Counted from the first letter of the stretch, positions 1 to 64,000 are shown. The stretch: 64,000 nt of DNA from Bdellovibrionota bacterium (GCA_965207455.1 CBDBMJ010000001.1:1312001-1376000); one strand, 5' to 3'. Notes: generated by a model not told the origin, from the letters alone. Made by a program: numbers and translations.

Positions 1-1
1 G

Positions 2-835
2 GAATTCCTTCCCAAACTCAAAGCCAGTAAACAAACGGGGGAAATTTATTTTACGGACACCATTGCTCTGGGTAGCAAGGCAGGTAAAAAAATTGTGGGC
101 ATGGACATATCTGAAGAATACTTAATGGGGGTAAATACAATGGAACAACTAGAAGAAGCAAATCGAGAAATTCGTATGCGTATAGTAAGAGAGTGGCTGG
201 AAAAAGGAGTAAATATTTTGGATATAAACCATACCTATATGGACGCCACCGTAGAGTGCTCCCCAGGAGCCACCATCGAACCCAATACGTATATCTACGG
301 AAAGACGAAGCTAGGAAAGGATGTGCATATTGAATCGGGAGTGCGACTAGAAAATGTGAGTGTGGGAGCAGGAACCCATATACGCGCCAATAGCTATTTG
401 CGGGATTGCACCGTGGGAGAAAATGTGGTGTTAGGACCCATGGCCCATATTCGACCTGGAACCACCGTCGGTAAAAATGCAAAGATAGGAAATTTTGTGG
501 AGCTGAAAAAATCCCATATTGGAAACAATGTGAAAATCAGTCACCTTTCTTATGTGGGGGATACCCAAGTGGGCGACGGCTCCAACCTCAGTTGTGGTTT
601 TATTACCTGTAATTTCGACGGAGTAAAGAAACACAAAACAACGATCGGAGAAAATGTATTTATTGGCAGTGACGTGCAAACCATTGCTCCCATAACTATT
701 GAAGATAATGCCTATATCGCCGCTGGTAGCACCATTCATAAAGATGTTTCCCAAGGCGACTTTGCCATTGCCCGATCCCAACAAACGAACAAAGAAGGCA
801 TGGCTAAGCGATTCTTGGCCAGAAAGAAATCCTAG
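2..835 (+). CDS. glmU: Bifunctional UDP-GlcNAc pyrophosphorylase/glucosamine-1-P acetyltransferase, 5'-partial
   Basis: Frame open from base 2 (GEIYFTD); GVNT, GNFVELK, HLSYVGD, ITCNFDG hexapeptide region; directly upstream of glmS. Confidence 0.95.
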   Translation, partial: EFLPKLKASKQTGEIYFTDTIALGSKAGKKIVGMDISEEYLMGVNTMEQLEEANREIRMRIVREWLEKGVNILDINHTYMDATVECSPGATIEPNTYIYGKTKLGKDVHIESGVRLENVSVGAGTHIRANSYLRDCTVGENVVLGPMAHIRPGTTVGKNAKIGNFVELKKSHIGNNVKISHLSYVGDTQVGDGSNLSCGFITCNFDGVKKHKTTIGENVFIGSDVQTIAPITIEDNAYIAAGSTIHKDVSQGDFAIARSQQTNKEGMAKRFLARKKS

Positions 836-839
836 TTCT

Positions 840-2688
840 ATGTGTGGAATTGTAGGCTATGTGGGAAAAAAACAAGCGCTGGATATTTTGTATACAGGGC
901 TGGAGCGATTGGCGTATAGAGGCTACGACTCTTCTGGCATTGCTCTTATGGATAATAGGACAAACCAAACTCACCTCGCAAAAACACCGGGAAAGTTAGA
1001 GGAGCTGAAAAAGCATTTAAGCACCCTGGAGGGATCTTGGAAAGACAACAGCACAACGGGAATTGCCCATACCCGCTGGGCCACCCATGGAGAATCCACT
1101 CAAGCCAATGCCCATCCCCACAGGTCTGGATCCATCACCATCGTACATAACGGTATTATTGAAAACGCCCGAACGCTAAAAAAATCTCCATGCCTCTCCG
1201 ATACAGACAGCGAGGTGTTTGCCCACATGGTAGCTGAAAAATGTGCAAAAGGAGTGCCTCTTTTAAAAGCCGTAACTTCTTGTTTTTTGCAGTTGGAGGG
1301 AAACTCCGCTTTTTTAGTAATGGACCACAATAATCCCAAAACCATTATTGCCATTCGCAAAGGATCCTCCCCCCTTGTTCTAGGAAAGGGCAACGGAGAA
1401 ACATTGGTAGCAAGCGACACTCCCCCCATCCTCAACCACACTCGCGAAGTATACTTCTTAGAAGAAAACGAAGTGGCTGTGCTCACCCCTGATGGATTCC
1501 AAGTTTTTAATCTACGGGATCAAAAAGAGAAGAAAGGTTTCCCTGGAGACTATCGACTGGGAAGTGGACTCCATGAACAAAAAAGGGTTTCCCCACTTTA
1601 TGCTAAAAGAAATCCACGAACAACCCGACGTTCTTCGACAAACCCTCCAGGGCTGGCTCCACCCCGACGGTAAACAATTGCAATTAAATATAAAAGACAT
1701 GTCCAAAGCAAAAAGCATTCTTCAAAAGGCCTCCACCATACACCTCATTGCCTGCGGCTCCGCCTGGCACAGCACCCTCTACGGCAAAATACTCTTGGAG
1801 CGATTTGCAAGAGTGCCCGTAAACTGCGAACTAGCCCATGAGTTCCGTTACCGCAACCCTGCCCTACAGGATTCCCACCTAGGCATTGTGGTAAGCCAAT
1901 CCGGAGAAACAGCGGACACCCTCGCCGCAGTAAAACTTATGCAAAGCCAGGGCATGGTGGTTTTTTGCATTACTAATGTTCGCGGCTCCTCTATCGACCG
2001 CGCCTGTGACGGCACTTTTCTTATGAAAGCCGGCCTGGAGATAGGCGTGGCCAGCACAAAAGCTCTATGTGCCATGCTTGCCACTTTTGTGACCCTATCC
2101 ATTGTTATGGGTCGCATTCGCAATACGGTCACACAGAGAGAGGAAATACTGTGGAGACAAGCTATTAACCAACTTCCTGCCCAAGTGGAAAAAGCCCTCA
2201 GCCAAACAGACTATAAAAAACTTTCAGAGAAATTTGGCTCCATAAAAGGCTATATTTTTATTGGCAGGGACGTCTACTTCCCCTTGGCCCTAGAGGGTGC
2301 TTTGAAAATTAAAGAAATCGCCTACGTACACGCCGAAGGATTTGCCGGCGGTGAACTCAAGCACGGTCCCCTCGCCCTCGTAGACGAAAACATGCTGGTG
2401 ATTGTACTCGCACCTCAACCCAAAGACCCCACCCACACAAAAATTCTCAGCAACGGTGAAGAAGCCCACGCGCGTGGTGGAAAAATATTCGGCATCGGCA
2501 GCGAAAAAGACGAAGCACTATCTACCCTAAGCGATTTTTTTATCGGTCTGCCTTATGGACCCCTCAAAGAACTCAACGCCATTATATCCCTAATCCCACT
2601 GCAACTACTTTCCTACTACCACGCCAAGGCCAATGGATATCCCATCGACCAACCTAGAAATTTAGCAAAAAGTGTGACAGTGGAATAA
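840..2688 (+). CDS. glmS: Glutamine-fructose-6-phosphate aminotransferase; one +1 frameshift at ~1522-1537 (probable sequencing indel)
   Basis: Starts MCGIVG at 840; YRGYDS, AHTRWATHG, HNGIIEN in the first frame; MLKEIHEQP, SQSGETADT, ELKHGP and C-terminal PRNLAKSVTVE in the second frame. Confidence 0.95.
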
Positions 2689-2691
2689 CTA

Positions 2692-3108
2692 TCAATACTT
2701 TTGCTTTTCTGGAATAACCCCACGAACACCACCTCTGGGATCCAACATATCACCGTTTCGTCGAGGAATTAAATGAATGTGACAGTGCTGTATTGTTTGT
2801 CCCGCATCCTTGCCACTATTAATACCAACATTAAATCCAGAAACCGTTTTATCTGAATTTTTAATCTCGTCTTTCGCACCAGCCATTAAAAAATGAACCG
2901 CGTTTATTTCAGGTTGGTAGAGTGCAAAGTAGTCAGAGACGTGTCGCTTGGGAATTATAAGCGTGTGGTGTTTGGTCACGGGAAAAGCATCTCGAACGGC
3001 ATAACAAAGCTCATTCTCTGTGATAATACGAGGCTTATCTATCTCACAAAAAAGACAATCTTTTTCCCGCTCCTTATAGCTTTCCACCACTCCTCTAAGG
3101 AATAGCAC
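2692..3108 (-). CDS. HIT family hydrolase, possibly the C-terminal remnant of an HNH-HIT fusion
   Basis: CLFC, FPVTKHHTLIIPKRH, AGQTIQHCHIHLIPR histidine triad, PRGGVRGVIP tail. Confidence 0.9.
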   Translation of the reverse strand: MLFLRGVVESYKEREKDCLFCEIDKPRIITENELCYAVRDAFPVTKHHTLIIPKRHVSDYFALYQPEINAVHFLMAGAKDEIKNSDKTVSGFNVGINSGKDAGQTIQHCHIHLIPRRNGDMLDPRGGVRGVIPEKQKY

Positions 3109-3277
3109 AATGCTTGGAGAGTGGAAATTAGGAAAAATAAAAATCGCGTCGCATTACCTCCCCCTCTCTGACCATAAGAGTTATGATTTATAGAAGTTCT
3201 TACAAACAGTATTAAATGTGACGCTGGAACAGATTTATTATACTATTGACTCAAGAAAGTTTTAGGGGAATATCTCG

Positions 3278-4393
3278 GTGATCTATTTTGACAATAATTC
3301 CACAACTAAGTTTTCGCCAAGTGTTGTTCGCTACTTGCAGGAGGATTGCAGTGCGGACTGGGGAAATGCATCGTCTGAGCATTTATTTGGTCAAAATTTA
3401 AAAAAAATCATTGAAGAAGATCGAAGCTATATTTCCAACTTTCTTGACGTATCAAAAAATACTCTTTTATTTACAAGCGGTGCTACAGAATCCATTAATA
3501 GCATTATCCATCCTATTTTTTTCAATGCGAATAAAATAGGCACAATCATTAGTTCCAAGATAGAGCATGAGGCAACACTTGCTGCCATAGACCGATTAGG
3601 GAAAGCTGGCATTACTGTTCTATGGGTTGAAAATGACAAAAATGGAATGATTATTGAAAGAGATTTAGAGCGACTGGTTCGGGAAAATCCCCATGCCCTT
3701 GTTTCCCTATTATATGCAAATAATGAAACAGGCGTGGTGCAAAATGCTAGGAAGATTGTGGAAATTTGTAAGGAATATGGATGCCTCATTCACTTAGACT
3801 CTGCCCAAATGCTGGGCAAGGGTGAACTCAATCTTTCTGATCTAAACCTAGATTTCGCAAGTTTTTCTGCCCATAAAATAGGGGGCTTAAAGGGTATGGG
3901 GCTATTGTATGTAAAAAATCCAGATAATTTTGTCCCCTTTATTCTAGGTGGTGGACAGGAGCAAGGTCTAAGGGGGGGAACATATAATCTAAATGGAATT
4001 AGAAGCTTTCGGCTGGCTCTAGAGGATGCCCAAAAATGGCGTGTAAAAAATATCAAGGAATTACGAGATAGTTTTGAGAGGCAAGTACTAGAGATTAGTG
4101 ATGGAATTATTATTAACTGTCAGGACTCGGATCGTATTTGTAATACAAGCAATGTCTTTTTTCCAAATATACCAAGTCAGGCAGTGGTTTTAGAGCTATC
4201 GAGAAATGATATTTGTGCCTCAACGGGGTCAGCTTGCAATTCAGGAACTGCTGATCCAAGCCATGTGATACAGGGGCTTGACTTGAGTAAGGAATATGCT
4301 GCATCGTGCCTTCGCTTCTCCCTTGCAGATTTTAATACCCATGATGAGATTAATCAGACTGTGAGAATTTTGAAAAAAATTATTTCCAAATAG
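3278..4393 (+). CDS. sspA: Cysteine desulfurase (IscS/DndA/SspA-like)
   Basis: IYFDNNSTT, TSGATES, NNETG, SAHKIGG (PLP Lys), STGSAC (catalytic Cys); adjacent to sspBCD-like genes. Confidence 0.85.
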   Translation: MIYFDNNSTTKFSPSVVRYLQEDCSADWGNASSEHLFGQNLKKIIEEDRSYISNFLDVSKNTLLFTSGATESINSIIHPIFFNANKIGTIISSKIEHEATLAAIDRLGKAGITVLWVENDKNGMIIERDLERLVRENPHALVSLLYANNETGVVQNARKIVEICKEYGCLIHLDSAQMLGKGELNLSDLNLDFASFSAHKIGGLKGMGLLYVKNPDNFVPFILGGGQEQGLRGGTYNLNGIRSFRLALEDAQKWRVKNIKELRDSFERQVLEISDGIIINCQDSDRICNTSNVFFPNIPSQAVVLELSRNDICASTGSACNSGTADPSHVIQGLDLSKEYAASCLRFSLADFNTHDEINQTVRILKKIISK

Positions 4394-4455
4394 CCCGGCA
4401 AGAGACAAAATAATGCTATACATTGAACCGTAATATAATATAAACTGTAGATTGG

Positions 4456-4491
4456 TTAAACTTTAACTATTTACTATTAACTAAAGTTTAA
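4456..4491. promoter_or_regulatory. 10-bp perfect inverted repeat with 16-bp spacer upstream of sspB, candidate operator
   Basis: TTAAACTTTA (4456-4465) ... TAAAGTTTAA (4482-4491). Confidence 0.35.
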
Positions 4492-4502
4492 TTGAAACAA
4501 GG

Positions 4503-5372
4503 GTGTGTGTGGTGAAATTTGGTGGTCATGAAACGTTTCATTTGCGAGACAGTTGGACGTTCAAGGGATTAAAAATGCTAGATGAGCAGGGCGACCTGTT
4601 TCATAACTCTGAAAAATCCATTGAGTTGTTGGGTGTGGGCACTAATATGGTTAAATCCATACGACACTGGTTGATCGCCACAGAGCTTGCTGAAATCAAA
4701 AACGGAGAATTAAACTTAAGTTCCATGGGTACTTTGCTTATGGCTCATGATCAATATTTCGACAGACTTGGCTCAGCATGGATTTTACATTATCTTCTAG
4801 CCTCTAATAAAGAAAGTGCCACCACCTGGTTTTGGTTTTTTAATAAATTTGGCATCAGTGAATTCACATCAGAATCTGCGGTTCATTATTTAGAGAACTA
4901 TTGCTCCTCTTTAAATAAAAGAGTAAATTCCAACACTTTAGTTAGAGACATCAATACATTGTTAAGAATGTATATAGAGCCTGAGTTTACAGGAAATCAA
5001 ACGCCTGAAGATAATAATATCTGCCCCTTATCCAAGCTTTCACTTATTCAGAAACAGAGGAATGGCACCTATAGAGTACATTCTCCTGACTTAGATGAAT
5101 TACCTGTTGAGATATTTGGATATTGTCTCATTCAATTTTGGATAAAAAAATTAAATAAAATCCCTGAATTTTCATTTGATGAGTTGATTAGCAAAGACAC
5201 CTCTCCTGTGAAGATTTTTTGTTTGAACAACGACAAAACAGTGGAGCTATTGAGCATTCTAGTTGAAAAATATCCCAAGCAATTCAGCTACCATAGAGCA
5301 GGGGGATTTTTTACCATCTCCATATATTCATCAAAAATTCAAAAATTATTAAATGCGTATTATGGAGAATAG
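4503..5372 (+). CDS. sspB: DUF4007 family protein (SspB-like); start may be GTG 4512
   Basis: KFGGHETF...W..KG, LGVGTNMVKSIRHWL, D.YF...W.LHY.LA, TTWFWFFN, CPLSKL motifs. Confidence 0.85.
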   Translation: MCVVKFGGHETFHLRDSWTFKGLKMLDEQGDLFHNSEKSIELLGVGTNMVKSIRHWLIATELAEIKNGELNLSSMGTLLMAHDQYFDRLGSAWILHYLLASNKESATTWFWFFNKFGISEFTSESAVHYLENYCSSLNKRVNSNTLVRDINTLLRMYIEPEFTGNQTPEDNNICPLSKLSLIQKQRNGTYRVHSPDLDELPVEIFGYCLIQFWIKKLNKIPEFSFDELISKDTSPVKIFCLNNDKTVELLSILVEKYPKQFSYHRAGGFFTISIYSSKIQKLLNAYYGE

Positions 5373-5373
5373 T

Positions 5374-8300
5374 ATGACGAAGAAAAGAGTAAAACAAAAA
5401 TCCTTGTTTGACGATATCTTGATTAAGGTTGGAAAGAATTTCTCCAGATCCACTAGCTTAAAAATGGATTTTCAAGATAAAAGCTCCTTAAAGCATTTAA
5501 TTGTATCTGAAAAATTCCAAAAAAACTTCAACAGCATTTGTCCTTCATTTATAGATAACAATTCCAATCAAAGAGTTCATGTTATTTCAGGCACTCCTGG
5601 GGTTGGGAAATCTACTTTTGCCGTATTTCTAGCAAGATGTTTATCCAAAGGGAATAAAGGGAAACTGACCACAATTGTTGAACAGCAGGAAAAAATGCTC
5701 TCTGCTAAATTTACGAAAAACTATAAGCAAATAACTAAGGAAAACTACCTGCCCATATTTCTTAATGGAGATGAGGGAGAAATCGAAGATGCTTTTTACG
5801 AAGCACTAAAAGTTGCTTTTACAGAGCATGATCTTTCTCAGGATTTTGAAGGTTTAGCCCAAAAAAATTCAAATAATGCCTTTGGCGTTATTACTAATTG
5901 GAAAAAAAATTATCCATTAAAATTTGAAGAATTTAAGAAATTTGTTGATAGCAATTATGATGAAGGATATGAGAAATTCCAAAAATCATTGAAGAGAAAT
6001 CGAAGAAATGCTCAAAAATTCTTTTTTAAAGCATACAAGCAAATCACAGGAGGAGCAAGTATTGCCTCGTATCGACATGGACAGGTCATAGATTTATATA
6101 AAAATGCAGCTATCCTATTAAATAAGAAAAAGTTTTCAGGGATTTTTATCGCTTATGATGAATTTGGAAAGTACTTAGAGCGAGGGGTGAGACACCCCAA
6201 TGATTTTGACTTGCAGTTTTTGCAGGATATGGCAGAGTTATGCAATAAGGGACAAGAGTCACATATTCACTTGCTTCTAATAACACATTTGCCTATTTCC
6301 CAATATGCCACACAACTTCCAGCATCTATTCAGCAAGAATGGACGAAAATTGAGGGTAGATTCCAGCAGTCTTCGTTCAACAGTAGCTATGAATCAAGCT
6401 ATACAATTCTTGGTTCAGTATTTGAATCCAATATAAAAGCCGACAACCCCAGTGCATGGAAGAAAATTTCCGCACTTTCAAAAAAATGGGTAGATGTAAA
6501 TTCATCTACTCGTAATTTCCCTGACGTATTTAATACTAAGTATGTTGAGGAAATAATAAGCGAGAGTTTCCCTCTTCACCCTTCTGCATTTTGTTTACTG
6601 CCATTATTAAGTGAAAAAGTTGCGCAAAATGAAAGGACGATGTTTTCATTCCTAACAAGAGATGAGGATTCTTCTCTGCCTAGATTTCTAAAGAACAGTT
6701 TTCTTTCAACTGACCAACTAAACTATATTGGCCCTTTTGATTTATACAGTTATTTTAAGCAATTAATTGAAAATGACATGGCAATAGGTGGCGCCTATAA
6801 AATCGGACTCATAGTTAATGAAGTGTTGAACTCTCTAGATAGTTCTCAAAAATGCGAGAAAGATGTAATTTCACTACTGGGAATCGCAACAATTATCAAC
6901 AACAGATCTATTTTCAGAATTACATCAGAGTCCATACAAACCACTTTGTCTGGATTGTATAAAAGTGATGAAGTGGATAAATCCATTAAAACCCTAGAAA
7001 AATCCAAATCCATTATTTATGACCACACAAAATCTGAATATGTTCTTTTTGAAGGTTCTTCCATTGATATTGGAGAAGAGATTAACAAAGCAAGGCAAAC
7101 AAGACTAACAACTGCTGGCTACATTAATATTTTAAAGAAAAATTTCAATCTAAATTTCATAGTGCCCAAAAAATATAATTTTAAAAATGGAATTACTCGA
7201 TATTTCAGAGAAGAGGTCATTTCTATAGAAGAGCTGATGGCAAAAAAAATAGCCACAGACTATTCAAAAGAAGACGGGAAAGTCTATTACGTCATTCCAT
7301 TTACAAATAGCGACATGACGGCAATAAAAAATCATTTAGAAACATTGAATTTAAAATCCAGTGTTTTTGTACTTACAAACAAACCGCTGGAAATTGAGCG
7401 AGAATTATTAGAGCTACACGCAATAGAGGCTGTTTATTCTAAGAAAGAAATTCTATCCTCTGGACCAAAAGTAAAGAAAGAGCTCGATCATCATAGAGAT
7501 ACAGCTAAAGAAATAATAAAAAAATCTTTAAAGAAAGCCAGATCTAATGTGAATATGGATGTAACCGTCAATTATAAAGGCAAGGTTTTATCCAGTAGAG
7601 TTAATCAAATTCTAGATATTTCCAATTTTGTTTCAGATATATGCGAAGAAGAATACCATTCTTATCCTGTTTTTTACAATGAAATGATCAATAAAGCCAA
7701 GGCAAGTACTCCCATAATTCAAGGTAGAATTAGACTGATATCTGCTTTTGACAAGTGCCATTTAAACCGGTATGGAATTGAAGGAGGAGGCCCTGACTTT
7801 TCACTGTACAAGTCACTTTTAAAATCCAACTCCTTTTCTTTTGATACAAACAATGACGGTACTAAGACTATCAATGGCCTTAAGAAAAATAGTACTTTAA
7901 TTCCGCTCTTTGAAGATTTTCTTGCTTTTTTGAAAGAGTCGGAGCAGACCACTATATCCATGGAGACATTAATAGAGAGATGGAGAAAACCACCTTTTGG
8001 CATAAGAGTTCCTTTAATTCCACTTTATATGAATTTATTTTCTCGCATGACTTCCTCTCCAATAAGTTATTTCCATGACGATGTATTTGTAGGAAAGCTA
8101 GATATTGAATTATTTGAAAACTTGATTAAACAGCCCAAAAAATACTCTCTACGAATGCTCCATTTAGATAAAAAAAGAATGGACTTTTTGAAAAGAATTG
8201 GAAATGCTTTTGCCAAAAATATTCCTTATAAATTCAACACCGATAACCTTGATTTTCTGAAAACAGCAAAAATCATTTCAACCTATTATAGCTTAATTCC

Positions 8301-9129
8301 AAGTTTCACAAGAAGATGCCCAGCACTCACGCGACAGCAAAAAAAGCTTATTGCGCAACTTGAGGTTTTTAAGCAACCAGAGGAATTTATTTTATTTGAT
8401 TTGCCAAATGTCTATACAGGAAAGGCATCAGGTGAGCTTACCAGTTCTGAAATAAACAATTTTATTTCTTCCCTAGAATCTGATTTAAATGAAGTATTTA
8501 AAATATACGTTGACCTAGTAGGGCAGCTAGCAGGACTTCAAAAAGAACATTTACTGAAGCTGCAAGAAATAACAGGAAAGCAAGCTTTTCCAACAATAAA
8601 AAAGGGCGCACCATTGGCAAAATATTGGAAAAATGCTTTACTGATGCTATCTGACAAAACTCTATCCTTTCCTTATAGCGACAAAACCCTAATGTTTGTA
8701 AATCGAATCAACCAGTTGAATGATAAAGCAAACAATCAATCCATCGTGGAAACTTTAGCTGATTCTTTAACTGGGGCTAACCCAAAAAGTTGGAGTGAAA
8801 AGGGACTCTCTCTTTTTGAGCATAATATAAGGTCTGCTATTTCTGAAATAAAACAAATTCATTATTTAAATTTAAACAGTGGTGAGGGTGTTACAACTAT
8901 TTCTAGTTTTGATGAATCTGGAAAACCATCTTTCAAAGAGATATTAAAATCCAACTCCCAAACAAAGAAGCTTAGCTCCATCATTAATTCAATTCGGACA
9001 AATATAGAAAATTTAGAAGATATAGAGAAGAACACTGTTCTTTTAGAACTGCTAAATGAGATTAACAATAAAAAAAATCAGCCCACAAAGGTGACTAACA
9101 AGTCAACCATTGGTGCGGCATGGGGGTAA
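5374..9129 (+). CDS. sspC: Large P-loop ATPase (SspC-like)
   Basis: GTPGVGKS Walker A, YDEFGKYLE Walker B, LQDMAE, EWTKIEGRF, FPLHP, AQNERTMFSFL, PPFGI; lies between DUF4007 and PAPS-reductase genes. Confidence 0.85.
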   Translation: MTKKRVKQKSLFDDILIKVGKNFSRSTSLKMDFQDKSSLKHLIVSEKFQKNFNSICPSFIDNNSNQRVHVISGTPGVGKSTFAVFLARCLSKGNKGKLTTIVEQQEKMLSAKFTKNYKQITKENYLPIFLNGDEGEIEDAFYEALKVAFTEHDLSQDFEGLAQKNSNNAFGVITNWKKNYPLKFEEFKKFVDSNYDEGYEKFQKSLKRNRRNAQKFFFKAYKQITGGASIASYRHGQVIDLYKNAAILLNKKKFSGIFIAYDEFGKYLERGVRHPNDFDLQFLQDMAELCNKGQESHIHLLLITHLPISQYATQLPASIQQEWTKIEGRFQQSSFNSSYESSYTILGSVFESNIKADNPSAWKKISALSKKWVDVNSSTRNFPDVFNTKYVEEIISESFPLHPSAFCLLPLLSEKVAQNERTMFSFLTRDEDSSLPRFLKNSFLSTDQLNYIGPFDLYSYFKQLIENDMAIGGAYKIGLIVNEVLNSLDSSQKCEKDVISLLGIATIINNRSIFRITSESIQTTLSGLYKSDEVDKSIKTLEKSKSIIYDHTKSEYVLFEGSSIDIGEEINKARQTRLTTAGYINILKKNFNLNFIVPKKYNFKNGITRYFREEVISIEELMAKKIATDYSKEDGKVYYVIPFTNSDMTAIKNHLETLNLKSSVFVLTNKPLEIERELLELHAIEAVYSKKEILSSGPKVKKELDHHRDTAKEIIKKSLKKARSNVNMDVTVNYKGKVLSSRVNQILDISNFVSDICEEEYHSYPVFYNEMINKAKASTPIIQGRIRLISAFDKCHLNRYGIEGGGPDFSLYKSLLKSNSFSFDTNNDGTKTINGLKKNSTLIPLFEDFLAFLKESEQTTISMETLIERWRKPPFGIRVPLIPLYMNLFSRMTSSPISYFHDDVFVGKLDIELFENLIKQPKKYSLRMLHLDKKRMDFLKRIGNAFAKNIPYKFNTDNLDFLKTAKIISTYYSLIPSFTRRCPALTRQQKKLIAQLEVFKQPEEFILFDLPNVYTGKASGELTSSEINNFISSLESDLNEVFKIYVDLVGQLAGLQKEHLLKLQEITGKQAFPTIKKGAPLAKYWKNALLMLSDKTLSFPYSDKTLMFVNRINQLNDKANNQSIVETLADSLTGANPKSWSEKGLSLFEHNIRSAISEIKQIHYLNLNSGEGVTTISSFDESGKPSFKEILKSNSQTKKLSSIINSIRTNIENLEDIEKNTVLLELLNEINNKKNQPTKVTNKSTIGAAWG

Positions 9130-9133
9130 AAAT

Positions 9134-9952
9134 ATGAATTATTTAGATATAGATTCTACTGCGCGACACATCTGTTCACTATCTGGTGGTAAAGACTCAA
9201 CAGCATTAGCTGTCTACTTAAAAGATAAAATACCCAATATTGAATATGTATTTTGTGATACCGGCTCGGAGCTAACTGAAACATACGATTTCCTAGACCG
9301 TGTGGAAGCATATTTAGGTGCTAAAATTGTTCGTTTAAATAGTGGAAAGGGTTTTGAGGAGTATTTAAATAAACACATGAACTATCTACCCTCTCCCATG
9401 TCTCGATGGTGTACCGCTGAAATGAAAATTAGACCTTATGAGCAATATATTGGTAAAGATAAATGCTATTCTTATGTGGGAATTCGAGCTGATGAAAATC
9501 GAGAGGGCTATATATCAAAGAATGATAATATTATCCCTAAATATCCCTTTAAAGAGGATGGAATTGATAGAGCAGGAGTCTATAAAATTTTAGAGGACTC
9601 TGGTCTTGGTTTGCCAAAATATTATGAATGGCGTTCCCGTTCCGGTTGTTATTTTTGTTTTTTCCAGCGGTCTATTGAGTGGGTTGGTCTACTGGAGCGT
9701 CACCCCAAACTATTTGAGAAAGCAGAAGCATTTGAAAAAATGGGATATCGAGGTGACAAAGTAGATTTCACTTGGGTCAAGGGACGAACACTGGACTGGA
9801 TAAGAAAAAATAAAGATGAGATTAAAAAAAGGCATAACGACAGGATGAAGAAAACACTTGAAAAAAAAGTACACACCAATATACATGATGTTTTTGAGAG
9901 TGCTGCTAGTGAGGAATCATCGGCAAGAGCCTGTAATATTTGTGACTTATAA
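9134..9952 (+). CDS. sspD: PAPS reductase-family protein (SspD-like)
   Basis: SGGKDS PP-loop, FCDTG, RWCT, GIRADE, RSGCYFCFFQ, C-terminal CNIC. Confidence 0.88.
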   Translation: MNYLDIDSTARHICSLSGGKDSTALAVYLKDKIPNIEYVFCDTGSELTETYDFLDRVEAYLGAKIVRLNSGKGFEEYLNKHMNYLPSPMSRWCTAEMKIRPYEQYIGKDKCYSYVGIRADENREGYISKNDNIIPKYPFKEDGIDRAGVYKILEDSGLGLPKYYEWRSRSGCYFCFFQRSIEWVGLLERHPKLFEKAEAFEKMGYRGDKVDFTWVKGRTLDWIRKNKDEIKKRHNDRMKKTLEKKVHTNIHDVFESAASEESSARACNICDL

Positions 9953-9960
9953 GAGATATA

Positions 9961-11430
9961 ATGGAAAATAGAAGTTTAAATTATGAGATTCGATCCAAGA
10001 CTGCGATGGAAAGATATGAGTTTTCCAGACCTGTAAAATTTGCACTCAGAGATCTAGTTATTAAAAAAAATTGGAGTTTCTTTGATTATGGTTGTGGAAA
10101 AGGCTCCGACATCTCATTTCTTAAAGGATTAAATATTGAATCAAACGGATATGACCCTTATTTTTTCCCAAAAAATGAGAAAATAAAATCTGATATTGTA
10201 AATCTAGGGTATGTAATAAATGTAATAGAGGATCCAGAGGAAAGAAAATCAACCATCAAAGAAGCATACTCACTTGCAGATAAATGCCTGATTGTTTCAG
10301 CACAAACAAAAGCAGCTGCCATTCATGATGCACAAGAATTTGGTGATGGCTGTCTTACAAAAAGAGAAACCTTTCAGAAATATTTTTCACAAGAAGAACT
10401 CAAGGCATTACTATCCGACGTTTTAAATACTACACCATACCCTGCTGGACCAGGAATTTTTTATATTTTTAAAGATGAGAGTGCTCGGAGTGAGTATTTA
10501 ACAGTTCGTTACGATTCCACACGTTTCCTCAGAACAACAGAAACGCCATTTTTGAAACAAAAACGCTTCTACCCTCCCATGAATGAGATAAAAGAAGAAA
10601 AACTTAGTAAAAGCTCTTCTGTAAGTGATTTAGTAGACTGGGTGAGCACAAGAGGTCGTTTTCCCACAGAGTTTGAATTTACAGGATATGAGGAAATTTC
10701 CAAGCTAGGGGTTCAACGGAATTTTTTAGAAAACTGGGTATTAAACAATCTAAATCAGGACGCTTTTGAGAATGCGAAAAAAGTTCGTAGGCAAGATATA
10801 TTACTTATGCTTGCCCTCACCCGACTTGATCAGAACGGCAGACCTAAGCTAAAAGACCTTCCCCTACAAAGCAGCTTAGATATAAAGGCATTTTTTAAAA
10901 CCTATAACAATGCAGTTCTTAATGCGGACAAATTGCTTTTTAGTGTTGCTGATCCCAAAAGAGTTCAAGATGCCATACAGCAATCTGAGGTTGGCAAAAA
11001 ATTACCCGATAGTATTTACCTGCATACTTCAGCCCTTCCATACGCTCCAGATATTCTCCAAATATTTGTAGGCTGTGCCCGTGCTGTTGTGGGAGATGTG
11101 GAAGGTGATGTAATTATAAAAATTCCCAAAAAAGCCACCTCTGTTTCATTCTTACTATATCGTGATTTTGATAGCTCTCCCCATCCTGAATTAATGCTAT
11201 CTGTGAAGGTAAAACTAAGAGAAGCAAGGATTTATTCCAGAAACTACACAAAATCGGACAATCCTCCTATTTTGCATAGAAAAGAAACATTTGTTCACAC
11301 CAGCTACCCTTTATTCAATAAATTTAAAAAAGAAACCAAAAAAGAAGAATCCTTAGGGCTTTTGGGAAGAACAGATATTGGTTTCAAGAAAAATTGGGAA
11401 AAGCTCACAGAAAATATCACCTTGAGTTAA
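9961..11430 (+). CDS. DNA phosphorothioation-associated putative methyltransferase
   Basis: KTAM.R...SRP, FDYGCGKGSD SAM motif, GYDP, VNLGYVINVIED, TFQKYF, NPPILHRKE. Confidence 0.85.
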   Translation: MENRSLNYEIRSKTAMERYEFSRPVKFALRDLVIKKNWSFFDYGCGKGSDISFLKGLNIESNGYDPYFFPKNEKIKSDIVNLGYVINVIEDPEERKSTIKEAYSLADKCLIVSAQTKAAAIHDAQEFGDGCLTKRETFQKYFSQEELKALLSDVLNTTPYPAGPGIFYIFKDESARSEYLTVRYDSTRFLRTTETPFLKQKRFYPPMNEIKEEKLSKSSSVSDLVDWVSTRGRFPTEFEFTGYEEISKLGVQRNFLENWVLNNLNQDAFENAKKVRRQDILLMLALTRLDQNGRPKLKDLPLQSSLDIKAFFKTYNNAVLNADKLLFSVADPKRVQDAIQQSEVGKKLPDSIYLHTSALPYAPDILQIFVGCARAVVGDVEGDVIIKIPKKATSVSFLLYRDFDSSPHPELMLSVKVKLREARIYSRNYTKSDNPPILHRKETFVHTSYPLFNKFKKETKKEESLGLLGRTDIGFKKNWEKLTENITLS

Positions 11431-11432
11431 AG

Positions 11433-12408
11433 ATGGAAAATATAATTCATTATAATAATTTAGGCGATATTGTGGCAGAAGAGTTCAAAAAATCTCAAAA
11501 AGAAATACTTATTTTTTCTCCTTATATTACCACAAACGCCTTAAAGAAAATTCTTGATCCAGTATCATCAGGTGTTCATGTTTCTATTATTACAACATGG
11601 AAAGTGCAAGATATAGCTTATGGTGCCAGCGAGCTTGCCTCCTATGAGTTTGCAAAAAAAAGAGGGTTTCAGTTTTTTTTGAATCAACAAATACATTTAA
11701 AAACATACCTATCTGACCATAAAAAAGTAATTACAGGCTCTGCCAACTTAACCAATAATGGTATGGGATTCTCCTCCAACCCAAATAAAGAAACTCTTGT
11801 AGAAACAGACTGTTGTCCAGGCGATTACTTGCATTACTTGCTATCAATATTACGTGATTCCAAATTAGTTGATGATGAGATTTTTGCTTATTTTAAAGAA
11901 AAATCTCAAGAAATAAAAATAGATAAAATCAGTGATTCTGTTCAAGAAAATATAGATAAAGACGCATTTAAAGAAAAAAAAGATAGTTTCTTAGTTTCTG
12001 AATTGCCCATGTCTTCCAGCGTTGAAGTTATTTATGAAATTATAAAAGAGCAAAAAATCTGTTCAATGATCAGGACGAAATACTGCGCATTCCATGATTT
12101 AGCGAAATACAACATAAGTTATAATGAATTAACAAGCATGGATGATTTTAAGAAAAAAAATGCATCTAAATTTCTTTAAGCATCCATTTATAGTAAAATT
12201 TGTAGCCTCTTTAAACAAATCCAAGAGCTTCGGCCGAGTAAAGGAATGGATACAAAGAAATTGTACCAATGTGCCCGTTCCTAACAGAAGAGAATTGACA
12301 GCAAATGTGAGGACTCTTTTTGATTGGTTGATAGAATTAGACCCCGATTCTTTTGTAGTGGAGCGACCAAGGCATGCAGAAGTTTTATTTAGGAAAAATC
12401 CAAAATGA
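11433..12408 (+). CDS. Phospholipase D-family (HKD) nuclease-like protein; +1 frameshift in A8 run 12153-12160
   Basis: SPYI, HLKTYLSD (HxKxxxxD), GSANLT; ORF 12142..12408 continues it and overlaps the next start as ATGA. Confidence 0.8.
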
Positions 12409-12759
12409 TTGATTATAATCAACCGCTATTGAAATTATTAAAAAAATGCTTTTGATATAAAAACTCAGGGAAACCCCAAAGAACAAGCACTGTTTGATGA
12501 TATTATTCAAAGATGGACATCAGGGAGAGAAGAGCCAAATTTTTCTAAAATAATATATGAAATGGATTTAATCAAAAATGACGAAGATAGAGTAAGGGAA
12601 CTTGAAAAAAATGCAAAGGAAATAAATTCAAAGGTTAGCGGGGAAGCATTAGGAGTTCTTTTTAATGACATAAAAAAAATATTATTATCCGATAATGCTA
12701 TCAATAAAAATGAAAAAATTATATTAGATACTCTAGAATCCTGCTGGTCAAAAAAATGA
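12405..12759 (+). CDS. TerB-like small protein (~117 aa after removing one A from A7 at 12440-12446)
   Basis: ATG overlaps the upstream TGA; reconstructed MIDYNQPLLKLLKNAFDIK...KKILLSDNAINKNEKIILDTL ends in a TerB-like DxxIxxxE motif. Confidence 0.5.
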
Positions 12760-13203
12760 TTTTAATTGATCGCCAAGTAGAGCGGATTAGAACAAAAAAG
12801 CATTTTATTCCTCACACCACATTTGAAGCGATTGGGATACTTATTTGCAATAGTAATCCGAGTGGATGGAAATATAACAAAAGATGAAATATCCTCTTTG
12901 AGAAAAAATTTACGAACGTGGAATAATGAAAATGCCAGATTGATAATTCATGCAATTAACTTGATCGATCCATTTTCTTCAAGTGCAAATATTATAAATC
13001 TTTTTAAAAAAACTACTGAATTTTCCAGTATAGAGGAAAAATCAGTGATGAATTGCCTTGACTTTTTAAATGATTCATCTCCAAGCACAAAAAAGTTAAT
13101 ATACCAACAAATAGTATCTTTAATAAAGGCTGACGGGCATGTGCATAAAAATGAGAGATGGATATGGTATCACATGAAACAAAAATGGAATATAAATAAG
13201 TAG
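12756..13203 (+). CDS. TerB-family protein; +1 frameshift between ~12794 and 12836
   Basis: ATG 12756 overlaps the previous TGA; two TerB motifs IRVDGNITKDE and IKADGHVHKNE. Confidence 0.7.
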
Positions 13204-13214
13204 GAGATAAGTCA

Positions 13215-14904
13215 TTGTTTGATGAATTAAGACATTTATTAAGTAGAGTTGCAGTACATGACCTCAAAAATTATCTTGGAAAAGAAATTGTTGGGTTGGC
13301 AGATTATTTAAATGAAAGTGATTCTGCCAGTAAACTTGTTAATGCTGCAATATCTACAGATGGGAAAAAATTACTAGAAAGAAAGACAATCCGCTGGCTA
13401 TTGATATTTACGCATCTGAAAAAAGAAGAAATTGAGTCTCTGGGCGCAATCTTTGAATGTTCATTCTAAAGATACTGCACAATGCATAGACAATATATCC
13501 AGCCTACCTTTTTTAAGCAATAAAAATAATAGAATAATTTTAGAGGCTCTAAATTTAGATATAAGTTATCTTCCTGATAAAGCAATTTCTTCCGATGAAC
13601 TGGGGCAAGAAAAAATATTGGCTAAAAATAAATTTTTTGAACTGTTAGATTATCAATTTGATATAAAAATGCGAGTATTAAAAATCTTTAAAACAACTCA
13701 GCTTGCTCGATGCATGATTCATATGCCAACGGGTTCAGGGAAAACTAAAACCGCAATGAATATATTACATAATTATTGGTGGCAAGAGCATGACTGCAAT
13801 GGAATTATCGTTTGGATGGCCCACTCAGAAGAATTGCTAAAACAAGCAATTGATGCATTTAAAGATATGTGGGAGGTAATGGGGCGAAAGGACGTGGATT
13901 TAATCAGATTATGGGGTAATTTTAATCTCCCTCAAGAACTTCCTGTTCGAGGAATAATTTTTACTGGAATACAAAAAATGATTTCAATATCGAAAAAGAA
14001 CCAAATAGATGAATTAAATAAGCACCTCCGCATGGTAGTTATAGATGAGGCACACAAGGCACCAGCTAAAGAGACAAAAAAAGTAATATATGAAATGATG
14101 AAAATGCCCGAGAATAGCCAAAATAGAGTTTTACTTGGTCTAACCGCAACACCGGGGAGATCAACTGGATTTGATAAACAAGATGAAATTTTAATATCCA
14201 TGTTCGAGAATTCAAAAGTTGATTTAAATATTAAACATATGGATAAGTATTTAACAGATGGATATACTAGTAAAAATGTAATTGATCATCTCCAGCACAG
14301 AAAGATACTTTCTAAATTTGAAAGAGAACCAATCCAAATTGAAAGAAAATTACTTAACCTAAGTCCTGCTGATATTTTAAACTTGGAGAAATCAATAAAA
14401 GATAAATCGTCTGAAATCAAAGCTAGCACTTTAGATAAGATAGCTAAAAGTAAAGCTAGGAATCAATTAATTATTGAAAAATTAATTGATTTAAATTCCC
14501 AAGGATTAAAAACATTAGTATTTGCTTGTAACTTAAATCATGTTAGACTTCTTACAGCAGCACTTCAAATGAGAGGAGTTAATGCGGAACATGTTCTGGG
14601 AGATACTCCTTCCAATCATAGAGCAGACGTTATATCAAAGTTTAAAGATGACCATAGTGGTTTAAATATATTGATTAATTATGGTGTTTTGACAACTGGT
14701 TTTGATTCTCCAAATATTGATTGTATTTTTATAGCAAGACCTGTTACCTCAGTGATTTTATACAGCCAAATGATTGGAAGAGGCATCCGTGGAACTATGA
14801 TGGGTGGGAAATCTTCATGTATATTAATAGATGTTGTTGACAACATCAAACAGCATGGTGATGAGTCATGGGCTTTTAGTTTTTTTAATAAATATTGGAG
14901 TTAA
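13215..14904 (+). CDS. SF2 DEAH/ResIII-type helicase; +1 frameshift at ~13419-13444
   Basis: RBS AGGAG; MPTGSGKT, IDEAH, LTATP, LTTGFDSP, QMIGRGIRG. Confidence 0.88.
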
Positions 14905-14915
14905 AGGAGAAAAAT

Positions 14916-16661
14916 ATGGAGAATAATGAAAAAGATATTATAAACTTAGAATACTATGCAGATGCCCTAAGAAACACTGGATATAAAAATACGGAAAATG
15001 CATTGGCTGAAATTGTGGACAATAGTTTAGAGGCTGGTGCAAAAGATATTTTAATTTTATGTAAAACAGGTATTAGGCATACCAGAAAATCTATAGTGGA
15101 AATTGCCATATTGGATAATGGATGTGGAATGCCTGATGATATTTTATCCAAATGCTTAGGTATCGGAGAAAGCACACGCAGAGAACGAAAAGGGATGGGA
15201 CGATTTGGTGTTGGACTACCTCAAGCTTCTTTTCATGTGGCACCTCGTGTAGAAGTCTACTCATGGCAAAATGGTGCCACTCCTAGATATGTATACCTTG
15301 ATGTAAATGAAATGAAATCAGGAAAACAAAAAAAACTTTCCCAGATAACGAAAGAAAACTTACCACAATCCTATCAAAAGTACTTAAAGGGTTTTACTTT
15401 TGAAAATGAAGGTAAAGAAATGAGTTTTTCAGAATCTGGCACATTAGTAATTTGGAAAGCTTGTGACAGATTAAACCCTAAAACAGCAACAGCACTTTAT
15501 CCCAGATTCAACCGTCTTTTAGGAAGAAAATTTCGACATTTCATCAATGATGACTGTACTATTGGTTTTTTCGCTGAAGGTGATGATAGAACTAAAAAAA
15601 TACTTAAACCCAACGATCCTCTTTGTCTCATGACTAATAATCAGGTTTTGGGCAATGAGAATGATCCTACAGAAATATATGATGAGGGAGAGCCAATATT
15701 TGAGCTTTGGGATAATGCAGGCATGATCTGTCCACATGAAGAAGAAATTGAATACAGGCAAGGCAATAAGATAAAAAAGAGTAAAATTGAAATCACATTT
15801 TCACTTGCTAAGCCTATTTATCAGAGAGCTGGTGGAGAGAATAAAATTGGACAACATTTGAAAAAAAATGTGGGAATTTCGATAGTCCGAGCTAATCGAG
15901 AAATTGATTTTGGGAAATTCGATTTATTCAGTGATATAAATGAGCCACAGCATAGGTGGTGGGGATGTGAAGTAAAATTTAAAACTGAATTAGATGAAAC
16001 ATTCGGCGTCTCCAACAACAAACAGCAAGTAGAACTTCGTGAATTAAATGGAGTAGAATATGAAGAAGACGACATAAAACCTATTTGGTTTAAGCTTGAA
16101 AAAATAGTTGCCAGAGAAATTAAACATATTTATAAAGAAATTAAAAAAAGAAAAGAAGGAAGTAGAAAAAAAACCTCCCAACCTTCGAAAGAAGAAGCCA
16201 TAGTAGGAGTTGTTGAAGCAAGAGATGAAATACCAACAAAATCAGAGGAAGTTAGAGAAAATACTCATCCTGAAGAATTGAAAAACTTAGTTCGAGAAGT
16301 AACAATAGAATCCACAGGAAACCCCCATCCAACCGATGATGAAATAAACGCCCAAATGACTTCTCCGGTCCATATTACTGAAAAAGACATGGGCGATTCT
16401 TCCCATTTTATTGATATATCCACTAAAATGGGAAATTGTTGGCTAACAATAAATACAGGTTCCATATTTTATCGAGAAATGTACAGCAAATTAGAGGAAA
16501 AAGATGAAAGTGTATTCAGTGCCTTTAAACTTATTTTAATGGCATATGCTAGGGCAGAAGATGAAGCTATCTCGGAAAAGCTTCGTGAATCATTTAGAGA
16601 AGTAAGACGATTATGGGGTGTAAAAATTGAAAAATATTTGAAAACTGATTATCAATCATAA
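14916..16661 (+). CDS. GHKL (MORC/HATPase_c-like) ATPase
   Basis: RBS AAGGAG; ALAEIVDNS N-box, DNGCGM G1, GRFGVGL G2, SGTLVIW, GISIVRANREI S5-like region. Confidence 0.85.
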   Translation: MENNEKDIINLEYYADALRNTGYKNTENALAEIVDNSLEAGAKDILILCKTGIRHTRKSIVEIAILDNGCGMPDDILSKCLGIGESTRRERKGMGRFGVGLPQASFHVAPRVEVYSWQNGATPRYVYLDVNEMKSGKQKKLSQITKENLPQSYQKYLKGFTFENEGKEMSFSESGTLVIWKACDRLNPKTATALYPRFNRLLGRKFRHFINDDCTIGFFAEGDDRTKKILKPNDPLCLMTNNQVLGNENDPTEIYDEGEPIFELWDNAGMICPHEEEIEYRQGNKIKKSKIEITFSLAKPIYQRAGGENKIGQHLKKNVGISIVRANREIDFGKFDLFSDINEPQHRWWGCEVKFKTELDETFGVSNNKQQVELRELNGVEYEEDDIKPIWFKLEKIVAREIKHIYKEIKKRKEGSRKKTSQPSKEEAIVGVVEARDEIPTKSEEVRENTHPEELKNLVREVTIESTGNPHPTDDEINAQMTSPVHITEKDMGDSSHFIDISTKMGNCWLTINTGSIFYREMYSKLEEKDESVFSAFKLILMAYARAEDEAISEKLRESFREVRRLWGVKIEKYLKTDYQS

Positions 16662-17029
16662 TTTATGTAGATATGCTTTTCTCAGCACTTTAGACAATTT
16701 TTAAAGCCAGAACGTGACACGAAATCACGCAGACCGTCAAGCGGACAACTTCCCTGAAGCAGCAAAGCTTCCTTTTGTATGATTACCAAGCAATTCTGTC
16801 GCACTACAATTGGGAATTCAACAGACGCATTGCGCATTTTCAAACTCTTAAAAACAAAAGGAATTATGCGGCGAGTTGCTAATTTTTTCTTTTGCAGCGA
16901 TGGAGATTTTCGTTTTTGTGCCCACAAACTCTATAATTTCCTTGTCTTATCCAGCTCTACTATTGTAAGACGTTTATAATGCTTAGGCGGTCTAAGGGAT
17001 ATTAAAGCTAAGCCAACTTGCTGGATACA

Positions 17030-17197
17030 ATGATGACAACAGAAGAAGAATTAAAAGCCAACCTTAATAAAATTCTTGAGATTGAATCAAATTACTTTGA
17101 TATGGAAGAGCTCTCTAATCATCAAAAAGCCACTATTGTAAAAAAGATAGTCAACGTTATCAAGAACAACGGAAACAACGATAATGATACTAAATAA
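17030..17197 (+). CDS. 55-aa small protein not in the ORF track, candidate CxC-ATPase-associated small subunit (PbeB-like position)
   Basis: Read directly: MMTTEEELKANLNKILEIESNYFDMEELSNHQKATIVKKIVNVIKNNGNNDNDTK*; overlaps the ATPase start by 14 nt. Confidence 0.6.
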   Translation: MMTTEEELKANLNKILEIESNYFDMEELSNHQKATIVKKIVNVIKNNGNNDNDTK

Positions 17198-19265
17198 TAT
17201 TACAGTAAAGAATTTCAGGCAGTTCATGGGAAGCCAGTCGATTGATTTCTCGAATACTCCAGAAAAAAACGTCACCATCATTCATGGAGAAAATGGTTCT
17301 GGGAAAACCACACTCCTCAATGCCATTACTTGGTGCTTATACAGTCACACTAGCCCTGATTTTGAGGAGTCAGATTATCTGCTGTCGAAAAAAGCAGTTC
17401 TTAAATCAAACATGAATGACATCATTGAGTGCTCTGTAGTTTTAAAGTTTACTGATTCCAATCTCGATTATGAGGCCATAAGAAAATATAAGTATAGGTC
17501 ACTGGGACCGAATAAGAAGCCAAGTAAACATGGAGTGGGTTCCTTTGAGTTATTTATAAAAAAAGATGGTGAAAGAAGGAAGGCAGACAATCCAAATGTT
17601 TTTATTAATAGAATAATCCCAAAAGAAATGCACAGCTATTTCTTTTTTAACGGCGAAAGAATAGACAGACTCGCACGACGCTCAAATAACTTTGAAATAA
17701 GAGAGGCGATAAAGGTTCTTCTAGGAGTAACAATACTAGAAAGAGCGCTTGTTCACCTGAAGGCTGCACATAACATAATAAACACACAGCTAAGCAACAA
17801 CAGTAGGCTAGACCACAATATCAGGAATATTCTACTTGAACTGACCAAGAATAATAAAGATTTAGAGCACAATGAGAAATGCAGGGAACATTGCAAAAAG
17901 AATGCTGGATCACTTAAAAAAGACAACGAAGCCATCAGAGATAAACTTAGAGATTTTAAAGAAACAAGAGAGTTAGAGGAGAAACGAGATGAATTGTTTG
18001 CTGAAGATACGGAGCTTTCTTCCTCGATAAAATCCATTGAGAAACGAATAATAAAATTCATCACTCGAAAATCTTGTTTTTCATTTATGGGTCCAGTATT
18101 TGAGCAAGTTAACAATATATTGAAAGATCTTAAAACCTCAAATATCCTGCCAAACGAAGTGAAAGAGGACTTTATCAGGCGTTTGTTAGCAGAAAATTTA
18201 TGTATATGCAAAAGAAAACTTGCAAATGATTCCAAGGCATCTGCTGCAGTCAAAAAATTGCTTGACTACAGTATAAGCAAAGACGTTGACCAAAATATTG
18301 CCATTATGAAAAATAACTTAACTGCGATTAATGAAAAAATGCAGGAAAACCCAAGGGAGTTGAAAAACCTCATTCAAGAAAGAGAACGGTTAAGCACAAA
18401 ATCAGAAAAAGTGGCAAGGCAACTGGATGAATTAAAGAAATCCCTAAAGGGAATTAAGGGCAAGGAGGAAGTGAGAAAACTAAGCATTAAATTCGAGGAA
18501 AATGAAGCTACGACTGAGCAAGAGTTAAAAAACTATGGTCAATATGAATCAAAAATTTTATTTTTGAAGCAAAAAATTACTGAACTCGAAAAATCCAAGA
18601 AGCTAATGTCTCAAAAAAACCAGGAAGCCGAACGGTTGCTGAAATCTAATAATTTCAGCGCAGAACTCATCAGGTATACCCAAAAAATTTATGATGACAG
18701 AATCGCAGAAATCAGAGAAAAATTATCCTTTAAAGTCAACAGACTATTCCGACGTATCTGCAAGAAAGATTATCACATAAGAATGAACGAAGATTTTGTT
18801 ATAGATGTATTTGATTCGAAAACAGAACATGCAAAACCAGTTGGAAAAAGTACCGGTGAAAATCAAATGACAAGTTTATCTTTCATCGGCAGCATACTTG
18901 AATTTGCCAAGGAGATTAAAACCGACAAAAACAAATACGGGAGCATAATAAATAAATATGGAGGGATTTATCCTCTAGTTATGGACTCACCTTTTGGTAG
19001 CTTAGACCAGACATCCAGTAAAAACGTGGCAGAAAGCCTTCCCTCTCTTTCTGAGCAAATCGTACTTATGGTTTCCTCTACCCAATGGAGAAATGAAGTG
19101 AAAAATGGAATGATCTCTAAAGTAGGAAAACAATATGTATTATGCAACCACACCCCTAAACCTGGAAAAGCTGCAAAAGTTTTTATAGAATACAACGGAA
19201 GAAAGCACCCCTTTGCCAAATCAACAGATGGTCCTGAATTCACAGAAGTTGAGGAATTAGTATGA
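17184..19265 (+). CDS. SMC/Rad50-like ABC ATPase with CxC hook (DndD-related, PbeC-like)
   Basis: NFRQF, GENGSGKTT, YFFFNGE, coiled coils with central CICKR, KSTGE signature, LVMDSPFGSLD Walker B. Confidence 0.88.
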   Translation: MILNNITVKNFRQFMGSQSIDFSNTPEKNVTIIHGENGSGKTTLLNAITWCLYSHTSPDFEESDYLLSKKAVLKSNMNDIIECSVVLKFTDSNLDYEAIRKYKYRSLGPNKKPSKHGVGSFELFIKKDGERRKADNPNVFINRIIPKEMHSYFFFNGERIDRLARRSNNFEIREAIKVLLGVTILERALVHLKAAHNIINTQLSNNSRLDHNIRNILLELTKNNKDLEHNEKCREHCKKNAGSLKKDNEAIRDKLRDFKETRELEEKRDELFAEDTELSSSIKSIEKRIIKFITRKSCFSFMGPVFEQVNNILKDLKTSNILPNEVKEDFIRRLLAENLCICKRKLANDSKASAAVKKLLDYSISKDVDQNIAIMKNNLTAINEKMQENPRELKNLIQERERLSTKSEKVARQLDELKKSLKGIKGKEEVRKLSIKFEENEATTEQELKNYGQYESKILFLKQKITELEKSKKLMSQKNQEAERLLKSNNFSAELIRYTQKIYDDRIAEIREKLSFKVNRLFRRICKKDYHIRMNEDFVIDVFDSKTEHAKPVGKSTGENQMTSLSFIGSILEFAKEIKTDKNKYGSIINKYGGIYPLVMDSPFGSLDQTSSKNVAESLPSLSEQIVLMVSSTQWRNEVKNGMISKVGKQYVLCNHTPKPGKAAKVFIEYNGRKHPFAKSTDGPEFTEVEELV

Positions 19266-19747
19266 GTAAATATGGTTTTAAAAGCTTTGTATTTTGTGAC
19301 TCGCACTCTGAGTTAGTAGATAATTTATGTAAAGCAGGTTCAAGGTATTTTGATAATATTTATGAGCTATTTACATTAGCAGCATGTATTGGATATAGTA
19401 AGGGTCGCAAATCCAAAGTAGAAAAAGCTGGAAAAAAAATAGAATTCAATCAGCTCAGATCATTTGAAAACTTTGACGGAATTTTTCTTTCTATCTGTTT
19501 AGCCCACTCAAAAGAATCTTCCATCCTTAAAGATGATGACGAAACAATTACAAGTAGAATGACAATCTTTAGTGAATACGCAAATGGAGGGATGGAAATA
19601 CTGAAAAAAGAGGTTAATTCCAACCAAGGTGATTTCCAAGAAAATCTCATTCAGTATATACAAGATAATGGGGTTCACTTTAAAGAATTCAAAGAAAAAA
19701 CTACGGAAGGAACTAGCAAGTACAAGCATCTCCTAGAAGGACTGTAA
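19262..19747 (+). CDS. Dnd system-associated protein 4-like (DndE-like, PbeD-like)
   Basis: YELFTLAACIGY and FSEYANGGMEIL motifs; overlaps the ATPase stop (ATGA). Confidence 0.7.
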   Translation: MSKYGFKSFVFCDSHSELVDNLCKAGSRYFDNIYELFTLAACIGYSKGRKSKVEKAGKKIEFNQLRSFENFDGIFLSICLAHSKESSILKDDDETITSRMTIFSEYANGGMEILKKEVNSNQGDFQENLIQYIQDNGVHFKEFKEKTTEGTSKYKHLLEGL

Positions 19748-19782
19748 TTTTAGAGAAGTACTGACCTCTGAGGGAATAGAAT

Positions 19783-21531
19783 TTGTATTTATGGCTCGCA
19801 GCTAGTTTTTTAGGTCTCCTTGCGGGAGTGATTACTCCTGCGGCTTGGTTTCTTGTGGATAAGTTTCAGGTGGCATTGAGCCAACAGGATTGGTCGCCCT
19901 TGACGATGGCTTTTCTCCTTCCTGCCCTAGTGGCCCTTTTCCTCTTTTTCCTATTTCGTGCTGGTAGATTCTACCGATCTTCCGACTCCTTTACGGCTTT
20001 CTTCTCGGACTTTCACTATAGTGGTGGTAGGCGCAATCCCTTATTCTGTTTCATCCATGGCGTGGGATCGTTTTTCTTTCTCTTGGGTGGCGGCATTGTG
20101 GGGCTGGAGGCCCTGTGCTTTGAATGGGTTACTGCCTTGGGTAGTTATCTGGGAGAACGGGCAAAACTGACTCCCATGCGAGTCCAGTTGCTTTCATTGT
20201 GTGGCTTAGCAGCAGGCTTTTCCGCTACTTTAGGTCAACCCGCGGCTGCTATTTTATTTACGGTAGAATTATTGTTTGGTTGGGGTGGATGGACCATGGC
20301 GATTGCTCCCCTAGCCCTGTGTGCTTTTATTGCTTCCGTTGTAAGCCAAGCACTAACAGCCCCGACGGGTATTTTTCATTCCACCATGGGCACTGACGCT
20401 GGACTCTCCCTTCTATTCCAAGAAATGCCTCTAAGTATGGGCAGCTGGGAAATCCTTTCCAGCAGTGTATTGATTATTTTCTTTGCCACTGCCTTGGCTG
20501 TGCTCACCATCTGGTTGTTCTACAAAACCAATTTTCAAATACACACTCTATTCCAAACTAGACGATCAAGCGACATTTCCTACAAAGCTTTTGCTTTCCA
20601 ACTGCTCGTCTGGACTCTATTCACAGGCGCTGCTGCCTATAAATTCCCTGAAATCCTCGGCTCCTCCCTAATGAACGCCTCCACTTGGCAATCCTTCCCT
20701 TTGTATGGAATAGCCCTAATCCTCCTCGTACGACTCCTACTCAGTACGATGAGCTATACCGTATTGGGAAGCATGGGCATGCTCCTTCCCATACTCATTC
20801 TGGGAAGTTTTTTAGGTTTTGGTTTAGCGACCTTCCAATCCCATTTTTTTGCAGAAAATATGGGTGTTGTGCTACTCACCCTGGGTGCGTTCTTTGCTGC
20901 CACCTTTGGCACTCCCGTTGCAGCCACAGCCCTTGTCTATGGCTACGCTGAGATTTCCATGAGTGAAAATACGAACTTCTTTTTTATGTCCATAATTGTA
21001 AATTTCGCTGCCCATTTTTTATGCGGACTCATACATAAGGATCGTTTAATGACAATTGGTCTGTACCGCCACGGGATTCGTTTTAGAAATGGGATGTGTT
21101 TTAATACCTTATCGTCCATCACCGTAAAAAGTACCACTCTTTCCCATGTGGATCCCATACCTCACGATAGTTCCATGTCCAACGCCTACGCTACTCTTAT
21201 GAAATCTAGATTTTTAAAAATTCCTGTTATCGATAACGAAAAAAAATTCATAGGCATGATATCCCTCTCGGACTTCTTCGCCCTCCGAAACTGGAAAAAT
21301 ATTGATAAATCCTCACAAATATACGACCTTCTGGGCATCACAAACCTTATGCGCACAAACTTCCCCACCGTAACCACGAACATGAGCCTAGAGGAAGCAC
21401 TGGTAATCATGGGAGACGAAGAACTCGTCCCCGTAGTAAGTGAAAAAAACACACTGGAAGGGCTACTCCTAAAATCCGAGCTTATGGGTCTTTATAATAA
21501 GGAAGTGATGAAGAAAGCCTTTGGTCGGTAG
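19783..21531 (+). CDS. ClC-family channel/transporter with C-terminal CBS pair; start uncertain
   Basis: Many TM helices, GGGIVGLE, GLAAGFSATLGQP, FAATFGTP; CBS motifs IPVIDNEKKFIGMIS and VPVVSEKNTLEGLL. Confidence 0.85.
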   Translation: MYLWLAASFLGLLAGVITPAAWFLVDKFQVALSQQDWSPLTMAFLLPALVALFLFFLFRAGRFYRSSDSFTAFFSDFHYSGGRRNPLFCFIHGVGSFFFLLGGGIVGLEALCFEWVTALGSYLGERAKLTPMRVQLLSLCGLAAGFSATLGQPAAAILFTVELLFGWGGWTMAIAPLALCAFIASVVSQALTAPTGIFHSTMGTDAGLSLLFQEMPLSMGSWEILSSSVLIIFFATALAVLTIWLFYKTNFQIHTLFQTRRSSDISYKAFAFQLLVWTLFTGAAAYKFPEILGSSLMNASTWQSFPLYGIALILLVRLLLSTMSYTVLGSMGMLLPILILGSFLGFGLATFQSHFFAENMGVVLLTLGAFFAATFGTPVAATALVYGYAEISMSENTNFFFMSIIVNFAAHFLCGLIHKDRLMTIGLYRHGIRFRNGMCFNTLSSITVKSTTLSHVDPIPHDSSMSNAYATLMKSRFLKIPVIDNEKKFIGMISLSDFFALRNWKNIDKSSQIYDLLGITNLMRTNFPTVTTNMSLEEALVIMGDEELVPVVSEKNTLEGLLLKSELMGLYNKEVMKKAFGR

Positions 21532-21591
21532 AAGAAGTTTAGGTTTTTGTCTGCCTAGAAATGAAATATATTTCTATTCATAATTGGAGGT

Positions 21592-22996
21592 TTAATATAA
21601 ACGACATTTATTATGTATTTTTTATCCATACACCATGACCACATTGGTATTCACATGTATCGTCTGTGGGTACAGTATCTAGATGATTTACTCGTATACA
21701 ACGACCCTGTTTTGGTTCACTAAATGGAATCTGCCTCGGGCTTAAACGACATTGTCCTTTACCACCAGAACTGGCATCCGAATGTCTCGCATCAATCCTT
21801 AGTGGGGGGCATGTCAGGAAGTATCGTTAAATGGTTGAATCCTCATGGATACCGGAATTATTGCCGCTAAATCCACAATTATTAGAGTTCTGTGTCCACT
21901 CTCCATTTTCACAACTATACTTACAAGAACCAAAAGTATAGTAATAACCACCACGTGTGAGGCATTTCCCATTTATAGTTACTCCATGGGACGTCTGTGA
22001 AAGTCTACATTTAGCCAAGTAGATTCCTGCACTTTGTTGTTGAGAATAAGGTCTCGGTATTATAAGTGTACCACTGCCACTTCTTGGAAGTCGCCCATCA
22101 CTTTCTATACTATCTCTATCAATAGCCGTACAACCTTTAAAAAGCTCATTCTCCGCCCTACAAACTCCTCTTAGTGTATTTACTCCATTGACTTGCACAG
22201 TTTCTACAGATTGTAGAAAAAGAATCTGTGGGACAACTTAGGATATTTGAAAGAAGAGGGGAAAGATCCATGCAAATTTTTGATCCATTTTCATCAAAAC
22301 CTTGTAAATACTCACTATCAGCACATTTCATATCCCCTAGCGCCTCTCTTCGTAGGACTGTACTATCGGCTGCAAATAAAGCTGTGCAACTATGAATAGT
22401 AAAATCATCAGAACGTACAGCTGCTTTTAATTTAATCTCTCTTGTTTTAAAAGTAGTAAGACCTTGACTATTTTCCCTAGCTCTTTTAAAAAAAGAATCA
22501 TTTTTGTGCTACCATCGCCTACCCAATAGTTTGTAGGGGGGTCACCCGGTATAGCAGGAGGAATTGTAATTTTTCGATTAGGTCCAGGATCTCTTGTAAA
22601 TGTAGAAAACTCTATTTTTGCTATCTTTACATCACCGTAAGTCCTACCCACTTCATATACTTTATTTCCACTTGGATCTTTTATAGACCCGATAGGACTT
22701 GGTGGACTATTAGAATAAAGAGATAAAAATATAGGATGGCCATTTATATCTGTACTATTTATACCTAGAGTCTGAATACATGCGTCTTTGTTTCCCAATA
22801 CACCTCGAATATTGGAGTGTAATTTATTGATATCAAATCTATTCTCCACATCCTTTTGTCCCATCATCATGTTTTGCTGTAGCTTTGCTGCGGCTAGGGC
22901 GATCAGCCCAAGCAATCCTGCAGCCATAATTACAGATAGAAGGCTCATGCCTGACTGAGAGAAAAGAAGAGTTTTCTGTTGTGTCGATCCTGCCAT
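21592..22996 (-). pseudogene. Prepilin-type secreted protein with Cys-rich C-terminal modules; interrupted by about three indels and one in-frame stop
   Basis: QSGMSLLSVIMAAGLLG class III-like signal; frames join across T-runs at ~22490 and ~22218; homologous Cys module continues past TAA 21827. Confidence 0.6.
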
Positions 22997-23167
22997 GTAA
23001 GCTTAAACCTCGATTATTTGCCTTACTAAATATTAAAAAATCTTAATAATTAAATTATAGCATGCCCTATTGACTTTAGTCAACTATCCCGCCTTGTTCC
23101 ATATTAAAAAAAACATAATAATATCAGCTACTTTGACATCTAAATGGGTTATTTTTTGAACTGTCGG

Positions 23168-23196
23168 TTGACTTTTGGTCGGAATGACGTTATGCA
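23168..23196 (+). promoter_or_regulatory. Possible sigma70 promoter for the rnc operon
   Basis: TTGACT-17 nt-TATGCA, ending 21 nt before the rnc ATG. Confidence 0.35.
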
Positions 23197-23217
23197 TATA
23201 TTCGAGGTTCCCCGTAT

Positions 23218-23946
23218 ATGCAAGAGCATTTTGAACGTTTAGAAAAAAGAATTGGCTATACCTTTAAGGATAGGGAGCTTTTAGAGAAAGCTCTTCGCCA
23301 CAAGTCCTATGCCCACGAATATCCCATAACAAACAAGTTTGTGTTTACCCATAATGAGCGTTTGGAGTTTTTGGGAGATGCGGTTCTCCAGTTGGTGACG
23401 GCTCACCTGCTTTGGGAAAAATTTCCCGAATTGCCTGAGGGTCATCTTTCCAAGATGCGTGCGCTTTTGGTGAATAAATGGAGCCTTAGTCAAGTGGCCT
23501 CTGCCCTGAAACTCGGTGACTATATTTTTTTAGGAAGGGGAGAGAAAAAAAGTGGTGGGAAGAAAAAGGATTCCATTCTGGCTTGTGCATACGAGGCTCT
23601 CTTGGGAGCCATATATGCGGATAGTGATCTTAGTGTGGTGAAAAAAATTATCGAGGAGCACTTGAAGGATTGGATACAAGATATTGAAAACAATGATTCT
23701 TTTAGGGATTATAAAAGTATTTTGCAGGAGAGGGTCCAGAAAAAATTTGCTTGCACGCCCCAATATAAAGTTTGTGAGGAGGATGGGCCTGACCATAAAA
23801 AAAGTTTTGAGATTTCCGTTTCTGTGCAAGGTAGGGTTTTAGCTCATGGGATGGGTGGAAGTAAGAAGGAGGCAGAGCAAGTGGCTGCTTCTGTTCTATT
23901 GGAAAAATTTCCCAATTCTCTAGAGACGGAGAGCACACATGCATAG
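23218..23946 (+). CDS. rnc: Ribonuclease III
   Basis: NERLEFLGDAVL signature, dsRBD DYKSILQE...GPDHKK. Confidence 0.97.
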   Translation: MQEHFERLEKRIGYTFKDRELLEKALRHKSYAHEYPITNKFVFTHNERLEFLGDAVLQLVTAHLLWEKFPELPEGHLSKMRALLVNKWSLSQVASALKLGDYIFLGRGEKKSGGKKKDSILACAYEALLGAIYADSDLSVVKKIIEEHLKDWIQDIENNDSFRDYKSILQERVQKKFACTPQYKVCEEDGPDHKKSFEISVSVQGRVLAHGMGGSKKEAEQVAASVLLEKFPNSLETESTHA

Positions 23947-24892
23947 GAAGCAAAAGCAAAAAACGGGTTTTATTACGATTCTAGGAAGGCCTAATGTGGG
24001 AAAGTCCACGCTCCTCAATGGAATTATAGGCGAGAATCTAGCTTCCGTTTCTCCCAAGCCCCAAACCACTCGACGACGATTTCGGGGAATTCATACTGAA
24101 GTTATTGAGGGTGTTTCCCATCAAATGGTTTTTTCCGACACACCTGGCTTGCACGTGGCACTGGCTAAGCGAAAGCTCAATGCGTATTGTGTGCAGGAGG
24201 CTCTAGCTGGTTTAAAGGATGGGGATATTATTTTGTATATGATCGATAGGAGTCGTCCTTTTTTAGGGGATGAGGATGGTAGTGATGAAAAGTTTCTTCT
24301 CCAGCAGCTTAGGAATGTGCTCACCCAAACCACTACTCCTCTCTTTGTTATACTCAATAAATTAGACCTGCCCCATTCGGAGTTTTCTCAAGCTTTTCTG
24401 GAAAAAACTCTTCACGATTTGCCTGTAAAGGCTATTTTGCCCATGATCGCCAAGCGAAAAAAGGGGATTGCTGCTCTATTGGAGGAGATTCGCAAGGTAT
24501 TACCAGAGGCTCCCCACCATTTTTCTGAAGACAGTCTCACCGACGAGAGCACCAGAAATATTGCACGGGAATATGTCCAAGAGCAATTATTTTATTTGTT
24601 GGGAGAGGAGCTTCCTTACGACTGTTCTGTGGAGATTACCAACTTTCGAGAGCCCAGGGACAAGGAGAAGAAAATCACCATAGAGGCCACTATTCATGTG
24701 GACAAGAATTCTCAAAAGCAGATTGTGATTGGTCTGGGTGGAGCGAAAATTAAAAGTATTGGTATTATGGCAAGGCGACGTTTGGAGGAGTTTCTCCAAT
24801 GTGGCGTAGTTTTAAAATTACTGGTAAAGGTAACAAAGAACTGGGTTCGAGACAGTAAACATTTGGAGAAATTGGGGTATGTCCAGCATTGA
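23939..24892 (+). CDS. era: GTPase Era
   Basis: GRPNVGKST, PQTTR, DTPG, NKLD, KH domain; follows rnc. Confidence 0.96.
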   Translation: MHRKQKQKTGFITILGRPNVGKSTLLNGIIGENLASVSPKPQTTRRRFRGIHTEVIEGVSHQMVFSDTPGLHVALAKRKLNAYCVQEALAGLKDGDIILYMIDRSRPFLGDEDGSDEKFLLQQLRNVLTQTTTPLFVILNKLDLPHSEFSQAFLEKTLHDLPVKAILPMIAKRKKGIAALLEEIRKVLPEAPHHFSEDSLTDESTRNIAREYVQEQLFYLLGEELPYDCSVEITNFREPRDKEKKITIEATIHVDKNSQKQIVIGLGGAKIKSIGIMARRRLEEFLQCGVVLKLLVKVTKNWVRDSKHLEKLGYVQH

Positions 24893-26324
24893 GAAAAAAA
24901 AATCGACGATTGCTCTCGTGGGTAGACCCAATGTGGGCAAGAGTACCCTATTTAACGTTTTAACCAATACTCGCAGGGCTTTAGTGGGAGATCGATCGGG
25001 TGTTACCCGGGATCGTCGATTCGGTTGGAATAATCCCGAGGACTGTAACGGAAGGGTTTTTTCCATTATGGACACAGGTGGGTGGATACCTAAAAATTTA
25101 CGAGCGGGTGAAAAAGAAGAAGTTCTGATGGAGTCCATAGAATCCCAGATTATTTTGGGAATTGAGGAGGCAAGCCTAGTATTACTTGTGGTGGACGTTC
25201 GTCAGGGAAAAACAATGGCAGACGAGCAAATTTCCCAATTCCTCTTGAAGCATAATTGCCCCTTTATTGTCCTTGCCAACAAAAGCGACAGTTTCAAGCA
25301 ATCCAACCTAGAATTTGAGTTTCATGGAATGGGAGCCAAGGCCATATTTCCCGTAAGTGGTGAGCACCGACGGGGAATTGGGGATCTATGGACCGCTGTT
25401 GATGAATTTCTTTCTCCGCTTCCCACTCTACCCGTCTCTGTCCCCATCCCCAGTGAAAAGCCCATACGTGTGGGAATTGTGGGAAGGCCTAACGTGGGAA
25501 AATCCTCTCTTTTAAATACACTGTTGGGAGAGGAACGGGTGGTTACCAGTTCTATTCCTGGCACTACCACCGATCCCGTTGACGTTTCCTTTACCCGGGA
25601 GGAGCAAGAATTTTTACTTCTAGATACTGCGGGAATTCGTCGTCACTCCAAGCGAACCAATATAGTGGAGCAGTTAGCGGTGATGTATGCGGAACGCAAT
25701 GTGAAGAGTGTGGATTTAGTATTCCTTGTACTCGATGCCATGGACGGAATTACTAGCCAGGATGCACGAGTGGCTGCCATTGTACACAAGTCTGGTTGTG
25801 GCACTATTATTATTGCCAATAAATGGGATTTGGCTCCTAAGGAGGTCCGACGTGATTCTCAGGAACAAATTGGTTCTTTTGTAAAAATCATTCGCAAGGA
25901 GCTTCCATTTTTAAACTATGCCCCTGTTTTAGCTTTTTCCTGTAAGCGGAGTAAAGTATATGCGGGAAAAATGGGCGTGGGTGCTGAGAAATCTCTTCCT
26001 AAAGATATGATGAAGATTTGGAGTTTAGTAAAGGAGTTGGTGGAAGAGAGGAAACAAAAAGTATTTACCTCCGACCTAAACCGTCTCGTACAAAAATGTA
26101 TCCATTCTGGGCCCAATATTTCTCAAAACGTGGGCAAGATATATTTTGCTCACCAGTTAGGTGGCAACTCACCTACTTTTTGTGCCCATGTGAGAAATCC
26201 CACTCAGGTGCCTAAAACCTACCAGCGATACTTAGAGCGTGCCACTCGGGAGCGCTACGGCTTTCGAGGCTACCCTATCCGTTGGGTATTTCGAGGTAAA
26301 GAATCCCATAAGGCCAGAACATGA
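24879..26324 (+). CDS. der: Ribosome biogenesis GTPase Der/EngA
   Basis: Two GRPNVGKS G-domains, GVTRDR, DTAGIRR, KH-like tail. Confidence 0.96.
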   Translation: MSSIEKKKSTIALVGRPNVGKSTLFNVLTNTRRALVGDRSGVTRDRRFGWNNPEDCNGRVFSIMDTGGWIPKNLRAGEKEEVLMESIESQIILGIEEASLVLLVVDVRQGKTMADEQISQFLLKHNCPFIVLANKSDSFKQSNLEFEFHGMGAKAIFPVSGEHRRGIGDLWTAVDEFLSPLPTLPVSVPIPSEKPIRVGIVGRPNVGKSSLLNTLLGEERVVTSSIPGTTTDPVDVSFTREEQEFLLLDTAGIRRHSKRTNIVEQLAVMYAERNVKSVDLVFLVLDAMDGITSQDARVAAIVHKSGCGTIIIANKWDLAPKEVRRDSQEQIGSFVKIIRKELPFLNYAPVLAFSCKRSKVYAGKMGVGAEKSLPKDMMKIWSLVKELVEERKQKVFTSDLNRLVQKCIHSGPNISQNVGKIYFAHQLGGNSPTFCAHVRNPTQVPKTYQRYLERATRERYGFRGYPIRWVFRGKESHKART

Positions 26325-27253
26325 AAATAGAGGAGGCAATGGAGCTTTCCATACAGGAAGCTCAAAAATTTTTAGGTGCTACGAGCCCCAACCCCCCTGT
26401 GGGTGCTGTGGCACTGGACTCTCAGGGGCGTTGCTTGGCTGTATGTGCCCATGAAAAGGCAGGAGAGGCACATGCTGAAGTGGGAGTTCTCGATAAACTT
26501 CGTCGTTTGGGAAAGACAGCGGACACATTGGTAGTTACCCTTGAGCCCTGTAACCACAGGGGCAAAACAGGTCCTTGTACCGAAGCTATTATTCAAGCCA
26601 ATGTGCCACGTGTGGTGATTGGCACCACGGATCCAAACCCTGGCGTCTGCGGTGGAGGAATTTCGCGCCTACAGGCAAGTGGAATAGAGGTTATCCAAGG
26701 GGTAATGGAAAAACAATGTAAGTGGTTAATTCGTGCTTTTGCCCATTATTCTACGACGAGAAAACCCTGGGTTACCCTAAAATGTGCTTTTCAAGAGGAC
26801 GGGGAAATGCAACCTCCTGTGGGTCAAAAGACCTTTACTTCCCAAAAGTCCTTAGCCTTTGCCCATGGGATACGAAAGCGGGTGGACGCTATTCTCACTG
26901 GCAGCGGTACGGTATTGAGCGACGATCCTGATTTTACAGTTCGCCATGTTGCCGATCATGTGGGAAAGAGGCGGTTTTTAGCTTTATTGGACCGTCGGGG
27001 ACGGGTGGCGAGATCATGGAAGAGCAAAATAGAGAAAAATGGTTTCACCCTTGTGGAGTGTGATAGCGTGGAGCAGGCTCTTTTGGATTTAGGTAAAAGG
27101 GGCGTTCAAGAGGTTTTAGTGGAAGCCGGTCCCAGTCTGCGCAACTCTTTTTTAAAAAAAGAATTGTGGAATGAGTGCATTGAAATTCATAAAGGAACTC
27201 CCGATAGGATTACGGTTCAGGTAAAGGAGAATAATGTTTACGGGAATTATTGA
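26321..27253 (+). CDS. ribD: Riboflavin deaminase/reductase RibD
   Basis: PNPPVGA, HAE, TLEPCNHRGKTGPC, VEAG. Confidence 0.95.
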   Translation: MKIEEAMELSIQEAQKFLGATSPNPPVGAVALDSQGRCLAVCAHEKAGEAHAEVGVLDKLRRLGKTADTLVVTLEPCNHRGKTGPCTEAIIQANVPRVVIGTTDPNPGVCGGGISRLQASGIEVIQGVMEKQCKWLIRAFAHYSTTRKPWVTLKCAFQEDGEMQPPVGQKTFTSQKSLAFAHGIRKRVDAILTGSGTVLSDDPDFTVRHVADHVGKRRFLALLDRRGRVARSWKSKIEKNGFTLVECDSVEQALLDLGKRGVQEVLVEAGPSLRNSFLKKELWNECIEIHKGTPDRITVQVKENNVYGNY

Positions 27254-27830
27254 AAAAACTTGTTGTGTTGTTGATTGGGACAGCAATGAAAAAAATCTTG
27301 TGATTGCCGTTGAGCTCTCCGACGTTCAATTAGGAGAAAGCATTGCCATAAATGGAACATGTTTAACCGTCACCCAATACACGAGCGAGAACGCCACATT
27401 TTATGTATGTCCAGAGACCATGAATTGCACAAACCTTGGAAATTTAAAAAAGGGAAGCACGGTGAATGTGGAAAGAGCTCTACGTGTGGGAGATCGTATG
27501 TCCGGTCATTGGGTGCAGGGTCATGTGGACGGACTTGCCCAAGTGGTAGACATTCAACCGGATGAGGCTGCCTATGGTCTCACCATTTTATTACCAGAGG
27601 ATTTAAGCATGTATTGTATTCCCAAGGGATCATTAGCCGTCAATGGGGTGAGCCTTACCATACAGTCCATCCACAAAACATCCGTAGTTTTTCAAATTGT
27701 CCCCCATACTTGGAAATGCACTAATTTTTCCCATCTTACACCGGGGGATATGGTAAATGTGGAAACAGATATTTTAACAAAATACATGGAGAAAAGATGT
27801 CAAACTTACAAAGAGCAATTGAGCGTATAA
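27234..27830 (+). CDS. ribE: Riboflavin synthase alpha chain
   Basis: MFTGII N-terminus, [19 protein letters not shown]. Confidence 0.96.
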
Positions 27831-29017
27831 AAAACGGAAAAATAATTATCCTTGTGGATGATGAAAATCGAGAAAACGAGGGCGACTTAGTATTTTCCGC
27901 AGAACTAGCCACCCCTGAGAGTATTAATTTTTTAGCCAAGCATGCCCGTGGTTTAATTTGTCTAGCAATGGATAAACAGCGTGTGGATGAATTAAAACTT
28001 CCCATGATGACGGCCAATAACGAGTCCAATCACAACACAGCCTTCACCGTATCTGTGGACGCAAAACATGGCATTAGCACTGGTATTTCCGCAGCCGACC
28101 GTGCCCACACTACTCGTATTATTGCGGACCCTTCCAAGGGATCTCAGGATCTTGTGTCCCCTGGTCACACCTTTCCTCTACGAGCAGAGGAAGGTGGAGT
28201 GCTTGTGCGCACTGGACATACTGAGGGATCGGTGGACCTTATGCGTATGGCTGGTCTTCATCCCACTGCTGTAATCTGTGAAATCATGAACGACGACGGA
28301 ACCATGGCCCGTATGCCCGATTTACAAAAATTCTCCAAAACCCACGACATTCCCATCATTAGCATTAACGATATTATTTCTCGACGACTAGAAACGGAAT
28401 CTCTGGTACAGCAAGTGGCAAAAACCAAACTACCCTGGTCCTATGAAGACACAGAAGATACTTTCAGCATGTATGCTTTTCGTAATAAATTAGACGGTGC
28501 TGAACACTTGGCTCTAGTAAAAGGCTCCATAGAAAACCCAGCCTTAGTTCGAGTGCACTCTGAATGTGTAACGGGAGATGCGCTAGGTTCCTTACGTTGT
28601 GATTGTGGACAGCAGCTGCAAACAGCGCTTAAGCAAATTTCCAATAACGGCAGTGGTGTTCTGGTATATATTCGCAACCATGAAGGACGGGGCATTGGTC
28701 TGACCAATAAAATTCGTGCCTATGCCTTGCAGGATACGGGCATGGATACGGTAGAGGCTAACCACCACTTAGGTTTTAAAACAGATCTGCGCCACTTTGG
28801 TGTTGGTGCTCAGATACTCCTTGCCCTAGGTGTCCATAAAATTCGTTTATTGACGAACAACCCTAAAAAAGTAGTGAGTCTTGGTGGCTATGGCTTGGAA
28901 ATTGTAGAGCGTGTTCCCATTTGTATACAATCCAATCCCCATAACTTTAAATATCTCAGTACGAAACAAAAAAAAATGGGTCACGACTTGGGCTTGGAAC
29001 CAAAGGAAAAGCACTAA
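27797..29017 (+). CDS. ribBA: DHBP synthase / GTP cyclohydrolase II
   Basis: [42 protein letters not shown]. Confidence 0.97.
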
Positions 29018-29458
29018 GTGAAGATAGCCATTCTTTCCAGCCAGTACTATCCTGAGGTTTGTGGAGGACTGTTAGAGGGTGCGAAGGTGTTTCTTGCAGA
29101 AAAGGGTTTGCCTCTCGAAGAAAAAAATTGTTTTTTTGCTCCTGGAGCATTTGAAATTCCCTTGCTAGCCCAGGCATTGGCGAAGACAAAAAAATACGAT
29201 GGCATTGTTTGTTTGGGTTGTGTGGTAAAGGGAGAAACGGCGCACTTTGAATACATTAACCTGGGTGTGAGTGTGGGCATCACCCAAGCAGCTCTACAAA
29301 CAGGTGTGCCCATTACTTTTGGTATACTTACCACTTACACAAAGGATGAGGCACTAGCTCGCAGCAGGAGAGATGAAAATAATAAAGGTAGAGAAGCGAT
29401 GGCCGCCTGTTGGGAAGCTATCGCCACTTTAAAAAAAATTACCGCCGACGATCGTTAG
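29018..29458 (+). CDS. ribH: 6,7-dimethyl-8-ribityllumazine synthase
   Basis: PGAFEIP, LGCVVKGETAHFEY, NKGREA. Confidence 0.96.
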   Translation: MKIAILSSQYYPEVCGGLLEGAKVFLAEKGLPLEEKNCFFAPGAFEIPLLAQALAKTKKYDGIVCLGCVVKGETAHFEYINLGVSVGITQAALQTGVPITFGILTTYTKDEALARSRRDENNKGREAMAACWEAIATLKKITADDR

Positions 29459-31358
29459 AATTACCATATTCATAGTTAGAGGTATCTTGGTAGGAGTAAC
29501 TACTAAATCCTCCCGTAGAATAGTGTTCGTCTAGGCGCTGCTGACTCTCGTAGTAATTCCGTTCCGCATCTTCATAGGCTTGTTGAGAACTGTATAAACT
29601 ATTTCTTAGAGCGCTTTCTGTACTACGGAACCTCTCCTCTTGAGCTCTTCTTTCCCTTTCCCAACGATCACGCTCGTATCCGCCATTCTGCCTGTAGTTA
29701 GAAAAACCTGGGTTATAGCCACGAAAGCCTCCCGCACCTCTAGGGTTAAAATTGCGACCATAGTATGGTCCGTAGGTATTGCCTGGTCCGGGAAAACCGT
29801 GTCTCCATCCGCCGCCGCCGCCGCCGCCATGACCATAGGGATAACCCCCACCAGGACCATAAAAACCTCCACCACCGGGATAACCGAGGCCTCCACCGAA
29901 ACCTCCACGAAAGCCTCCACCACCGGGATAACCGAAGCCTCCACCGAGACCTCCGCCAAAGCCTCCACGGAAACCTCCACCTATGCCTGCACCAAAGCCA
30001 ATACCGGGATAACCCCCACCAGGACCATAAAAACCTCCACCACCGGGATAACCGAAACCTCCACGAAAGCCTCCACCAATGCCTGCATTGAAACCTCCAC
30101 CAGGATAGCCGAAACCTCCACCAAAACCAGGATAACCGAGACCTCCACCGAGACCTCCACGAAAGCCTCCACCAATGCCTGCATTGAAACCTCCACCAGG
30201 ATAGCCGAAACCTCCACCAAAACCAGGATAACCGAGACCTCCACCGAAACCTCCACGAAAGCCTATACCTGCACCGAAGCCAATACCGGGATAGCCACCG
30301 AAGCCTCCACCGAAACCAGGATAACCGAAACCTCCACCGAGACCTCCACGGAAGCCTCCACCTATACCTGCACCAAAGCCAATACCGGGATAACCGAAAC
30401 CTCCACCGCCGAAGCCGCCATAGCCGCCTCCACCGAAACCCGCACCCGCACCGAAACCTGCGCCTCCACCGAAACCGCCCTGGAGACCTCCGCCAAGGAG
30501 ACCAAAAGCGCCTGCTCCCATCGCAGCACCACCACCGTTCATAGCAGCCAATGCAAAAGCAGTTGTTCCCAATGTAGTTCCAAGAATACCTCCATAGCCT
30601 TGCGATGGCTGGCAGGGTACTCCTAACTGAGTACAGGTGTCTGTGTAGCGACGATAATCCTGCTTTTGACTGTTAACACCCCAAATTGAAGCTCCTATAC
30701 CTAATGCTCCAACGAGGAGGCTTGGCCAATGTTTACTAAACCAACCTTCTTTTTCACCACCACCATCGCCATAATCGTCGTCTCCTTTATTGGCACAGTC
30801 TGTGCAGATGAGATCTTCTTCTTTTACTGAGTCGCCTTTTGCTACTTCATCCCCACCTGTATCACCCTCAAGTAAGCTTTCTTCTGTTTCAATTTCGCCT
30901 CCATCGTCGCCTTCAGCCTTATCAGAATCTCCAGTTTCATCAAGCTCTGCAGCCTTAGCCTCATCAGCAGCCTTTTGAAGCTCCTCTTCTCGCTTAGCAA
31001 GTTCCCCAACTAGGTCGCCTAGATCATCTACTTTTCTTTTACAGTCCTTGAGTGTTTCTGATGCTGAAGTCGATGCGTCCCCACGGTCGATTGCACCCCC
31101 CAATGCTTCACACAAGTCATATAAATGATTCCCATTTCTCGTTAAGATACCTGCTTCCTTATCGGAAACCTTTAGATCCGTCATTCCCTGAATAAACTCT
31201 GAAGTGAGTCTTTTTTCTATTCTTGATATTTCAACTAATTTTTCTTCTACGTTTACTTCTTCTTGTACTTTTGCTTTTGTTGTTGTTTGCGCATAAGATC
31301 CGACAGGAAAGTTTATTAAGGATACTACAAGCATATAGATTAATAGTTTCTTCATCAT
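29439..31358 (-). CDS. Secreted/membrane protein with long Gly-Phe-Tyr-Pro repeat domain
   Basis: Signal peptide, helical and acidic region, CTDC, hydrophobic helices, long run of GGFGYPG/GGFRGG repeats; RBS AGGAG. Confidence 0.8.
   Translation of the reverse strand: MMKKLLIYMLVVSLINFPVGSYAQTTTKAKVQEEVNVEEKLVEISRIEKRLTSEFIQGMTDLKVSDKEAGILTRNGNHLYDLCEALGGAIDRGDASTSASETLKDCKRKVDDLGDLVGELAKREEELQKAADEAKAAELDETGDSDKAEGDDGGEIETEESLLEGDTGGDEVAKGDSVKEEDLICTDCANKGDDDYGDGGGEKEGWFSKHWPSLLVGALGIGASIWGVNSQKQDYRRYTDTCTQLGVPCQPSQGYGGILGTTLGTTAFALAAMNGGGAAMGAGAFGLLGGGLQGGFGGGAGFGAGAGFGGGGYGGFGGGGFGYPGIGFGAGIGGGFRGGLGGGFGYPGFGGGFGGYPGIGFGAGIGFRGGFGGGLGYPGFGGGFGYPGGGFNAGIGGGFRGGLGGGLGYPGFGGGFGYPGGGFNAGIGGGFRGGFGYPGGGGFYGPGGGYPGIGFGAGIGGGFRGGFGGGLGGGFGYPGGGGFRGGFGGGLGYPGGGGFYGPGGGYPYGHGGGGGGGWRHGFPGPGNTYGPYYGRNFNPRGAGGFRGYNPGFSNYRQNGGYERDRWERERRAQEERFRSTESALRNSLYSSQQAYEDAERNYYESQQRLDEHYSTGGFSSYSYQDTSNYEYGNSNDRRR
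29810..30500. repeat. Intragenic nested tandem repeats including a near-perfect 96-bp (32-aa) duplication at ~30061-30252
   Basis: CCACGAAAGCCTCCACCAATGCCTGCATTG recurs at 30061 and 30157; many ACCTCCACC units. Confidence 0.9.
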
Positions 31359-31546
31359 TTTCTCCTAAACTATTGCTTTAATCGAGAGCACACATTTGTA
31401 TGACTGCTCGGCTAATTGCAAGGAAGTGTTACTAACACATATATCTTCTTTATTTTACACAAAAAACAAGAAGATGGATACCCTTTCCATGGGGAATATT
31501 TACTAGAACAGTATGGAAGTACACGTTTTTATGTGAGAAATTTTGA

Positions 31547-32011
31547 CTATCGCAGCTTGGCTCGTCGAAAGCCTCCAATGGTGGACACAATGGCCTTTGC
31601 TAGTTTTGCATCTTCAGAAAAAACTTCGTCGATATCTTCATCCTTAAAAAGGTATTGAATTACCCATTCGGCCACATATTTAATCGGGCGTTGGAAATAA
31701 AGACCATCCACTTCGTACTCTCCGTGCTTGGAAAGCCAGGATTGCCTTACCGTACGGTAGGCTTCTCCTCCACTGAGGTGGAGTTCATCGAGGGCTTCAT
31801 TTTTACTTCCAATGGATTCCAGTACTTCGCTTTCCATATCCTCTTGGGTGCTAACTTGGGGCAAAATTTCTGTGGCAAAGCGTTCCAAAAGTTCATTGCG
31901 ACGCTCCATATTGATCGAAATCATACGTTGGGACTCCAGTCGCCTCAAAATACTCTGACACAAAAGTTTTACGCTCTCAAAGTCCGTTTGGTTAGCTGTT
32001 TCTATATTCAC
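31547..32011 (-). CDS. DUF507-like protein
   Basis: Probable GTG start after AAGGAG; C-terminal VAEWVIQYLFKDEDIDEVFSEDAKL pattern. Confidence 0.55.
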   Translation of the reverse strand: MNIETANQTDFESVKLLCQSILRRLESQRMISINMERRNELLERFATEILPQVSTQEDMESEVLESIGSKNEALDELHLSGGEAYRTVRQSWLSKHGEYEVDGLYFQRPIKYVAEWVIQYLFKDEDIDEVFSEDAKLAKAIVSTIGGFRRAKLR

Positions 32012-32015
32012 TTCT

Positions 32016-33656
32016 CTATTCTCCTTTATTCCCTTTTTCCTTACGACTTTGGAACATTTTTTTGAGTATAAATCTTTCCACTCTAAGAACTTCTGCCAAG
32101 CCCAGCAGTCTAGCAACTACCCAATATGTAACAGTTCCCATAAGGACACCGCAAGCCAATATATATATTTGTTTATAAAAAATAATATCTTGCCATGTGG
32201 GAGCATAATACAACCAATAATACCAAACTACAATTCCCATTATTGATCCGGCAAAGAATTGTCCTAAAAATCCAAACATTAATTCTTTGAAGGAGAGGTA
32301 TCGAGCATAATAATGCGTAGCGGCATACAGTATGGAGCAGTGGCATAATGCGGAAACTGAGGTGGCCAGTGCTAGTCCCGTAAATCCCATGGTGTCTATC
32401 CATAGAACGCATAGGACGATATTAATCACCACGGCCACAATTGCGCTGGCTACAGCTATGGAAGCCTTGCTTAAGCTATAGAGTATGGGGGTCATTATTT
32501 TATTACAGGAGTAGGCTGCTAGACCGATGGAGTAACAAGCAAGAGCTTGGGCTGTTAGGATCACGTCCTTGAATCCAAAACTACCGTGACCATAGATTAC
32601 GGAAGTAATGGGAACGCTTAAGACGGCCAACCCAATTGCGCTGGGAATGGTAAGAAAGGTGTTGATACGCAGGGATTGAGTAATAGTGGAGCACATTTTT
32701 TTTGCCTCACTTCTGGAGTGGAGGATAGACACTTGGGTAAGGGTTACTTGGGCAATACTTACGCCAAAGACACCGATGGGAAATTGCATGAGTCGAAAGG
32801 CATAGTTGAGCCAAGAGACAGCACCATCGCCCTGAGAGGCTGCGAAAAAAGAATTGACCAAAACATTTACTTGCATGGCTGCAAGTCCAACGGCTCCCAT
32901 GCCCATATAACGTACAATTTTACCAAGCTCTTTATTTTTCCATTGCATGTCTAGGTGGAATCGAAAACCCTCTCTTCGTAGAGCAGGAACTTGTAAAAGC
33001 CATTGACCCATTCCTCCCACGAGAACACCTACTACCATGCTATATATCGGATGTATTCCCATTGCGGGTAATTGGGGAGCTAGGGCGAGCATGCTAAGAA
33101 TACAAAAAATATTAAACGATGCGGGAGCAAGTGCGGGAGTAGTAAAGCGATTACGGGCATTAAGCAGAGCCATGCATACAGCCGCAAGCACAATAATGGG
33201 AAGGAAGGGAATGAGCCAAGTGGTGAGGCTTACTGTCAGTTCAAATTTTCCCGGGGTTTGCCGGAAGCTATGGGCAATTAGGTCCACAATGGGTTCTGCA
33301 AAACAAATGCCTAAGGCGACCATCAGGGTGAGGATCGTACTCAATAGGCAAATGAGTTTTCGAGCGACACTCCAAGCAACCTCTTCTCCCTGCTTTTTTC
33401 TAATTTTTGTATAAATGGGTATTAGGGCAGACCTCATAGCTCCTTCTGCCAAAAGATCTCGAAAGAGGTTGGGGATTCGAAAAGCAATTAGAAAGGCATC
33501 TGAGGCGAAGCTAGCACCAAAAAAAAAAGCAAACACTTGTTCACGAACCAGACCCAGTATGCGAGATAGGGCTGTGGCCATGGAAATAATTCCCATGGAT
33601 TTGAAAAAGTGTGCATTCCCTTCTGTTGACTTTTCGTCCATGGTTTTTTTCTTCAT
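32016..33656 (-). CDS. murJ: Lipid II flippase MurJ/MviN
   Basis: SRILGLVRE, AFRIPNLFRDLLAEGA, YAFRLMQFPIGVFG. Confidence 0.96.
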   Translation of the reverse strand: MKKKTMDEKSTEGNAHFFKSMGIISMATALSRILGLVREQVFAFFFGASFASDAFLIAFRIPNLFRDLLAEGAMRSALIPIYTKIRKKQGEEVAWSVARKLICLLSTILTLMVALGICFAEPIVDLIAHSFRQTPGKFELTVSLTTWLIPFLPIIVLAAVCMALLNARNRFTTPALAPASFNIFCILSMLALAPQLPAMGIHPIYSMVVGVLVGGMGQWLLQVPALRREGFRFHLDMQWKNKELGKIVRYMGMGAVGLAAMQVNVLVNSFFAASQGDGAVSWLNYAFRLMQFPIGVFGVSIAQVTLTQVSILHSRSEAKKMCSTITQSLRINTFLTIPSAIGLAVLSVPITSVIYGHGSFGFKDVILTAQALACYSIGLAAYSCNKIMTPILYSLSKASIAVASAIVAVVINIVLCVLWIDTMGFTGLALATSVSALCHCSILYAATHYYARYLSFKELMFGFLGQFFAGSIMGIVVWYYWLYYAPTWQDIIFYKQIYILACGVLMGTVTYWVVARLLGLAEVLRVERFILKKMFQSRKEKGNKGE

Positions 33657-33661
33657 GAGTG

Positions 33662-34871
33662 CTACAGTTCTCGCCAGGTCTTCTCTGAAGATTTGTCGTA
33701 GTTGGCTACATTTCTCTGAGTTGTGGGAGAGCCTAGCTTAATGGTGGTGGAGAAAAGATATCGTCGGTCTCCGTCCTGCCCGGCATGTGCGCCAATTTCC
33801 TCCTTATAGGTAAGCAGTGATATTCGGGCAATACCTATATCCACGCTTGCTCCCATTGTGAAATATAATTGGTTGAAGCCGGCTTGTATGGATATAAAGG
33901 GGAGCGACAGGTTTGCTCCAAAATGGAAATGTTTGGGAAAGGGTTCCTTATCGGTGGAAACATTAAGGTGTGAGTAATCTAGGGCTATGGTGAGGTTGTC
34001 CACCGATCGGGTGTAACCATGTCGTCGGGCTGCTCTTCGATTTGTTTTCGCTCCAAAAGGAAATCGAGCGGCTACTCCAATGGTAATGTTTTCTTCCTCT
34101 GGTTCGGGACGCTCCCTGTCCGTAAATTTACCAAAAGACGTTCGACCCACATTATGGTATACGAGAGCAACCGTATATTCTTGACGAGATCTTATGGGAA
34201 GTTGGTATTGAGTTCCCAGTGTAATACCGGTGCCCACTCCCTTTGCCTGAAACTTTTTTAATAAATCTTTGGGAGGGCCAATAAGATCCTGCAATCCAAT
34301 CTTCTTGGTGCCTCCTCTTCTGGTTATATGCTGAAGGGAGAAACCCAATCGTAAGGGTTTTTGTCGATTGCTAACCATGGGCCTACCTATGCCTATACCT
34401 ATACCACCCACAACACCAAAGTCCTGCATATAGGTTATTGTTGTTTTGGGGAACACACTATTGAGCAAATTTATTTTACCTTTTAAACGGTAGTATGTGG
34501 AAAGAGCAAACTTGGGTGCAGTGAATTGAGCCAAGACAGAAGTACCTAAATTCACTGGTCTATCGACAATAGTGTCAAAAATATCCTGAATGGATTGATC
34601 TCTCCTTTAAGTTCCGAATATTTTTAAAATGTTCTATGCTCGTTCGGTTCACATCTAAACTGAAATTCAGTAATTGAAATTCTAGTTTCCTTTGCAATGC
34701 TAAGCCGGCTGGATTGTAGTGCAGGGAAAGCCAATCGTCGGCCACGGCACTATAGGCTCCTCCCATGGCAAGAGGAATAGTACCCCAATGATTACTGGGT
34801 AATTCCCTCGCTATCGCCATATTACTAATGGGCAAGAAGAAAAGAAAAAAGAAAAAAAGTAGGGATCGCAT
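33662..34871 (-). CDS. Outer-membrane beta-barrel protein, TraF/PorV-like; one frameshift near 34600
   Basis: Signal peptide, LAMGGAYSAVADD..SLHYNPAGL plug motif; downstream frame is rich in amphipathic strands. Confidence 0.65.
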
Positions 34872-34877
34872 CGTTTG

Positions 34878-35726
34878 TTACTGCCATGCCAAGTTTAGGG
34901 TGAAAATAAGAACAGCTGAGTGTTGTGACGGAGGATCCAATAGCTCTCCTGTGCAAACGTCTCTGCTTTTATGAATATTGGAGCAGTCAGGTGCTTCTAT
35001 TCCTGAACCTGGAGGAGGTATAAAAGTACTGGCAGCATCGTCACAAACTTCTATAAGCGTATCCACCGCAGTTTGTATTTCCCCGCCCAAGCCAGAATTG
35101 GCGAAACTATCGATGATTACACCAAAGGCAGCACCAATAGCACAAGCATCCTCATTATTTAACGTACTATTAGACGGAATGACGAGATTATAGACTAGAA
35201 CCCTCCCCTTAACACCATCTGCACTTGCCTGTCCATTACGACTAATATTGGACCCCACCATGGCGAATTGAACCAACATCATCATAGTGTTAATGTCCGG
35301 GCTTCTTTGAACAGCCATTTTTTTCTCACCATCTTCTGTCAGCACATCAATGGCATAATACATATGCTGTAGCCTTGATATTCCATCAGAAGCAGTTCCG
35401 CTTGGCATCGTCTTGGATAGGGCTTGAAAAATACTTCCACTAGCATCACCTATATTCTCAATAAGCTCGATAAAATGAAATCCAGCAAAGCAGGCATGGG
35501 TGGAAGCCTTGATAATTCGTATTTCGTCATTTACATACTTAGAGTCATACAGTGGTGTAATAGTCTCCTTAGCATCTTGGCAGTGACCATGGCTTAACGC
35601 TTGGTTGGCTTTATAAATGCGTGCATTTCTGCCATACTCCGTATCTAAATCAAAACGATTTCCGCAAGAAACCAAAAAAGGTAGAAAAAATACAATATAG
35701 AATATACCGTGTTGGAAATAACCCAT
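34878..35726 (-). CDS. Hypothetical lipoprotein
   Basis: Lipobox LVSC, 282 aa, co-oriented in operon. Confidence 0.7.
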   Translation of the reverse strand: MGYFQHGIFYIVFFLPFLVSCGNRFDLDTEYGRNARIYKANQALSHGHCQDAKETITPLYDSKYVNDEIRIIKASTHACFAGFHFIELIENIGDASGSIFQALSKTMPSGTASDGISRLQHMYYAIDVLTEDGEKKMAVQRSPDINTMMMLVQFAMVGSNISRNGQASADGVKGRVLVYNLVIPSNSTLNNEDACAIGAAFGVIIDSFANSGLGGEIQTAVDTLIEVCDDAASTFIPPPGSGIEAPDCSNIHKSRDVCTGELLDPPSQHSAVLIFTLNLAWQ

Positions 35727-35766
35727 AAAAGAAAACCTCCTTGTTGTCCTCTATATTTATTTTAAC

Positions 35767-36975
35767 TTACTTGGAGAGCTTTTGAAATGCAGAAATAAGG
35801 CGACCCATGCCTTTCTCTAGACTTTTTTTCTCCACGGAAAAGCTAATGCGTATACAACGATCTTCTCCAAAAGCAGAGCCGGGTACAATAGCCACTAGCG
35901 CACTTTTTAACAGGTATTTGGAAAGATCAACACTACTGTTGATAGTAACTCCGTCGGGAGTCTTCCGCTTAAAATAGCAGGATATGTCCGGAAAACAATA
36001 AAACGCTCCCTGCGGTTCTTTCAAAGTAATTTCCTTTTCTTGAGCCAAGTGTTCTACAGCAATATCTCTGTTGATCCTCAACGTCTCCCTTAAGTTGTCC
36101 ATATAAGATGCGGGAAGATCGAGGGCTACTTGGGCCGCTGGCTGCACAAAGCTAGTAATATTAGAAATGGATTGCCCCTGTAAAGTTCCAACCGCTTTAA
36201 TAAGGGATTTTTCCCCAGCAATAAAACCCACACGCCAACCAGTCATGGCATGGGATTTGGAAAGCCCGTTCATGGTAACAGTACGTCGATACGCATCTTC
36301 AGAAAGAGTGGCAAAAGAACAAAAGAGATCTTCATAGACAAGCTCTCCATAAATTTCATCGGATAATACAAGTATATTTGTACCCTCTAGAACTTTTGCA
36401 ATCGCCTCCAAGTTTTCCTTACGCTGTATGGCTCCCGTGGGATTATTGGGAGAATTTAAAATAAGCAGTCGAGTCTTGGAACTTATGGCATTAGCAATCA
36501 CTTTAGGATCAATTTGAAACCCGTCCTCTGGATTTGTGGGTATCCACACAGGAATGCCACCAGCTAATTTCACTATGGGAGGATAGGATACCCAGTACGG
36601 TGTGGGAATTAACACTTCACTCCCTGGATTGACCAAAGCAAGAATCGTATTGAAGAAACCTTGCTTAATCCCGGAGGACACGGTTATTTGTTCTTCCAAG
36701 TACGGTATACCCCAACGATCCCCATACCATTGGGCAACTCGTTTTCGTAATGCGGGAATTCCGTTTGCAGGAGTATAACGAGTCTTGCCCTCTTTCATTG
36801 CCCTGGTAGCCGCAGATTGTATGCTTGGGTCCGTAGAAAAATTTGTTTCCCCAGCCGTAAGATTCACCACATCTATATCTTCTGCCTGCATGGATTTTGC
36901 TAAGGCATTTAACTCCAGTGTGGGAGAAGGCTTTAGTTCCTGTAGACGATCACTTAGTGTGAAAAGAGGATCCAT
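35767..36975 (-). CDS. PLP-dependent class I (aspartate) aminotransferase
   Basis: NSPNNPTG, SDEIY, NGLSKSHAMTGWRVG. Confidence 0.93.
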   Translation of the reverse strand: MDPLFTLSDRLQELKPSPTLELNALAKSMQAEDIDVVNLTAGETNFSTDPSIQSAATRAMKEGKTRYTPANGIPALRKRVAQWYGDRWGIPYLEEQITVSSGIKQGFFNTILALVNPGSEVLIPTPYWVSYPPIVKLAGGIPVWIPTNPEDGFQIDPKVIANAISSKTRLLILNSPNNPTGAIQRKENLEAIAKVLEGTNILVLSDEIYGELVYEDLFCSFATLSEDAYRRTVTMNGLSKSHAMTGWRVGFIAGEKSLIKAVGTLQGQSISNITSFVQPAAQVALDLPASYMDNLRETLRINRDIAVEHLAQEKEITLKEPQGAFYCFPDISCYFKRKTPDGVTINSSVDLSKYLLKSALVAIVPGSAFGEDRCIRISFSVEKKSLEKGMGRLISAFQKLSK

Positions 36976-36981
36976 GGAAAC

Positions 36982-37476
36982 TTAACGTTCTTTCTCGTTA
37001 TGTTTTTTCAGCATCGAATTGGCCACATTGATGGGCACATAATCCTTAGGGTTGCCTCCCAAAGAAACCATCTCCTTTAATAAGGAAGAACTAAGAAAAA
37101 AATACTCCTTACCCGTAGCCATAAAAAGAGTTTCTATTTTTACATTTAAGTTTTTATTCATAGAAGCCATGTCAAACTCATGTTCAAAATCCTTTGTGGC
37201 ACGCAGTCCTCGAAGCAAAAGGTAAATATTATGTTTTTTGGCATGTTCCATAATCAACCCCGAACAAGAGTCCACCCTTACTTTAGGATTATTCACAAAT
37301 ACTTCCCCAATCAGTGCCACCCTCTCCTCCACTGAAAAAAAGGAATGTTTCTTTGTTTTATTTTCCGCTACCACCACAAGAATTTCGTCAAATATGGATA
37401 AACCCCTTTGGATAATATCCAAATGCCCATTAGTAAATGGGTCAAAAGAACCGGGGTACATGGCAATCTGCTGCAT
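36982..37476 (-). CDS. coaD: Pantetheine-phosphate adenylyltransferase
   Basis: YPGSFDPFTNGHLDII, RGLR, SSSLLKE. Confidence 0.97.
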   Translation of the reverse strand: MQQIAMYPGSFDPFTNGHLDIIQRGLSIFDEILVVVAENKTKKHSFFSVEERVALIGEVFVNNPKVRVDSCSGLIMEHAKKHNIYLLLRGLRATKDFEHEFDMASMNKNLNVKIETLFMATGKEYFFLSSSLLKEMVSLGGNPKDYVPINVANSMLKKHNEKER

Positions 37477-37551
37477 TCCCCCATACTATACGCTTAGAGG
37501 GAATAGGTAAACGCATTAAAACTAGAGTGTCCAAAATAGAGCAAATAGGCT

Positions 37552-38532
37552 ATGGTGAGGGCAAGGAATACATCAATGATTGGATTTCAAGACTCCTTTT
37601 TTTTTGAATCAAACACTCCACCACCGCTACTGGAGAAATACCCTTTTTTCCGTAAAAGAATCCAAGCCCTCCATCACTGTGGAATATACCTGGGCACAAG
37701 CTCTTGGAAATTTCCCGGATGGAAGGATCTTGTTTACAACAGGCACTATGCCTCGGAACTACAATTTCAAAAAAACTGCCTAGAGGAATATACCGAACTA
37801 TTTACCAGCGTGGGCGTGGACTTTACTTTCTACAACTGGCCTCAGCCAAACACAATAGAATCCTTGTTACCCATGGTTCCAGAGAATTTCCCCCTATGCT
37901 TTAAAGTTACCGATAGGATTACCCTTCCCTATTTTCCCTCTATCCCCCGATTTGGACAGTTGATGGGCCAACGAAATCCTGAGTTTTTAGACGCTAACGT
38001 ATTTCAAAAGAAATTTCTCCAACCCTTGGCAAAACTAAGAAACAGACAAGGGCTATTTTTATTTACTTTTTCTCGACTCCATCAAGAACATCTCCCCTCC
38101 TTCCGTCAATTTTTCCAATCCATACCTAGAGATATTCCATACGCCATAGAAATGCGTGAACCCCAGTGGATAAATAAATCCTTCTACCGCTTATTGACAG
38201 ACTTAGACCTAAGCCCCGTATTCAATGCTTGGACAAATATGCCTCCCCTAAAACTTCAGTGGAATTGCTACCAATCCTTGGGCGCAACACTCTCTCAACC
38301 CATAGTAGTACGGGCAATGGTCCAGCCCGATACAAGCCACGAACAATCCGTCGCTCGTTTTTCTCCATTCCAAGAAGTCCAAAGACACTACGAAGATTTT
38401 CACGAAGACGTACAAATCATCCTTTCTTGCTGTCAAACCCAACAACAAAAAGGGTTTTTTCTTATTGGCAATGGCCTAGAAGGCTGCGCCCCGTGGACAG
38501 TGGCAAAAATCCTACGTCGATGGGAGGAGTAA
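37552..38532 (+). CDS. DUF72 family protein
   Basis: YLGTSSWKFPGW, VDFTFY, FKV, AIEMR, N..EGCAP. Confidence 0.85.
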   Translation: MVRARNTSMIGFQDSFFFESNTPPPLLEKYPFFRKRIQALHHCGIYLGTSSWKFPGWKDLVYNRHYASELQFQKNCLEEYTELFTSVGVDFTFYNWPQPNTIESLLPMVPENFPLCFKVTDRITLPYFPSIPRFGQLMGQRNPEFLDANVFQKKFLQPLAKLRNRQGLFLFTFSRLHQEHLPSFRQFFQSIPRDIPYAIEMREPQWINKSFYRLLTDLDLSPVFNAWTNMPPLKLQWNCYQSLGATLSQPIVVRAMVQPDTSHEQSVARFSPFQEVQRHYEDFHEDVQIILSCCQTQQQKGFFLIGNGLEGCAPWTVAKILRRWEE

Positions 38533-38757
38533 GAAAAACCCATACCCTCCAATCCCTCCAAAAAAAGAGAAATGCACCGCGCAACCAGCAGTAGATCTTA
38601 CTTGGTTTGAATAAAAAAATCTTTAAAACCAAGCGTTTGTCGCTTTTCTCCCAAAAGACTTTTCCCTTTACTTTTAAAGCGCAAAGCATTAATGTAGGAC
38701 GAATAATGCTGATAATGCTGATTTTTGAAGCATTACTAACTGAATAAAGAAGAAATT

Positions 38758-39486
38758 ATGATGGAAAATAAAAAATTGATCGCTGCTTTATTTATAGCTG
38801 CTACCTTTTTAGCACCTCAAAAAGGAGCGACTACAGGAAAAGGAAGTAACTGCTATTCTCAAAAACACTACGAGACAATAACCAGTAAGGAATTTATCCT
38901 TTCTGCAAAGCTATGTGGCGCGAAACTAAAGCATGCGCCTCTAAAATATGTGTATCTGTGGAAGGCGAATCTAACAGATGCAGATCTACGTTATGCAGAT
39001 CTAACTAGTGCAGACCTGTGGAAGGCAAATCTAAGAGGTGCAGATCTACGAAATGCGAATCTGTATAAAGCGAAACTGCGAGAAGTAAAACTCTTTGATA
39101 CAAAACTTCGTGATGCGAATCTACAGAATGCGGATCTGCATGGTGTGAACCTAAGTAAGATAGATCTAAGTGGTATGAACCTAAGCGCTGCCATTCTAAG
39201 TCATGCCGATCTAAGTGGTGCAAATCTAAGCGACGCAAATTTGAAAAATGCAGATATGCGAAAGGTAGTAATTGATGAGGAGCTAAACCTAACAGGCACG
39301 GATCTAAGTGGTGCAAATTTCAAAGATACAAATATGCAAAAGATAGTGATTGATGAGGAAACGATTCTGACAGGTGCTAACCTTACAGGCGCAAACTTGA
39401 GCATAGAACTACTGTGCCGAGCGGAAAAAGAAGAGCTAACATTAGGCCTTGCTAACTCATTCTTCGCATTTTTTCAGTGCGACTAA
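38758..39486 (+). CDS. Pentapeptide repeat protein with N-terminal signal peptide
   Basis: A(D/N)Lxx repeats throughout; hydrophobic N-terminus. Confidence 0.9.
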   Translation: MMENKKLIAALFIAATFLAPQKGATTGKGSNCYSQKHYETITSKEFILSAKLCGAKLKHAPLKYVYLWKANLTDADLRYADLTSADLWKANLRGADLRNANLYKAKLREVKLFDTKLRDANLQNADLHGVNLSKIDLSGMNLSAAILSHADLSGANLSDANLKNADMRKVVIDEELNLTGTDLSGANFKDTNMQKIVIDEETILTGANLTGANLSIELLCRAEKEELTLGLANSFFAFFQCD

Positions 39487-39552
39487 GGCACTTCAACCAC
39501 AAAACAACCACAGTAAACAGCGAAAACCAAGACCCTGCTGAATAATTTAAAG

Positions 39553-40188
39553 TTAGCTCCAGTCCACGGGAACTTCGAGGTTGGAGCCGTCTGCTTTAGC
39601 AATTTTAATAAAATCATTTTTCATGCCGAACTGGAATACATCTCTGGTGATAGCCACGTCCTGTTTGCAGTATTCAATAATTTTGTCGACCTTGCCTTCT
39701 TGCCACCATTGCACCGCTAAGGTGCCTTCTGCGCTTTTTCCCGTTCCGAGGGTGGCACTGGCAACTTTTTCCAATTTTATGAATTTCCAGTTACTGGCGT
39801 TTCGTATATCCAACATAATGTCAAAGGAGTCTACTAGGCTTAGGTCGAGGCCATATTTTTCCAGTATGGGCAGATCAAAGCCTTCAGAGTTATAGCCCAC
39901 CACAAGGCGTTCCTTGCATAGCGTGATAAGGGAGCTTAGCTCCGATTCCTTAAAGGTGAGCATTTCGTTTGTTTTCGAGTCGTAGGCACAGCCAATGGAG
40001 ACCTCCAGTTGAGCTAAATTCTTCCAACCGCCCACTGCGTCTACCAAGGTTTTCGTTTCCAGATCAAACACCAAGTAGTGCTCATTGCGCTGGAAAAGGC
40101 TCCCAGAACCCACATCTCCCGCAGAGGGGATGCTCATATCATGGGTCCAAAAACTGGGGCTAATCTTTATGCGAGTAGTTTGTGACAT
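39553..40188 (-). CDS. DEDD/RNase H-like 3'-5' exonuclease (YprB/RNase_H_2-like)
   Basis: VFDLET, GYNSEGFDLP, YCKQDV ExoI/II/III motifs. Confidence 0.85.
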   Translation of the reverse strand: MSQTTRIKISPSFWTHDMSIPSAGDVGSGSLFQRNEHYLVFDLETKTLVDAVGGWKNLAQLEVSIGCAYDSKTNEMLTFKESELSSLITLCKERLVVGYNSEGFDLPILEKYGLDLSLVDSFDIMLDIRNASNWKFIKLEKVASATLGTGKSAEGTLAVQWWQEGKVDKIIEYCKQDVAITRDVFQFGMKNDFIKIAKADGSNLEVPVDWS

Positions 40189-40214
40189 TTTTTATAGAGA
40201 TACCACAATCCGTA

Positions 40215-40243
40215 TTGACCTTGCTAGTTTCATGCTTCATATT
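40215..40243 (+). promoter_or_regulatory. Possible sigma70 promoter for the peroxiredoxin
   Basis: TTGACC-17 nt-CATATT. Confidence 0.4.
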
Positions 40244-40291
40244 TAGTATTCATGAAAAAAAACGAAAACAAACAAAAAAGGAGACAAAAAA

Positions 40292-40903
40292 ATGGAACAT
40301 AATAAAACAACTCCAGATAGGAGAAATTTGGTACAAACCCCTGCCCCGGACTTCAAAGGCACTGCCGTAGTCGGTCAGGATTTTAAGGATATTCAACTAT
40401 CTAACTTTAAAGGCAAGTGGCTTTGCCTCTACTTTTACCCCCTGGACTTCACCTTTGTGTGTCCCACAGAAATCACAGCTTTTTCTGATCGCATGGACGA
40501 CTTTAAAAAGCTTAACTGCGAAGTTGTGGGCTGCTCAGTGGATAGTCAATTCTCCCACTTGGCATGGATTAACACACCTAGAAATAAGGGCGGGTTAGGC
40601 GAATTGCGTCATCCCCTGCTAGCAGACCTAGGTGGTACTATCGCAAAGGACTATCAGGTGCTTTTACCAGAGGGAATCGCACTGCGAGGGCTTTTCCTGA
40701 TCAATCCTAAGCAGGAGTTAATGTACCAGGTGGTGCATGCTCTAGGTGTCGGGCGCTCAGTAGAGGAAACACTTCGTGTTTTAGAGGCATTCCAACTGAA
40801 TGAGAAAACAGGAGAGGTTTGCCCTGCCAACTGGTCTAGGGATAATTCCAAGACTATGAAGCCAGACCCTAAAGGCTCACAGGAGTACTTTGGTGATCGC
40901 TAA
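40292..40903 (+). CDS. ahpC: 2-Cys peroxiredoxin (AhpC/Prx1)
   Basis: [13 protein letters not shown] and GEVCPANW. Confidence 0.93.
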
Positions 40904-40967
40904 GTAGCCGAGAATAAGTTGCCGAGTTCATCCCAGCATGTTCATGCCAGCATGGACTTGGTAGCTT

Positions 40968-41729
40968 TTATTTTTTCACTAGACCCATCTTTTTCGCTCG
41001 CCTAGCTTCTGCAGATTTGGGAGCTACTTGATTGAGCTCATTGGCAAAGAGAGCTCCTTGATCCCTTCTCCTTTTCTTTTGAAAAGACTCCGCAATCTTC
41101 AAGGTAGCCTTTCTCCAACTTTGACTTTTTTTAGAAGCTTTTTCATAAACCCGACTATAGGCAAGGATAGCCCTGTCGTACATTTTTTGAAAAAAGAGGG
41201 AATTGCCCAGGTAAAGATTGGCTTGGATATAATTTTTAGACCTGGGGTGCTTCTGAACAAAAGCTTGAAATTCCTTGCTAGCCCTTCCGTAGCTTCTTTT
41301 TTTATAATAGCCTAGAGCCCTAGCGAAAGACGGAGATTTTTTAGAACGTCGACTACTTCTAGTTGTTAGCTTTCGAATATTTTCTCTTTTTATTTTTTTG
41401 ATCTCCTCAAATAGAAGACGCTGTTTTTTTCGTATCTCTGCTTGCTGTAACTCCAACTTGGAAAAGCCCGCTGCAAGACCATTCAAAAGCTCCTGTTGCT
41501 TTTCTTTCTCTTTTTGTTGGCTGTGGAGAAATTCCTCCACTTTTCCTTGGATCTTTCCGATATTTGCCTGCATTTGATCCAGATTTTCTGAGTGCTCAGC
41601 TATATTCTGGTTCATATTTTTCTGTACTGTTTCCTGCTCCTTTTCCCGCGCCACGTCCGCATTTGTTTTAATACAAGCAGCACTAAGAAGGAGTAATAAG
41701 GATAGGATAGGAAATTTTATCTTATTCAT
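40968..41729 (-). CDS. cpoB: Tol-Pal TPR protein CpoB/YbgF-like
   Basis: Lipoprotein signal, coiled coil, TPR C-terminus ending APKSAEARRA; downstream of pal. Confidence 0.7.
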   Translation of the reverse strand: MNKIKFPILSLLLLLSAACIKTNADVAREKEQETVQKNMNQNIAEHSENLDQMQANIGKIQGKVEEFLHSQQKEKEKQQELLNGLAAGFSKLELQQAEIRKKQRLLFEEIKKIKRENIRKLTTRSSRRSKKSPSFARALGYYKKRSYGRASKEFQAFVQKHPRSKNYIQANLYLGNSLFFQKMYDRAILAYSRVYEKASKKSQSWRKATLKIAESFQKKRRRDQGALFANELNQVAPKSAEARRAKKMGLVKK

Positions 41730-42027
41730 CTTCGGGTTCCAGATCTTTAACGATGGAATGGAATTCTGCTTTCTCTGACAGTCGTCTTGTCCTCGAGGAT
41801 AGGATCTGAGCCAACTTAAAGTTCTTCAAGCGATAGGCCGCACGGGCCTGTAGGAGGCTATGGTAGGCCATTTGATAGTACTTAGGAGAGTTTGTCTCTG
41901 AGTTAGCATTTTTTGCAGCAAGAAAGGCAGCTTCTGCATAGGCCATTTGCTTATACGGTCTCAGGGATACCAGACCACAGCCACTGATGAGTATTGCCAA
42001 AGCTATCGTGATTGGCTTAAAAGGCAT
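41722..42027 (-). CDS. Small helical lipoprotein (DUF4398-like)
   Basis: LISGC lipobox; Ala-rich helices. Confidence 0.55.
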   Translation of the reverse strand: MPFKPITIALAILISGCGLVSLRPYKQMAYAEAAFLAAKNANSETNSPKYYQMAYHSLLQARAAYRLKNFKLAQILSSRTRRLSEKAEFHSIVKDLEPEDE

Positions 42028-42035
42028 TAATTCCT

Positions 42036-42527
42036 TTAGCGTGAGGTAATTCGGAAATTTCCTCTACGATTTTGGTAGTGACTGGCTGAAAGCAAGCGCG
42101 ATTTTCCATAGCTAATGGTTTCAATGCGTCCACCAGAAATGCCCATACGGATAAGGCGACGTCGAAGCGAATTCGCACGTCTCTCGCCTAAAGCTATATT
42201 GTACTGAATGCCTCCCCGCTCGTCGCAATGACCTTCAATTTGTACATTTAAGCTGGGATTATCACTTAAAACTTTATAATTATTCTCTAAAATACTCTCT
42301 CCATCACCCACTATGGAAGAGGAGTCCAGTGGGAAACGTACTGTTTGTAACCCCATGGCTTGACCAGAATCGCTATCCGCATCACCGTTTTCAATATCCT
42401 CGTCGGATACAAAACTGGACATAGGCATATCGTCAGAATCTACCATTCCTTTTTTTGCACAGCCCGGGGAAAATAAAACCATCATTAGTGTTGAACATAG
42501 TACCAGTAACCATTTTTGCTTTATCAT
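42036..42527 (-). CDS. pal: Peptidoglycan-associated lipoprotein (OmpA family)
   Basis: PGCAKK lipobox, IEGHCDERG, YNIALGERRA, ISYGK, NRR. Confidence 0.9.
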   Translation of the reverse strand: MIKQKWLLVLCSTLMMVLFSPGCAKKGMVDSDDMPMSSFVSDEDIENGDADSDSGQAMGLQTVRFPLDSSSIVGDGESILENNYKVLSDNPSLNVQIEGHCDERGGIQYNIALGERRANSLRRRLIRMGISGGRIETISYGKSRLLSASHYQNRRGNFRITSR

Positions 42528-42929
42528 AAAAATTAACCTCTTTTTAAAAACATCTTTGTTATAAATCTTACTGGAAAAAAACAAGAATTTCGAGAATATT
42601 TTTATTTTTTTTCTCTCATATCCCAAGCAAAACAAATAGAATGTTTGGAAAACAGTCGCTTGTAGTCCCAACATACACATTATATTGTATTTTAGCCTCT
42701 TTTTTTACACGGTAAAGTAAAAGTATAAAGTATCCCGGGAAAAAACCGATACAATTAAATAAGGAAAAGGTGATCGATTCATGTTTATAAAGATGAAAAA
42801 ACGGCTACTCTATACCAAAAAAAAGTTACGATTTTTTGGTTTTTTATGTCTTCACGAGTTGGAAATGCTATACAAGCTATGTAAGAAGGGCACACTGTCC
42901 ATAGCGCAACTCATAAAATTCACATTTTT

Positions 42930-43337
42930 TTAGGTGAGCCAAAGCTCTGGCCTGCCCGATCCATTCACACAGACAAAAACAAACTCCGACTGACAGATCA
43001 TTTTTCCTTTATTCGTTTCTTTTATACTTTTTTGCTGCTCGCTGTGACGGACCACAACCACATCTACAGTCATGGAGGTTTTTCCCATATGGGTACACTT
43101 ACACCATATTTCTAAAAAATCCCCTAAGTTGGCTGGCTGCTCGAATACCAGTTCGGATATTTTCTTCGTCACTGTCCTGTTTTTTTTTGTTTTTTTTCTG
43201 ACAAAAAGGGCCGACGCCTCATCCATCCAAGACACAAGCGTACCCCCAAAGATCGTTCCCGTAGAATTAAGTTCTTTATACATGACCATTTTTCGGTAAA
43301 TGCACTCATAGTCTTTTAAATTATTGATGGGCTCCAT
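42930..43337 (-). CDS. Hotdog-fold acyl-CoA thioesterase
   Basis: LNSTGTIFGG.LVSWMDE, GKTSM, FVFVCV. Confidence 0.88.
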   Translation of the reverse strand: MEPINNLKDYECIYRKMVMYKELNSTGTIFGGTLVSWMDEASALFVRKKTKKNRTVTKKISELVFEQPANLGDFLEIWCKCTHMGKTSMTVDVVVVRHSEQQKSIKETNKGKMICQSEFVFVCVNGSGRPELWLT

Positions 43338-43338
43338 A

Positions 43339-43914
43339 CTAAGATTTAACTTCTGGATGGCCTTGGCTCATATTTTGGAGGGTTTGGAGTACTTCCATGG
43401 CTTGTTTCTTTTTTTCTCCATCTAGCCCACTGTGGAGAGTTTCCATCTTTTTAAGCATCATGTTGACTGACTCTAACTCTTGCTTGTGACGCTCAAAAAT
43501 GGCACTGGACATTTCATTGAAACTTTGTGCGAGTTCCATGAAATTGTCGTGTTTACGAAACATAATATGACGATCCAAGACACCTTGCTTTACAGAAGAC
43601 ATTGCACTTTGTAATTTATACAAAGGACCCGCTATTTTATGGGAGTGAAATATGCTTAGAATTACCGCAGCAAATACTAGAAAAACCTCCATTATAATCA
43701 ATAGGGTGAAAAAATCACCTTTGCTGGCATTTAGTAATTCTAGGAGTTCAGGTTGATTTACCACCATTTCATGTTCGGTAACAAAATCAAACATGGCAAT
43801 CACAAAGATTGGCAACGCCAGACTAAAAACTATGAGGGCTAGAGTAAACAAACAGGTAAATTTGATTTGAAATTTTGGATTGATAAAGTACTGTCTTCTT
43901 CTACTGATGACCAT
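43339..43914 (-). CDS. Two-TM HAMP domain protein
   Basis: RRQYFINPKFQIKF, SHKIAGPLYKL, RKHD...ELAQSFN. Confidence 0.8.
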   Translation of the reverse strand: MVISRRRQYFINPKFQIKFTCLFTLALIVFSLALPIFVIAMFDFVTEHEMVVNQPELLELLNASKGDFFTLLIIMEVFLVFAAVILSIFHSHKIAGPLYKLQSAMSSVKQGVLDRHIMFRKHDNFMELAQSFNEMSSAIFERHKQELESVNMMLKKMETLHSGLDGEKKKQAMEVLQTLQNMSQGHPEVKS

Positions 43915-44038
43915 GGATTTTCCTTTACTTGGTTACTGTTTTCTATTGGTTCTTTAAAGTTTACCGCATTCCAAAGAGAACTGAAAACAATTTTTATCAC
44001 ATTCGTTAGCGTGTGATCCAGAGAAAGCAAGCTAGCTT

Positions 44039-45100
44039 TTATGGTGCTTGGCTAGGGGCAGGCAAAAGATTACGGACAAATTCTTCCGAAGAAAATGGTT
44101 TGAGGTCGCCTATGGTTTCCCCCACACCCACATACTGGATGGGAATTCCCAGTTCCGTAACAACGGAAAAGGCAGCCCCCCCCTTGGCAGACCCATCTAA
44201 TTTAGTAAGCACCACTGCGTCCACCTGTAGAGCCGCTGTAAACTCCTTGGCCTGAAAAAGGGCATTTTGCCCTAATGTGGCGTCAAGGACCAATAATACG
44301 CAGTGAGGGGCCGTGGGTATTTTTTTTTGTACCACACGACCTATTTTTTTTAGCTCATCCATGAGGTTCTCTTTTGTATGGAGCCGACCTGCTATATCAA
44401 TAATCACCTCGTCTATGTTTTTGGAGATCCCCATGCTTACCGCCTCAAAGGCCACTGCTGCGGGCGTGGCAGATTTTGCAGGTGCCACACATTCAACCCC
44501 AACCCGTTTTGCCCATACCTGGAGTTGCTCCACGGCTGCTGCCCGAAAGGTATCTGCCGCTCCCAGGATCACAGTCCTTCCCTCCATTTTTTTTTGATAG
44601 GCGAGTTTTCCAGCAGTGGTTGTTTTTCCTGAACCATTGACCCCGATGAGCAGTGTGACCCGTGGGGAGTGGCTTGTTGTTTCGGTTTCTTGTTTATTTG
44701 ACTGTTTACTTGGCTGAGGGAGAGCCTCCAGCATATGAGTATGAATTCTCGATATAAGGTAATCCTTGCTGGGTTTTTCCTTACAATCCTCTTTCAACTT
44801 CTCCAGTAGGATTTGGCTCATCCTAGGACCCATGTCTGACGACAATAGTACTTCCTCCAAGGTTTCCCAAAGGGGGTGACCGGGGTTCCATCCCTCTTCC
44901 CCTGAAAGGGTTTCCCAGACCTGTTGGAGTCGACCAAGGAAGGGAGTCCTTGTTTTTTGTAGAGTATGTTTCCAGTTAACTTGCCCGCTTATTTCTCCCT
45001 TGCCCTTCCGCATACGAGGAATCTTATTGCGAAAGAAAAGGAATCCAAAAACAACCAGTACAACAGGCACCACAACTAGGATCGGAAAAAACTGCTCCAT
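44039..45100 (-). CDS. ftsY: SRP receptor FtsY
   Basis: GVNGSGKTTT, DTFRAAA, DIAGR, TKLDGSAKGG. Confidence 0.96.
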   Translation of the reverse strand: MEQFFPILVVVPVVLVVFGFLFFRNKIPRMRKGKGEISGQVNWKHTLQKTRTPFLGRLQQVWETLSGEEGWNPGHPLWETLEEVLLSSDMGPRMSQILLEKLKEDCKEKPSKDYLISRIHTHMLEALPQPSKQSNKQETETTSHSPRVTLLIGVNGSGKTTTAGKLAYQKKMEGRTVILGAADTFRAAAVEQLQVWAKRVGVECVAPAKSATPAAVAFEAVSMGISKNIDEVIIDIAGRLHTKENLMDELKKIGRVVQKKIPTAPHCVLLVLDATLGQNALFQAKEFTAALQVDAVVLTKLDGSAKGGAAFSVVTELGIPIQYVGVGETIGDLKPFSSEEFVRNLLPAPSQAP

Positions 45101-45169
45101 AGAATCCCTTATACCTAAACAAAAGCAATAAGCCTAGCCGCTGCGGGCACTTATGGAGGAAAGGTCGGC

Positions 45170-46804
45170 TTACTGTAATTTCACTTCAACACGAATACCT
45201 AGGTGGTCAGATGGCCAACGGAGCTTCCCATTAACCTCCACCTTATCTTGCTCTTGGTCCCCAAGAAACTGAACAGAAAGTACAGAAAGTGCTGTGTGGG
45301 TATCTGTGGAGGAGCCCTTATGACCAGAAAAATGCATAATATTGTCAATCTGACCATCACTCATGGAACCGTCCCCTATCAAATTTTCTTCACGACAGCA
45401 GGTTGAAACCTCAGTATCGGGATCGCTAACCAGATCCACAAAGCCACCCTCTTGTAGTACGTCGTAGGCTCTTAGAGATGTAGGTGCCCCACCAAATGCA
45501 AGCGTCTGACTAGAGCTAGTCGTCTTATCAAGCTTAGGAGAGTTTAGGTCTCCCAGTAAGAAAACAGGAACTTCGGGGTTAGAAAGATATTTCTCTTCTT
45601 TTAAGTAACTCAGCAATTCAATAGCTTGCCTCTTCCTGTCACCTTGTTGATTTTCATCTTGTAAATGTGTGTTTACCACAGTAAAATGAATACCGTTCTT
45701 TTTTAGGACAGCTATGCCTACGGTACGAGTAAACTTCAACAGGGTACCTCCATTCTTGATGTCCTTTTCAGTAAGTTTTACTCCCATCATTATGGATGAG
45801 TTCCCAAGTATATGCGTAAAATGGGATTCTCCCGGCCAAATTTGCAGAGCAAATTGATTTTCTTTTGCGTATGAATGTGACTCCCAAGACTCCACCTCAA
45901 TGCCCTCCTTCACCAGAACTACGTTGTCTAAGTTAAAGGTAATTTTGTCACATTTAGCAACACAATCAGAAATTTCGAGCTGGGTTGCTTGGGAAACCAA
46001 GCTTTTGTATTCAGCACCAGAAATCTCTCTTAAGGAATCTTTCAAGTTTTTTAGAAAATTAAGTACTTCTGTTTTCTTCCCATCCGCATCTGTTGTCCAG
46101 ACCGTTACAACCTCTTGCAAAGCAATCACGTCGGGAGCAAATTTGCCTACACCATCTTCCGTCCCATCACTGGTCATGGATATAGCAAGCCCCTCGGCTC
46201 GCTCAGAAAAATTAGTGCTTTTAATCCTTTCGAGAAGTTCAGAGGGAAGCGTACCCTTAATTAGTGGTTCTGTATCTGCTCCCAAGTAGAGATTCTGGGT
46301 AAGCATGGAGAAATTGACGGATTTTTCTTCTTCGGTAGCTGCTGCCACATGAGTATCTTGCTTTATTACTCCTGCCTCATCCTCTGTTTTCATTAATTCA
46401 GGAAAATGTTCTTGGAGAAATTCGGGGTCTATTTCTTCCTCCCCTGAAGCTATTTTTTTGATAGCTTCTACCGCATCAGGATTTTGCTTTATTGTTTTTA
46501 TTAATTTCTTCCTTGCTTCTGGATCTTCTGATATTGCCTCGATTATTCCTGATCCTACTTTTTCCCCTACCCTCACGAATCCATCGAGAATTTGGTGGAG
46601 AATGTCTCCAAGCATGTCTCCCGAACTTGACTCCACTTCCTCTACTGCGGCTGTTTCTTCAGTAGCTGCTGGTACATGGGAATTCTCGCTGACAGAGGAC
46701 GAATCCACAGGTTTTTCTGGCTCTTTCGCAGATTTTGCACAACCAGCAAAGAAAAGGATCAAAAACAGACCCATCATATTTATTTTTACATTTTGATATT
46801 TCAT
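45170..46804 (-). CDS. Endonuclease/exonuclease/phosphatase (EEP) family lipoprotein
   Basis: FAGC lipobox; TQNLYLG, DVIALQEV, NTHL, GDLN, IDNI, PSDH. Confidence 0.85.
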   Translation of the reverse strand: MKYQNVKINMMGLFLILFFAGCAKSAKEPEKPVDSSSVSENSHVPAATEETAAVEEVESSSGDMLGDILHQILDGFVRVGEKVGSGIIEAISEDPEARKKLIKTIKQNPDAVEAIKKIASGEEEIDPEFLQEHFPELMKTEDEAGVIKQDTHVAAATEEEKSVNFSMLTQNLYLGADTEPLIKGTLPSELLERIKSTNFSERAEGLAISMTSDGTEDGVGKFAPDVIALQEVVTVWTTDADGKKTEVLNFLKNLKDSLREISGAEYKSLVSQATQLEISDCVAKCDKITFNLDNVVLVKEGIEVESWESHSYAKENQFALQIWPGESHFTHILGNSSIMMGVKLTEKDIKNGGTLLKFTRTVGIAVLKKNGIHFTVVNTHLQDENQQGDRKRQAIELLSYLKEEKYLSNPEVPVFLLGDLNSPKLDKTTSSSQTLAFGGAPTSLRAYDVLQEGGFVDLVSDPDTEVSTCCREENLIGDGSMSDGQIDNIMHFSGHKGSSTDTHTALSVLSVQFLGDQEQDKVEVNGKLRWPSDHLGIRVEVKLQ

Positions 46805-47213
46805 TACGTTACTCCTTTGTTATTTATATTGTTAATTCGTCCGCCTATAATCTAGCAGAATTAATGCGATATGTCAATATGTTTTTCTTATTTTTCCCAA
46901 ATGGACCATAAAACCAAAATTCCTTTGAAAACAGTAAGTTACGATTCATGACCCCCATTTGAACTAGACACCTCCTAATCAATGAGGAGATATAGAGCAA
47001 TTTTTTTAGAGACAGCTCCAACCAGAGAAATCTATTTTACTTTGTTTTACTTTGAGGATTTTCTCAGTAATAGACTGAGGAGCTTGAAAAGAATACTTTT
47101 GTAGAGAGTTTTCTAAGTCTCTAAGAATACGTTGCATTTCCTCGTAGAAGCCACAATGAACTTTCCTTTGCTCCCTACAGACTCAGAAAATAAGTTGACT
47201 TTGCTAAGCAACT

Positions 47214-47984
47214 ATGGCTATATGTTGCATAATGAAAATATTGCGACGCATAATTTCCGAAAAAAGAGCCAAGATCCTTCGTCCCCTCATCCCAGCGATC
47301 CTGCTCTTCATTCCTGGAATTCTTTCGACCTCGGTCGCTTCGGCCTCGGTCGCCTCCCCCTCCCGGGCCAATTTTTTAAAGGCTCCCCAAGTATGCGCTA
47401 TCCAGGGTATTGAAAAGTCCATGCAAGGAGTATTTCCCAAGGGTGTGCCCACCCGTTTGCCCGATTTTCTAACGAAAAGTATGGGGGTTTCCCCCAAGCA
47501 ATCAAAGCGACTTGCCCGTCACCTGCTGATCCTATCCCGTCGGTATGGGTTTTCTCCTAATCTCATTTTGGGGGTCATCTATGTGGAGAGTTCTTTTCGC
47601 TTACGAGGGAAATCTTGGGCAGGAGCGTTGGGATTAATGCAATTATTGCCCAGTACTGCCCGTTCCATGGTAAAAAGATTAGGCTTAAAAAAGAAATGGA
47701 CTAAGATGGGTCACCGTATGCTCTTTCATCCCCAACATAATATCACCCTAGGAGTGCACTATTTATCCATACTACGGGACCGCTATTTTAAAGATCCCAG
47801 GCACTATATTACTGCCTATAATACAGGTCCCACAATGTTACGAAGTCTTTTAAAGCGAAAAAAAATGAATCATTTTTGCTACTACCATAAGGTTTTAGAG
47901 GCTAAAAATTATTTCCAGAAAACACTCCAAATAAAAACGAAGGGACTCTTTGCTTGGGGGAATGGTCGATGGGAAAATCCTTAA
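47214..47984 (+). CDS. Lytic transglycosylase (SLT domain); start may be 47232
   Basis: VESSF catalytic Glu, GALGLMQL, AYNTGP. Confidence 0.9.
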   Translation: MAICCIMKILRRIISEKRAKILRPLIPAILLFIPGILSTSVASASVASPSRANFLKAPQVCAIQGIEKSMQGVFPKGVPTRLPDFLTKSMGVSPKQSKRLARHLLILSRRYGFSPNLILGVIYVESSFRLRGKSWAGALGLMQLLPSTARSMVKRLGLKKKWTKMGHRMLFHPQHNITLGVHYLSILRDRYFKDPRHYITAYNTGPTMLRSLLKRKKMNHFCYYHKVLEAKNYFQKTLQIKTKGLFAWGNGRWENP

Positions 47985-48619
47985 TTCTTCTATCCGGTGG
48001 GCTGGACTCTGCCCTAAATTTAGCCCTAGCTGCGAAAGAAAAAAAAGCAAGCCTAGCTTTAACGTTCTCCTATGGGCAAAAAGCTCAAGAGCCTGAGATA
48101 GAGGCAGCTCAGTTCCTAGCTGACTACTATAAAGTGCCTTGGCAGGTGCTAAATATTGATTGGTTAGGGAGGATTCATAAAAACGCGTTGACGGAAAAGA
48201 GTTGCCCCCTGCCCCATCTATCCCTTGCCGAATTGGACAGTAAGGAAAAAACTCGTCAAAGTGCGGCTGCTGTATGGGTTGCCAATCGTAATGGTCTCTT
48301 TTTAAATATTGGGGCTTCTTTTGCAGAGGCTATGGGCATGGATACAATCTTGGTGGGGTTTAATCAGGAGGAGGCCAGCACCTTTCCCGATAACTCTAGT
48401 GATTATGTGGAGGCCATAAATAGGGCTTTTTCCTTTTCCACCTTGAAAAAAGTTCGTGTTCAGTCCTATACCTTAGATTGGGACAAAAAAAAGATTCTAT
48501 CTATGGCTAGGCAGATGGATGTGCCTTTGGACAAGATTTGGTTTTGTTATGGTATGGGTCCCGAGCCTTGTGGGCTTTGTGAAAGTTGCGTGCGTTTTCA
48601 GCGAGCAAAGGAGGAGTGA
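47969..48619 (+). CDS. queC: 7-cyano-7-deazaguanine synthase
   Basis: SGGLDS, YGQ, VWVANRN, FPDNS, CY...PCGLCESC. Confidence 0.92.
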   Translation: MGKSLILLSGGLDSALNLALAAKEKKASLALTFSYGQKAQEPEIEAAQFLADYYKVPWQVLNIDWLGRIHKNALTEKSCPLPHLSLAELDSKEKTRQSAAAVWVANRNGLFLNIGASFAEAMGMDTILVGFNQEEASTFPDNSSDYVEAINRAFSFSTLKKVRVQSYTLDWDKKKILSMARQMDVPLDKIWFCYGMGPEPCGLCESCVRFQRAKEE

Positions 48620-49194
48620 TGGGTTTTCATATTCAGTGGTTAGAGGAGGTATTGCCTTATACGGGTGTGGAGCTTCGTCCGCAGTGGTTATCTGAGCGCA
48701 CGGGGGTGTTTTCCTCTTCATTGGTTGCTTTCCGTGGTCCTTGTTTGGTGCCAACTGAGGCATTGGTGGACGCAGAGGATGTCCAACAGGAGGCGAGAAT
48801 CCAATCGAAAGAAATGCTGCATTTTTTAGGGGAGTTCTTCCATGAGGACTTGCGTTTGAGTGTGGCTCGTCAGCGCCTTCTTGTGGCTCTCTTTTGTGAG
48901 ACCATTAGGAAGCATGCCCCAAGGGATGGTGAGTTCCGACGTTTCGGAGATGATATTTATTATTGTTCCCAGCAGGGTCGGAAAAAATTGACGGTTTCCA
49001 TTGTTACTGCCAGCCCTGTTTCCACTTTGCTCCATTTTGGGGTAAATATAGATCCTAGTGGGGCACCGCTGCCTGCCATTGGTTTACAGGAGTTTTCTAT
49101 TGACCCCAAGGATCTAGCTTTGGAGATTTTAGAGAAATGGAAAGAGGAGCTTTGCTCCCAAGAGCAAGCTTGTTGTAAAGTATATCCACGTTAG
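48619..49194 (+). CDS. DUF366 family protein
   Basis: AFRGPC, LVDAED, MLHF..E, QRLL, GDDIY, KLTVSI, HFGVN. Confidence 0.8.
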   Translation: MGFHIQWLEEVLPYTGVELRPQWLSERTGVFSSSLVAFRGPCLVPTEALVDAEDVQQEARIQSKEMLHFLGEFFHEDLRLSVARQRLLVALFCETIRKHAPRDGEFRRFGDDIYYCSQQGRKKLTVSIVTASPVSTLLHFGVNIDPSGAPLPAIGLQEFSIDPKDLALEILEKWKEELCSQEQACCKVYPR

Positions 49195-49208
49195 GGGGAG
49201 GAGAAAAA

Positions 49209-50318
49209 ATGATTCTTGCGAAAAAGCCTCAGCTAGGTAGTTTGGCATCTTATATTCAAGAGGCGAGTACTTATGTGCCGGGGAAACCTGTGGAAGAGTT
49301 AGAGCGTGAGTTTGGTGTTTTTGATGTGGTGAAGTTGGCTTCCAACGAAAACCCTTTGGGTCCTTCTCCCAAGGCTCAGGAAGCGATGGCGACGGTGGGG
49401 AAGTCCATTTGTTTATATCCCGATGCGAACCATTATTATTTACGTCAGCAGCTTGCAGAGAAGAATAATTTAAGTATTGACGAGGTAATTATTGGTAATG
49501 GTTCCAACGAGATCATGGATTTTCTCATTCGTGCTTTTTGTGTTCCCGGCGACAATATTCTTAGTTGTAATGCTGCTTTTATTGCCTATCGTATTTGCAC
49601 CAAAATACATGGTGTGGAATACCGGGAGCCAGACTCCAGCACTCCTAAGGAAGAGCTTTCACAGATGTTAAAAATGATGGATGCTCGCACTCGTCTGATT
49701 TTTCTACCGAATCCCAACAATCCCACTGGCACCTACATCAATCGGGATTTACTTGTAAAATATATGGAAAATTTAAAAAACAAAAATGTAATTGTGGTAT
49801 TGGATTACGCCTATTGGGAGTATGTGCGTACCGATGATTTTATGGATCCCATGGAGATTTATCGAACCTTTCCGAATATTATTATTTTGCGTACATTTTC
49901 AAAAATTTATGGTCTAGCTGCTTTACGCATAGGATATGGCTTTGCCCACCCAGATATTTTAGCGCCTCTACATAAAATAAAGATGCCATTTAACGTAAAT
50001 AGTCTCGCCTTAAAGGCAGCTGAGGCGGCGTTAGGGGATACTGAGCACTTGCGCTTGTCCTATGAGGTAAATGAGGAGGGAATGGACTATCTTACCCAGG
50101 AGTTGGATCGTTTAGGTTTATCCCATAGGCCCAGTCAAGCGAATTTTATTTTAGTGGATTATAAAAAATCTGTTCAGGACTTATATCCCAAGCTGCTCCA
50201 GGAGGGTGTGATTATTCGTCCCATGGATCCTTACGGTTTTCCCACCCAAATGCGTGTCTCCATTGGAAAAAAGGAACACAATAAGAAATTCATTACTTCT
50301 TTGGAAAAATTTCTATGA
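49209..50318 (+). CDS. hisC: Histidinol-phosphate aminotransferase
   Basis: YVPGK, KLASNENP, PNNPTG, RTFSKIYGLAALRIGY. Confidence 0.93.
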   Translation: MILAKKPQLGSLASYIQEASTYVPGKPVEELEREFGVFDVVKLASNENPLGPSPKAQEAMATVGKSICLYPDANHYYLRQQLAEKNNLSIDEVIIGNGSNEIMDFLIRAFCVPGDNILSCNAAFIAYRICTKIHGVEYREPDSSTPKEELSQMLKMMDARTRLIFLPNPNNPTGTYINRDLLVKYMENLKNKNVIVVLDYAYWEYVRTDDFMDPMEIYRTFPNIIILRTFSKIYGLAALRIGYGFAHPDILAPLHKIKMPFNVNSLALKAAEAALGDTEHLRLSYEVNEEGMDYLTQELDRLGLSHRPSQANFILVDYKKSVQDLYPKLLQEGVIIRPMDPYGFPTQMRVSIGKKEHNKKFITSLEKFL

Positions 50319-51034
50319 GTACGGTTATTCATAGGCGAACCAAGCCCATTGTGGCTATTGACGGAGGTGCTGGAAGTGGAAAAACAACAGTGGCTGCTGC
50401 TTTAGCCAAGCAGTTTCAATTTACTTATATTAGCACGGGAACGATTTATCGAGCGGTGGCTCTATTTTTTTTAGAAAATAATATGGATCTTGGGCAGGAA
50501 AAAGAATTGGAGATGGCAAAGATAAAGGATAAGATAACGTTTCGGTTTGCTGGTGGTGAGACTCGAATTTTTTTGCATGGTCGAGATGTTTCCAACGAGA
50601 TTCATTCCAGGGAGATTAGCAATGGTGCTTCCATGGTTTCCTCTTATGCTAGAGTGCGATCTGCGCTCTTGGACCTACAGCGGAATCTGGGCAAGGCAGG
50701 TGGCGTTATTATGGATGGTAGGGATATTGGAACCGTGGTTTTTCCCGATGCGGAGGTAAAGGTTTTCTTAAAGGCTTCCCTAAGGGATCGTTCCATTCGT
50801 CGAGCAAAGGAGTTGGAGGATAGAGCACGGGCAAGTGGACATTCCTTAACGGTAAATATTCAAGAAATAGAAATGGAAATTCAAGAGAGAGACAAAAGGG
50901 ACAGTGAGCGTGAGTTTGCCCCATTAAAAAAAGCCCATGACGCTATTGCTGTGGATACTTCTGGGATTACAGTGCAACAGGTGGTGGGGAAGATTGTTCC
51001 CATGGTAGAGTTAAAAATAAAGAGTATGGAGTGA
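50315..51034 (+). CDS. cmk: Cytidylate kinase
   Basis: IDGGAGSGKTT, TGTIYR, MDGRDIGTVVFPDA. Confidence 0.95.
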   Translation: MSTVIHRRTKPIVAIDGGAGSGKTTVAAALAKQFQFTYISTGTIYRAVALFFLENNMDLGQEKELEMAKIKDKITFRFAGGETRIFLHGRDVSNEIHSREISNGASMVSSYARVRSALLDLQRNLGKAGGVIMDGRDIGTVVFPDAEVKVFLKASLRDRSIRRAKELEDRARASGHSLTVNIQEIEMEIQERDKRDSEREFAPLKKAHDAIAVDTSGITVQQVVGKIVPMVELKIKSME

Positions 51035-51038
51035 TCGT

Positions 51039-52157
51039 TTGTTAGAAAAAGTTTCTAAAATACTTTTAGTTCGAGCCGACAGGATTGGTGATGTGGTACT
51101 CACCACGCCGGCCATTACGGCTATACGCAAGCGTTATCCCAAGGCAAAAATTGTGGCTTGTATAAATAAGTCGGTGGAAAATGTACTGGACGCCAACCCG
51201 GACTTAGACCAGCTTTTATTGTTCCATAAAAAGCAATATGGGGGCGTGTGGGGTTTTTTTCGTCTATATCGTGCCATTCGTAAAGAGCGATTCGAGGTAG
51301 TGGTTTGTTTTCAATCGACCTTTCGTTTATCTTTTGCCATTTTTTTATCCTTTATTCCCTATCGAATAGGGCCTTTATCGAAGTGGTGGTCTTGGCTTTT
51401 TTATAATATGGGTATTCGTCAAAATCGTTCCAACGTGGAGATGCACGAAGCTGATTATAATATACAGCTCTTAAGGGATTTGGGAATTTCTGTTTCCCAC
51501 ACCCATGAGAAAACTCAGGTATATGTAAAAGAAAAATATAAGGAAGTAGCCAAGACTTTTTTTGCCGACCGGGGTATTCAGAAAAAATATAAAACAATTG
51601 CCATACACCCGGGCATGGGAAATTCCGCTCTAAACTGGCCAGAGGAATATTACGTGCAGTTAGCTCGTGCCCTATGCAAAGAATATAATATTATCATTAC
51701 AGGCGGGCCCACGGAAAAGGATTTAGTGGATAGAGTCTTGCAGAAAATTTCCCAAAAACAAAGCTATGATATGGACCTTCCCATACTCACTCAGTATGTG
51801 GGCAAGGGTGCCTTGGGTGAGTTCGCTGCTATTTTAGATCAATGTGACGGGGTGGTGGCTCCCAGCACTGGTCCCATGCATTTAGCCATTGCACTCAAGA
51901 AAAAAGTACTTACCTTTTTTTCGCCCATTCAGGTACAAAGTGGGGTGCGCTGGGGACCATACATAAAAAACTTTGGAACCCAGCTAGGTGTTTCTCCCGA
52001 TGATCAAGCCAGCATTCTTGTGCCTGATGTGAATTGTGGCGAAATATTTAAATGTGCTCTAACTGCGTGTGTGTACTATCCATGTATGCCGCGAGTTTCT
52101 GTGAAAAGTGCCGAGTTGCAGTTACGAACACTTTTGGAAGGAAAGGAAGTTCAATGA
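51039..52157 (+). CDS. Glycosyltransferase family 9 (LPS heptosyltransferase-like)
   Basis: DRIGDVVLTTP, IHPG, STGPMHLA. Confidence 0.9.
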   Translation: MLEKVSKILLVRADRIGDVVLTTPAITAIRKRYPKAKIVACINKSVENVLDANPDLDQLLLFHKKQYGGVWGFFRLYRAIRKERFEVVVCFQSTFRLSFAIFLSFIPYRIGPLSKWWSWLFYNMGIRQNRSNVEMHEADYNIQLLRDLGISVSHTHEKTQVYVKEKYKEVAKTFFADRGIQKKYKTIAIHPGMGNSALNWPEEYYVQLARALCKEYNIIITGGPTEKDLVDRVLQKISQKQSYDMDLPILTQYVGKGALGEFAAILDQCDGVVAPSTGPMHLAIALKKKVLTFFSPIQVQSGVRWGPYIKNFGTQLGVSPDDQASILVPDVNCGEIFKCALTACVYYPCMPRVSVKSAELQLRTLLEGKEVQ

Positions 52158-53167
52158 ACACTACTAGAAAACGTTTTGACGCTGTAATGAAAACCATTGC
52201 CTCCAAGGAGTTTCTTGTTGTGGGGGATGTGGGTTTGGATCGCTATACAATTGGAGACGCTCGTAGACTCAATGATGAGGCTCCCGTTCCCATTGTTTCT
52301 GTTGGAAAAACACAGGATAAGTTGGGCCTAGCTGGCAATGTGGCTGATAATATTCATGCATTACAAGGAGTGCCCCACTTATTTTCTTTAGTGGGGAAAG
52401 ATCTCTATGGAGAAAAACTACTCCAGCTATTGAAGGAGAAAAAAATTTCTTCCCAAGGTGTGTTTCCCCACCCCACTAGGCGCACCACTTTAAAAGAAAG
52501 GGTGATAGCCAATAATCAGCAAGTAGTGCGTATTGATTATGAGGACATTCAAGACCTCTCGCCCGAAGAAGAAGCTTTCTTCTGGAAAAAATTAGAGCCA
52601 GAAATAGAAAAATATTCAGGCATTATTATAGAAGACTATTCCAAAGGTTTGCTCACCCCCTCCCTCACAGCTAAAATTATTCAGTCGGCCAGAAAGAAGA
52701 AAAAGTTTGTAGCCGTAGACCCACCAAGTTTAAGCCACCGACGACACATTGAATACTACCGAGGCGCAACCCTCCTCACTCCAAACCTCAAAGAAGCGGC
52801 TCAGCTAAGTGGCATAGAAATTCGAGACAGATCATCTTTGCACAAGGCAGGAGAACAACTCCTCCAAGAACTGGAATGTGAAATTGTGGTCATCACCCAA
52901 GGTGGCGAAGGAATGACCGTATTTAAAAAAAATATCACCCCCATGCAAGTCCCCACCTTTGCCCACGCCGTCTATGATGTATCGGGCGCAGGAGATACGG
53001 TGGTAGCCATGCTCACCATGACCATGTCCAACGACGTACCCCTAGAGGAATCCCTTCTCCTAGCAAATTTTGCCGCTGGCGCAGAAGTAGGAAAAATGGG
53101 CACCACCACTGTTTCCGTAGAAGAACTCAGGGAATATGTGGAACGCATTGGCGGTTTCTCCCAGTAG
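52154..53167 (+). CDS. rfaE1: D-glycero-beta-D-manno-heptose-7-phosphate kinase (RfaE domain I)
   Basis: VGDVGLD, EAPVP, DYSKG, TPNLKE, YDVSGAGDTV. Confidence 0.9.
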   Translation: MNTTRKRFDAVMKTIASKEFLVVGDVGLDRYTIGDARRLNDEAPVPIVSVGKTQDKLGLAGNVADNIHALQGVPHLFSLVGKDLYGEKLLQLLKEKKISSQGVFPHPTRRTTLKERVIANNQQVVRIDYEDIQDLSPEEEAFFWKKLEPEIEKYSGIIIEDYSKGLLTPSLTAKIIQSARKKKKFVAVDPPSLSHRRHIEYYRGATLLTPNLKEAAQLSGIEIRDRSSLHKAGEQLLQELECEIVVITQGGEGMTVFKKNITPMQVPTFAHAVYDVSGAGDTVVAMLTMTMSNDVPLEESLLLANFAAGAEVGKMGTTTVSVEELREYVERIGGFSQ

Positions 53168-53177
53168 TGTACCTGTA

Positions 53178-55157
53178 TTATTCTTCGTCAGGCATTACAA
53201 ACTGATAGATATAATATCCTCCAGCACCAATTATAGCCGCTTCAGCAGCAGCGGAAGCGGCTCCATGAAAATTGTTCTTTCTACTCCGCTCTACTTGCCA
53301 TGGCTCTTCGAGATAGTCAAAGCTCTTATAGCTTTTTGTAATTGTCTTCGAAATCTCATCTATATTACTAGAAGGTATATGTAAATCATCAGCTATTTTA
53401 TCAATTACCTTATTAACAGCTTTAGCATTTTCTGTCCCATAAGCTGTTCTTTTTAAAATTGCTAAAAAATATTGAAGCTCGTTAATGAAATTTTTTCTTG
53501 ATTTTGTTTTTGTTTTTCCAGGAATTTTTCGCAACATTATCATTTTCTTGACATTGGACATATTATAAAAAGAGGACCTATATTGGTTAAGATTATCCAG
53601 AAAGAGTTTGAGAATTTTAGAGGTAGCTTCTGGACCAAGCTGCTTTCTAACTTCCCAGAGAGCATTTGACATAAACATTGAGTTATTATGAAATTCACCA
53701 GCAACAAAATCATCTAATGAATTGCGTTCACCAGATTTTTTATTGTTAAAATAAAAAAATCTATGCTCTATGTCTCTTATAATTTTACCTATTTTTGGAT
53801 TTCCTAACTTATGTGCTGAAAAAAAATCTGCCAGTGCTTCATTAACAGTCTCATTATAATTGACAAACGCTCTCCAACTGTACGTTCTCTTTAGAATCGA
53901 ATGTGTTCTCTCATGAAGCAAAGTAGATTTACTTTTCACTAAAATCCTTTCCCCATAATGAGGCTTCATGTGTATAGTACTGTCTGAAAATCCACTCCAA
54001 ATATTAAAGATTCGAGAGGTTATTGAGCGAGGTCCATGTGTACTAGAGAGGATAGGTTTATCTGAAAGAACTATTCTAGTCGATTTTGGTTTAATGAAAC
54101 CTAGCTTTGTCATACTACTATCAAAATCTTTTATGTCTTGAGCAACTCTTTGTCCAAGCTTCTTACTCACTGTAATTGTCCCCACAACTTCAACTGTTGG
54201 GGAAGAGGCTAATCTACGATACGGCCATACCATAAGTTTCCCTTGCCGATGAATTTCAGTTAACTCTTCTATTTTCTCTTCTATTTTTTTTTCTAATTCT
54301 TTTTTTTCCGCTGCTGTAATTGCTGTATTTGATTTTTTAGATTCTGGCTTTTCTATGTTAGAAAATGCTTTTTTAATATTTGGAAATTTCTTTGCAGCTA
54401 TTACGGGACCATATTTTATTAAAGCAAGTAGCCCTGCTGGAGGAATGGCAACATATCCTATAAATGTACATACGGCATTTGATTTTGCTTCAAAGTTTAA
54501 GCAACCAAATTCCTTATATTTGTTAGAAATCATGCTTGAAATCGAACTAACAATCATTTCTGAAATAGTTGTACTCATTTTCATAGCAGCTTTTATTTTT
54601 CTGACCGATTCCAATGATGAAGATGATTTTGCATATGCTTTTTCATACTCACTATGGAGATATGATTTTGCCATATTACTATATTCTGAAACATTATCAC
54701 CAGTCTTAACCCAAGCATCACTTGAAGTTAAATGACCTCCCACCCATTTGAGTACATCCCATAAAAATTTTAATATTTCTTTAATGGAATCTAAAACTCC
54801 TTGTGCACACCCTTTTAGAAATTCCCATAAATCCACCTGTGATTCTTTATCAATGATCTCGCATCGTAAAAGATCTTCTTTTTTCACATCTTTGCAAACA
54901 TTACTTCTTATAACCACATCACAAATTCCTTGCATTTTATTATATAAATCCAAGTTAGAAATGCCCTCAACATTGCATATTTTCTCAAAAGCATGGACTG
55001 TTGAACTGAGAGAAAAGCGTACTCTTCCATGATCTTGTAATGATTTTATTGTATCTTCAGTACTAATTGGTTGTCTTAGTCCTGCCCTGAACTCCTGCGC
55101 GGTTGCTGTAACAGTAAAAACTATAAATACTAAAGCAAGAGCGATTATTTTTCTCAT
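53178..55157 (-). CDS. Secreted protein, Cys-rich constant N-terminus + HExxH metallopeptidase-like domain (copy 1)
   Basis: Signal peptide; LLHERTH...NEALADFF gluzincin (M4/M36-like) motif, SNALWE. Confidence 0.75.
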   Translation of the reverse strand: MRKIIALALVFIVFTVTATAQEFRAGLRQPISTEDTIKSLQDHGRVRFSLSSTVHAFEKICNVEGISNLDLYNKMQGICDVVIRSNVCKDVKKEDLLRCEIIDKESQVDLWEFLKGCAQGVLDSIKEILKFLWDVLKWVGGHLTSSDAWVKTGDNVSEYSNMAKSYLHSEYEKAYAKSSSSLESVRKIKAAMKMSTTISEMIVSSISSMISNKYKEFGCLNFEAKSNAVCTFIGYVAIPPAGLLALIKYGPVIAAKKFPNIKKAFSNIEKPESKKSNTAITAAEKKELEKKIEEKIEELTEIHRQGKLMVWPYRRLASSPTVEVVGTITVSKKLGQRVAQDIKDFDSSMTKLGFIKPKSTRIVLSDKPILSSTHGPRSITSRIFNIWSGFSDSTIHMKPHYGERILVKSKSTLLHERTHSILKRTYSWRAFVNYNETVNEALADFFSAHKLGNPKIGKIIRDIEHRFFYFNNKKSGERNSLDDFVAGEFHNNSMFMSNALWEVRKQLGPEATSKILKLFLDNLNQYRSSFYNMSNVKKMIMLRKIPGKTKTKSRKNFINELQYFLAILKRTAYGTENAKAVNKVIDKIADDLHIPSSNIDEISKTITKSYKSFDYLEEPWQVERSRKNNFHGAASAAAEAAIIGAGGYYIYQFVMPDEE

Positions 55158-55636
55158 TCCACTCCTGCTTGATTTTTCATATGAGCAATTATTCTGCTTG
55201 CCAATTTATCTCCGTTTATGGTTGCCGTTGGACGAGTGTGAAGAATCTGTATTGTCTCGTTAGCTCTATAGATATGAACTTCAGCAAAAGTTATTTTTTG
55301 TCCAGACCAGTCTCTATAACTGCCATTGACTAATAACTCATGGTGTTCTTTCTTGGGCTGCCATTTATATTTCCCCTTCCATTCAGAAATGCCTATAAAT
55401 GAAAGCATCTTTTTTTTCTTTTCTTCAAGCTTCTTAAAAAAATCCTTCTGCTTAATGTTAAGCCAATTAATTTTTTTGCCAGTCTTTCGCTTTTCCAAGC
55501 TTCCCGTCACATCACTATTTTTTTCTAACTGCCAAACTTTTACTCCATTGACATCACGAGATAGCTTCCATCCACTGGGGCTGGCAATCGCTGCTGTGGA
55601 TAAGAAAAATAATAATGAAATAAATATTTTTTTCAC
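55154..55636 (-). CDS. Small secreted hypothetical protein (copy 1)
   Basis: Signal peptide (AIA-S), stop overlaps the peptidase start; paralog at 58108. Confidence 0.8.
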   Translation of the reverse strand: MKKIFISLLFFLSTAAIASPSGWKLSRDVNGVKVWQLEKNSDVTGSLEKRKTGKKINWLNIKQKDFFKKLEEKKKKMLSFIGISEWKGKYKWQPKKEHHELLVNGSYRDWSGQKITFAEVHIYRANETIQILHTRPTATINGDKLASRIIAHMKNQAGVE

Positions 55637-55686
55637 CGAATACCTTTTAGCGTATATATTAGACGCTATTCCTTCTATGATAGTAT

Positions 55687-56034
55687 AACTCTCCTCACTT
55701 CAAATCTCAAAGAAGCGGCTCAGCTAAGTGGAGTAAGAATTTGAGAAGTAAAATTGCAGTCATCACCCAAGGTGGCGAAGGAATGACCGTATTTAAAAAA
55801 AATATCACCCCCATGCAAGTCCCCACCTTTGCCCACGCCGTCTATGATGTATCGGGCGCAGGAGATACGGTGGTAGCCATGCTCACCATGACCATGTCCA
55901 ACGACGTACCCCTAGAGGAATCCCTTCTCCTAGCAAATTTTGCCGCTGGCGCAGAAGTGGAAAAAATGGGCACCACCACTGTTTCCGTAGAAGAACTCAA
56001 GGAATATATGGAACGTATTGGTGGTTTCTCCTGA
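55687..56034 (+). pseudogene. Duplicated 3' fragment of rfaE1 with an internal deletion
   Basis: Matches 52768-53161; lacks the 5' ~60% of the gene and ~48 nt near 55740. Confidence 0.9.
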
Positions 56035-56047
56035 TAGCTTACCTACA

Positions 56048-58111
56048 TTATTCTTCGTCAGGGATTACAACCTGATAGATATAATATCCACCAATAGTAG
56101 CTGTGCTTACTTCATAAAGCTTTGGATCTAATACTGATTCCTGTTTTTTGCTTAATACAGGTTTAATGTAAGCAAAGTTTTCATCACTTTTTTTAATTTC
56201 CTTTGATATCAAACTTATATTATTAGGAGGGATATCAAAATAATCAATAAGTTTATTAATCACGTTATCAACAATTTTAGCATTTGCTGTCCCATGAGCT
56301 GTCTTTTTCAAAATTGCTAAAAAATATTGGTATTCATTAATGAATGTTGCCTTTTTTGAATTAAAGGAGAGCGATTTTGCAAGTGGATGGATCGGTAGAA
56401 CATGATCAATAAAATCAAAACTATCTCGATATTGGTTAAGGTTATCTATAAATGGCTTGAGAAGCGTAGAAGTTTTTTTAGGACCAAGCTGCTTTCTCAC
56501 CTCCCAGAGAGCATTTGAAAGAAATAATGAATCATAATGTCCAATGTCAGTAAAGTCATCTAACGAATTGAGTTTGATTTCCTTATTAGAGTGATCAAAA
56601 TAAGTTCTTTTCTCTATATCTGCCATAGGTTTACCTTTAGTAATAAAGTCCATTAGTGCTTTTGGATCTCCTGTTTTATGTAGTGAAAAAAAATCTGCCA
56701 ATGCCTCTTGAACAGATTCATTGCGATTGACAAACGAGTTTTTCTTGTAAGTATGATGTAGAAATGCGTGTGTTCTCTCATGAAGAAGCACGGATTTATC
56801 TTTCATCATAGCTTTTTTCTGAATAGCTTTTTTCTGAAGATAAGGCGTCATGAAAATATGACTTGTTGGAGCTTTACTATCAAAACTAGCAGCTTTATGA
56901 GAAGATGCCATAGGTCCATAATTACCAGGAAAAACAGGTTTATCTGAAATAATTATTTGAGTCAGCTTGGGTTTAATGAAACCTAACTCTTCCATAGTAT
57001 TATCGAAATCATTTATATATCGACTAAATTTTTTCCCAAGATTTTTAGTAATTGCAGCTGTGCCTATAACTTCAACACCTCGAAAAGAAGCTAATTTAGT
57101 GCCACGCGATGACACAAAACCCTTAATTTGGAAGTAGTCAGCTTTAGCTGCAATAATATCCCTATTCTCAGAAGATATTCTTGCCGCTGAATCCTCTTTC
57201 AGATCATTAAGTTTCTTCTCTATTTTAGGTTCTGATCTATCCACTGCCTTAATTTCTGATTTCTCTGCTGTGCTTTCTATATTTGATTTTTTAGGCTCTG
57301 GTTTTTCTAAGTTAGAAAATGCTTTTTTAATATTTGGAAACTTTTTTGCAGCTATTACAGGACCATATTTTATTAAAGCAAAGAGCCCTGCTGGAGGAAT
57401 GGCAACAGTTCCTATAAACGTACATACAGCATTTGATTTTGCTTCAAAGTTCAAGCAGCCAAATTCCTTATATTCGTTAGAAATCATGTTTGAAATTGAA
57501 CCAACAACCATTTCTGAAATAGCTGCACTCATTTTCATAGCGGCCTTTATTTTTCTGACTGATTCCAATGGTGAAGATGATTTTGCATATGCTTTTTCAT
57601 ACTCACTATGGAGATATGATTTTGCCATATTACTATATTCTGAAACATTATCACCAGTCTTAACCCAAGCATCACTTGAAGTTAAATGACTCCCTACCCA
57701 TTTGAGTATATCCCATAAAAACTTTAATATTTCTTCAATGGAATCTAAGACTCCTTGTGCACACCCTTTTAGAAATTCCCATAAATCCACCTGTGATTCT
57801 TTATCAATGGTCTCGCATCGTAAAAGATCTTCCTTTTTCACATCTTTGCAAACATCACTCCTTATAACCACATCACAGATTCCTTGCATTTTATTATATA
57901 AATTCAAATTAGAAATACCTTCAACATTGCATATTTTCTCAAAAGCATGGATCGTTGAACTAAGAGAAAGCCGTACTCTTCCATGATCCTGCAATGATTT
58001 TATTGTATCTTCAGTACTAATTGGTTGTCTTAGCCCTGCCCTGAACTCCTGCGCGGCTGCTGTAACAGTAAAAACTATAAATACTAAAGCAAGGGCGATT
58101 ATCTTTCTCAT
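56048..58111 (-). CDS. Secreted protein, Cys-rich constant N-terminus + HExxH metallopeptidase-like domain (copy 2)
   Basis: LLHERTH...QEALADFF; N-terminal ~277 aa nearly identical to copy 1. Confidence 0.75.
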   Translation of the reverse strand: MRKIIALALVFIVFTVTAAAQEFRAGLRQPISTEDTIKSLQDHGRVRLSLSSTIHAFEKICNVEGISNLNLYNKMQGICDVVIRSDVCKDVKKEDLLRCETIDKESQVDLWEFLKGCAQGVLDSIEEILKFLWDILKWVGSHLTSSDAWVKTGDNVSEYSNMAKSYLHSEYEKAYAKSSSPLESVRKIKAAMKMSAAISEMVVGSISNMISNEYKEFGCLNFEAKSNAVCTFIGTVAIPPAGLFALIKYGPVIAAKKFPNIKKAFSNLEKPEPKKSNIESTAEKSEIKAVDRSEPKIEKKLNDLKEDSAARISSENRDIIAAKADYFQIKGFVSSRGTKLASFRGVEVIGTAAITKNLGKKFSRYINDFDNTMEELGFIKPKLTQIIISDKPVFPGNYGPMASSHKAASFDSKAPTSHIFMTPYLQKKAIQKKAMMKDKSVLLHERTHAFLHHTYKKNSFVNRNESVQEALADFFSLHKTGDPKALMDFITKGKPMADIEKRTYFDHSNKEIKLNSLDDFTDIGHYDSLFLSNALWEVRKQLGPKKTSTLLKPFIDNLNQYRDSFDFIDHVLPIHPLAKSLSFNSKKATFINEYQYFLAILKKTAHGTANAKIVDNVINKLIDYFDIPPNNISLISKEIKKSDENFAYIKPVLSKKQESVLDPKLYEVSTATIGGYYIYQVVIPDEE

Positions 58112-58590
58112 TCCACTTCTGCTTGATTTTTCATATGAGCAATTATTCTTCTTGCTAGCTTGTCTCCACCCGCAATTGATTTTGGACGAGTGTGAAGAAT
58201 CTGTATCGTCTCGTTAGTTCTATAGATATGAACTTCAGTAAATATTATTTTTTGCCCAGACCAGTCTTTATAACTGCCATTGACTAATAACTCATGGTAG
58301 TCCTTCTTGGGCTTCCATTTATATTTCCCCTTCCATTCAGAAATACCTATAAATGAAAGCATCTTTTTTTTCTTTTCTTCAAGTTTTTTAAAAAAATCCT
58401 TTTGCTTAATGTTAAGCCAATTAATTTTTTTGCCAGTCTTTCGCCTCTCTAAGCTTCCCGTCACATCACTATTTTTCTCTAACTGCCAAACTTTTACTCC
58501 ATTGACATCACGGGATAGCTTCCATCCACTGGGGCTAGCGATTGCTGTTGTGGATAAAAAAAATAATAATAAAATAAAGACTTTTTTCAT
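58108..58590 (-). CDS. Small secreted hypothetical protein (copy 2)
   Basis: About 18 substitutions in 160 aa versus copy 1. Confidence 0.8.
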   Translation of the reverse strand: MKKVFILLLFFLSTTAIASPSGWKLSRDVNGVKVWQLEKNSDVTGSLERRKTGKKINWLNIKQKDFFKKLEEKKKKMLSFIGISEWKGKYKWKPKKDYHELLVNGSYKDWSGQKIIFTEVHIYRTNETIQILHTRPKSIAGGDKLARRIIAHMKNQAEVE

Positions 58591-58702
58591 CGAATACCTT
58601 TTAGCGTATATTTAGGCACTATTCCTTCTATGATAGTATAACCCGTCATGCCTATTTTCAAGAAGCTCAAAGTCGGGAAACTCTAATTCAGGTCTGATGA
58701 AT

Positions 58703-59416
58703 TTACAGGTTAAGCTGCTCTTCTCTGCTCGTGCGATTGCAGGTGCTAGGAATATTAATACTCTCTATTTCCATGGATCTTAGCCATCGATGAAATAAAG
58801 CCATTTCTTTTTCCATCACTTGTCCCAAGTGGGTGGAAAACTGGGTATCTATTTCTTGAACTTTTGACAACATTTCATTGAGGTGGGCTTTTTCCTCTGC
58901 AAGAATTGAGCGAAGATTAAATCCCAATGGATGACTTTGTAAAAAATTCTGATAAATTCCATACAACCAACTTGCTCGTATTTCAATTGCCAGCGTTACC
59001 CATAAATAACAAGAGGAATGGTGTTTGTTTCCAGTTTGCCAGGAGCGAAGCATGGAAAAAATACTTCCATCCAATCGTTGGAAATACATATAAGCCGCAG
59101 GTCTTGCAAACATGTCTTCATGATCATAGGACAGGTCTTTTCCGCAAATGGATTTCGATCGCTGTTTAAAGAAAGCAGCATGACGGGCCTCTTCTGCTAA
59201 ATGTTTTAAAACACAACGGGACAAAGTATCCACGCCATGGCTATTCATAATTTTTCGACTGCCCATGTATTCTAAAAAAGAAAAAGAGTTTAAAAATCTT
59301 CCATGGACTTCGGGCAAAGCCGTGACTTCGGATAATAGGGTCCAGAATCGAGGTTCTAGTTCCTTAGCGTCGCTATAAAAATTAGATAATGTGGAGAGAT
59401 TCTTCAATAACATCAT
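58703..59416 (-). CDS. Ferritin-like diiron protein at the end of the biotin operon (BioE-like candidate)
   Basis: LE...EEARH and IE...EEKAH paired diiron ligands; overlaps the bioA stop. Confidence 0.7.
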   Translation of the reverse strand: MMLLKNLSTLSNFYSDAKELEPRFWTLLSEVTALPEVHGRFLNSFSFLEYMGSRKIMNSHGVDTLSRCVLKHLAEEARHAAFFKQRSKSICGKDLSYDHEDMFARPAAYMYFQRLDGSIFSMLRSWQTGNKHHSSCYLWVTLAIEIRASWLYGIYQNFLQSHPLGFNLRSILAEEKAHLNEMLSKVQEIDTQFSTHLGQVMEKEMALFHRWLRSMEIESINIPSTCNRTSREEQLNL

Positions 59417-60629
59417 AAACTCTATCTAACTCCTTATCTGTAATGCAATAGGGAGGAAGTATATACACAACATTCCCCAATGGACGAAGTAAAACTCCGT
59501 TCTGTAAATAAAATTGAGATAATTTTGGTCCCACCGTGGATAAATACCCTCCATCTTTTACTTGAAGTTCTATGGCAGCAATGGTGCCACAGGTTCGCAG
59601 ATTAGCCACCTTGGGATGTTCTTGCAATCTAGGGGCAAATACTTTTTTATGGTATTGGGAAATTCGAGCTATGGTGTTCATTTGTTTTTCTTCCTCAAAT
59701 ACCTTAAAACTTGCTAAAGCAGCAGCACAGGCAATGGGGTTACCTGAGTAGGAGTGGCCATGAAAAAAAGTTTTTTTTCTATCTTCCGAATAAAATGCTT
59801 GAAAAATTTCAGGTTTTACCATTGTAACACCTAGGGGAAGCAGGCCTCCAGTAATGCCTTTCGATAGGCAAAGAATATCAGGGGTAATATTGGCCTGCTC
59901 GCAAGCAAACATTGTGCCTGTGCGACCAAAACCTGTCATCACTTCGTCGGCAATAAATAAAATCTTTTCCTCTTGGCAAACAGTATATAAATCTTCCAAC
60001 ACTTTTGGGGAATACATACGCATTCCTCCTGCTCCCTGTACCAAGGGTTCCACAATAAGTGCACCTATTTTTCCTTCCTTATGACCGGTTGCAATCATGG
60101 TTTTGAAGGCATGGACTGTACGTTCCTCTTCTAGGGGTATATATTCCACTGGGAATAAATGGGAGGCAAACGGATCCGTAAACATACTTCGTCCACTTAC
60201 AGACATGGCTCCAAAGGTGTCTCCATGGTAAGCACCCTCTAATGCCACAATACGTTTTCGTGGAAAACCTTTATTTTCATGAAAATTAATTGCCATTTTC
60301 AATCCCACTTCCACCGCAGTGGAACCATTGTCGGAAAAGAATGTATAGTTTAGGCCTGTGGGAACATGCCGTACTAACTCTTGGGCAAGCTGTTGGGCTG
60401 GTTTATGGGTAAAACCTGCGAGAATTACTTGATCCAGTTGGGAAGCTTGGTACGAAATAGCTTTTGTAATGGTGGGATGGGAATGACCATGAAGGGTAAC
60501 CCACCAGGAGGAAATAGCATCTAAAATTTTTTGTCCATTACTAGGAAAAAGATATGCTCCTTGCGCACTTTTAATTTCCATCTCTGATTCTGCAAGAGCG
60601 TGCTGAGTATAGGGATGCCAAATATTCAT
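59382..60629 (-). CDS. bioA: DAPA aminotransferase
   Basis: IWHPYTQ, DAISSWWV, YHGDT, DEVMTGFGRTG, SKGITGG. Confidence 0.96.
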   Translation of the reverse strand: MNIWHPYTQHALAESEMEIKSAQGAYLFPSNGQKILDAISSWWVTLHGHSHPTITKAISYQASQLDQVILAGFTHKPAQQLAQELVRHVPTGLNYTFFSDNGSTAVEVGLKMAINFHENKGFPRKRIVALEGAYHGDTFGAMSVSGRSMFTDPFASHLFPVEYIPLEEERTVHAFKTMIATGHKEGKIGALIVEPLVQGAGGMRMYSPKVLEDLYTVCQEEKILFIADEVMTGFGRTGTMFACEQANITPDILCLSKGITGGLLPLGVTMVKPEIFQAFYSEDRKKTFFHGHSYSGNPIACAAALASFKVFEEEKQMNTIARISQYHKKVFAPRLQEHPKVANLRTCGTIAAIELQVKDGGYLSTVGPKLSQFYLQNGVLLRPLGNVVYILPPYCITDKELDRVYDVIEESLHII

Positions 60630-61261
60630 TGCCAAGCTCCAGAGAATAATTGCTGAGCTTCCCCACGTAATATATTTGGATTGATGTTTTTCAAAAAAGG
60701 CAATCGTCCTAAACTCCTCACCTTGCCGATGGTGCATATCGATTCCATGGCACGAGAATCATCGTCGCCTATAAAAATAATTCCATGGATAGGAATATCT
60801 CGACTACGTAAGGCTTCAATGGAGAGCAAACTATGATTGATGGTTCCCAGTTTCGTGCGACTACAAAGAATCACAGGAAATTTCCATCGCTCATACAAGT
60901 CTATTTGAAGAATTTTTTCTGACAATGGCACCAATAATCCTCCCGCTCCTTCGATAATTAAAGGAAAGGGGCATTGGCTGGGAAAATCCAAAATCTTTTG
61001 CACATCAATCATTTTATTTTCTGCCATGGCAGCAATATGGGGTGATGCGGGTAAGGCAAATCGATACAGCTCAGGTAAAATATATTCCCGTGGGCAAGCA
61101 CTAAGGTCATAGACTCGTTGGCTATCTGTTTTTCCGTTTTCCTCTCCACACTGTATGGGCTTCCAGTAATAAGCACCCATGGATTGTAATAGAATGGAGG
61201 ATACCACTGTCTTACCCACATCAGTATCTGTGCCAACTACAACAAATCTATTGTACTCCAT
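60626..61261 (-). CDS. bioD: Dethiobiotin synthase
   Basis: GTDTDVGKT, WKPIQCG, EGAGG, LGTINH. Confidence 0.96.
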   Translation of the reverse strand: MEYNRFVVVGTDTDVGKTVVSSILLQSMGAYYWKPIQCGEENGKTDSQRVYDLSACPREYILPELYRFALPASPHIAAMAENKMIDVQKILDFPSQCPFPLIIEGAGGLLVPLSEKILQIDLYERWKFPVILCSRTKLGTINHSLLSIEALRSRDIPIHGIIFIGDDDSRAMESICTIGKVRSLGRLPFLKNINPNILRGEAQQLFSGAWQ

Positions 61262-62384
61262 GGTATTCCATCGCCCTTTCCAAAGCCTCTCCCAATTGTT
61301 TTATTTCAAGGCAGGTTTGTTTCCAATGAATGGTTATGCGAAGCCTTGCTGTTCCCGTGGGAACGGTGGGAGCTCGAATAGCTCGAACGTCGAAGTGTTC
61401 TTTTTGTAAAAACTTTGCCACTTGAATGGCTCTTTGATTGTCATACAACATAATGGGAATAATGGGAGATGCAGGCGTGGCTTGTGAAAATATGGATTTC
61501 GCAAAATCTATTTTTTCTAACAACTCTTCCCTACGCCAAGGTTCTTTATCCACCAGCAAAAGAACTTCTCTCACAGCTCTTGTCAATAATGGCGAAGGGG
61601 CTGTTGTATAAATAAACGATCGAGCTGCATTCACAAGGTAATTCCGTACCATGGCAGAACTTGCAATAAAGCACCCTCCAATACCCAAAGCCTTACCACA
61701 GGTATGAACAGTAATAATATTCTCGTCTCTGGGAAGCTTTTCCCAAAGACCTCTACCAGTGGGACCATATATTCCCGTGGCATGAGCCTCATCTATCACC
61801 AGCATAGTGTTTTCTTTTTTTGCTAAATTGTATAAGTCTTTCAAGGGAGCAAAGTCACCATCCATACTATAGAGACTTTCCACAGCTAACCAAATATCCT
61901 TAACCCCATCATTCCTTGCTTTTTTTATGACATCCTCAAACGCTTGAACATCGTTATGGGGAACGGTTACCCAAGAGGCATGGGAAGCTCTAGCCCCTTC
62001 CTTTATACTCGCATGAATATTTCTATCTCCAATAACCATTCCCTTTCGAGAGGGAAGAGTGGAAAACAAAGCATGGTTTGCTAAAAAACCAGAGGAAAAA
62101 AATAGGGCTGCCTCGCTGTGAAAAAATTTTTCAGCTTCCTCTTCTGCCCGTTCATGCTCCAAAGTATTTCCTCGTAAAAGACGGGAGGCTCCACTACCCA
62201 GAGGAATACCATCCTCTAGGGCTTCTATCAATTTTTTTTGAATATGGGGATGGGAGGAAAAAGAAAGATAGTCATTAGAAGAAAAGTCTATTCCCTTAGG
62301 GGAACTTAGCTCTCTCCAAGTGTCTTGCTGCTTCCAGTAAGCAAACTTTTCTTGGATATGCTCTTGATTAAGAAGATAGTCCAT
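61248..62384 (-). CDS. bioF: 8-amino-7-oxononanoate synthase
   Basis: FSSNDYL, GSGASRLL, SMDGD, DEAH, TCGKALG, IRAPTVP. Confidence 0.95.
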   Translation of the reverse strand: MDYLLNQEHIQEKFAYWKQQDTWRELSSPKGIDFSSNDYLSFSSHPHIQKKLIEALEDGIPLGSGASRLLRGNTLEHERAEEEAEKFFHSEAALFFSSGFLANHALFSTLPSRKGMVIGDRNIHASIKEGARASHASWVTVPHNDVQAFEDVIKKARNDGVKDIWLAVESLYSMDGDFAPLKDLYNLAKKENTMLVIDEAHATGIYGPTGRGLWEKLPRDENIITVHTCGKALGIGGCFIASSAMVRNYLVNAARSFIYTTAPSPLLTRAVREVLLLVDKEPWRREELLEKIDFAKSIFSQATPASPIIPIMLYDNQRAIQVAKFLQKEHFDVRAIRAPTVPTGTARLRITIHWKQTCLEIKQLGEALERAMEYHGVQ

Positions 62385-63354
62385 GGGCTGTTACAGTGGG
62401 ATTAGGGGCTTGGGGTTGTAAACCAAAGCTATGGAGCATTTTTCTATCCACATCCTCGCTAGGGTTAGATGTTGTCAATAGTTTATCTCCGGTAAAAATA
62501 GAGTTTGCTCCTGCTAAAAAGGCTAGCCCTTGGATTTCTTGGGAAAGGGAAAGCCTCCCTGCACTCAATCGTACCTTTGCCTTTGGCATTAAAACCCTTG
62601 CCACTGCAATGGATCGCACCCACTCCATAGGCTCTAAAACATCTATTCCCTCTAAGGGGGTTCCATCCACGGGCACTAATTTATTAATAGGCACACTCTC
62701 GGGCTGAGGATTTAGGTTCGCCAACGTTTGGAGAAGTTTTATGCGATCCTCTTCGCTCTCTCCCATTCCAATAATGCCACCACAACAAACAGAGATATTA
62801 GCAGCAGCAACGTTTTGTACTGTTTGTACCCGATCTTGAAATCTACGGGTTTGAATAATTTTTTCATAGTGCTCTTCCGACGTATCAAAGTTATGGTTAT
62901 AGGCCGTAAGTCCTGCTTCCTTCAATCGTCGGGCTTGACTCAAGGTCAACATTCCCAAGGTACAACAAACTTCTAAGCCTAAGTTTCCCACAGCAGAAAC
63001 CATTTCCAGTACGGATTCAAACTCATGGTTATCTTTTACCTCTCTCCAAGCGGCTCCCATACAAAAACGGGTACTTCCATTTTCTTTTGCTTTTTCCGCT
63101 GCTTTTAAAACTTCTGGCACTTCCATGAGTTTTTCTTTTTCTAAACCAGTTTTATAGTGGGCAGATTGGGGACAGTAGGAGCAGTTTTCAGGACAGCCTC
63201 CTGTTTTAATGGAAAGCAGGGTGCAGAGCTGCACCTCTTTAGGGTTATGGTATTTTCGATGTACAGTGGCTGCCTCGTAAATTAAATCTAAAATAGGCTT
63301 ACTGTATAGAGCTTCCACTTCTGAAAAACCCCAATCTTGACGAATTGAAGACAT
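62368..63354 (-). CDS. bioB: Biotin synthase
   Basis: CPENCSYCPQ radical SAM motif, YNHN, ESVPIN, GANSIF. Confidence 0.97.
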   Translation of the reverse strand: MSSIRQDWGFSEVEALYSKPILDLIYEAATVHRKYHNPKEVQLCTLLSIKTGGCPENCSYCPQSAHYKTGLEKEKLMEVPEVLKAAEKAKENGSTRFCMGAAWREVKDNHEFESVLEMVSAVGNLGLEVCCTLGMLTLSQARRLKEAGLTAYNHNFDTSEEHYEKIIQTRRFQDRVQTVQNVAAANISVCCGGIIGMGESEEDRIKLLQTLANLNPQPESVPINKLVPVDGTPLEGIDVLEPMEWVRSIAVARVLMPKAKVRLSAGRLSLSQEIQGLAFLAGANSIFTGDKLLTTSNPSEDVDRKMLHSFGLQPQAPNPTVTAHGLSS

Positions 63355-63367
63355 AAATTATCCTAAC

Positions 63368-63943
63368 TTAAAAATCGGCCTCATAGCCATCTGGAAGTAA
63401 GTCCCAGTTGACACCATAGACGTGAATTTTTTTTGTTTCTTGTCCATCTTTATAAAAAGGAAAACCCGCGTGGGCCCATCCCAAAGAAGCTGCAAATAGA
63501 TTCTTTATCTTACCGTCATTTTTGTGCTCGTCGGCATATATACCCGAACGATAGCCTATCGTACAATAGGTTATGAGAGTCTTTCCTGAATACTTATCTT
63601 TATTCGCTTTATACTCTTCCACTGTAATCGCCCCTTGGATCATGGACACTGCCTGCTCCTTGGGTGTGCGCACATCTATGAAAACAGCTTTTTCCTGCTG
63701 CCAAAGTTCTAGGGCTTCTCGCGGCGAAATATCCTCAACTTCGGGAAATTTCTTTTTATAATTACAATACATCTCAATCACCTTCTCTTTTTTAGTGACT
63801 GACTCGCTGGGCAAATTATTACAATTGCTCATCTCCACATTTTCTCCTCCTGCTATAGGTTTATTCTCTTCTGCAATACAATTCATGAAGTATTGACTGT
63901 ACGCAACAATACCTAAAACAAACACTAATGCAGTTATTTTCAT
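63368..63943 (-). CDS. Rhodanese-like domain protein with N-terminal signal/TM
   Basis: IDVRT..E..VSMIQGA, YCTIGYRS active-site loop. Confidence 0.85.
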   Translation of the reverse strand: MKITALVFVLGIVAYSQYFMNCIAEENKPIAGGENVEMSNCNNLPSESVTKKEKVIEMYCNYKKKFPEVEDISPREALELWQQEKAVFIDVRTPKEQAVSMIQGAITVEEYKANKDKYSGKTLITYCTIGYRSGIYADEHKNDGKIKNLFAASLGWAHAGFPFYKDGQETKKIHVYGVNWDLLPDGYEADF

Positions 63944-64000
63944 AATCCCCCCTGTTCACCTTATATAGTATTGTTGTCTATTTGGGTATTATTTTTTTCT

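Follow-up and report, generated by a model that had tools for sequence, protein, structure and literature searches.

A helicase, MORC-like ATPase and HKD nuclease cassette next to SspABCD in a Bdellovibrionota defence island: a candidate Ssp restriction partner

A set of three proteins, an SF2 DEAH helicase, a MORC-like GHKL ATPase and an HKD (PLD-family) nuclease, is conserved and accompanies sspBCD in many bacteria. As it recurs in this way and is unrelated to SspE and, by the description available, to SspFGH, we regard it as a candidate for a third type of Ssp restriction partner besides these two. The instance discussed here lies in a window of 64,000 nucleotides from a Bdellovibrionota bacterium (GCA_965207455.1). 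Taken as a whole, the explanation that we favour, and hold to be probable though well short of assured, is that the DNA between glmS and a CLC-channel gene arrived by horizontal transfer and is a defence island that comprises two units. Unit 1 (3278-16661) would be a phosphorothioation (PT) restriction-modification-like cassette. SspABCD is expected to write PT marks on the cell's own DNA, as established for the family, and the helicase, GHKL ATPase and nuclease would assemble into a complex that serves as reader and effector, in which ATP would drive the translocation, clamping or looping of DNA, and which would cut DNA devoid of the mark. Accessory roles would fall to a TIGR04096 methyltransferase and to a protein with two TerB-like halves. 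Unit 2 (17030-19747; PbeB-like, PbeC and PbeD) would be a CxC ABC-ATPase/DndE-type module without a PbeA of its own, kept by strains of the same population that do not have unit 1. The proposed link between Ssp writer and cassette reader is well supported by gene context and the cassette probably destroys unmarked invading DNA. By analogy with known systems, discrimination could consist in cutting of unmarked DNA, as for SspFGH, or in activation by PT, as for SspE or Pbe.

The island and its Ssp writer

The glmS to CLC-channel segment is an inserted island of approximately 17 kb (2689..19782): in 10 of 10 relatives holding both genes, the two are direct neighbours no more than 66 nt apart, and PbeC was not found in 40 relatives. 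The GC content of the block is 0.31-0.38 from position 3001 on versus 0.44-0.49 in the flanks. A HIT-family gene lies inside the island on the minus strand (2692-3108). The genes that an earlier note on this DNA had listed are all present where it placed them, all on the plus strand, and family searches match the labels that it gave; its total of 13 becomes 12 after frameshift correction, as two TerB-like ORFs are one gene. From sspB through the GHKL gene the intergenic distances range from -37 to +11 nt. A gap of 368 nt follows (16662..17029), which contains a terminator-like hairpin (16756-16771) and a haplotype junction (16926/16927), and then the PbeB-like, pbeC and pbeD genes overlap one another.

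The complete SspABCD writer that had been claimed stands, as all four proteins give full-length matches to the PADLOC models and retain their catalytic motifs. The cysteine desulfurase gene sspA (3278..4393, plus strand) matches PADLOC SspA at 7e-103 and Aminotran_5 at 1e-62 and encodes SAHK and STGSAC motifs; sspB (4503..5372, plus) is a DUF4007 gene (DUF4007 4e-74; PADLOC SspB 6e-68). The large P-loop ATPase gene sspC (5353..9129, plus) scores 1e-152 with PADLOC SspC versus 6e-48 with BrxC and has the Walker A sequence GTPGVGKS, and sspD (9110..9952, plus) specifies a PAPS-reductase-fold enzyme with an SGGKDS motif (PADLOC SspD 8e-106; PAPS_reduct 8e-13).

Eight nucleotides after sspD begins the gene for a phosphorothioation-associated putative methyltransferase (9961..11430, plus strand; TIGR04096 453 bits against a cut-off of 150; SAM motif DYGCGKG), which overlaps the PLD gene by 37 nt and is translationally coupled. 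This arrangement invites the idea that the methyltransferase, and not Ssp, supplies the self mark, which would then be read by the cassette or by PbeBCD in a methylation-based system; CxC/Pbe systems with methylases in place of PT are described in the parts of two papers available to us (PMC10853773, PMC6459918). We consider this idea very improbable. The gene is present in only 6 of 38 helicase-GHKL loci, and it travels with PT genes: Ssp is found in 8 of the 18 loci retrieved with the methyltransferase, and four others (L005, L006, L014 and L019) have weak PAPS-reductase matches next to DndD-like ATPases. Moreover, the fold matches those of small-molecule and tRNA class-I enzymes. The AlphaFold model (pLDDT 83.8) retrieves generic class-I methyltransferases with Foldseek, none among the matches listed being titled a DNA methyltransferase.

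The effector genes and their reading frames

The nuclease gene (11394..12408, plus strand) encodes an HKD protein of the PLD family with a conserved C-terminal domain (PLDc_2 2.6e-14 for window ORF 11394-12179), whose nearest profile and fold matches are SauUSI, NucT and Nuc; residues H101, K103, G115, S116, N118, N131 and E133 are invariant in 22 sequences. The gene is followed by that for the protein with two TerB-like halves (12405..13203, plus), 265 aa after read-supported corrections, of which window ORF 12823-13203 matches Pfam TerB weakly (3.5e-4, below the cut-off; Atlas score 0.93). A 272-aa homologue, 40% identical, occupies the same place in G146, another genome of the phylum. The helicase gene (13215..14904, plus; 562 aa after correction) matches ResIII at 2e-24 and Helicase_C at 1e-13 over window ORF 13432-14904, and its GSGKT, DEAH and QMIGRGIR motifs are invariant across 38 sequences. 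The MORC-like GHKL ATPase gene (14895..16661, plus; HATPase_c_3 4e-20) completes the set. In a profile search of the PDB, MORC2, MORC4 and MORC3 come out on top (4.7e-14 to 3.9e-8) for the GHKL domain only, and E39, D42, N43, D74, G78, G102, G105, G107 and K376 are invariant in 35 sequences.

The window sequence has indels of single bases, and contigs from a public run, possibly the same sample from which the window was assembled, differ from it at 1536 (in glmS), 12153, 12440, 12749, 12834, 13442 and 16695. Applying these differences yields a PLD protein of 337 aa, while the differences at 12440, 12749 and 12834 join the TerB-like pieces and that at 13442 falls in the helicase gene. An 84-aa ORF aligns with residues 1-77 of the G146 helicase. 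The PLD gene is split at a run of eight A (12153-12160), and a run contig without one base at 12153 restores the frame. The cassette PLD profile matches both pieces (11328-12176 and 12133-12405), and a single 334-aa ORF spans both in metagenome locus L027. The restoring difference at 12153 accounts for only 4.1 of a depth of 11.7, and PLD may be truly broken in one haplotype; the remaining frame-restoring differences come from a single contig of depth 4.1. In G146 the PLD, TerB-like, helicase and GHKL genes are intact, of the same sizes and in the same order.

A conserved companion of sspBCD

How general is this association? The GHKL protein has 323 metagenome relatives, and among the best 80, which were examined, a helicase gene is directly upstream in 38. 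SspB, SspC or SspD occurs in 25 of these 38 loci and PLD in 28. All of these loci were collected by way of GHKL, and they may be related. Where at least 3 kb is visible on both sides, Ssp is present in 8/8 loci, and where at least 5 kb is visible on one side, in 18/19. The 13 loci that display no Ssp gene are all contigs of 8.4 kb or less, and they neither support nor refute the Ssp link. In 10 loci the helicase gene follows sspD on the same strand, with a profiled-frame gap of 4 to 57 nt in six and an overlap in two more. Two loci retrieved with the methyltransferase (L003 and L011) likewise combine Ssp, helicase and GHKL. In a sample of 401 genomes from the phylum of the window, two have the GHKL family and five have SspD, and both GHKL genomes are SspD genomes. 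The second of them is G146, where the set lies 7 kb from sspBCD. The common order is helicase-GHKL-PLD; the window and G146 share a variant, PLD, TerB-like, helicase, GHKL. The cassette profiles score 527 (helicase), 580 (GHKL) and 247+48 (PLD) on the window ORFs, and the window thus holds the DEAH helicase, MORC-like GHKL and single-HKD nuclease families that define the cassette, adjacent to sspD.

These counts bear on the proposal that the island is merely a hot spot of independent neighbours, with SspABCD an orphan writer, the helicase, GHKL and PLD genes a MORC-type system, restrictive or abortive, that works without PT, and PbeBCD a remnant. Defence genes do cluster in islands, and Mokosh-like, TIR, PDC-S02, WYL and mad-like genes flank other cassette loci. 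In the accessible text of PMC2292703, MORC-type ATPases with SF2 helicases and nucleases are predicted as restriction systems with no link to PT, and in that of PMC8092258, 2,211 of 2,678 sspBCD clusters are without a known partner, orphan writers being one explanation proposed. The proposal nevertheless appears improbable to us, given that the cassette adjoins sspBCD wherever the flank suffices, with genes often overlapping or nearly touching, and that every genome of the phylum sample that has it also has SspD.

Known partners were also sought. The earlier note had seen no sspE, dndB, dndC or dndFGH, and this agrees with the 94.7%-complete genome, in which two SspE models (PDLC02783 and PDLC02790) and the models for DUF262 (PF03235) and DUF1524 (PF07510) found no match while their controls did; a true SspE partner elsewhere, which that note had asked about, was therefore not matched. 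DndH and DndC models had no match anywhere in the same genome. PDLC02800 (SspG), the sole SspFGH model run genome-wide, also had none, its control matching in no genome, and the SspF, SspG and SspH models matched no island protein in the PADLOC scan. Four of the 38 loci (L026, L028, L030 and L050) and G146 do have SspE-like ORFs, and L037 has a fragment of one, so the cassette is not always the sole candidate partner. The note's other expectations were that the genes behind sspD might recur with sspBCD elsewhere, as they do in the metagenome loci and G146, and that the combination had not been characterised. In the searchable literature we found no description of that combination, and no paper or family model naming the helicase/GHKL/PLD set.

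The closest systems share parts of this design. SspABCD-SspE (Xiong et al. 2020, as cited in PMC8092258 and PMC9646914) has, in the text available, the same four-gene SspA-D writer and PT-based self/non-self defence, but here no DUF262/DUF1524 protein was matched in the island or elsewhere in the genome and the candidate effector is helicase, MORC-like ATPase and HKD nuclease. SspABCD-SspFGH (Wang et al. 2021, PMC8092258) likewise attaches a three-gene restriction module to sspBCD, and SspFGH and SspE may be found together, as are the cassette and SspE-like ORFs in a few loci; the portions of that paper available to us describe SspF by a Walker A motif only and SspH by an FtsK-like C-terminus, and name no helicase, GHKL or PLD domain. 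The predictions of Iyer, Abhiman and Aravind (2008, PMC2292703) on MORC/paraMORC restriction-modification operons also place a GHKL protein beside an SF2 helicase and a nuclease, and the window does have a MORC-nearest GHKL with such neighbours. According to the accessible text, a few of those operons include HKD nucleases and a DNA-looping role is proposed for them, the same as the one that we suggest for the cassette. Their modification partner is a DNA methylase, whereas here it would be the SspBCD phosphorothioation machinery; the terms searched in the accessible text of PMC2292703 returned no PT link.

The Pbe-type genes and haplotypes

After the gap comes a 55-aa ORF (17030..17197, plus strand; 59 aa if it starts at 17018), which is in PbeB's place and overlaps the start of pbeC by 14 nt; it had no family match in Pfam, PADLOC and TIGR-family searches of the island proteins. 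The gene pbeC (17184..19265, plus) encodes a CxC-clade ABC ATPase (PADLOC PbeC 1e-156 versus DndD 9e-52) with GENGSGKT, CIC at residue 340 and LVMDSP. It is followed by pbeD (19262..19747, plus), for a putative DndE-like small protein with 70.3 bits to TIGR04062, just under the cut-off of 74.25 (PADLOC PbeD 3.4e-5), whose position after PbeC fits PbeABCD. Of the Pbe set that had been read into the window, PbeC is thus matched, PbeB is assigned by position and PbeD falls just short of its cut-off, and there is no PbeA. The DndCDEA-PbeABCD systems (Xiong et al. 2019, PMC6459918; Rakesh, Aravind and Krishnan 2024, PMC10853773), which also go by the name of CxC ABC-ATPase/DndE, resemble the island, according to the text available, in a CxC PbeC, a putative DndE-like PbeD, a small ORF in PbeB's place and the use of an HKD nuclease with an SF2 helicase. 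Here a fused PbeA is absent, dndC had no match in the genome, the neighbour is Ssp and not Dnd, and the helicase and PLD are of another family.

The earlier note had proposed a hybrid that pairs the Ssp writer with a Pbe-type reader, whose PbeA would be split into PLD and helicase, and adds MORC and TerB parts. Several observations are in its favour. PbeA is the helicase's best PADLOC match (2.6e-23, profile positions 234-630), the PLD gene ahead of the helicase mimics the PbeA domain order, the three Pbe-type genes have no PbeA of their own, and all the genes share orientation and low GC. Furthermore, PT in host DNA is required for Pbe activity according to the text available of PMC6459918. 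Finally, Ssp and methyltransferase occur with full PbeA-PbeC-PbeD in 3 of the 18 methyltransferase-retrieved loci (L004, L009 and L018), which makes a Pbe reader of Ssp marks plausible in general. For this island we nonetheless judge the hybrid unlikely. The helicase is 51% identical to the G146 cassette helicase versus 24% over 293 aa to true PbeA, and on this ground a split PbeA was rejected. The fusion of HKD nuclease and SF2 helicase that characterises PbeA is replaced here by separate genes with the TerB-like gene between them. Helicase and PLD belong to the Ssp-linked cassette families, whose profiles score both ORFs, and GHKL is a core member of the cassette and not an expansion of a Pbe-like reader. 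PbeC is seen in none of the 38 metagenome loci, nor in L003, L011 or the G146 locus (L100). The gap and hairpin separate the units.

The public run also separates them. Its depths are 10.7 over 3069-12013, 4.1 over 11984-16956 and 23.9 over 16927-19797, and in a contig of depth 17.1, 752 other letters connect 3098 with 16927. In the more abundant haplotype, 3099-16926 is thus absent and the PbeB-like, PbeC and PbeD genes are retained, which argues against the hybrid and indicates that the Ssp-plus-cassette block comes and goes independently. Consistent with the two-unit reading, the Pbe genes would be a neighbour without PbeA that could still read the same mark.

Gene content and integrity of the locus

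The block at 3278-19747 carries the genes that the earlier note had listed, all of them on the + strand, and family searches back every label. PADLOC models match SspA (3278-4393; 7e-103), SspB (4503-5372; 6e-68), SspC (5353-9129; 1e-152) and SspD (9110-9952; 8e-106) from end to end, which confirms the proposed SspABCD identity. The gene after sspD (9961-11430) is a member of the NCBIfam family TIGR04096 of putative phosphorothioation-associated methyltransferases (453 bits versus a cut-off of 150) and is followed by a PLD/HKD protein, TerB-like pieces, an SF2 helicase, a GHKL ATPase (14895-16661), a small PbeB-like ORF (17030-17197), PbeC (17184-19265; PADLOC E-value 1e-156) and PbeD (19262-19747), which on TIGR04062 reaches 70.3 bits, slightly below the 74.25 cut-off. 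Catalytic motifs are found in SspA, SspC, SspD, the methyltransferase, the PLD protein, the helicase, the GHKL protein and PbeC; in the latter a CIC hook motif lies at residue 340. The GC content of the block is 0.31-0.38 versus 0.44-0.49 in the flanks. Promoter and terminator scans of the locus returned 65 and 12 sites, respectively, against 62.5 and 11.0 in shuffles; neither figure is an excess and the scans are uninformative on operon structure.

Is the locus intact? Three-frame reading finds breaks at short homopolymer runs in glmS (699-2688), in the PLD gene, in the TerB-like region and in the N-terminal part of the helicase. Corrections were drawn from one public run, possibly the window's own source sample, that contains 94% of sampled words of 11394-14904. 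Relative to the window, its contigs carry single-base differences at 1536, 12153, 12440, 12749, 12834 and 13442 and a two-base difference at 16695; the glmS difference stands at depth 19.8 and the remaining ones come from one contig of depth 4.1. When these differences are applied by script, glmS becomes one ORF, the PLD protein comprises 337 aa (11394-12408), the TerB-like pieces merge into one 265-aa ORF (12405-13203) and the helicase extends to 562 aa (13215-14904).

Decay of the locus is rejected as the main reading. The glmS break is undone by the depth-19.8 contig, in which a single ORF results from the lack of one base at 1536, and open frames in relatives measure 620-654 aa. The glmS split most likely reflects an indel made in assembly, which casts suspicion on other frameshifts of this assembly. 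The remaining contig differences sit exactly at the breaks predicted beforehand from the frame reading. Moreover, G146, a genome of the same phylum, harbors intact PLD, TerB-like and helicase genes of matching lengths (316, 272 and 567 aa); on its helicase the 84-aa ORF of the window corresponds to residues 1-77 and the 490-aa ORF runs from residue 77 onward. Cassette profiles match both pieces of the PLD gene and both of the helicase, and the metagenome locus L027 has a 334-aa ORF spanning both PLD pieces of the window. At 12153 one real frameshift is conceivable, as the frame-restoring difference is carried by only 4.1 of 11.7 depth. We regard the locus as real and probably intact save for likely assembly errors.

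An Ssp-linked cassette in other genomes and metagenomes

The earlier note interpreted the PLD and helicase genes as part of a Pbe-like reader, expanded with MORC and TerB components. A search for the same neighborhood elsewhere leads to a different picture. A metagenome scan with the GHKL alignment yielded 323 relatives, of which the best 80 were kept. Among these best 80 of 323, a helicase lies directly upstream of the GHKL gene in 38, and these 38 loci include SspB, SspC or SspD in 25 cases, a PLD gene in 28, the methyltransferase in 6 and PbeC in none. All 13 helicase-GHKL loci devoid of visible Ssp genes are contigs of 8.4 kb or less. Ssp is present in 8/8 loci showing at least 3 kb on both sides and in 18/19 showing at least 5 kb on one side, the sole exception being L030, a contig that begins inside the helicase. 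In 10 loci sspD precedes the helicase on the same strand, with a gap of 4-57 nt (profiled frames) in six and an overlap in two more, and in nine others a divergent sspDCB follows the PLD gene.

The sample from the window's phylum, 401 genomes independent of the metagenome scan, contains the GHKL family in two genomes (G000 and G146) and SspD in five; both GHKL genomes are SspD-positive. G146 displays the order PLD, TerB-like (272 aa), helicase, GHKL, SspE-like, sspB, sspC, sspD, methyltransferase (on the opposite strand) and sspA. The window helicase is 51% identical to that of G146 versus 24% over 293 aa to a true PbeA (locus L009). Based on the co-occurrence of the cassette with Ssp, the likeness to G146 and the low PbeA identity, the window's PLD, helicase and GHKL genes represent, as judged from sequence, a conserved Ssp-linked cassette in variant order rather than a split PbeA. 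The Pbe-centered wiring of the earlier note is therefore not borne out. Its core idea, an Ssp writer joined to an undescribed effector, holds: SspABCD is complete, the cassette adjoins sspBCD elsewhere and we found no description of it in the literature covered. Of all loci examined, only the window and G146 showed the TerB-like gene.

A scan of genome contigs with the methyltransferase retrieved 18 loci, eight of which carry Ssp genes (L002, L003, L004, L009, L011, L015, L016 and L018). L003 and L011 present sspBCD, then the helicase, then the GHKL ATPase; L004, L009 and L018 have PbeA-PbeC-PbeD and the methyltransferase adjoining sspBCD. In L015 (14734-17466) and L016 (5099-7882) a more distant GHKL ATPase is located directly 3' of sspD, forming a pair with a ~331-aa protein whose GIY-YIG and HEPN_Swt1 matches are weak, and neither helicase nor PLD gene is present; this is another possible Ssp-linked effector pair.

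Is the cassette the only candidate effector beside sspBCD? SspE-like ORFs (GmrSD_N/C or DndB) occur in 4/38 helicase-GHKL loci (L026, L028, L030 and L050) and in G146, and L037 contains a fragment of one. Among thirty ORFs flanking six long loci, none matched SspE, SspF, SspG or SspH. Hence the cassette is usually, not always, the sole candidate. For the window's own genome, the earlier note's view that SspE and dndC are lacking agrees with the 94.7%-complete assembly, where PF03235 (DUF262), PF07510 (DUF1524), two SspE models and TIGR03183 (DndC) are unmatched. One SspG model and TIGR03238 (DndH) likewise returned no match there; these blanks are weak, since the controls were positive in no genome.

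In the PLD proteins of the cassette, the H-x-K, G-S-x-N and N-x-E signature is invariant and the C-terminal ~90 residues make up a conserved domain; the AlphaFold model (pLDDT 85.8), like the profile, matches SauUSI, NucT, Nuc and Zucchini, all of them nucleases, the Foldseek matches being confined to the N-terminal nuclease domain, with none for the C-terminal domain. The helicases retain PTGxGKT, DEAH and QxxGRxxR. The GHKL proteins retain the ATP-binding residues, and among solved structures MORC2, MORC4 and MORC3 come nearest to them; the family numbers 1,565 representatives at E <= 1e-30, named at source only 'ATP-binding protein' or 'hypothetical protein'. PADLOC 2.0.0 and NCBIfam 20.0 hold no specific model for the helicase, GHKL or PLD protein of the cassette. 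The methyltransferase displays a DxGCGxG motif and a conserved module (consensus 'NPPILHRKET ... GFKKNWEKL'), which the window and L033 have at the C-terminus and ten others at the N-terminus (loci listed for the TIGR04096 module: L003, L004, L009, L011, L015, L016, L018, L030, L037 and L056). Its predicted structure (pLDDT 83.8) resembles generic class-I enzymes in Foldseek (e.g. cg3271, Trm9, METTL6 and DhpI), and no DNA methyltransferase title appears among the matches listed. Queried as single sequences against the PDB, the methyltransferase and the GHKL protein gave no match.

Further genes were observed in or near these loci. The methyltransferases of L018 and L056 have an additional C-terminal domain of ~200 aa. 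Between GHKL and PLD, L038 (4230-5198), L056 (7831-8775) and L057 (3942-4907) share a conserved 314-322-aa ORF that matches nothing in Pfam. At L053 (6896-7519) and L100 (18050-18625), small class-I methyltransferases (Methyltransf_25/11; 192-207 aa) are situated within or next to Ssp-cassette loci, that of L100 with weak TPMT and TehB matches too. In L053 an ArdC-like gene (12795-13865; ArdcN and zincin-like metallopeptidase) follows the cassette PLD gene, a hint that this locus is carried on a conjugative element.

The Pbe genes, haplotypes and the island

The PbeB-like, PbeC and PbeD genes overlap one another and are separated from the GHKL gene by 368 nt. In the public run, contig depth is 19.8 over 600-3098, 10.7 over 3069-12013, 4.1 over 11984-16956 and 23.9 over 16927-19797. 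A further contig of 812 nt and depth 17.1 joins 3098 to 16927 via 752 other letters. This contig and the depth profile thus reveal a more abundant haplotype without sspABCD, the methyltransferase and the cassette that retains the Pbe genes. Neither haplotype leaves space for a PbeA, and the assembly contains no additional PbeB/PbeC region that might have held the alternative haplotype. Further loose contig ends lie at 4175, 9202, 10119, 12144, 14462 and 14879; together with the 3098/16927 junction they point to several related haplotypes of the island in one sample. The evidence treats PbeBCD as a separate unit, which may read the same PT mark.

In 10/10 relatives with both genes, glmS and a CLC-channel gene are adjacent (gap <=66 nt). 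By this comparison the whole of 2689-19782 is an insertion, including the HIT-family gene at its left edge (2692-3108, - strand); no HIT gene lies between glmS and CLC in relatives. PbeC was not found in 40 relatives.

Proposed mechanism and implications

The locus is probably a form of PT-based defence with no earlier description in the literature covered. What would such a system do? In our model, SspABCD would place PT on the cell's own DNA. The helicase and the MORC-like ATPase, driven by ATP, would then travel along DNA and clamp or loop it, and the HKD nuclease, probably dimeric by likeness to other single-HKD nucleases, would cut DNA deemed foreign by its PT state. Discrimination might operate in either direction: absence of PT may license cutting, as for SspFGH, or PT in host DNA may activate the effector, as for SspE and Pbe. 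Without its writer, SspFGH is toxic, and SspE and Pbe are inert. Pbe requires PT in host DNA (PMC6459918). In the passages covered of PMC8092258, a Walker A motif is the only feature given for SspF, and an FtsK-like C-terminal end the only one for SspH.

Wang et al. 2021 (PMC8092258) count 2,211/2,678 sspBCD clusters with neither sspE nor sspFGH and ask about the existence of unknown restriction partners. A conserved, widespread three-gene cassette beside sspBCD wherever the flank suffices is a concrete, clonable candidate for such a partner. Of the pbeAC pairs, 320/553 lack dndCD nearby (PMC6459918). A broader reading, which we hold to be rather unlikely, is that the cassette is a third class of Ssp restriction partner and also re-arms a PbeBCD lacking PbeA. 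The cassette would then explain some of the partnerless sspBCD clusters, reported as 84% of the total, and the arriving block would supply the PT mark, perhaps with nuclease and motor, to the resident genes; one writer would serve two readers and a dormant system would be reawakened. The locus offers two handles: a natural presence/absence polymorphism of the Ssp-plus-cassette block, and the adjoining PbeA-less PbeBCD, which makes the one-writer, two-reader question testable.

MORC-type ATPases with SF2 helicases and nucleases, in a few cases HKD nucleases, have been predicted as methylation-based restriction systems (PMC2292703). The words MORC, GHKL and TerB are absent from PMC10853773, whose consulted sections couple Ssp to no CxC/Pbe system, and those of PMC12914056, PMC12839542, PMC3632139, PMC8569181 and PMC12137116 link Ssp to no such cassette. 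More generally, the main-text portions covered on Ssp, Pbe, CxC systems, MORC and GHKL contain no description of an Ssp-linked helicase/GHKL/PLD cassette. The first description of CxC systems is reportedly that of Krishnan et al. 2020 (NAR). This work and Xiong et al. 2020 (Nat Microbiol), the latter covered as cited by other papers, may contain neighborhood data relevant to novelty.

The cassette would provide a bacterial MORC-like ATPase with a defined epigenetic mark. In L071 and L074, distant GHKL relatives are found near DndD-like ATPases, weak PAPS-reductase matches and a cysteine desulfurase, and GHKL proteins may thus also be companions of Dnd-type writers.
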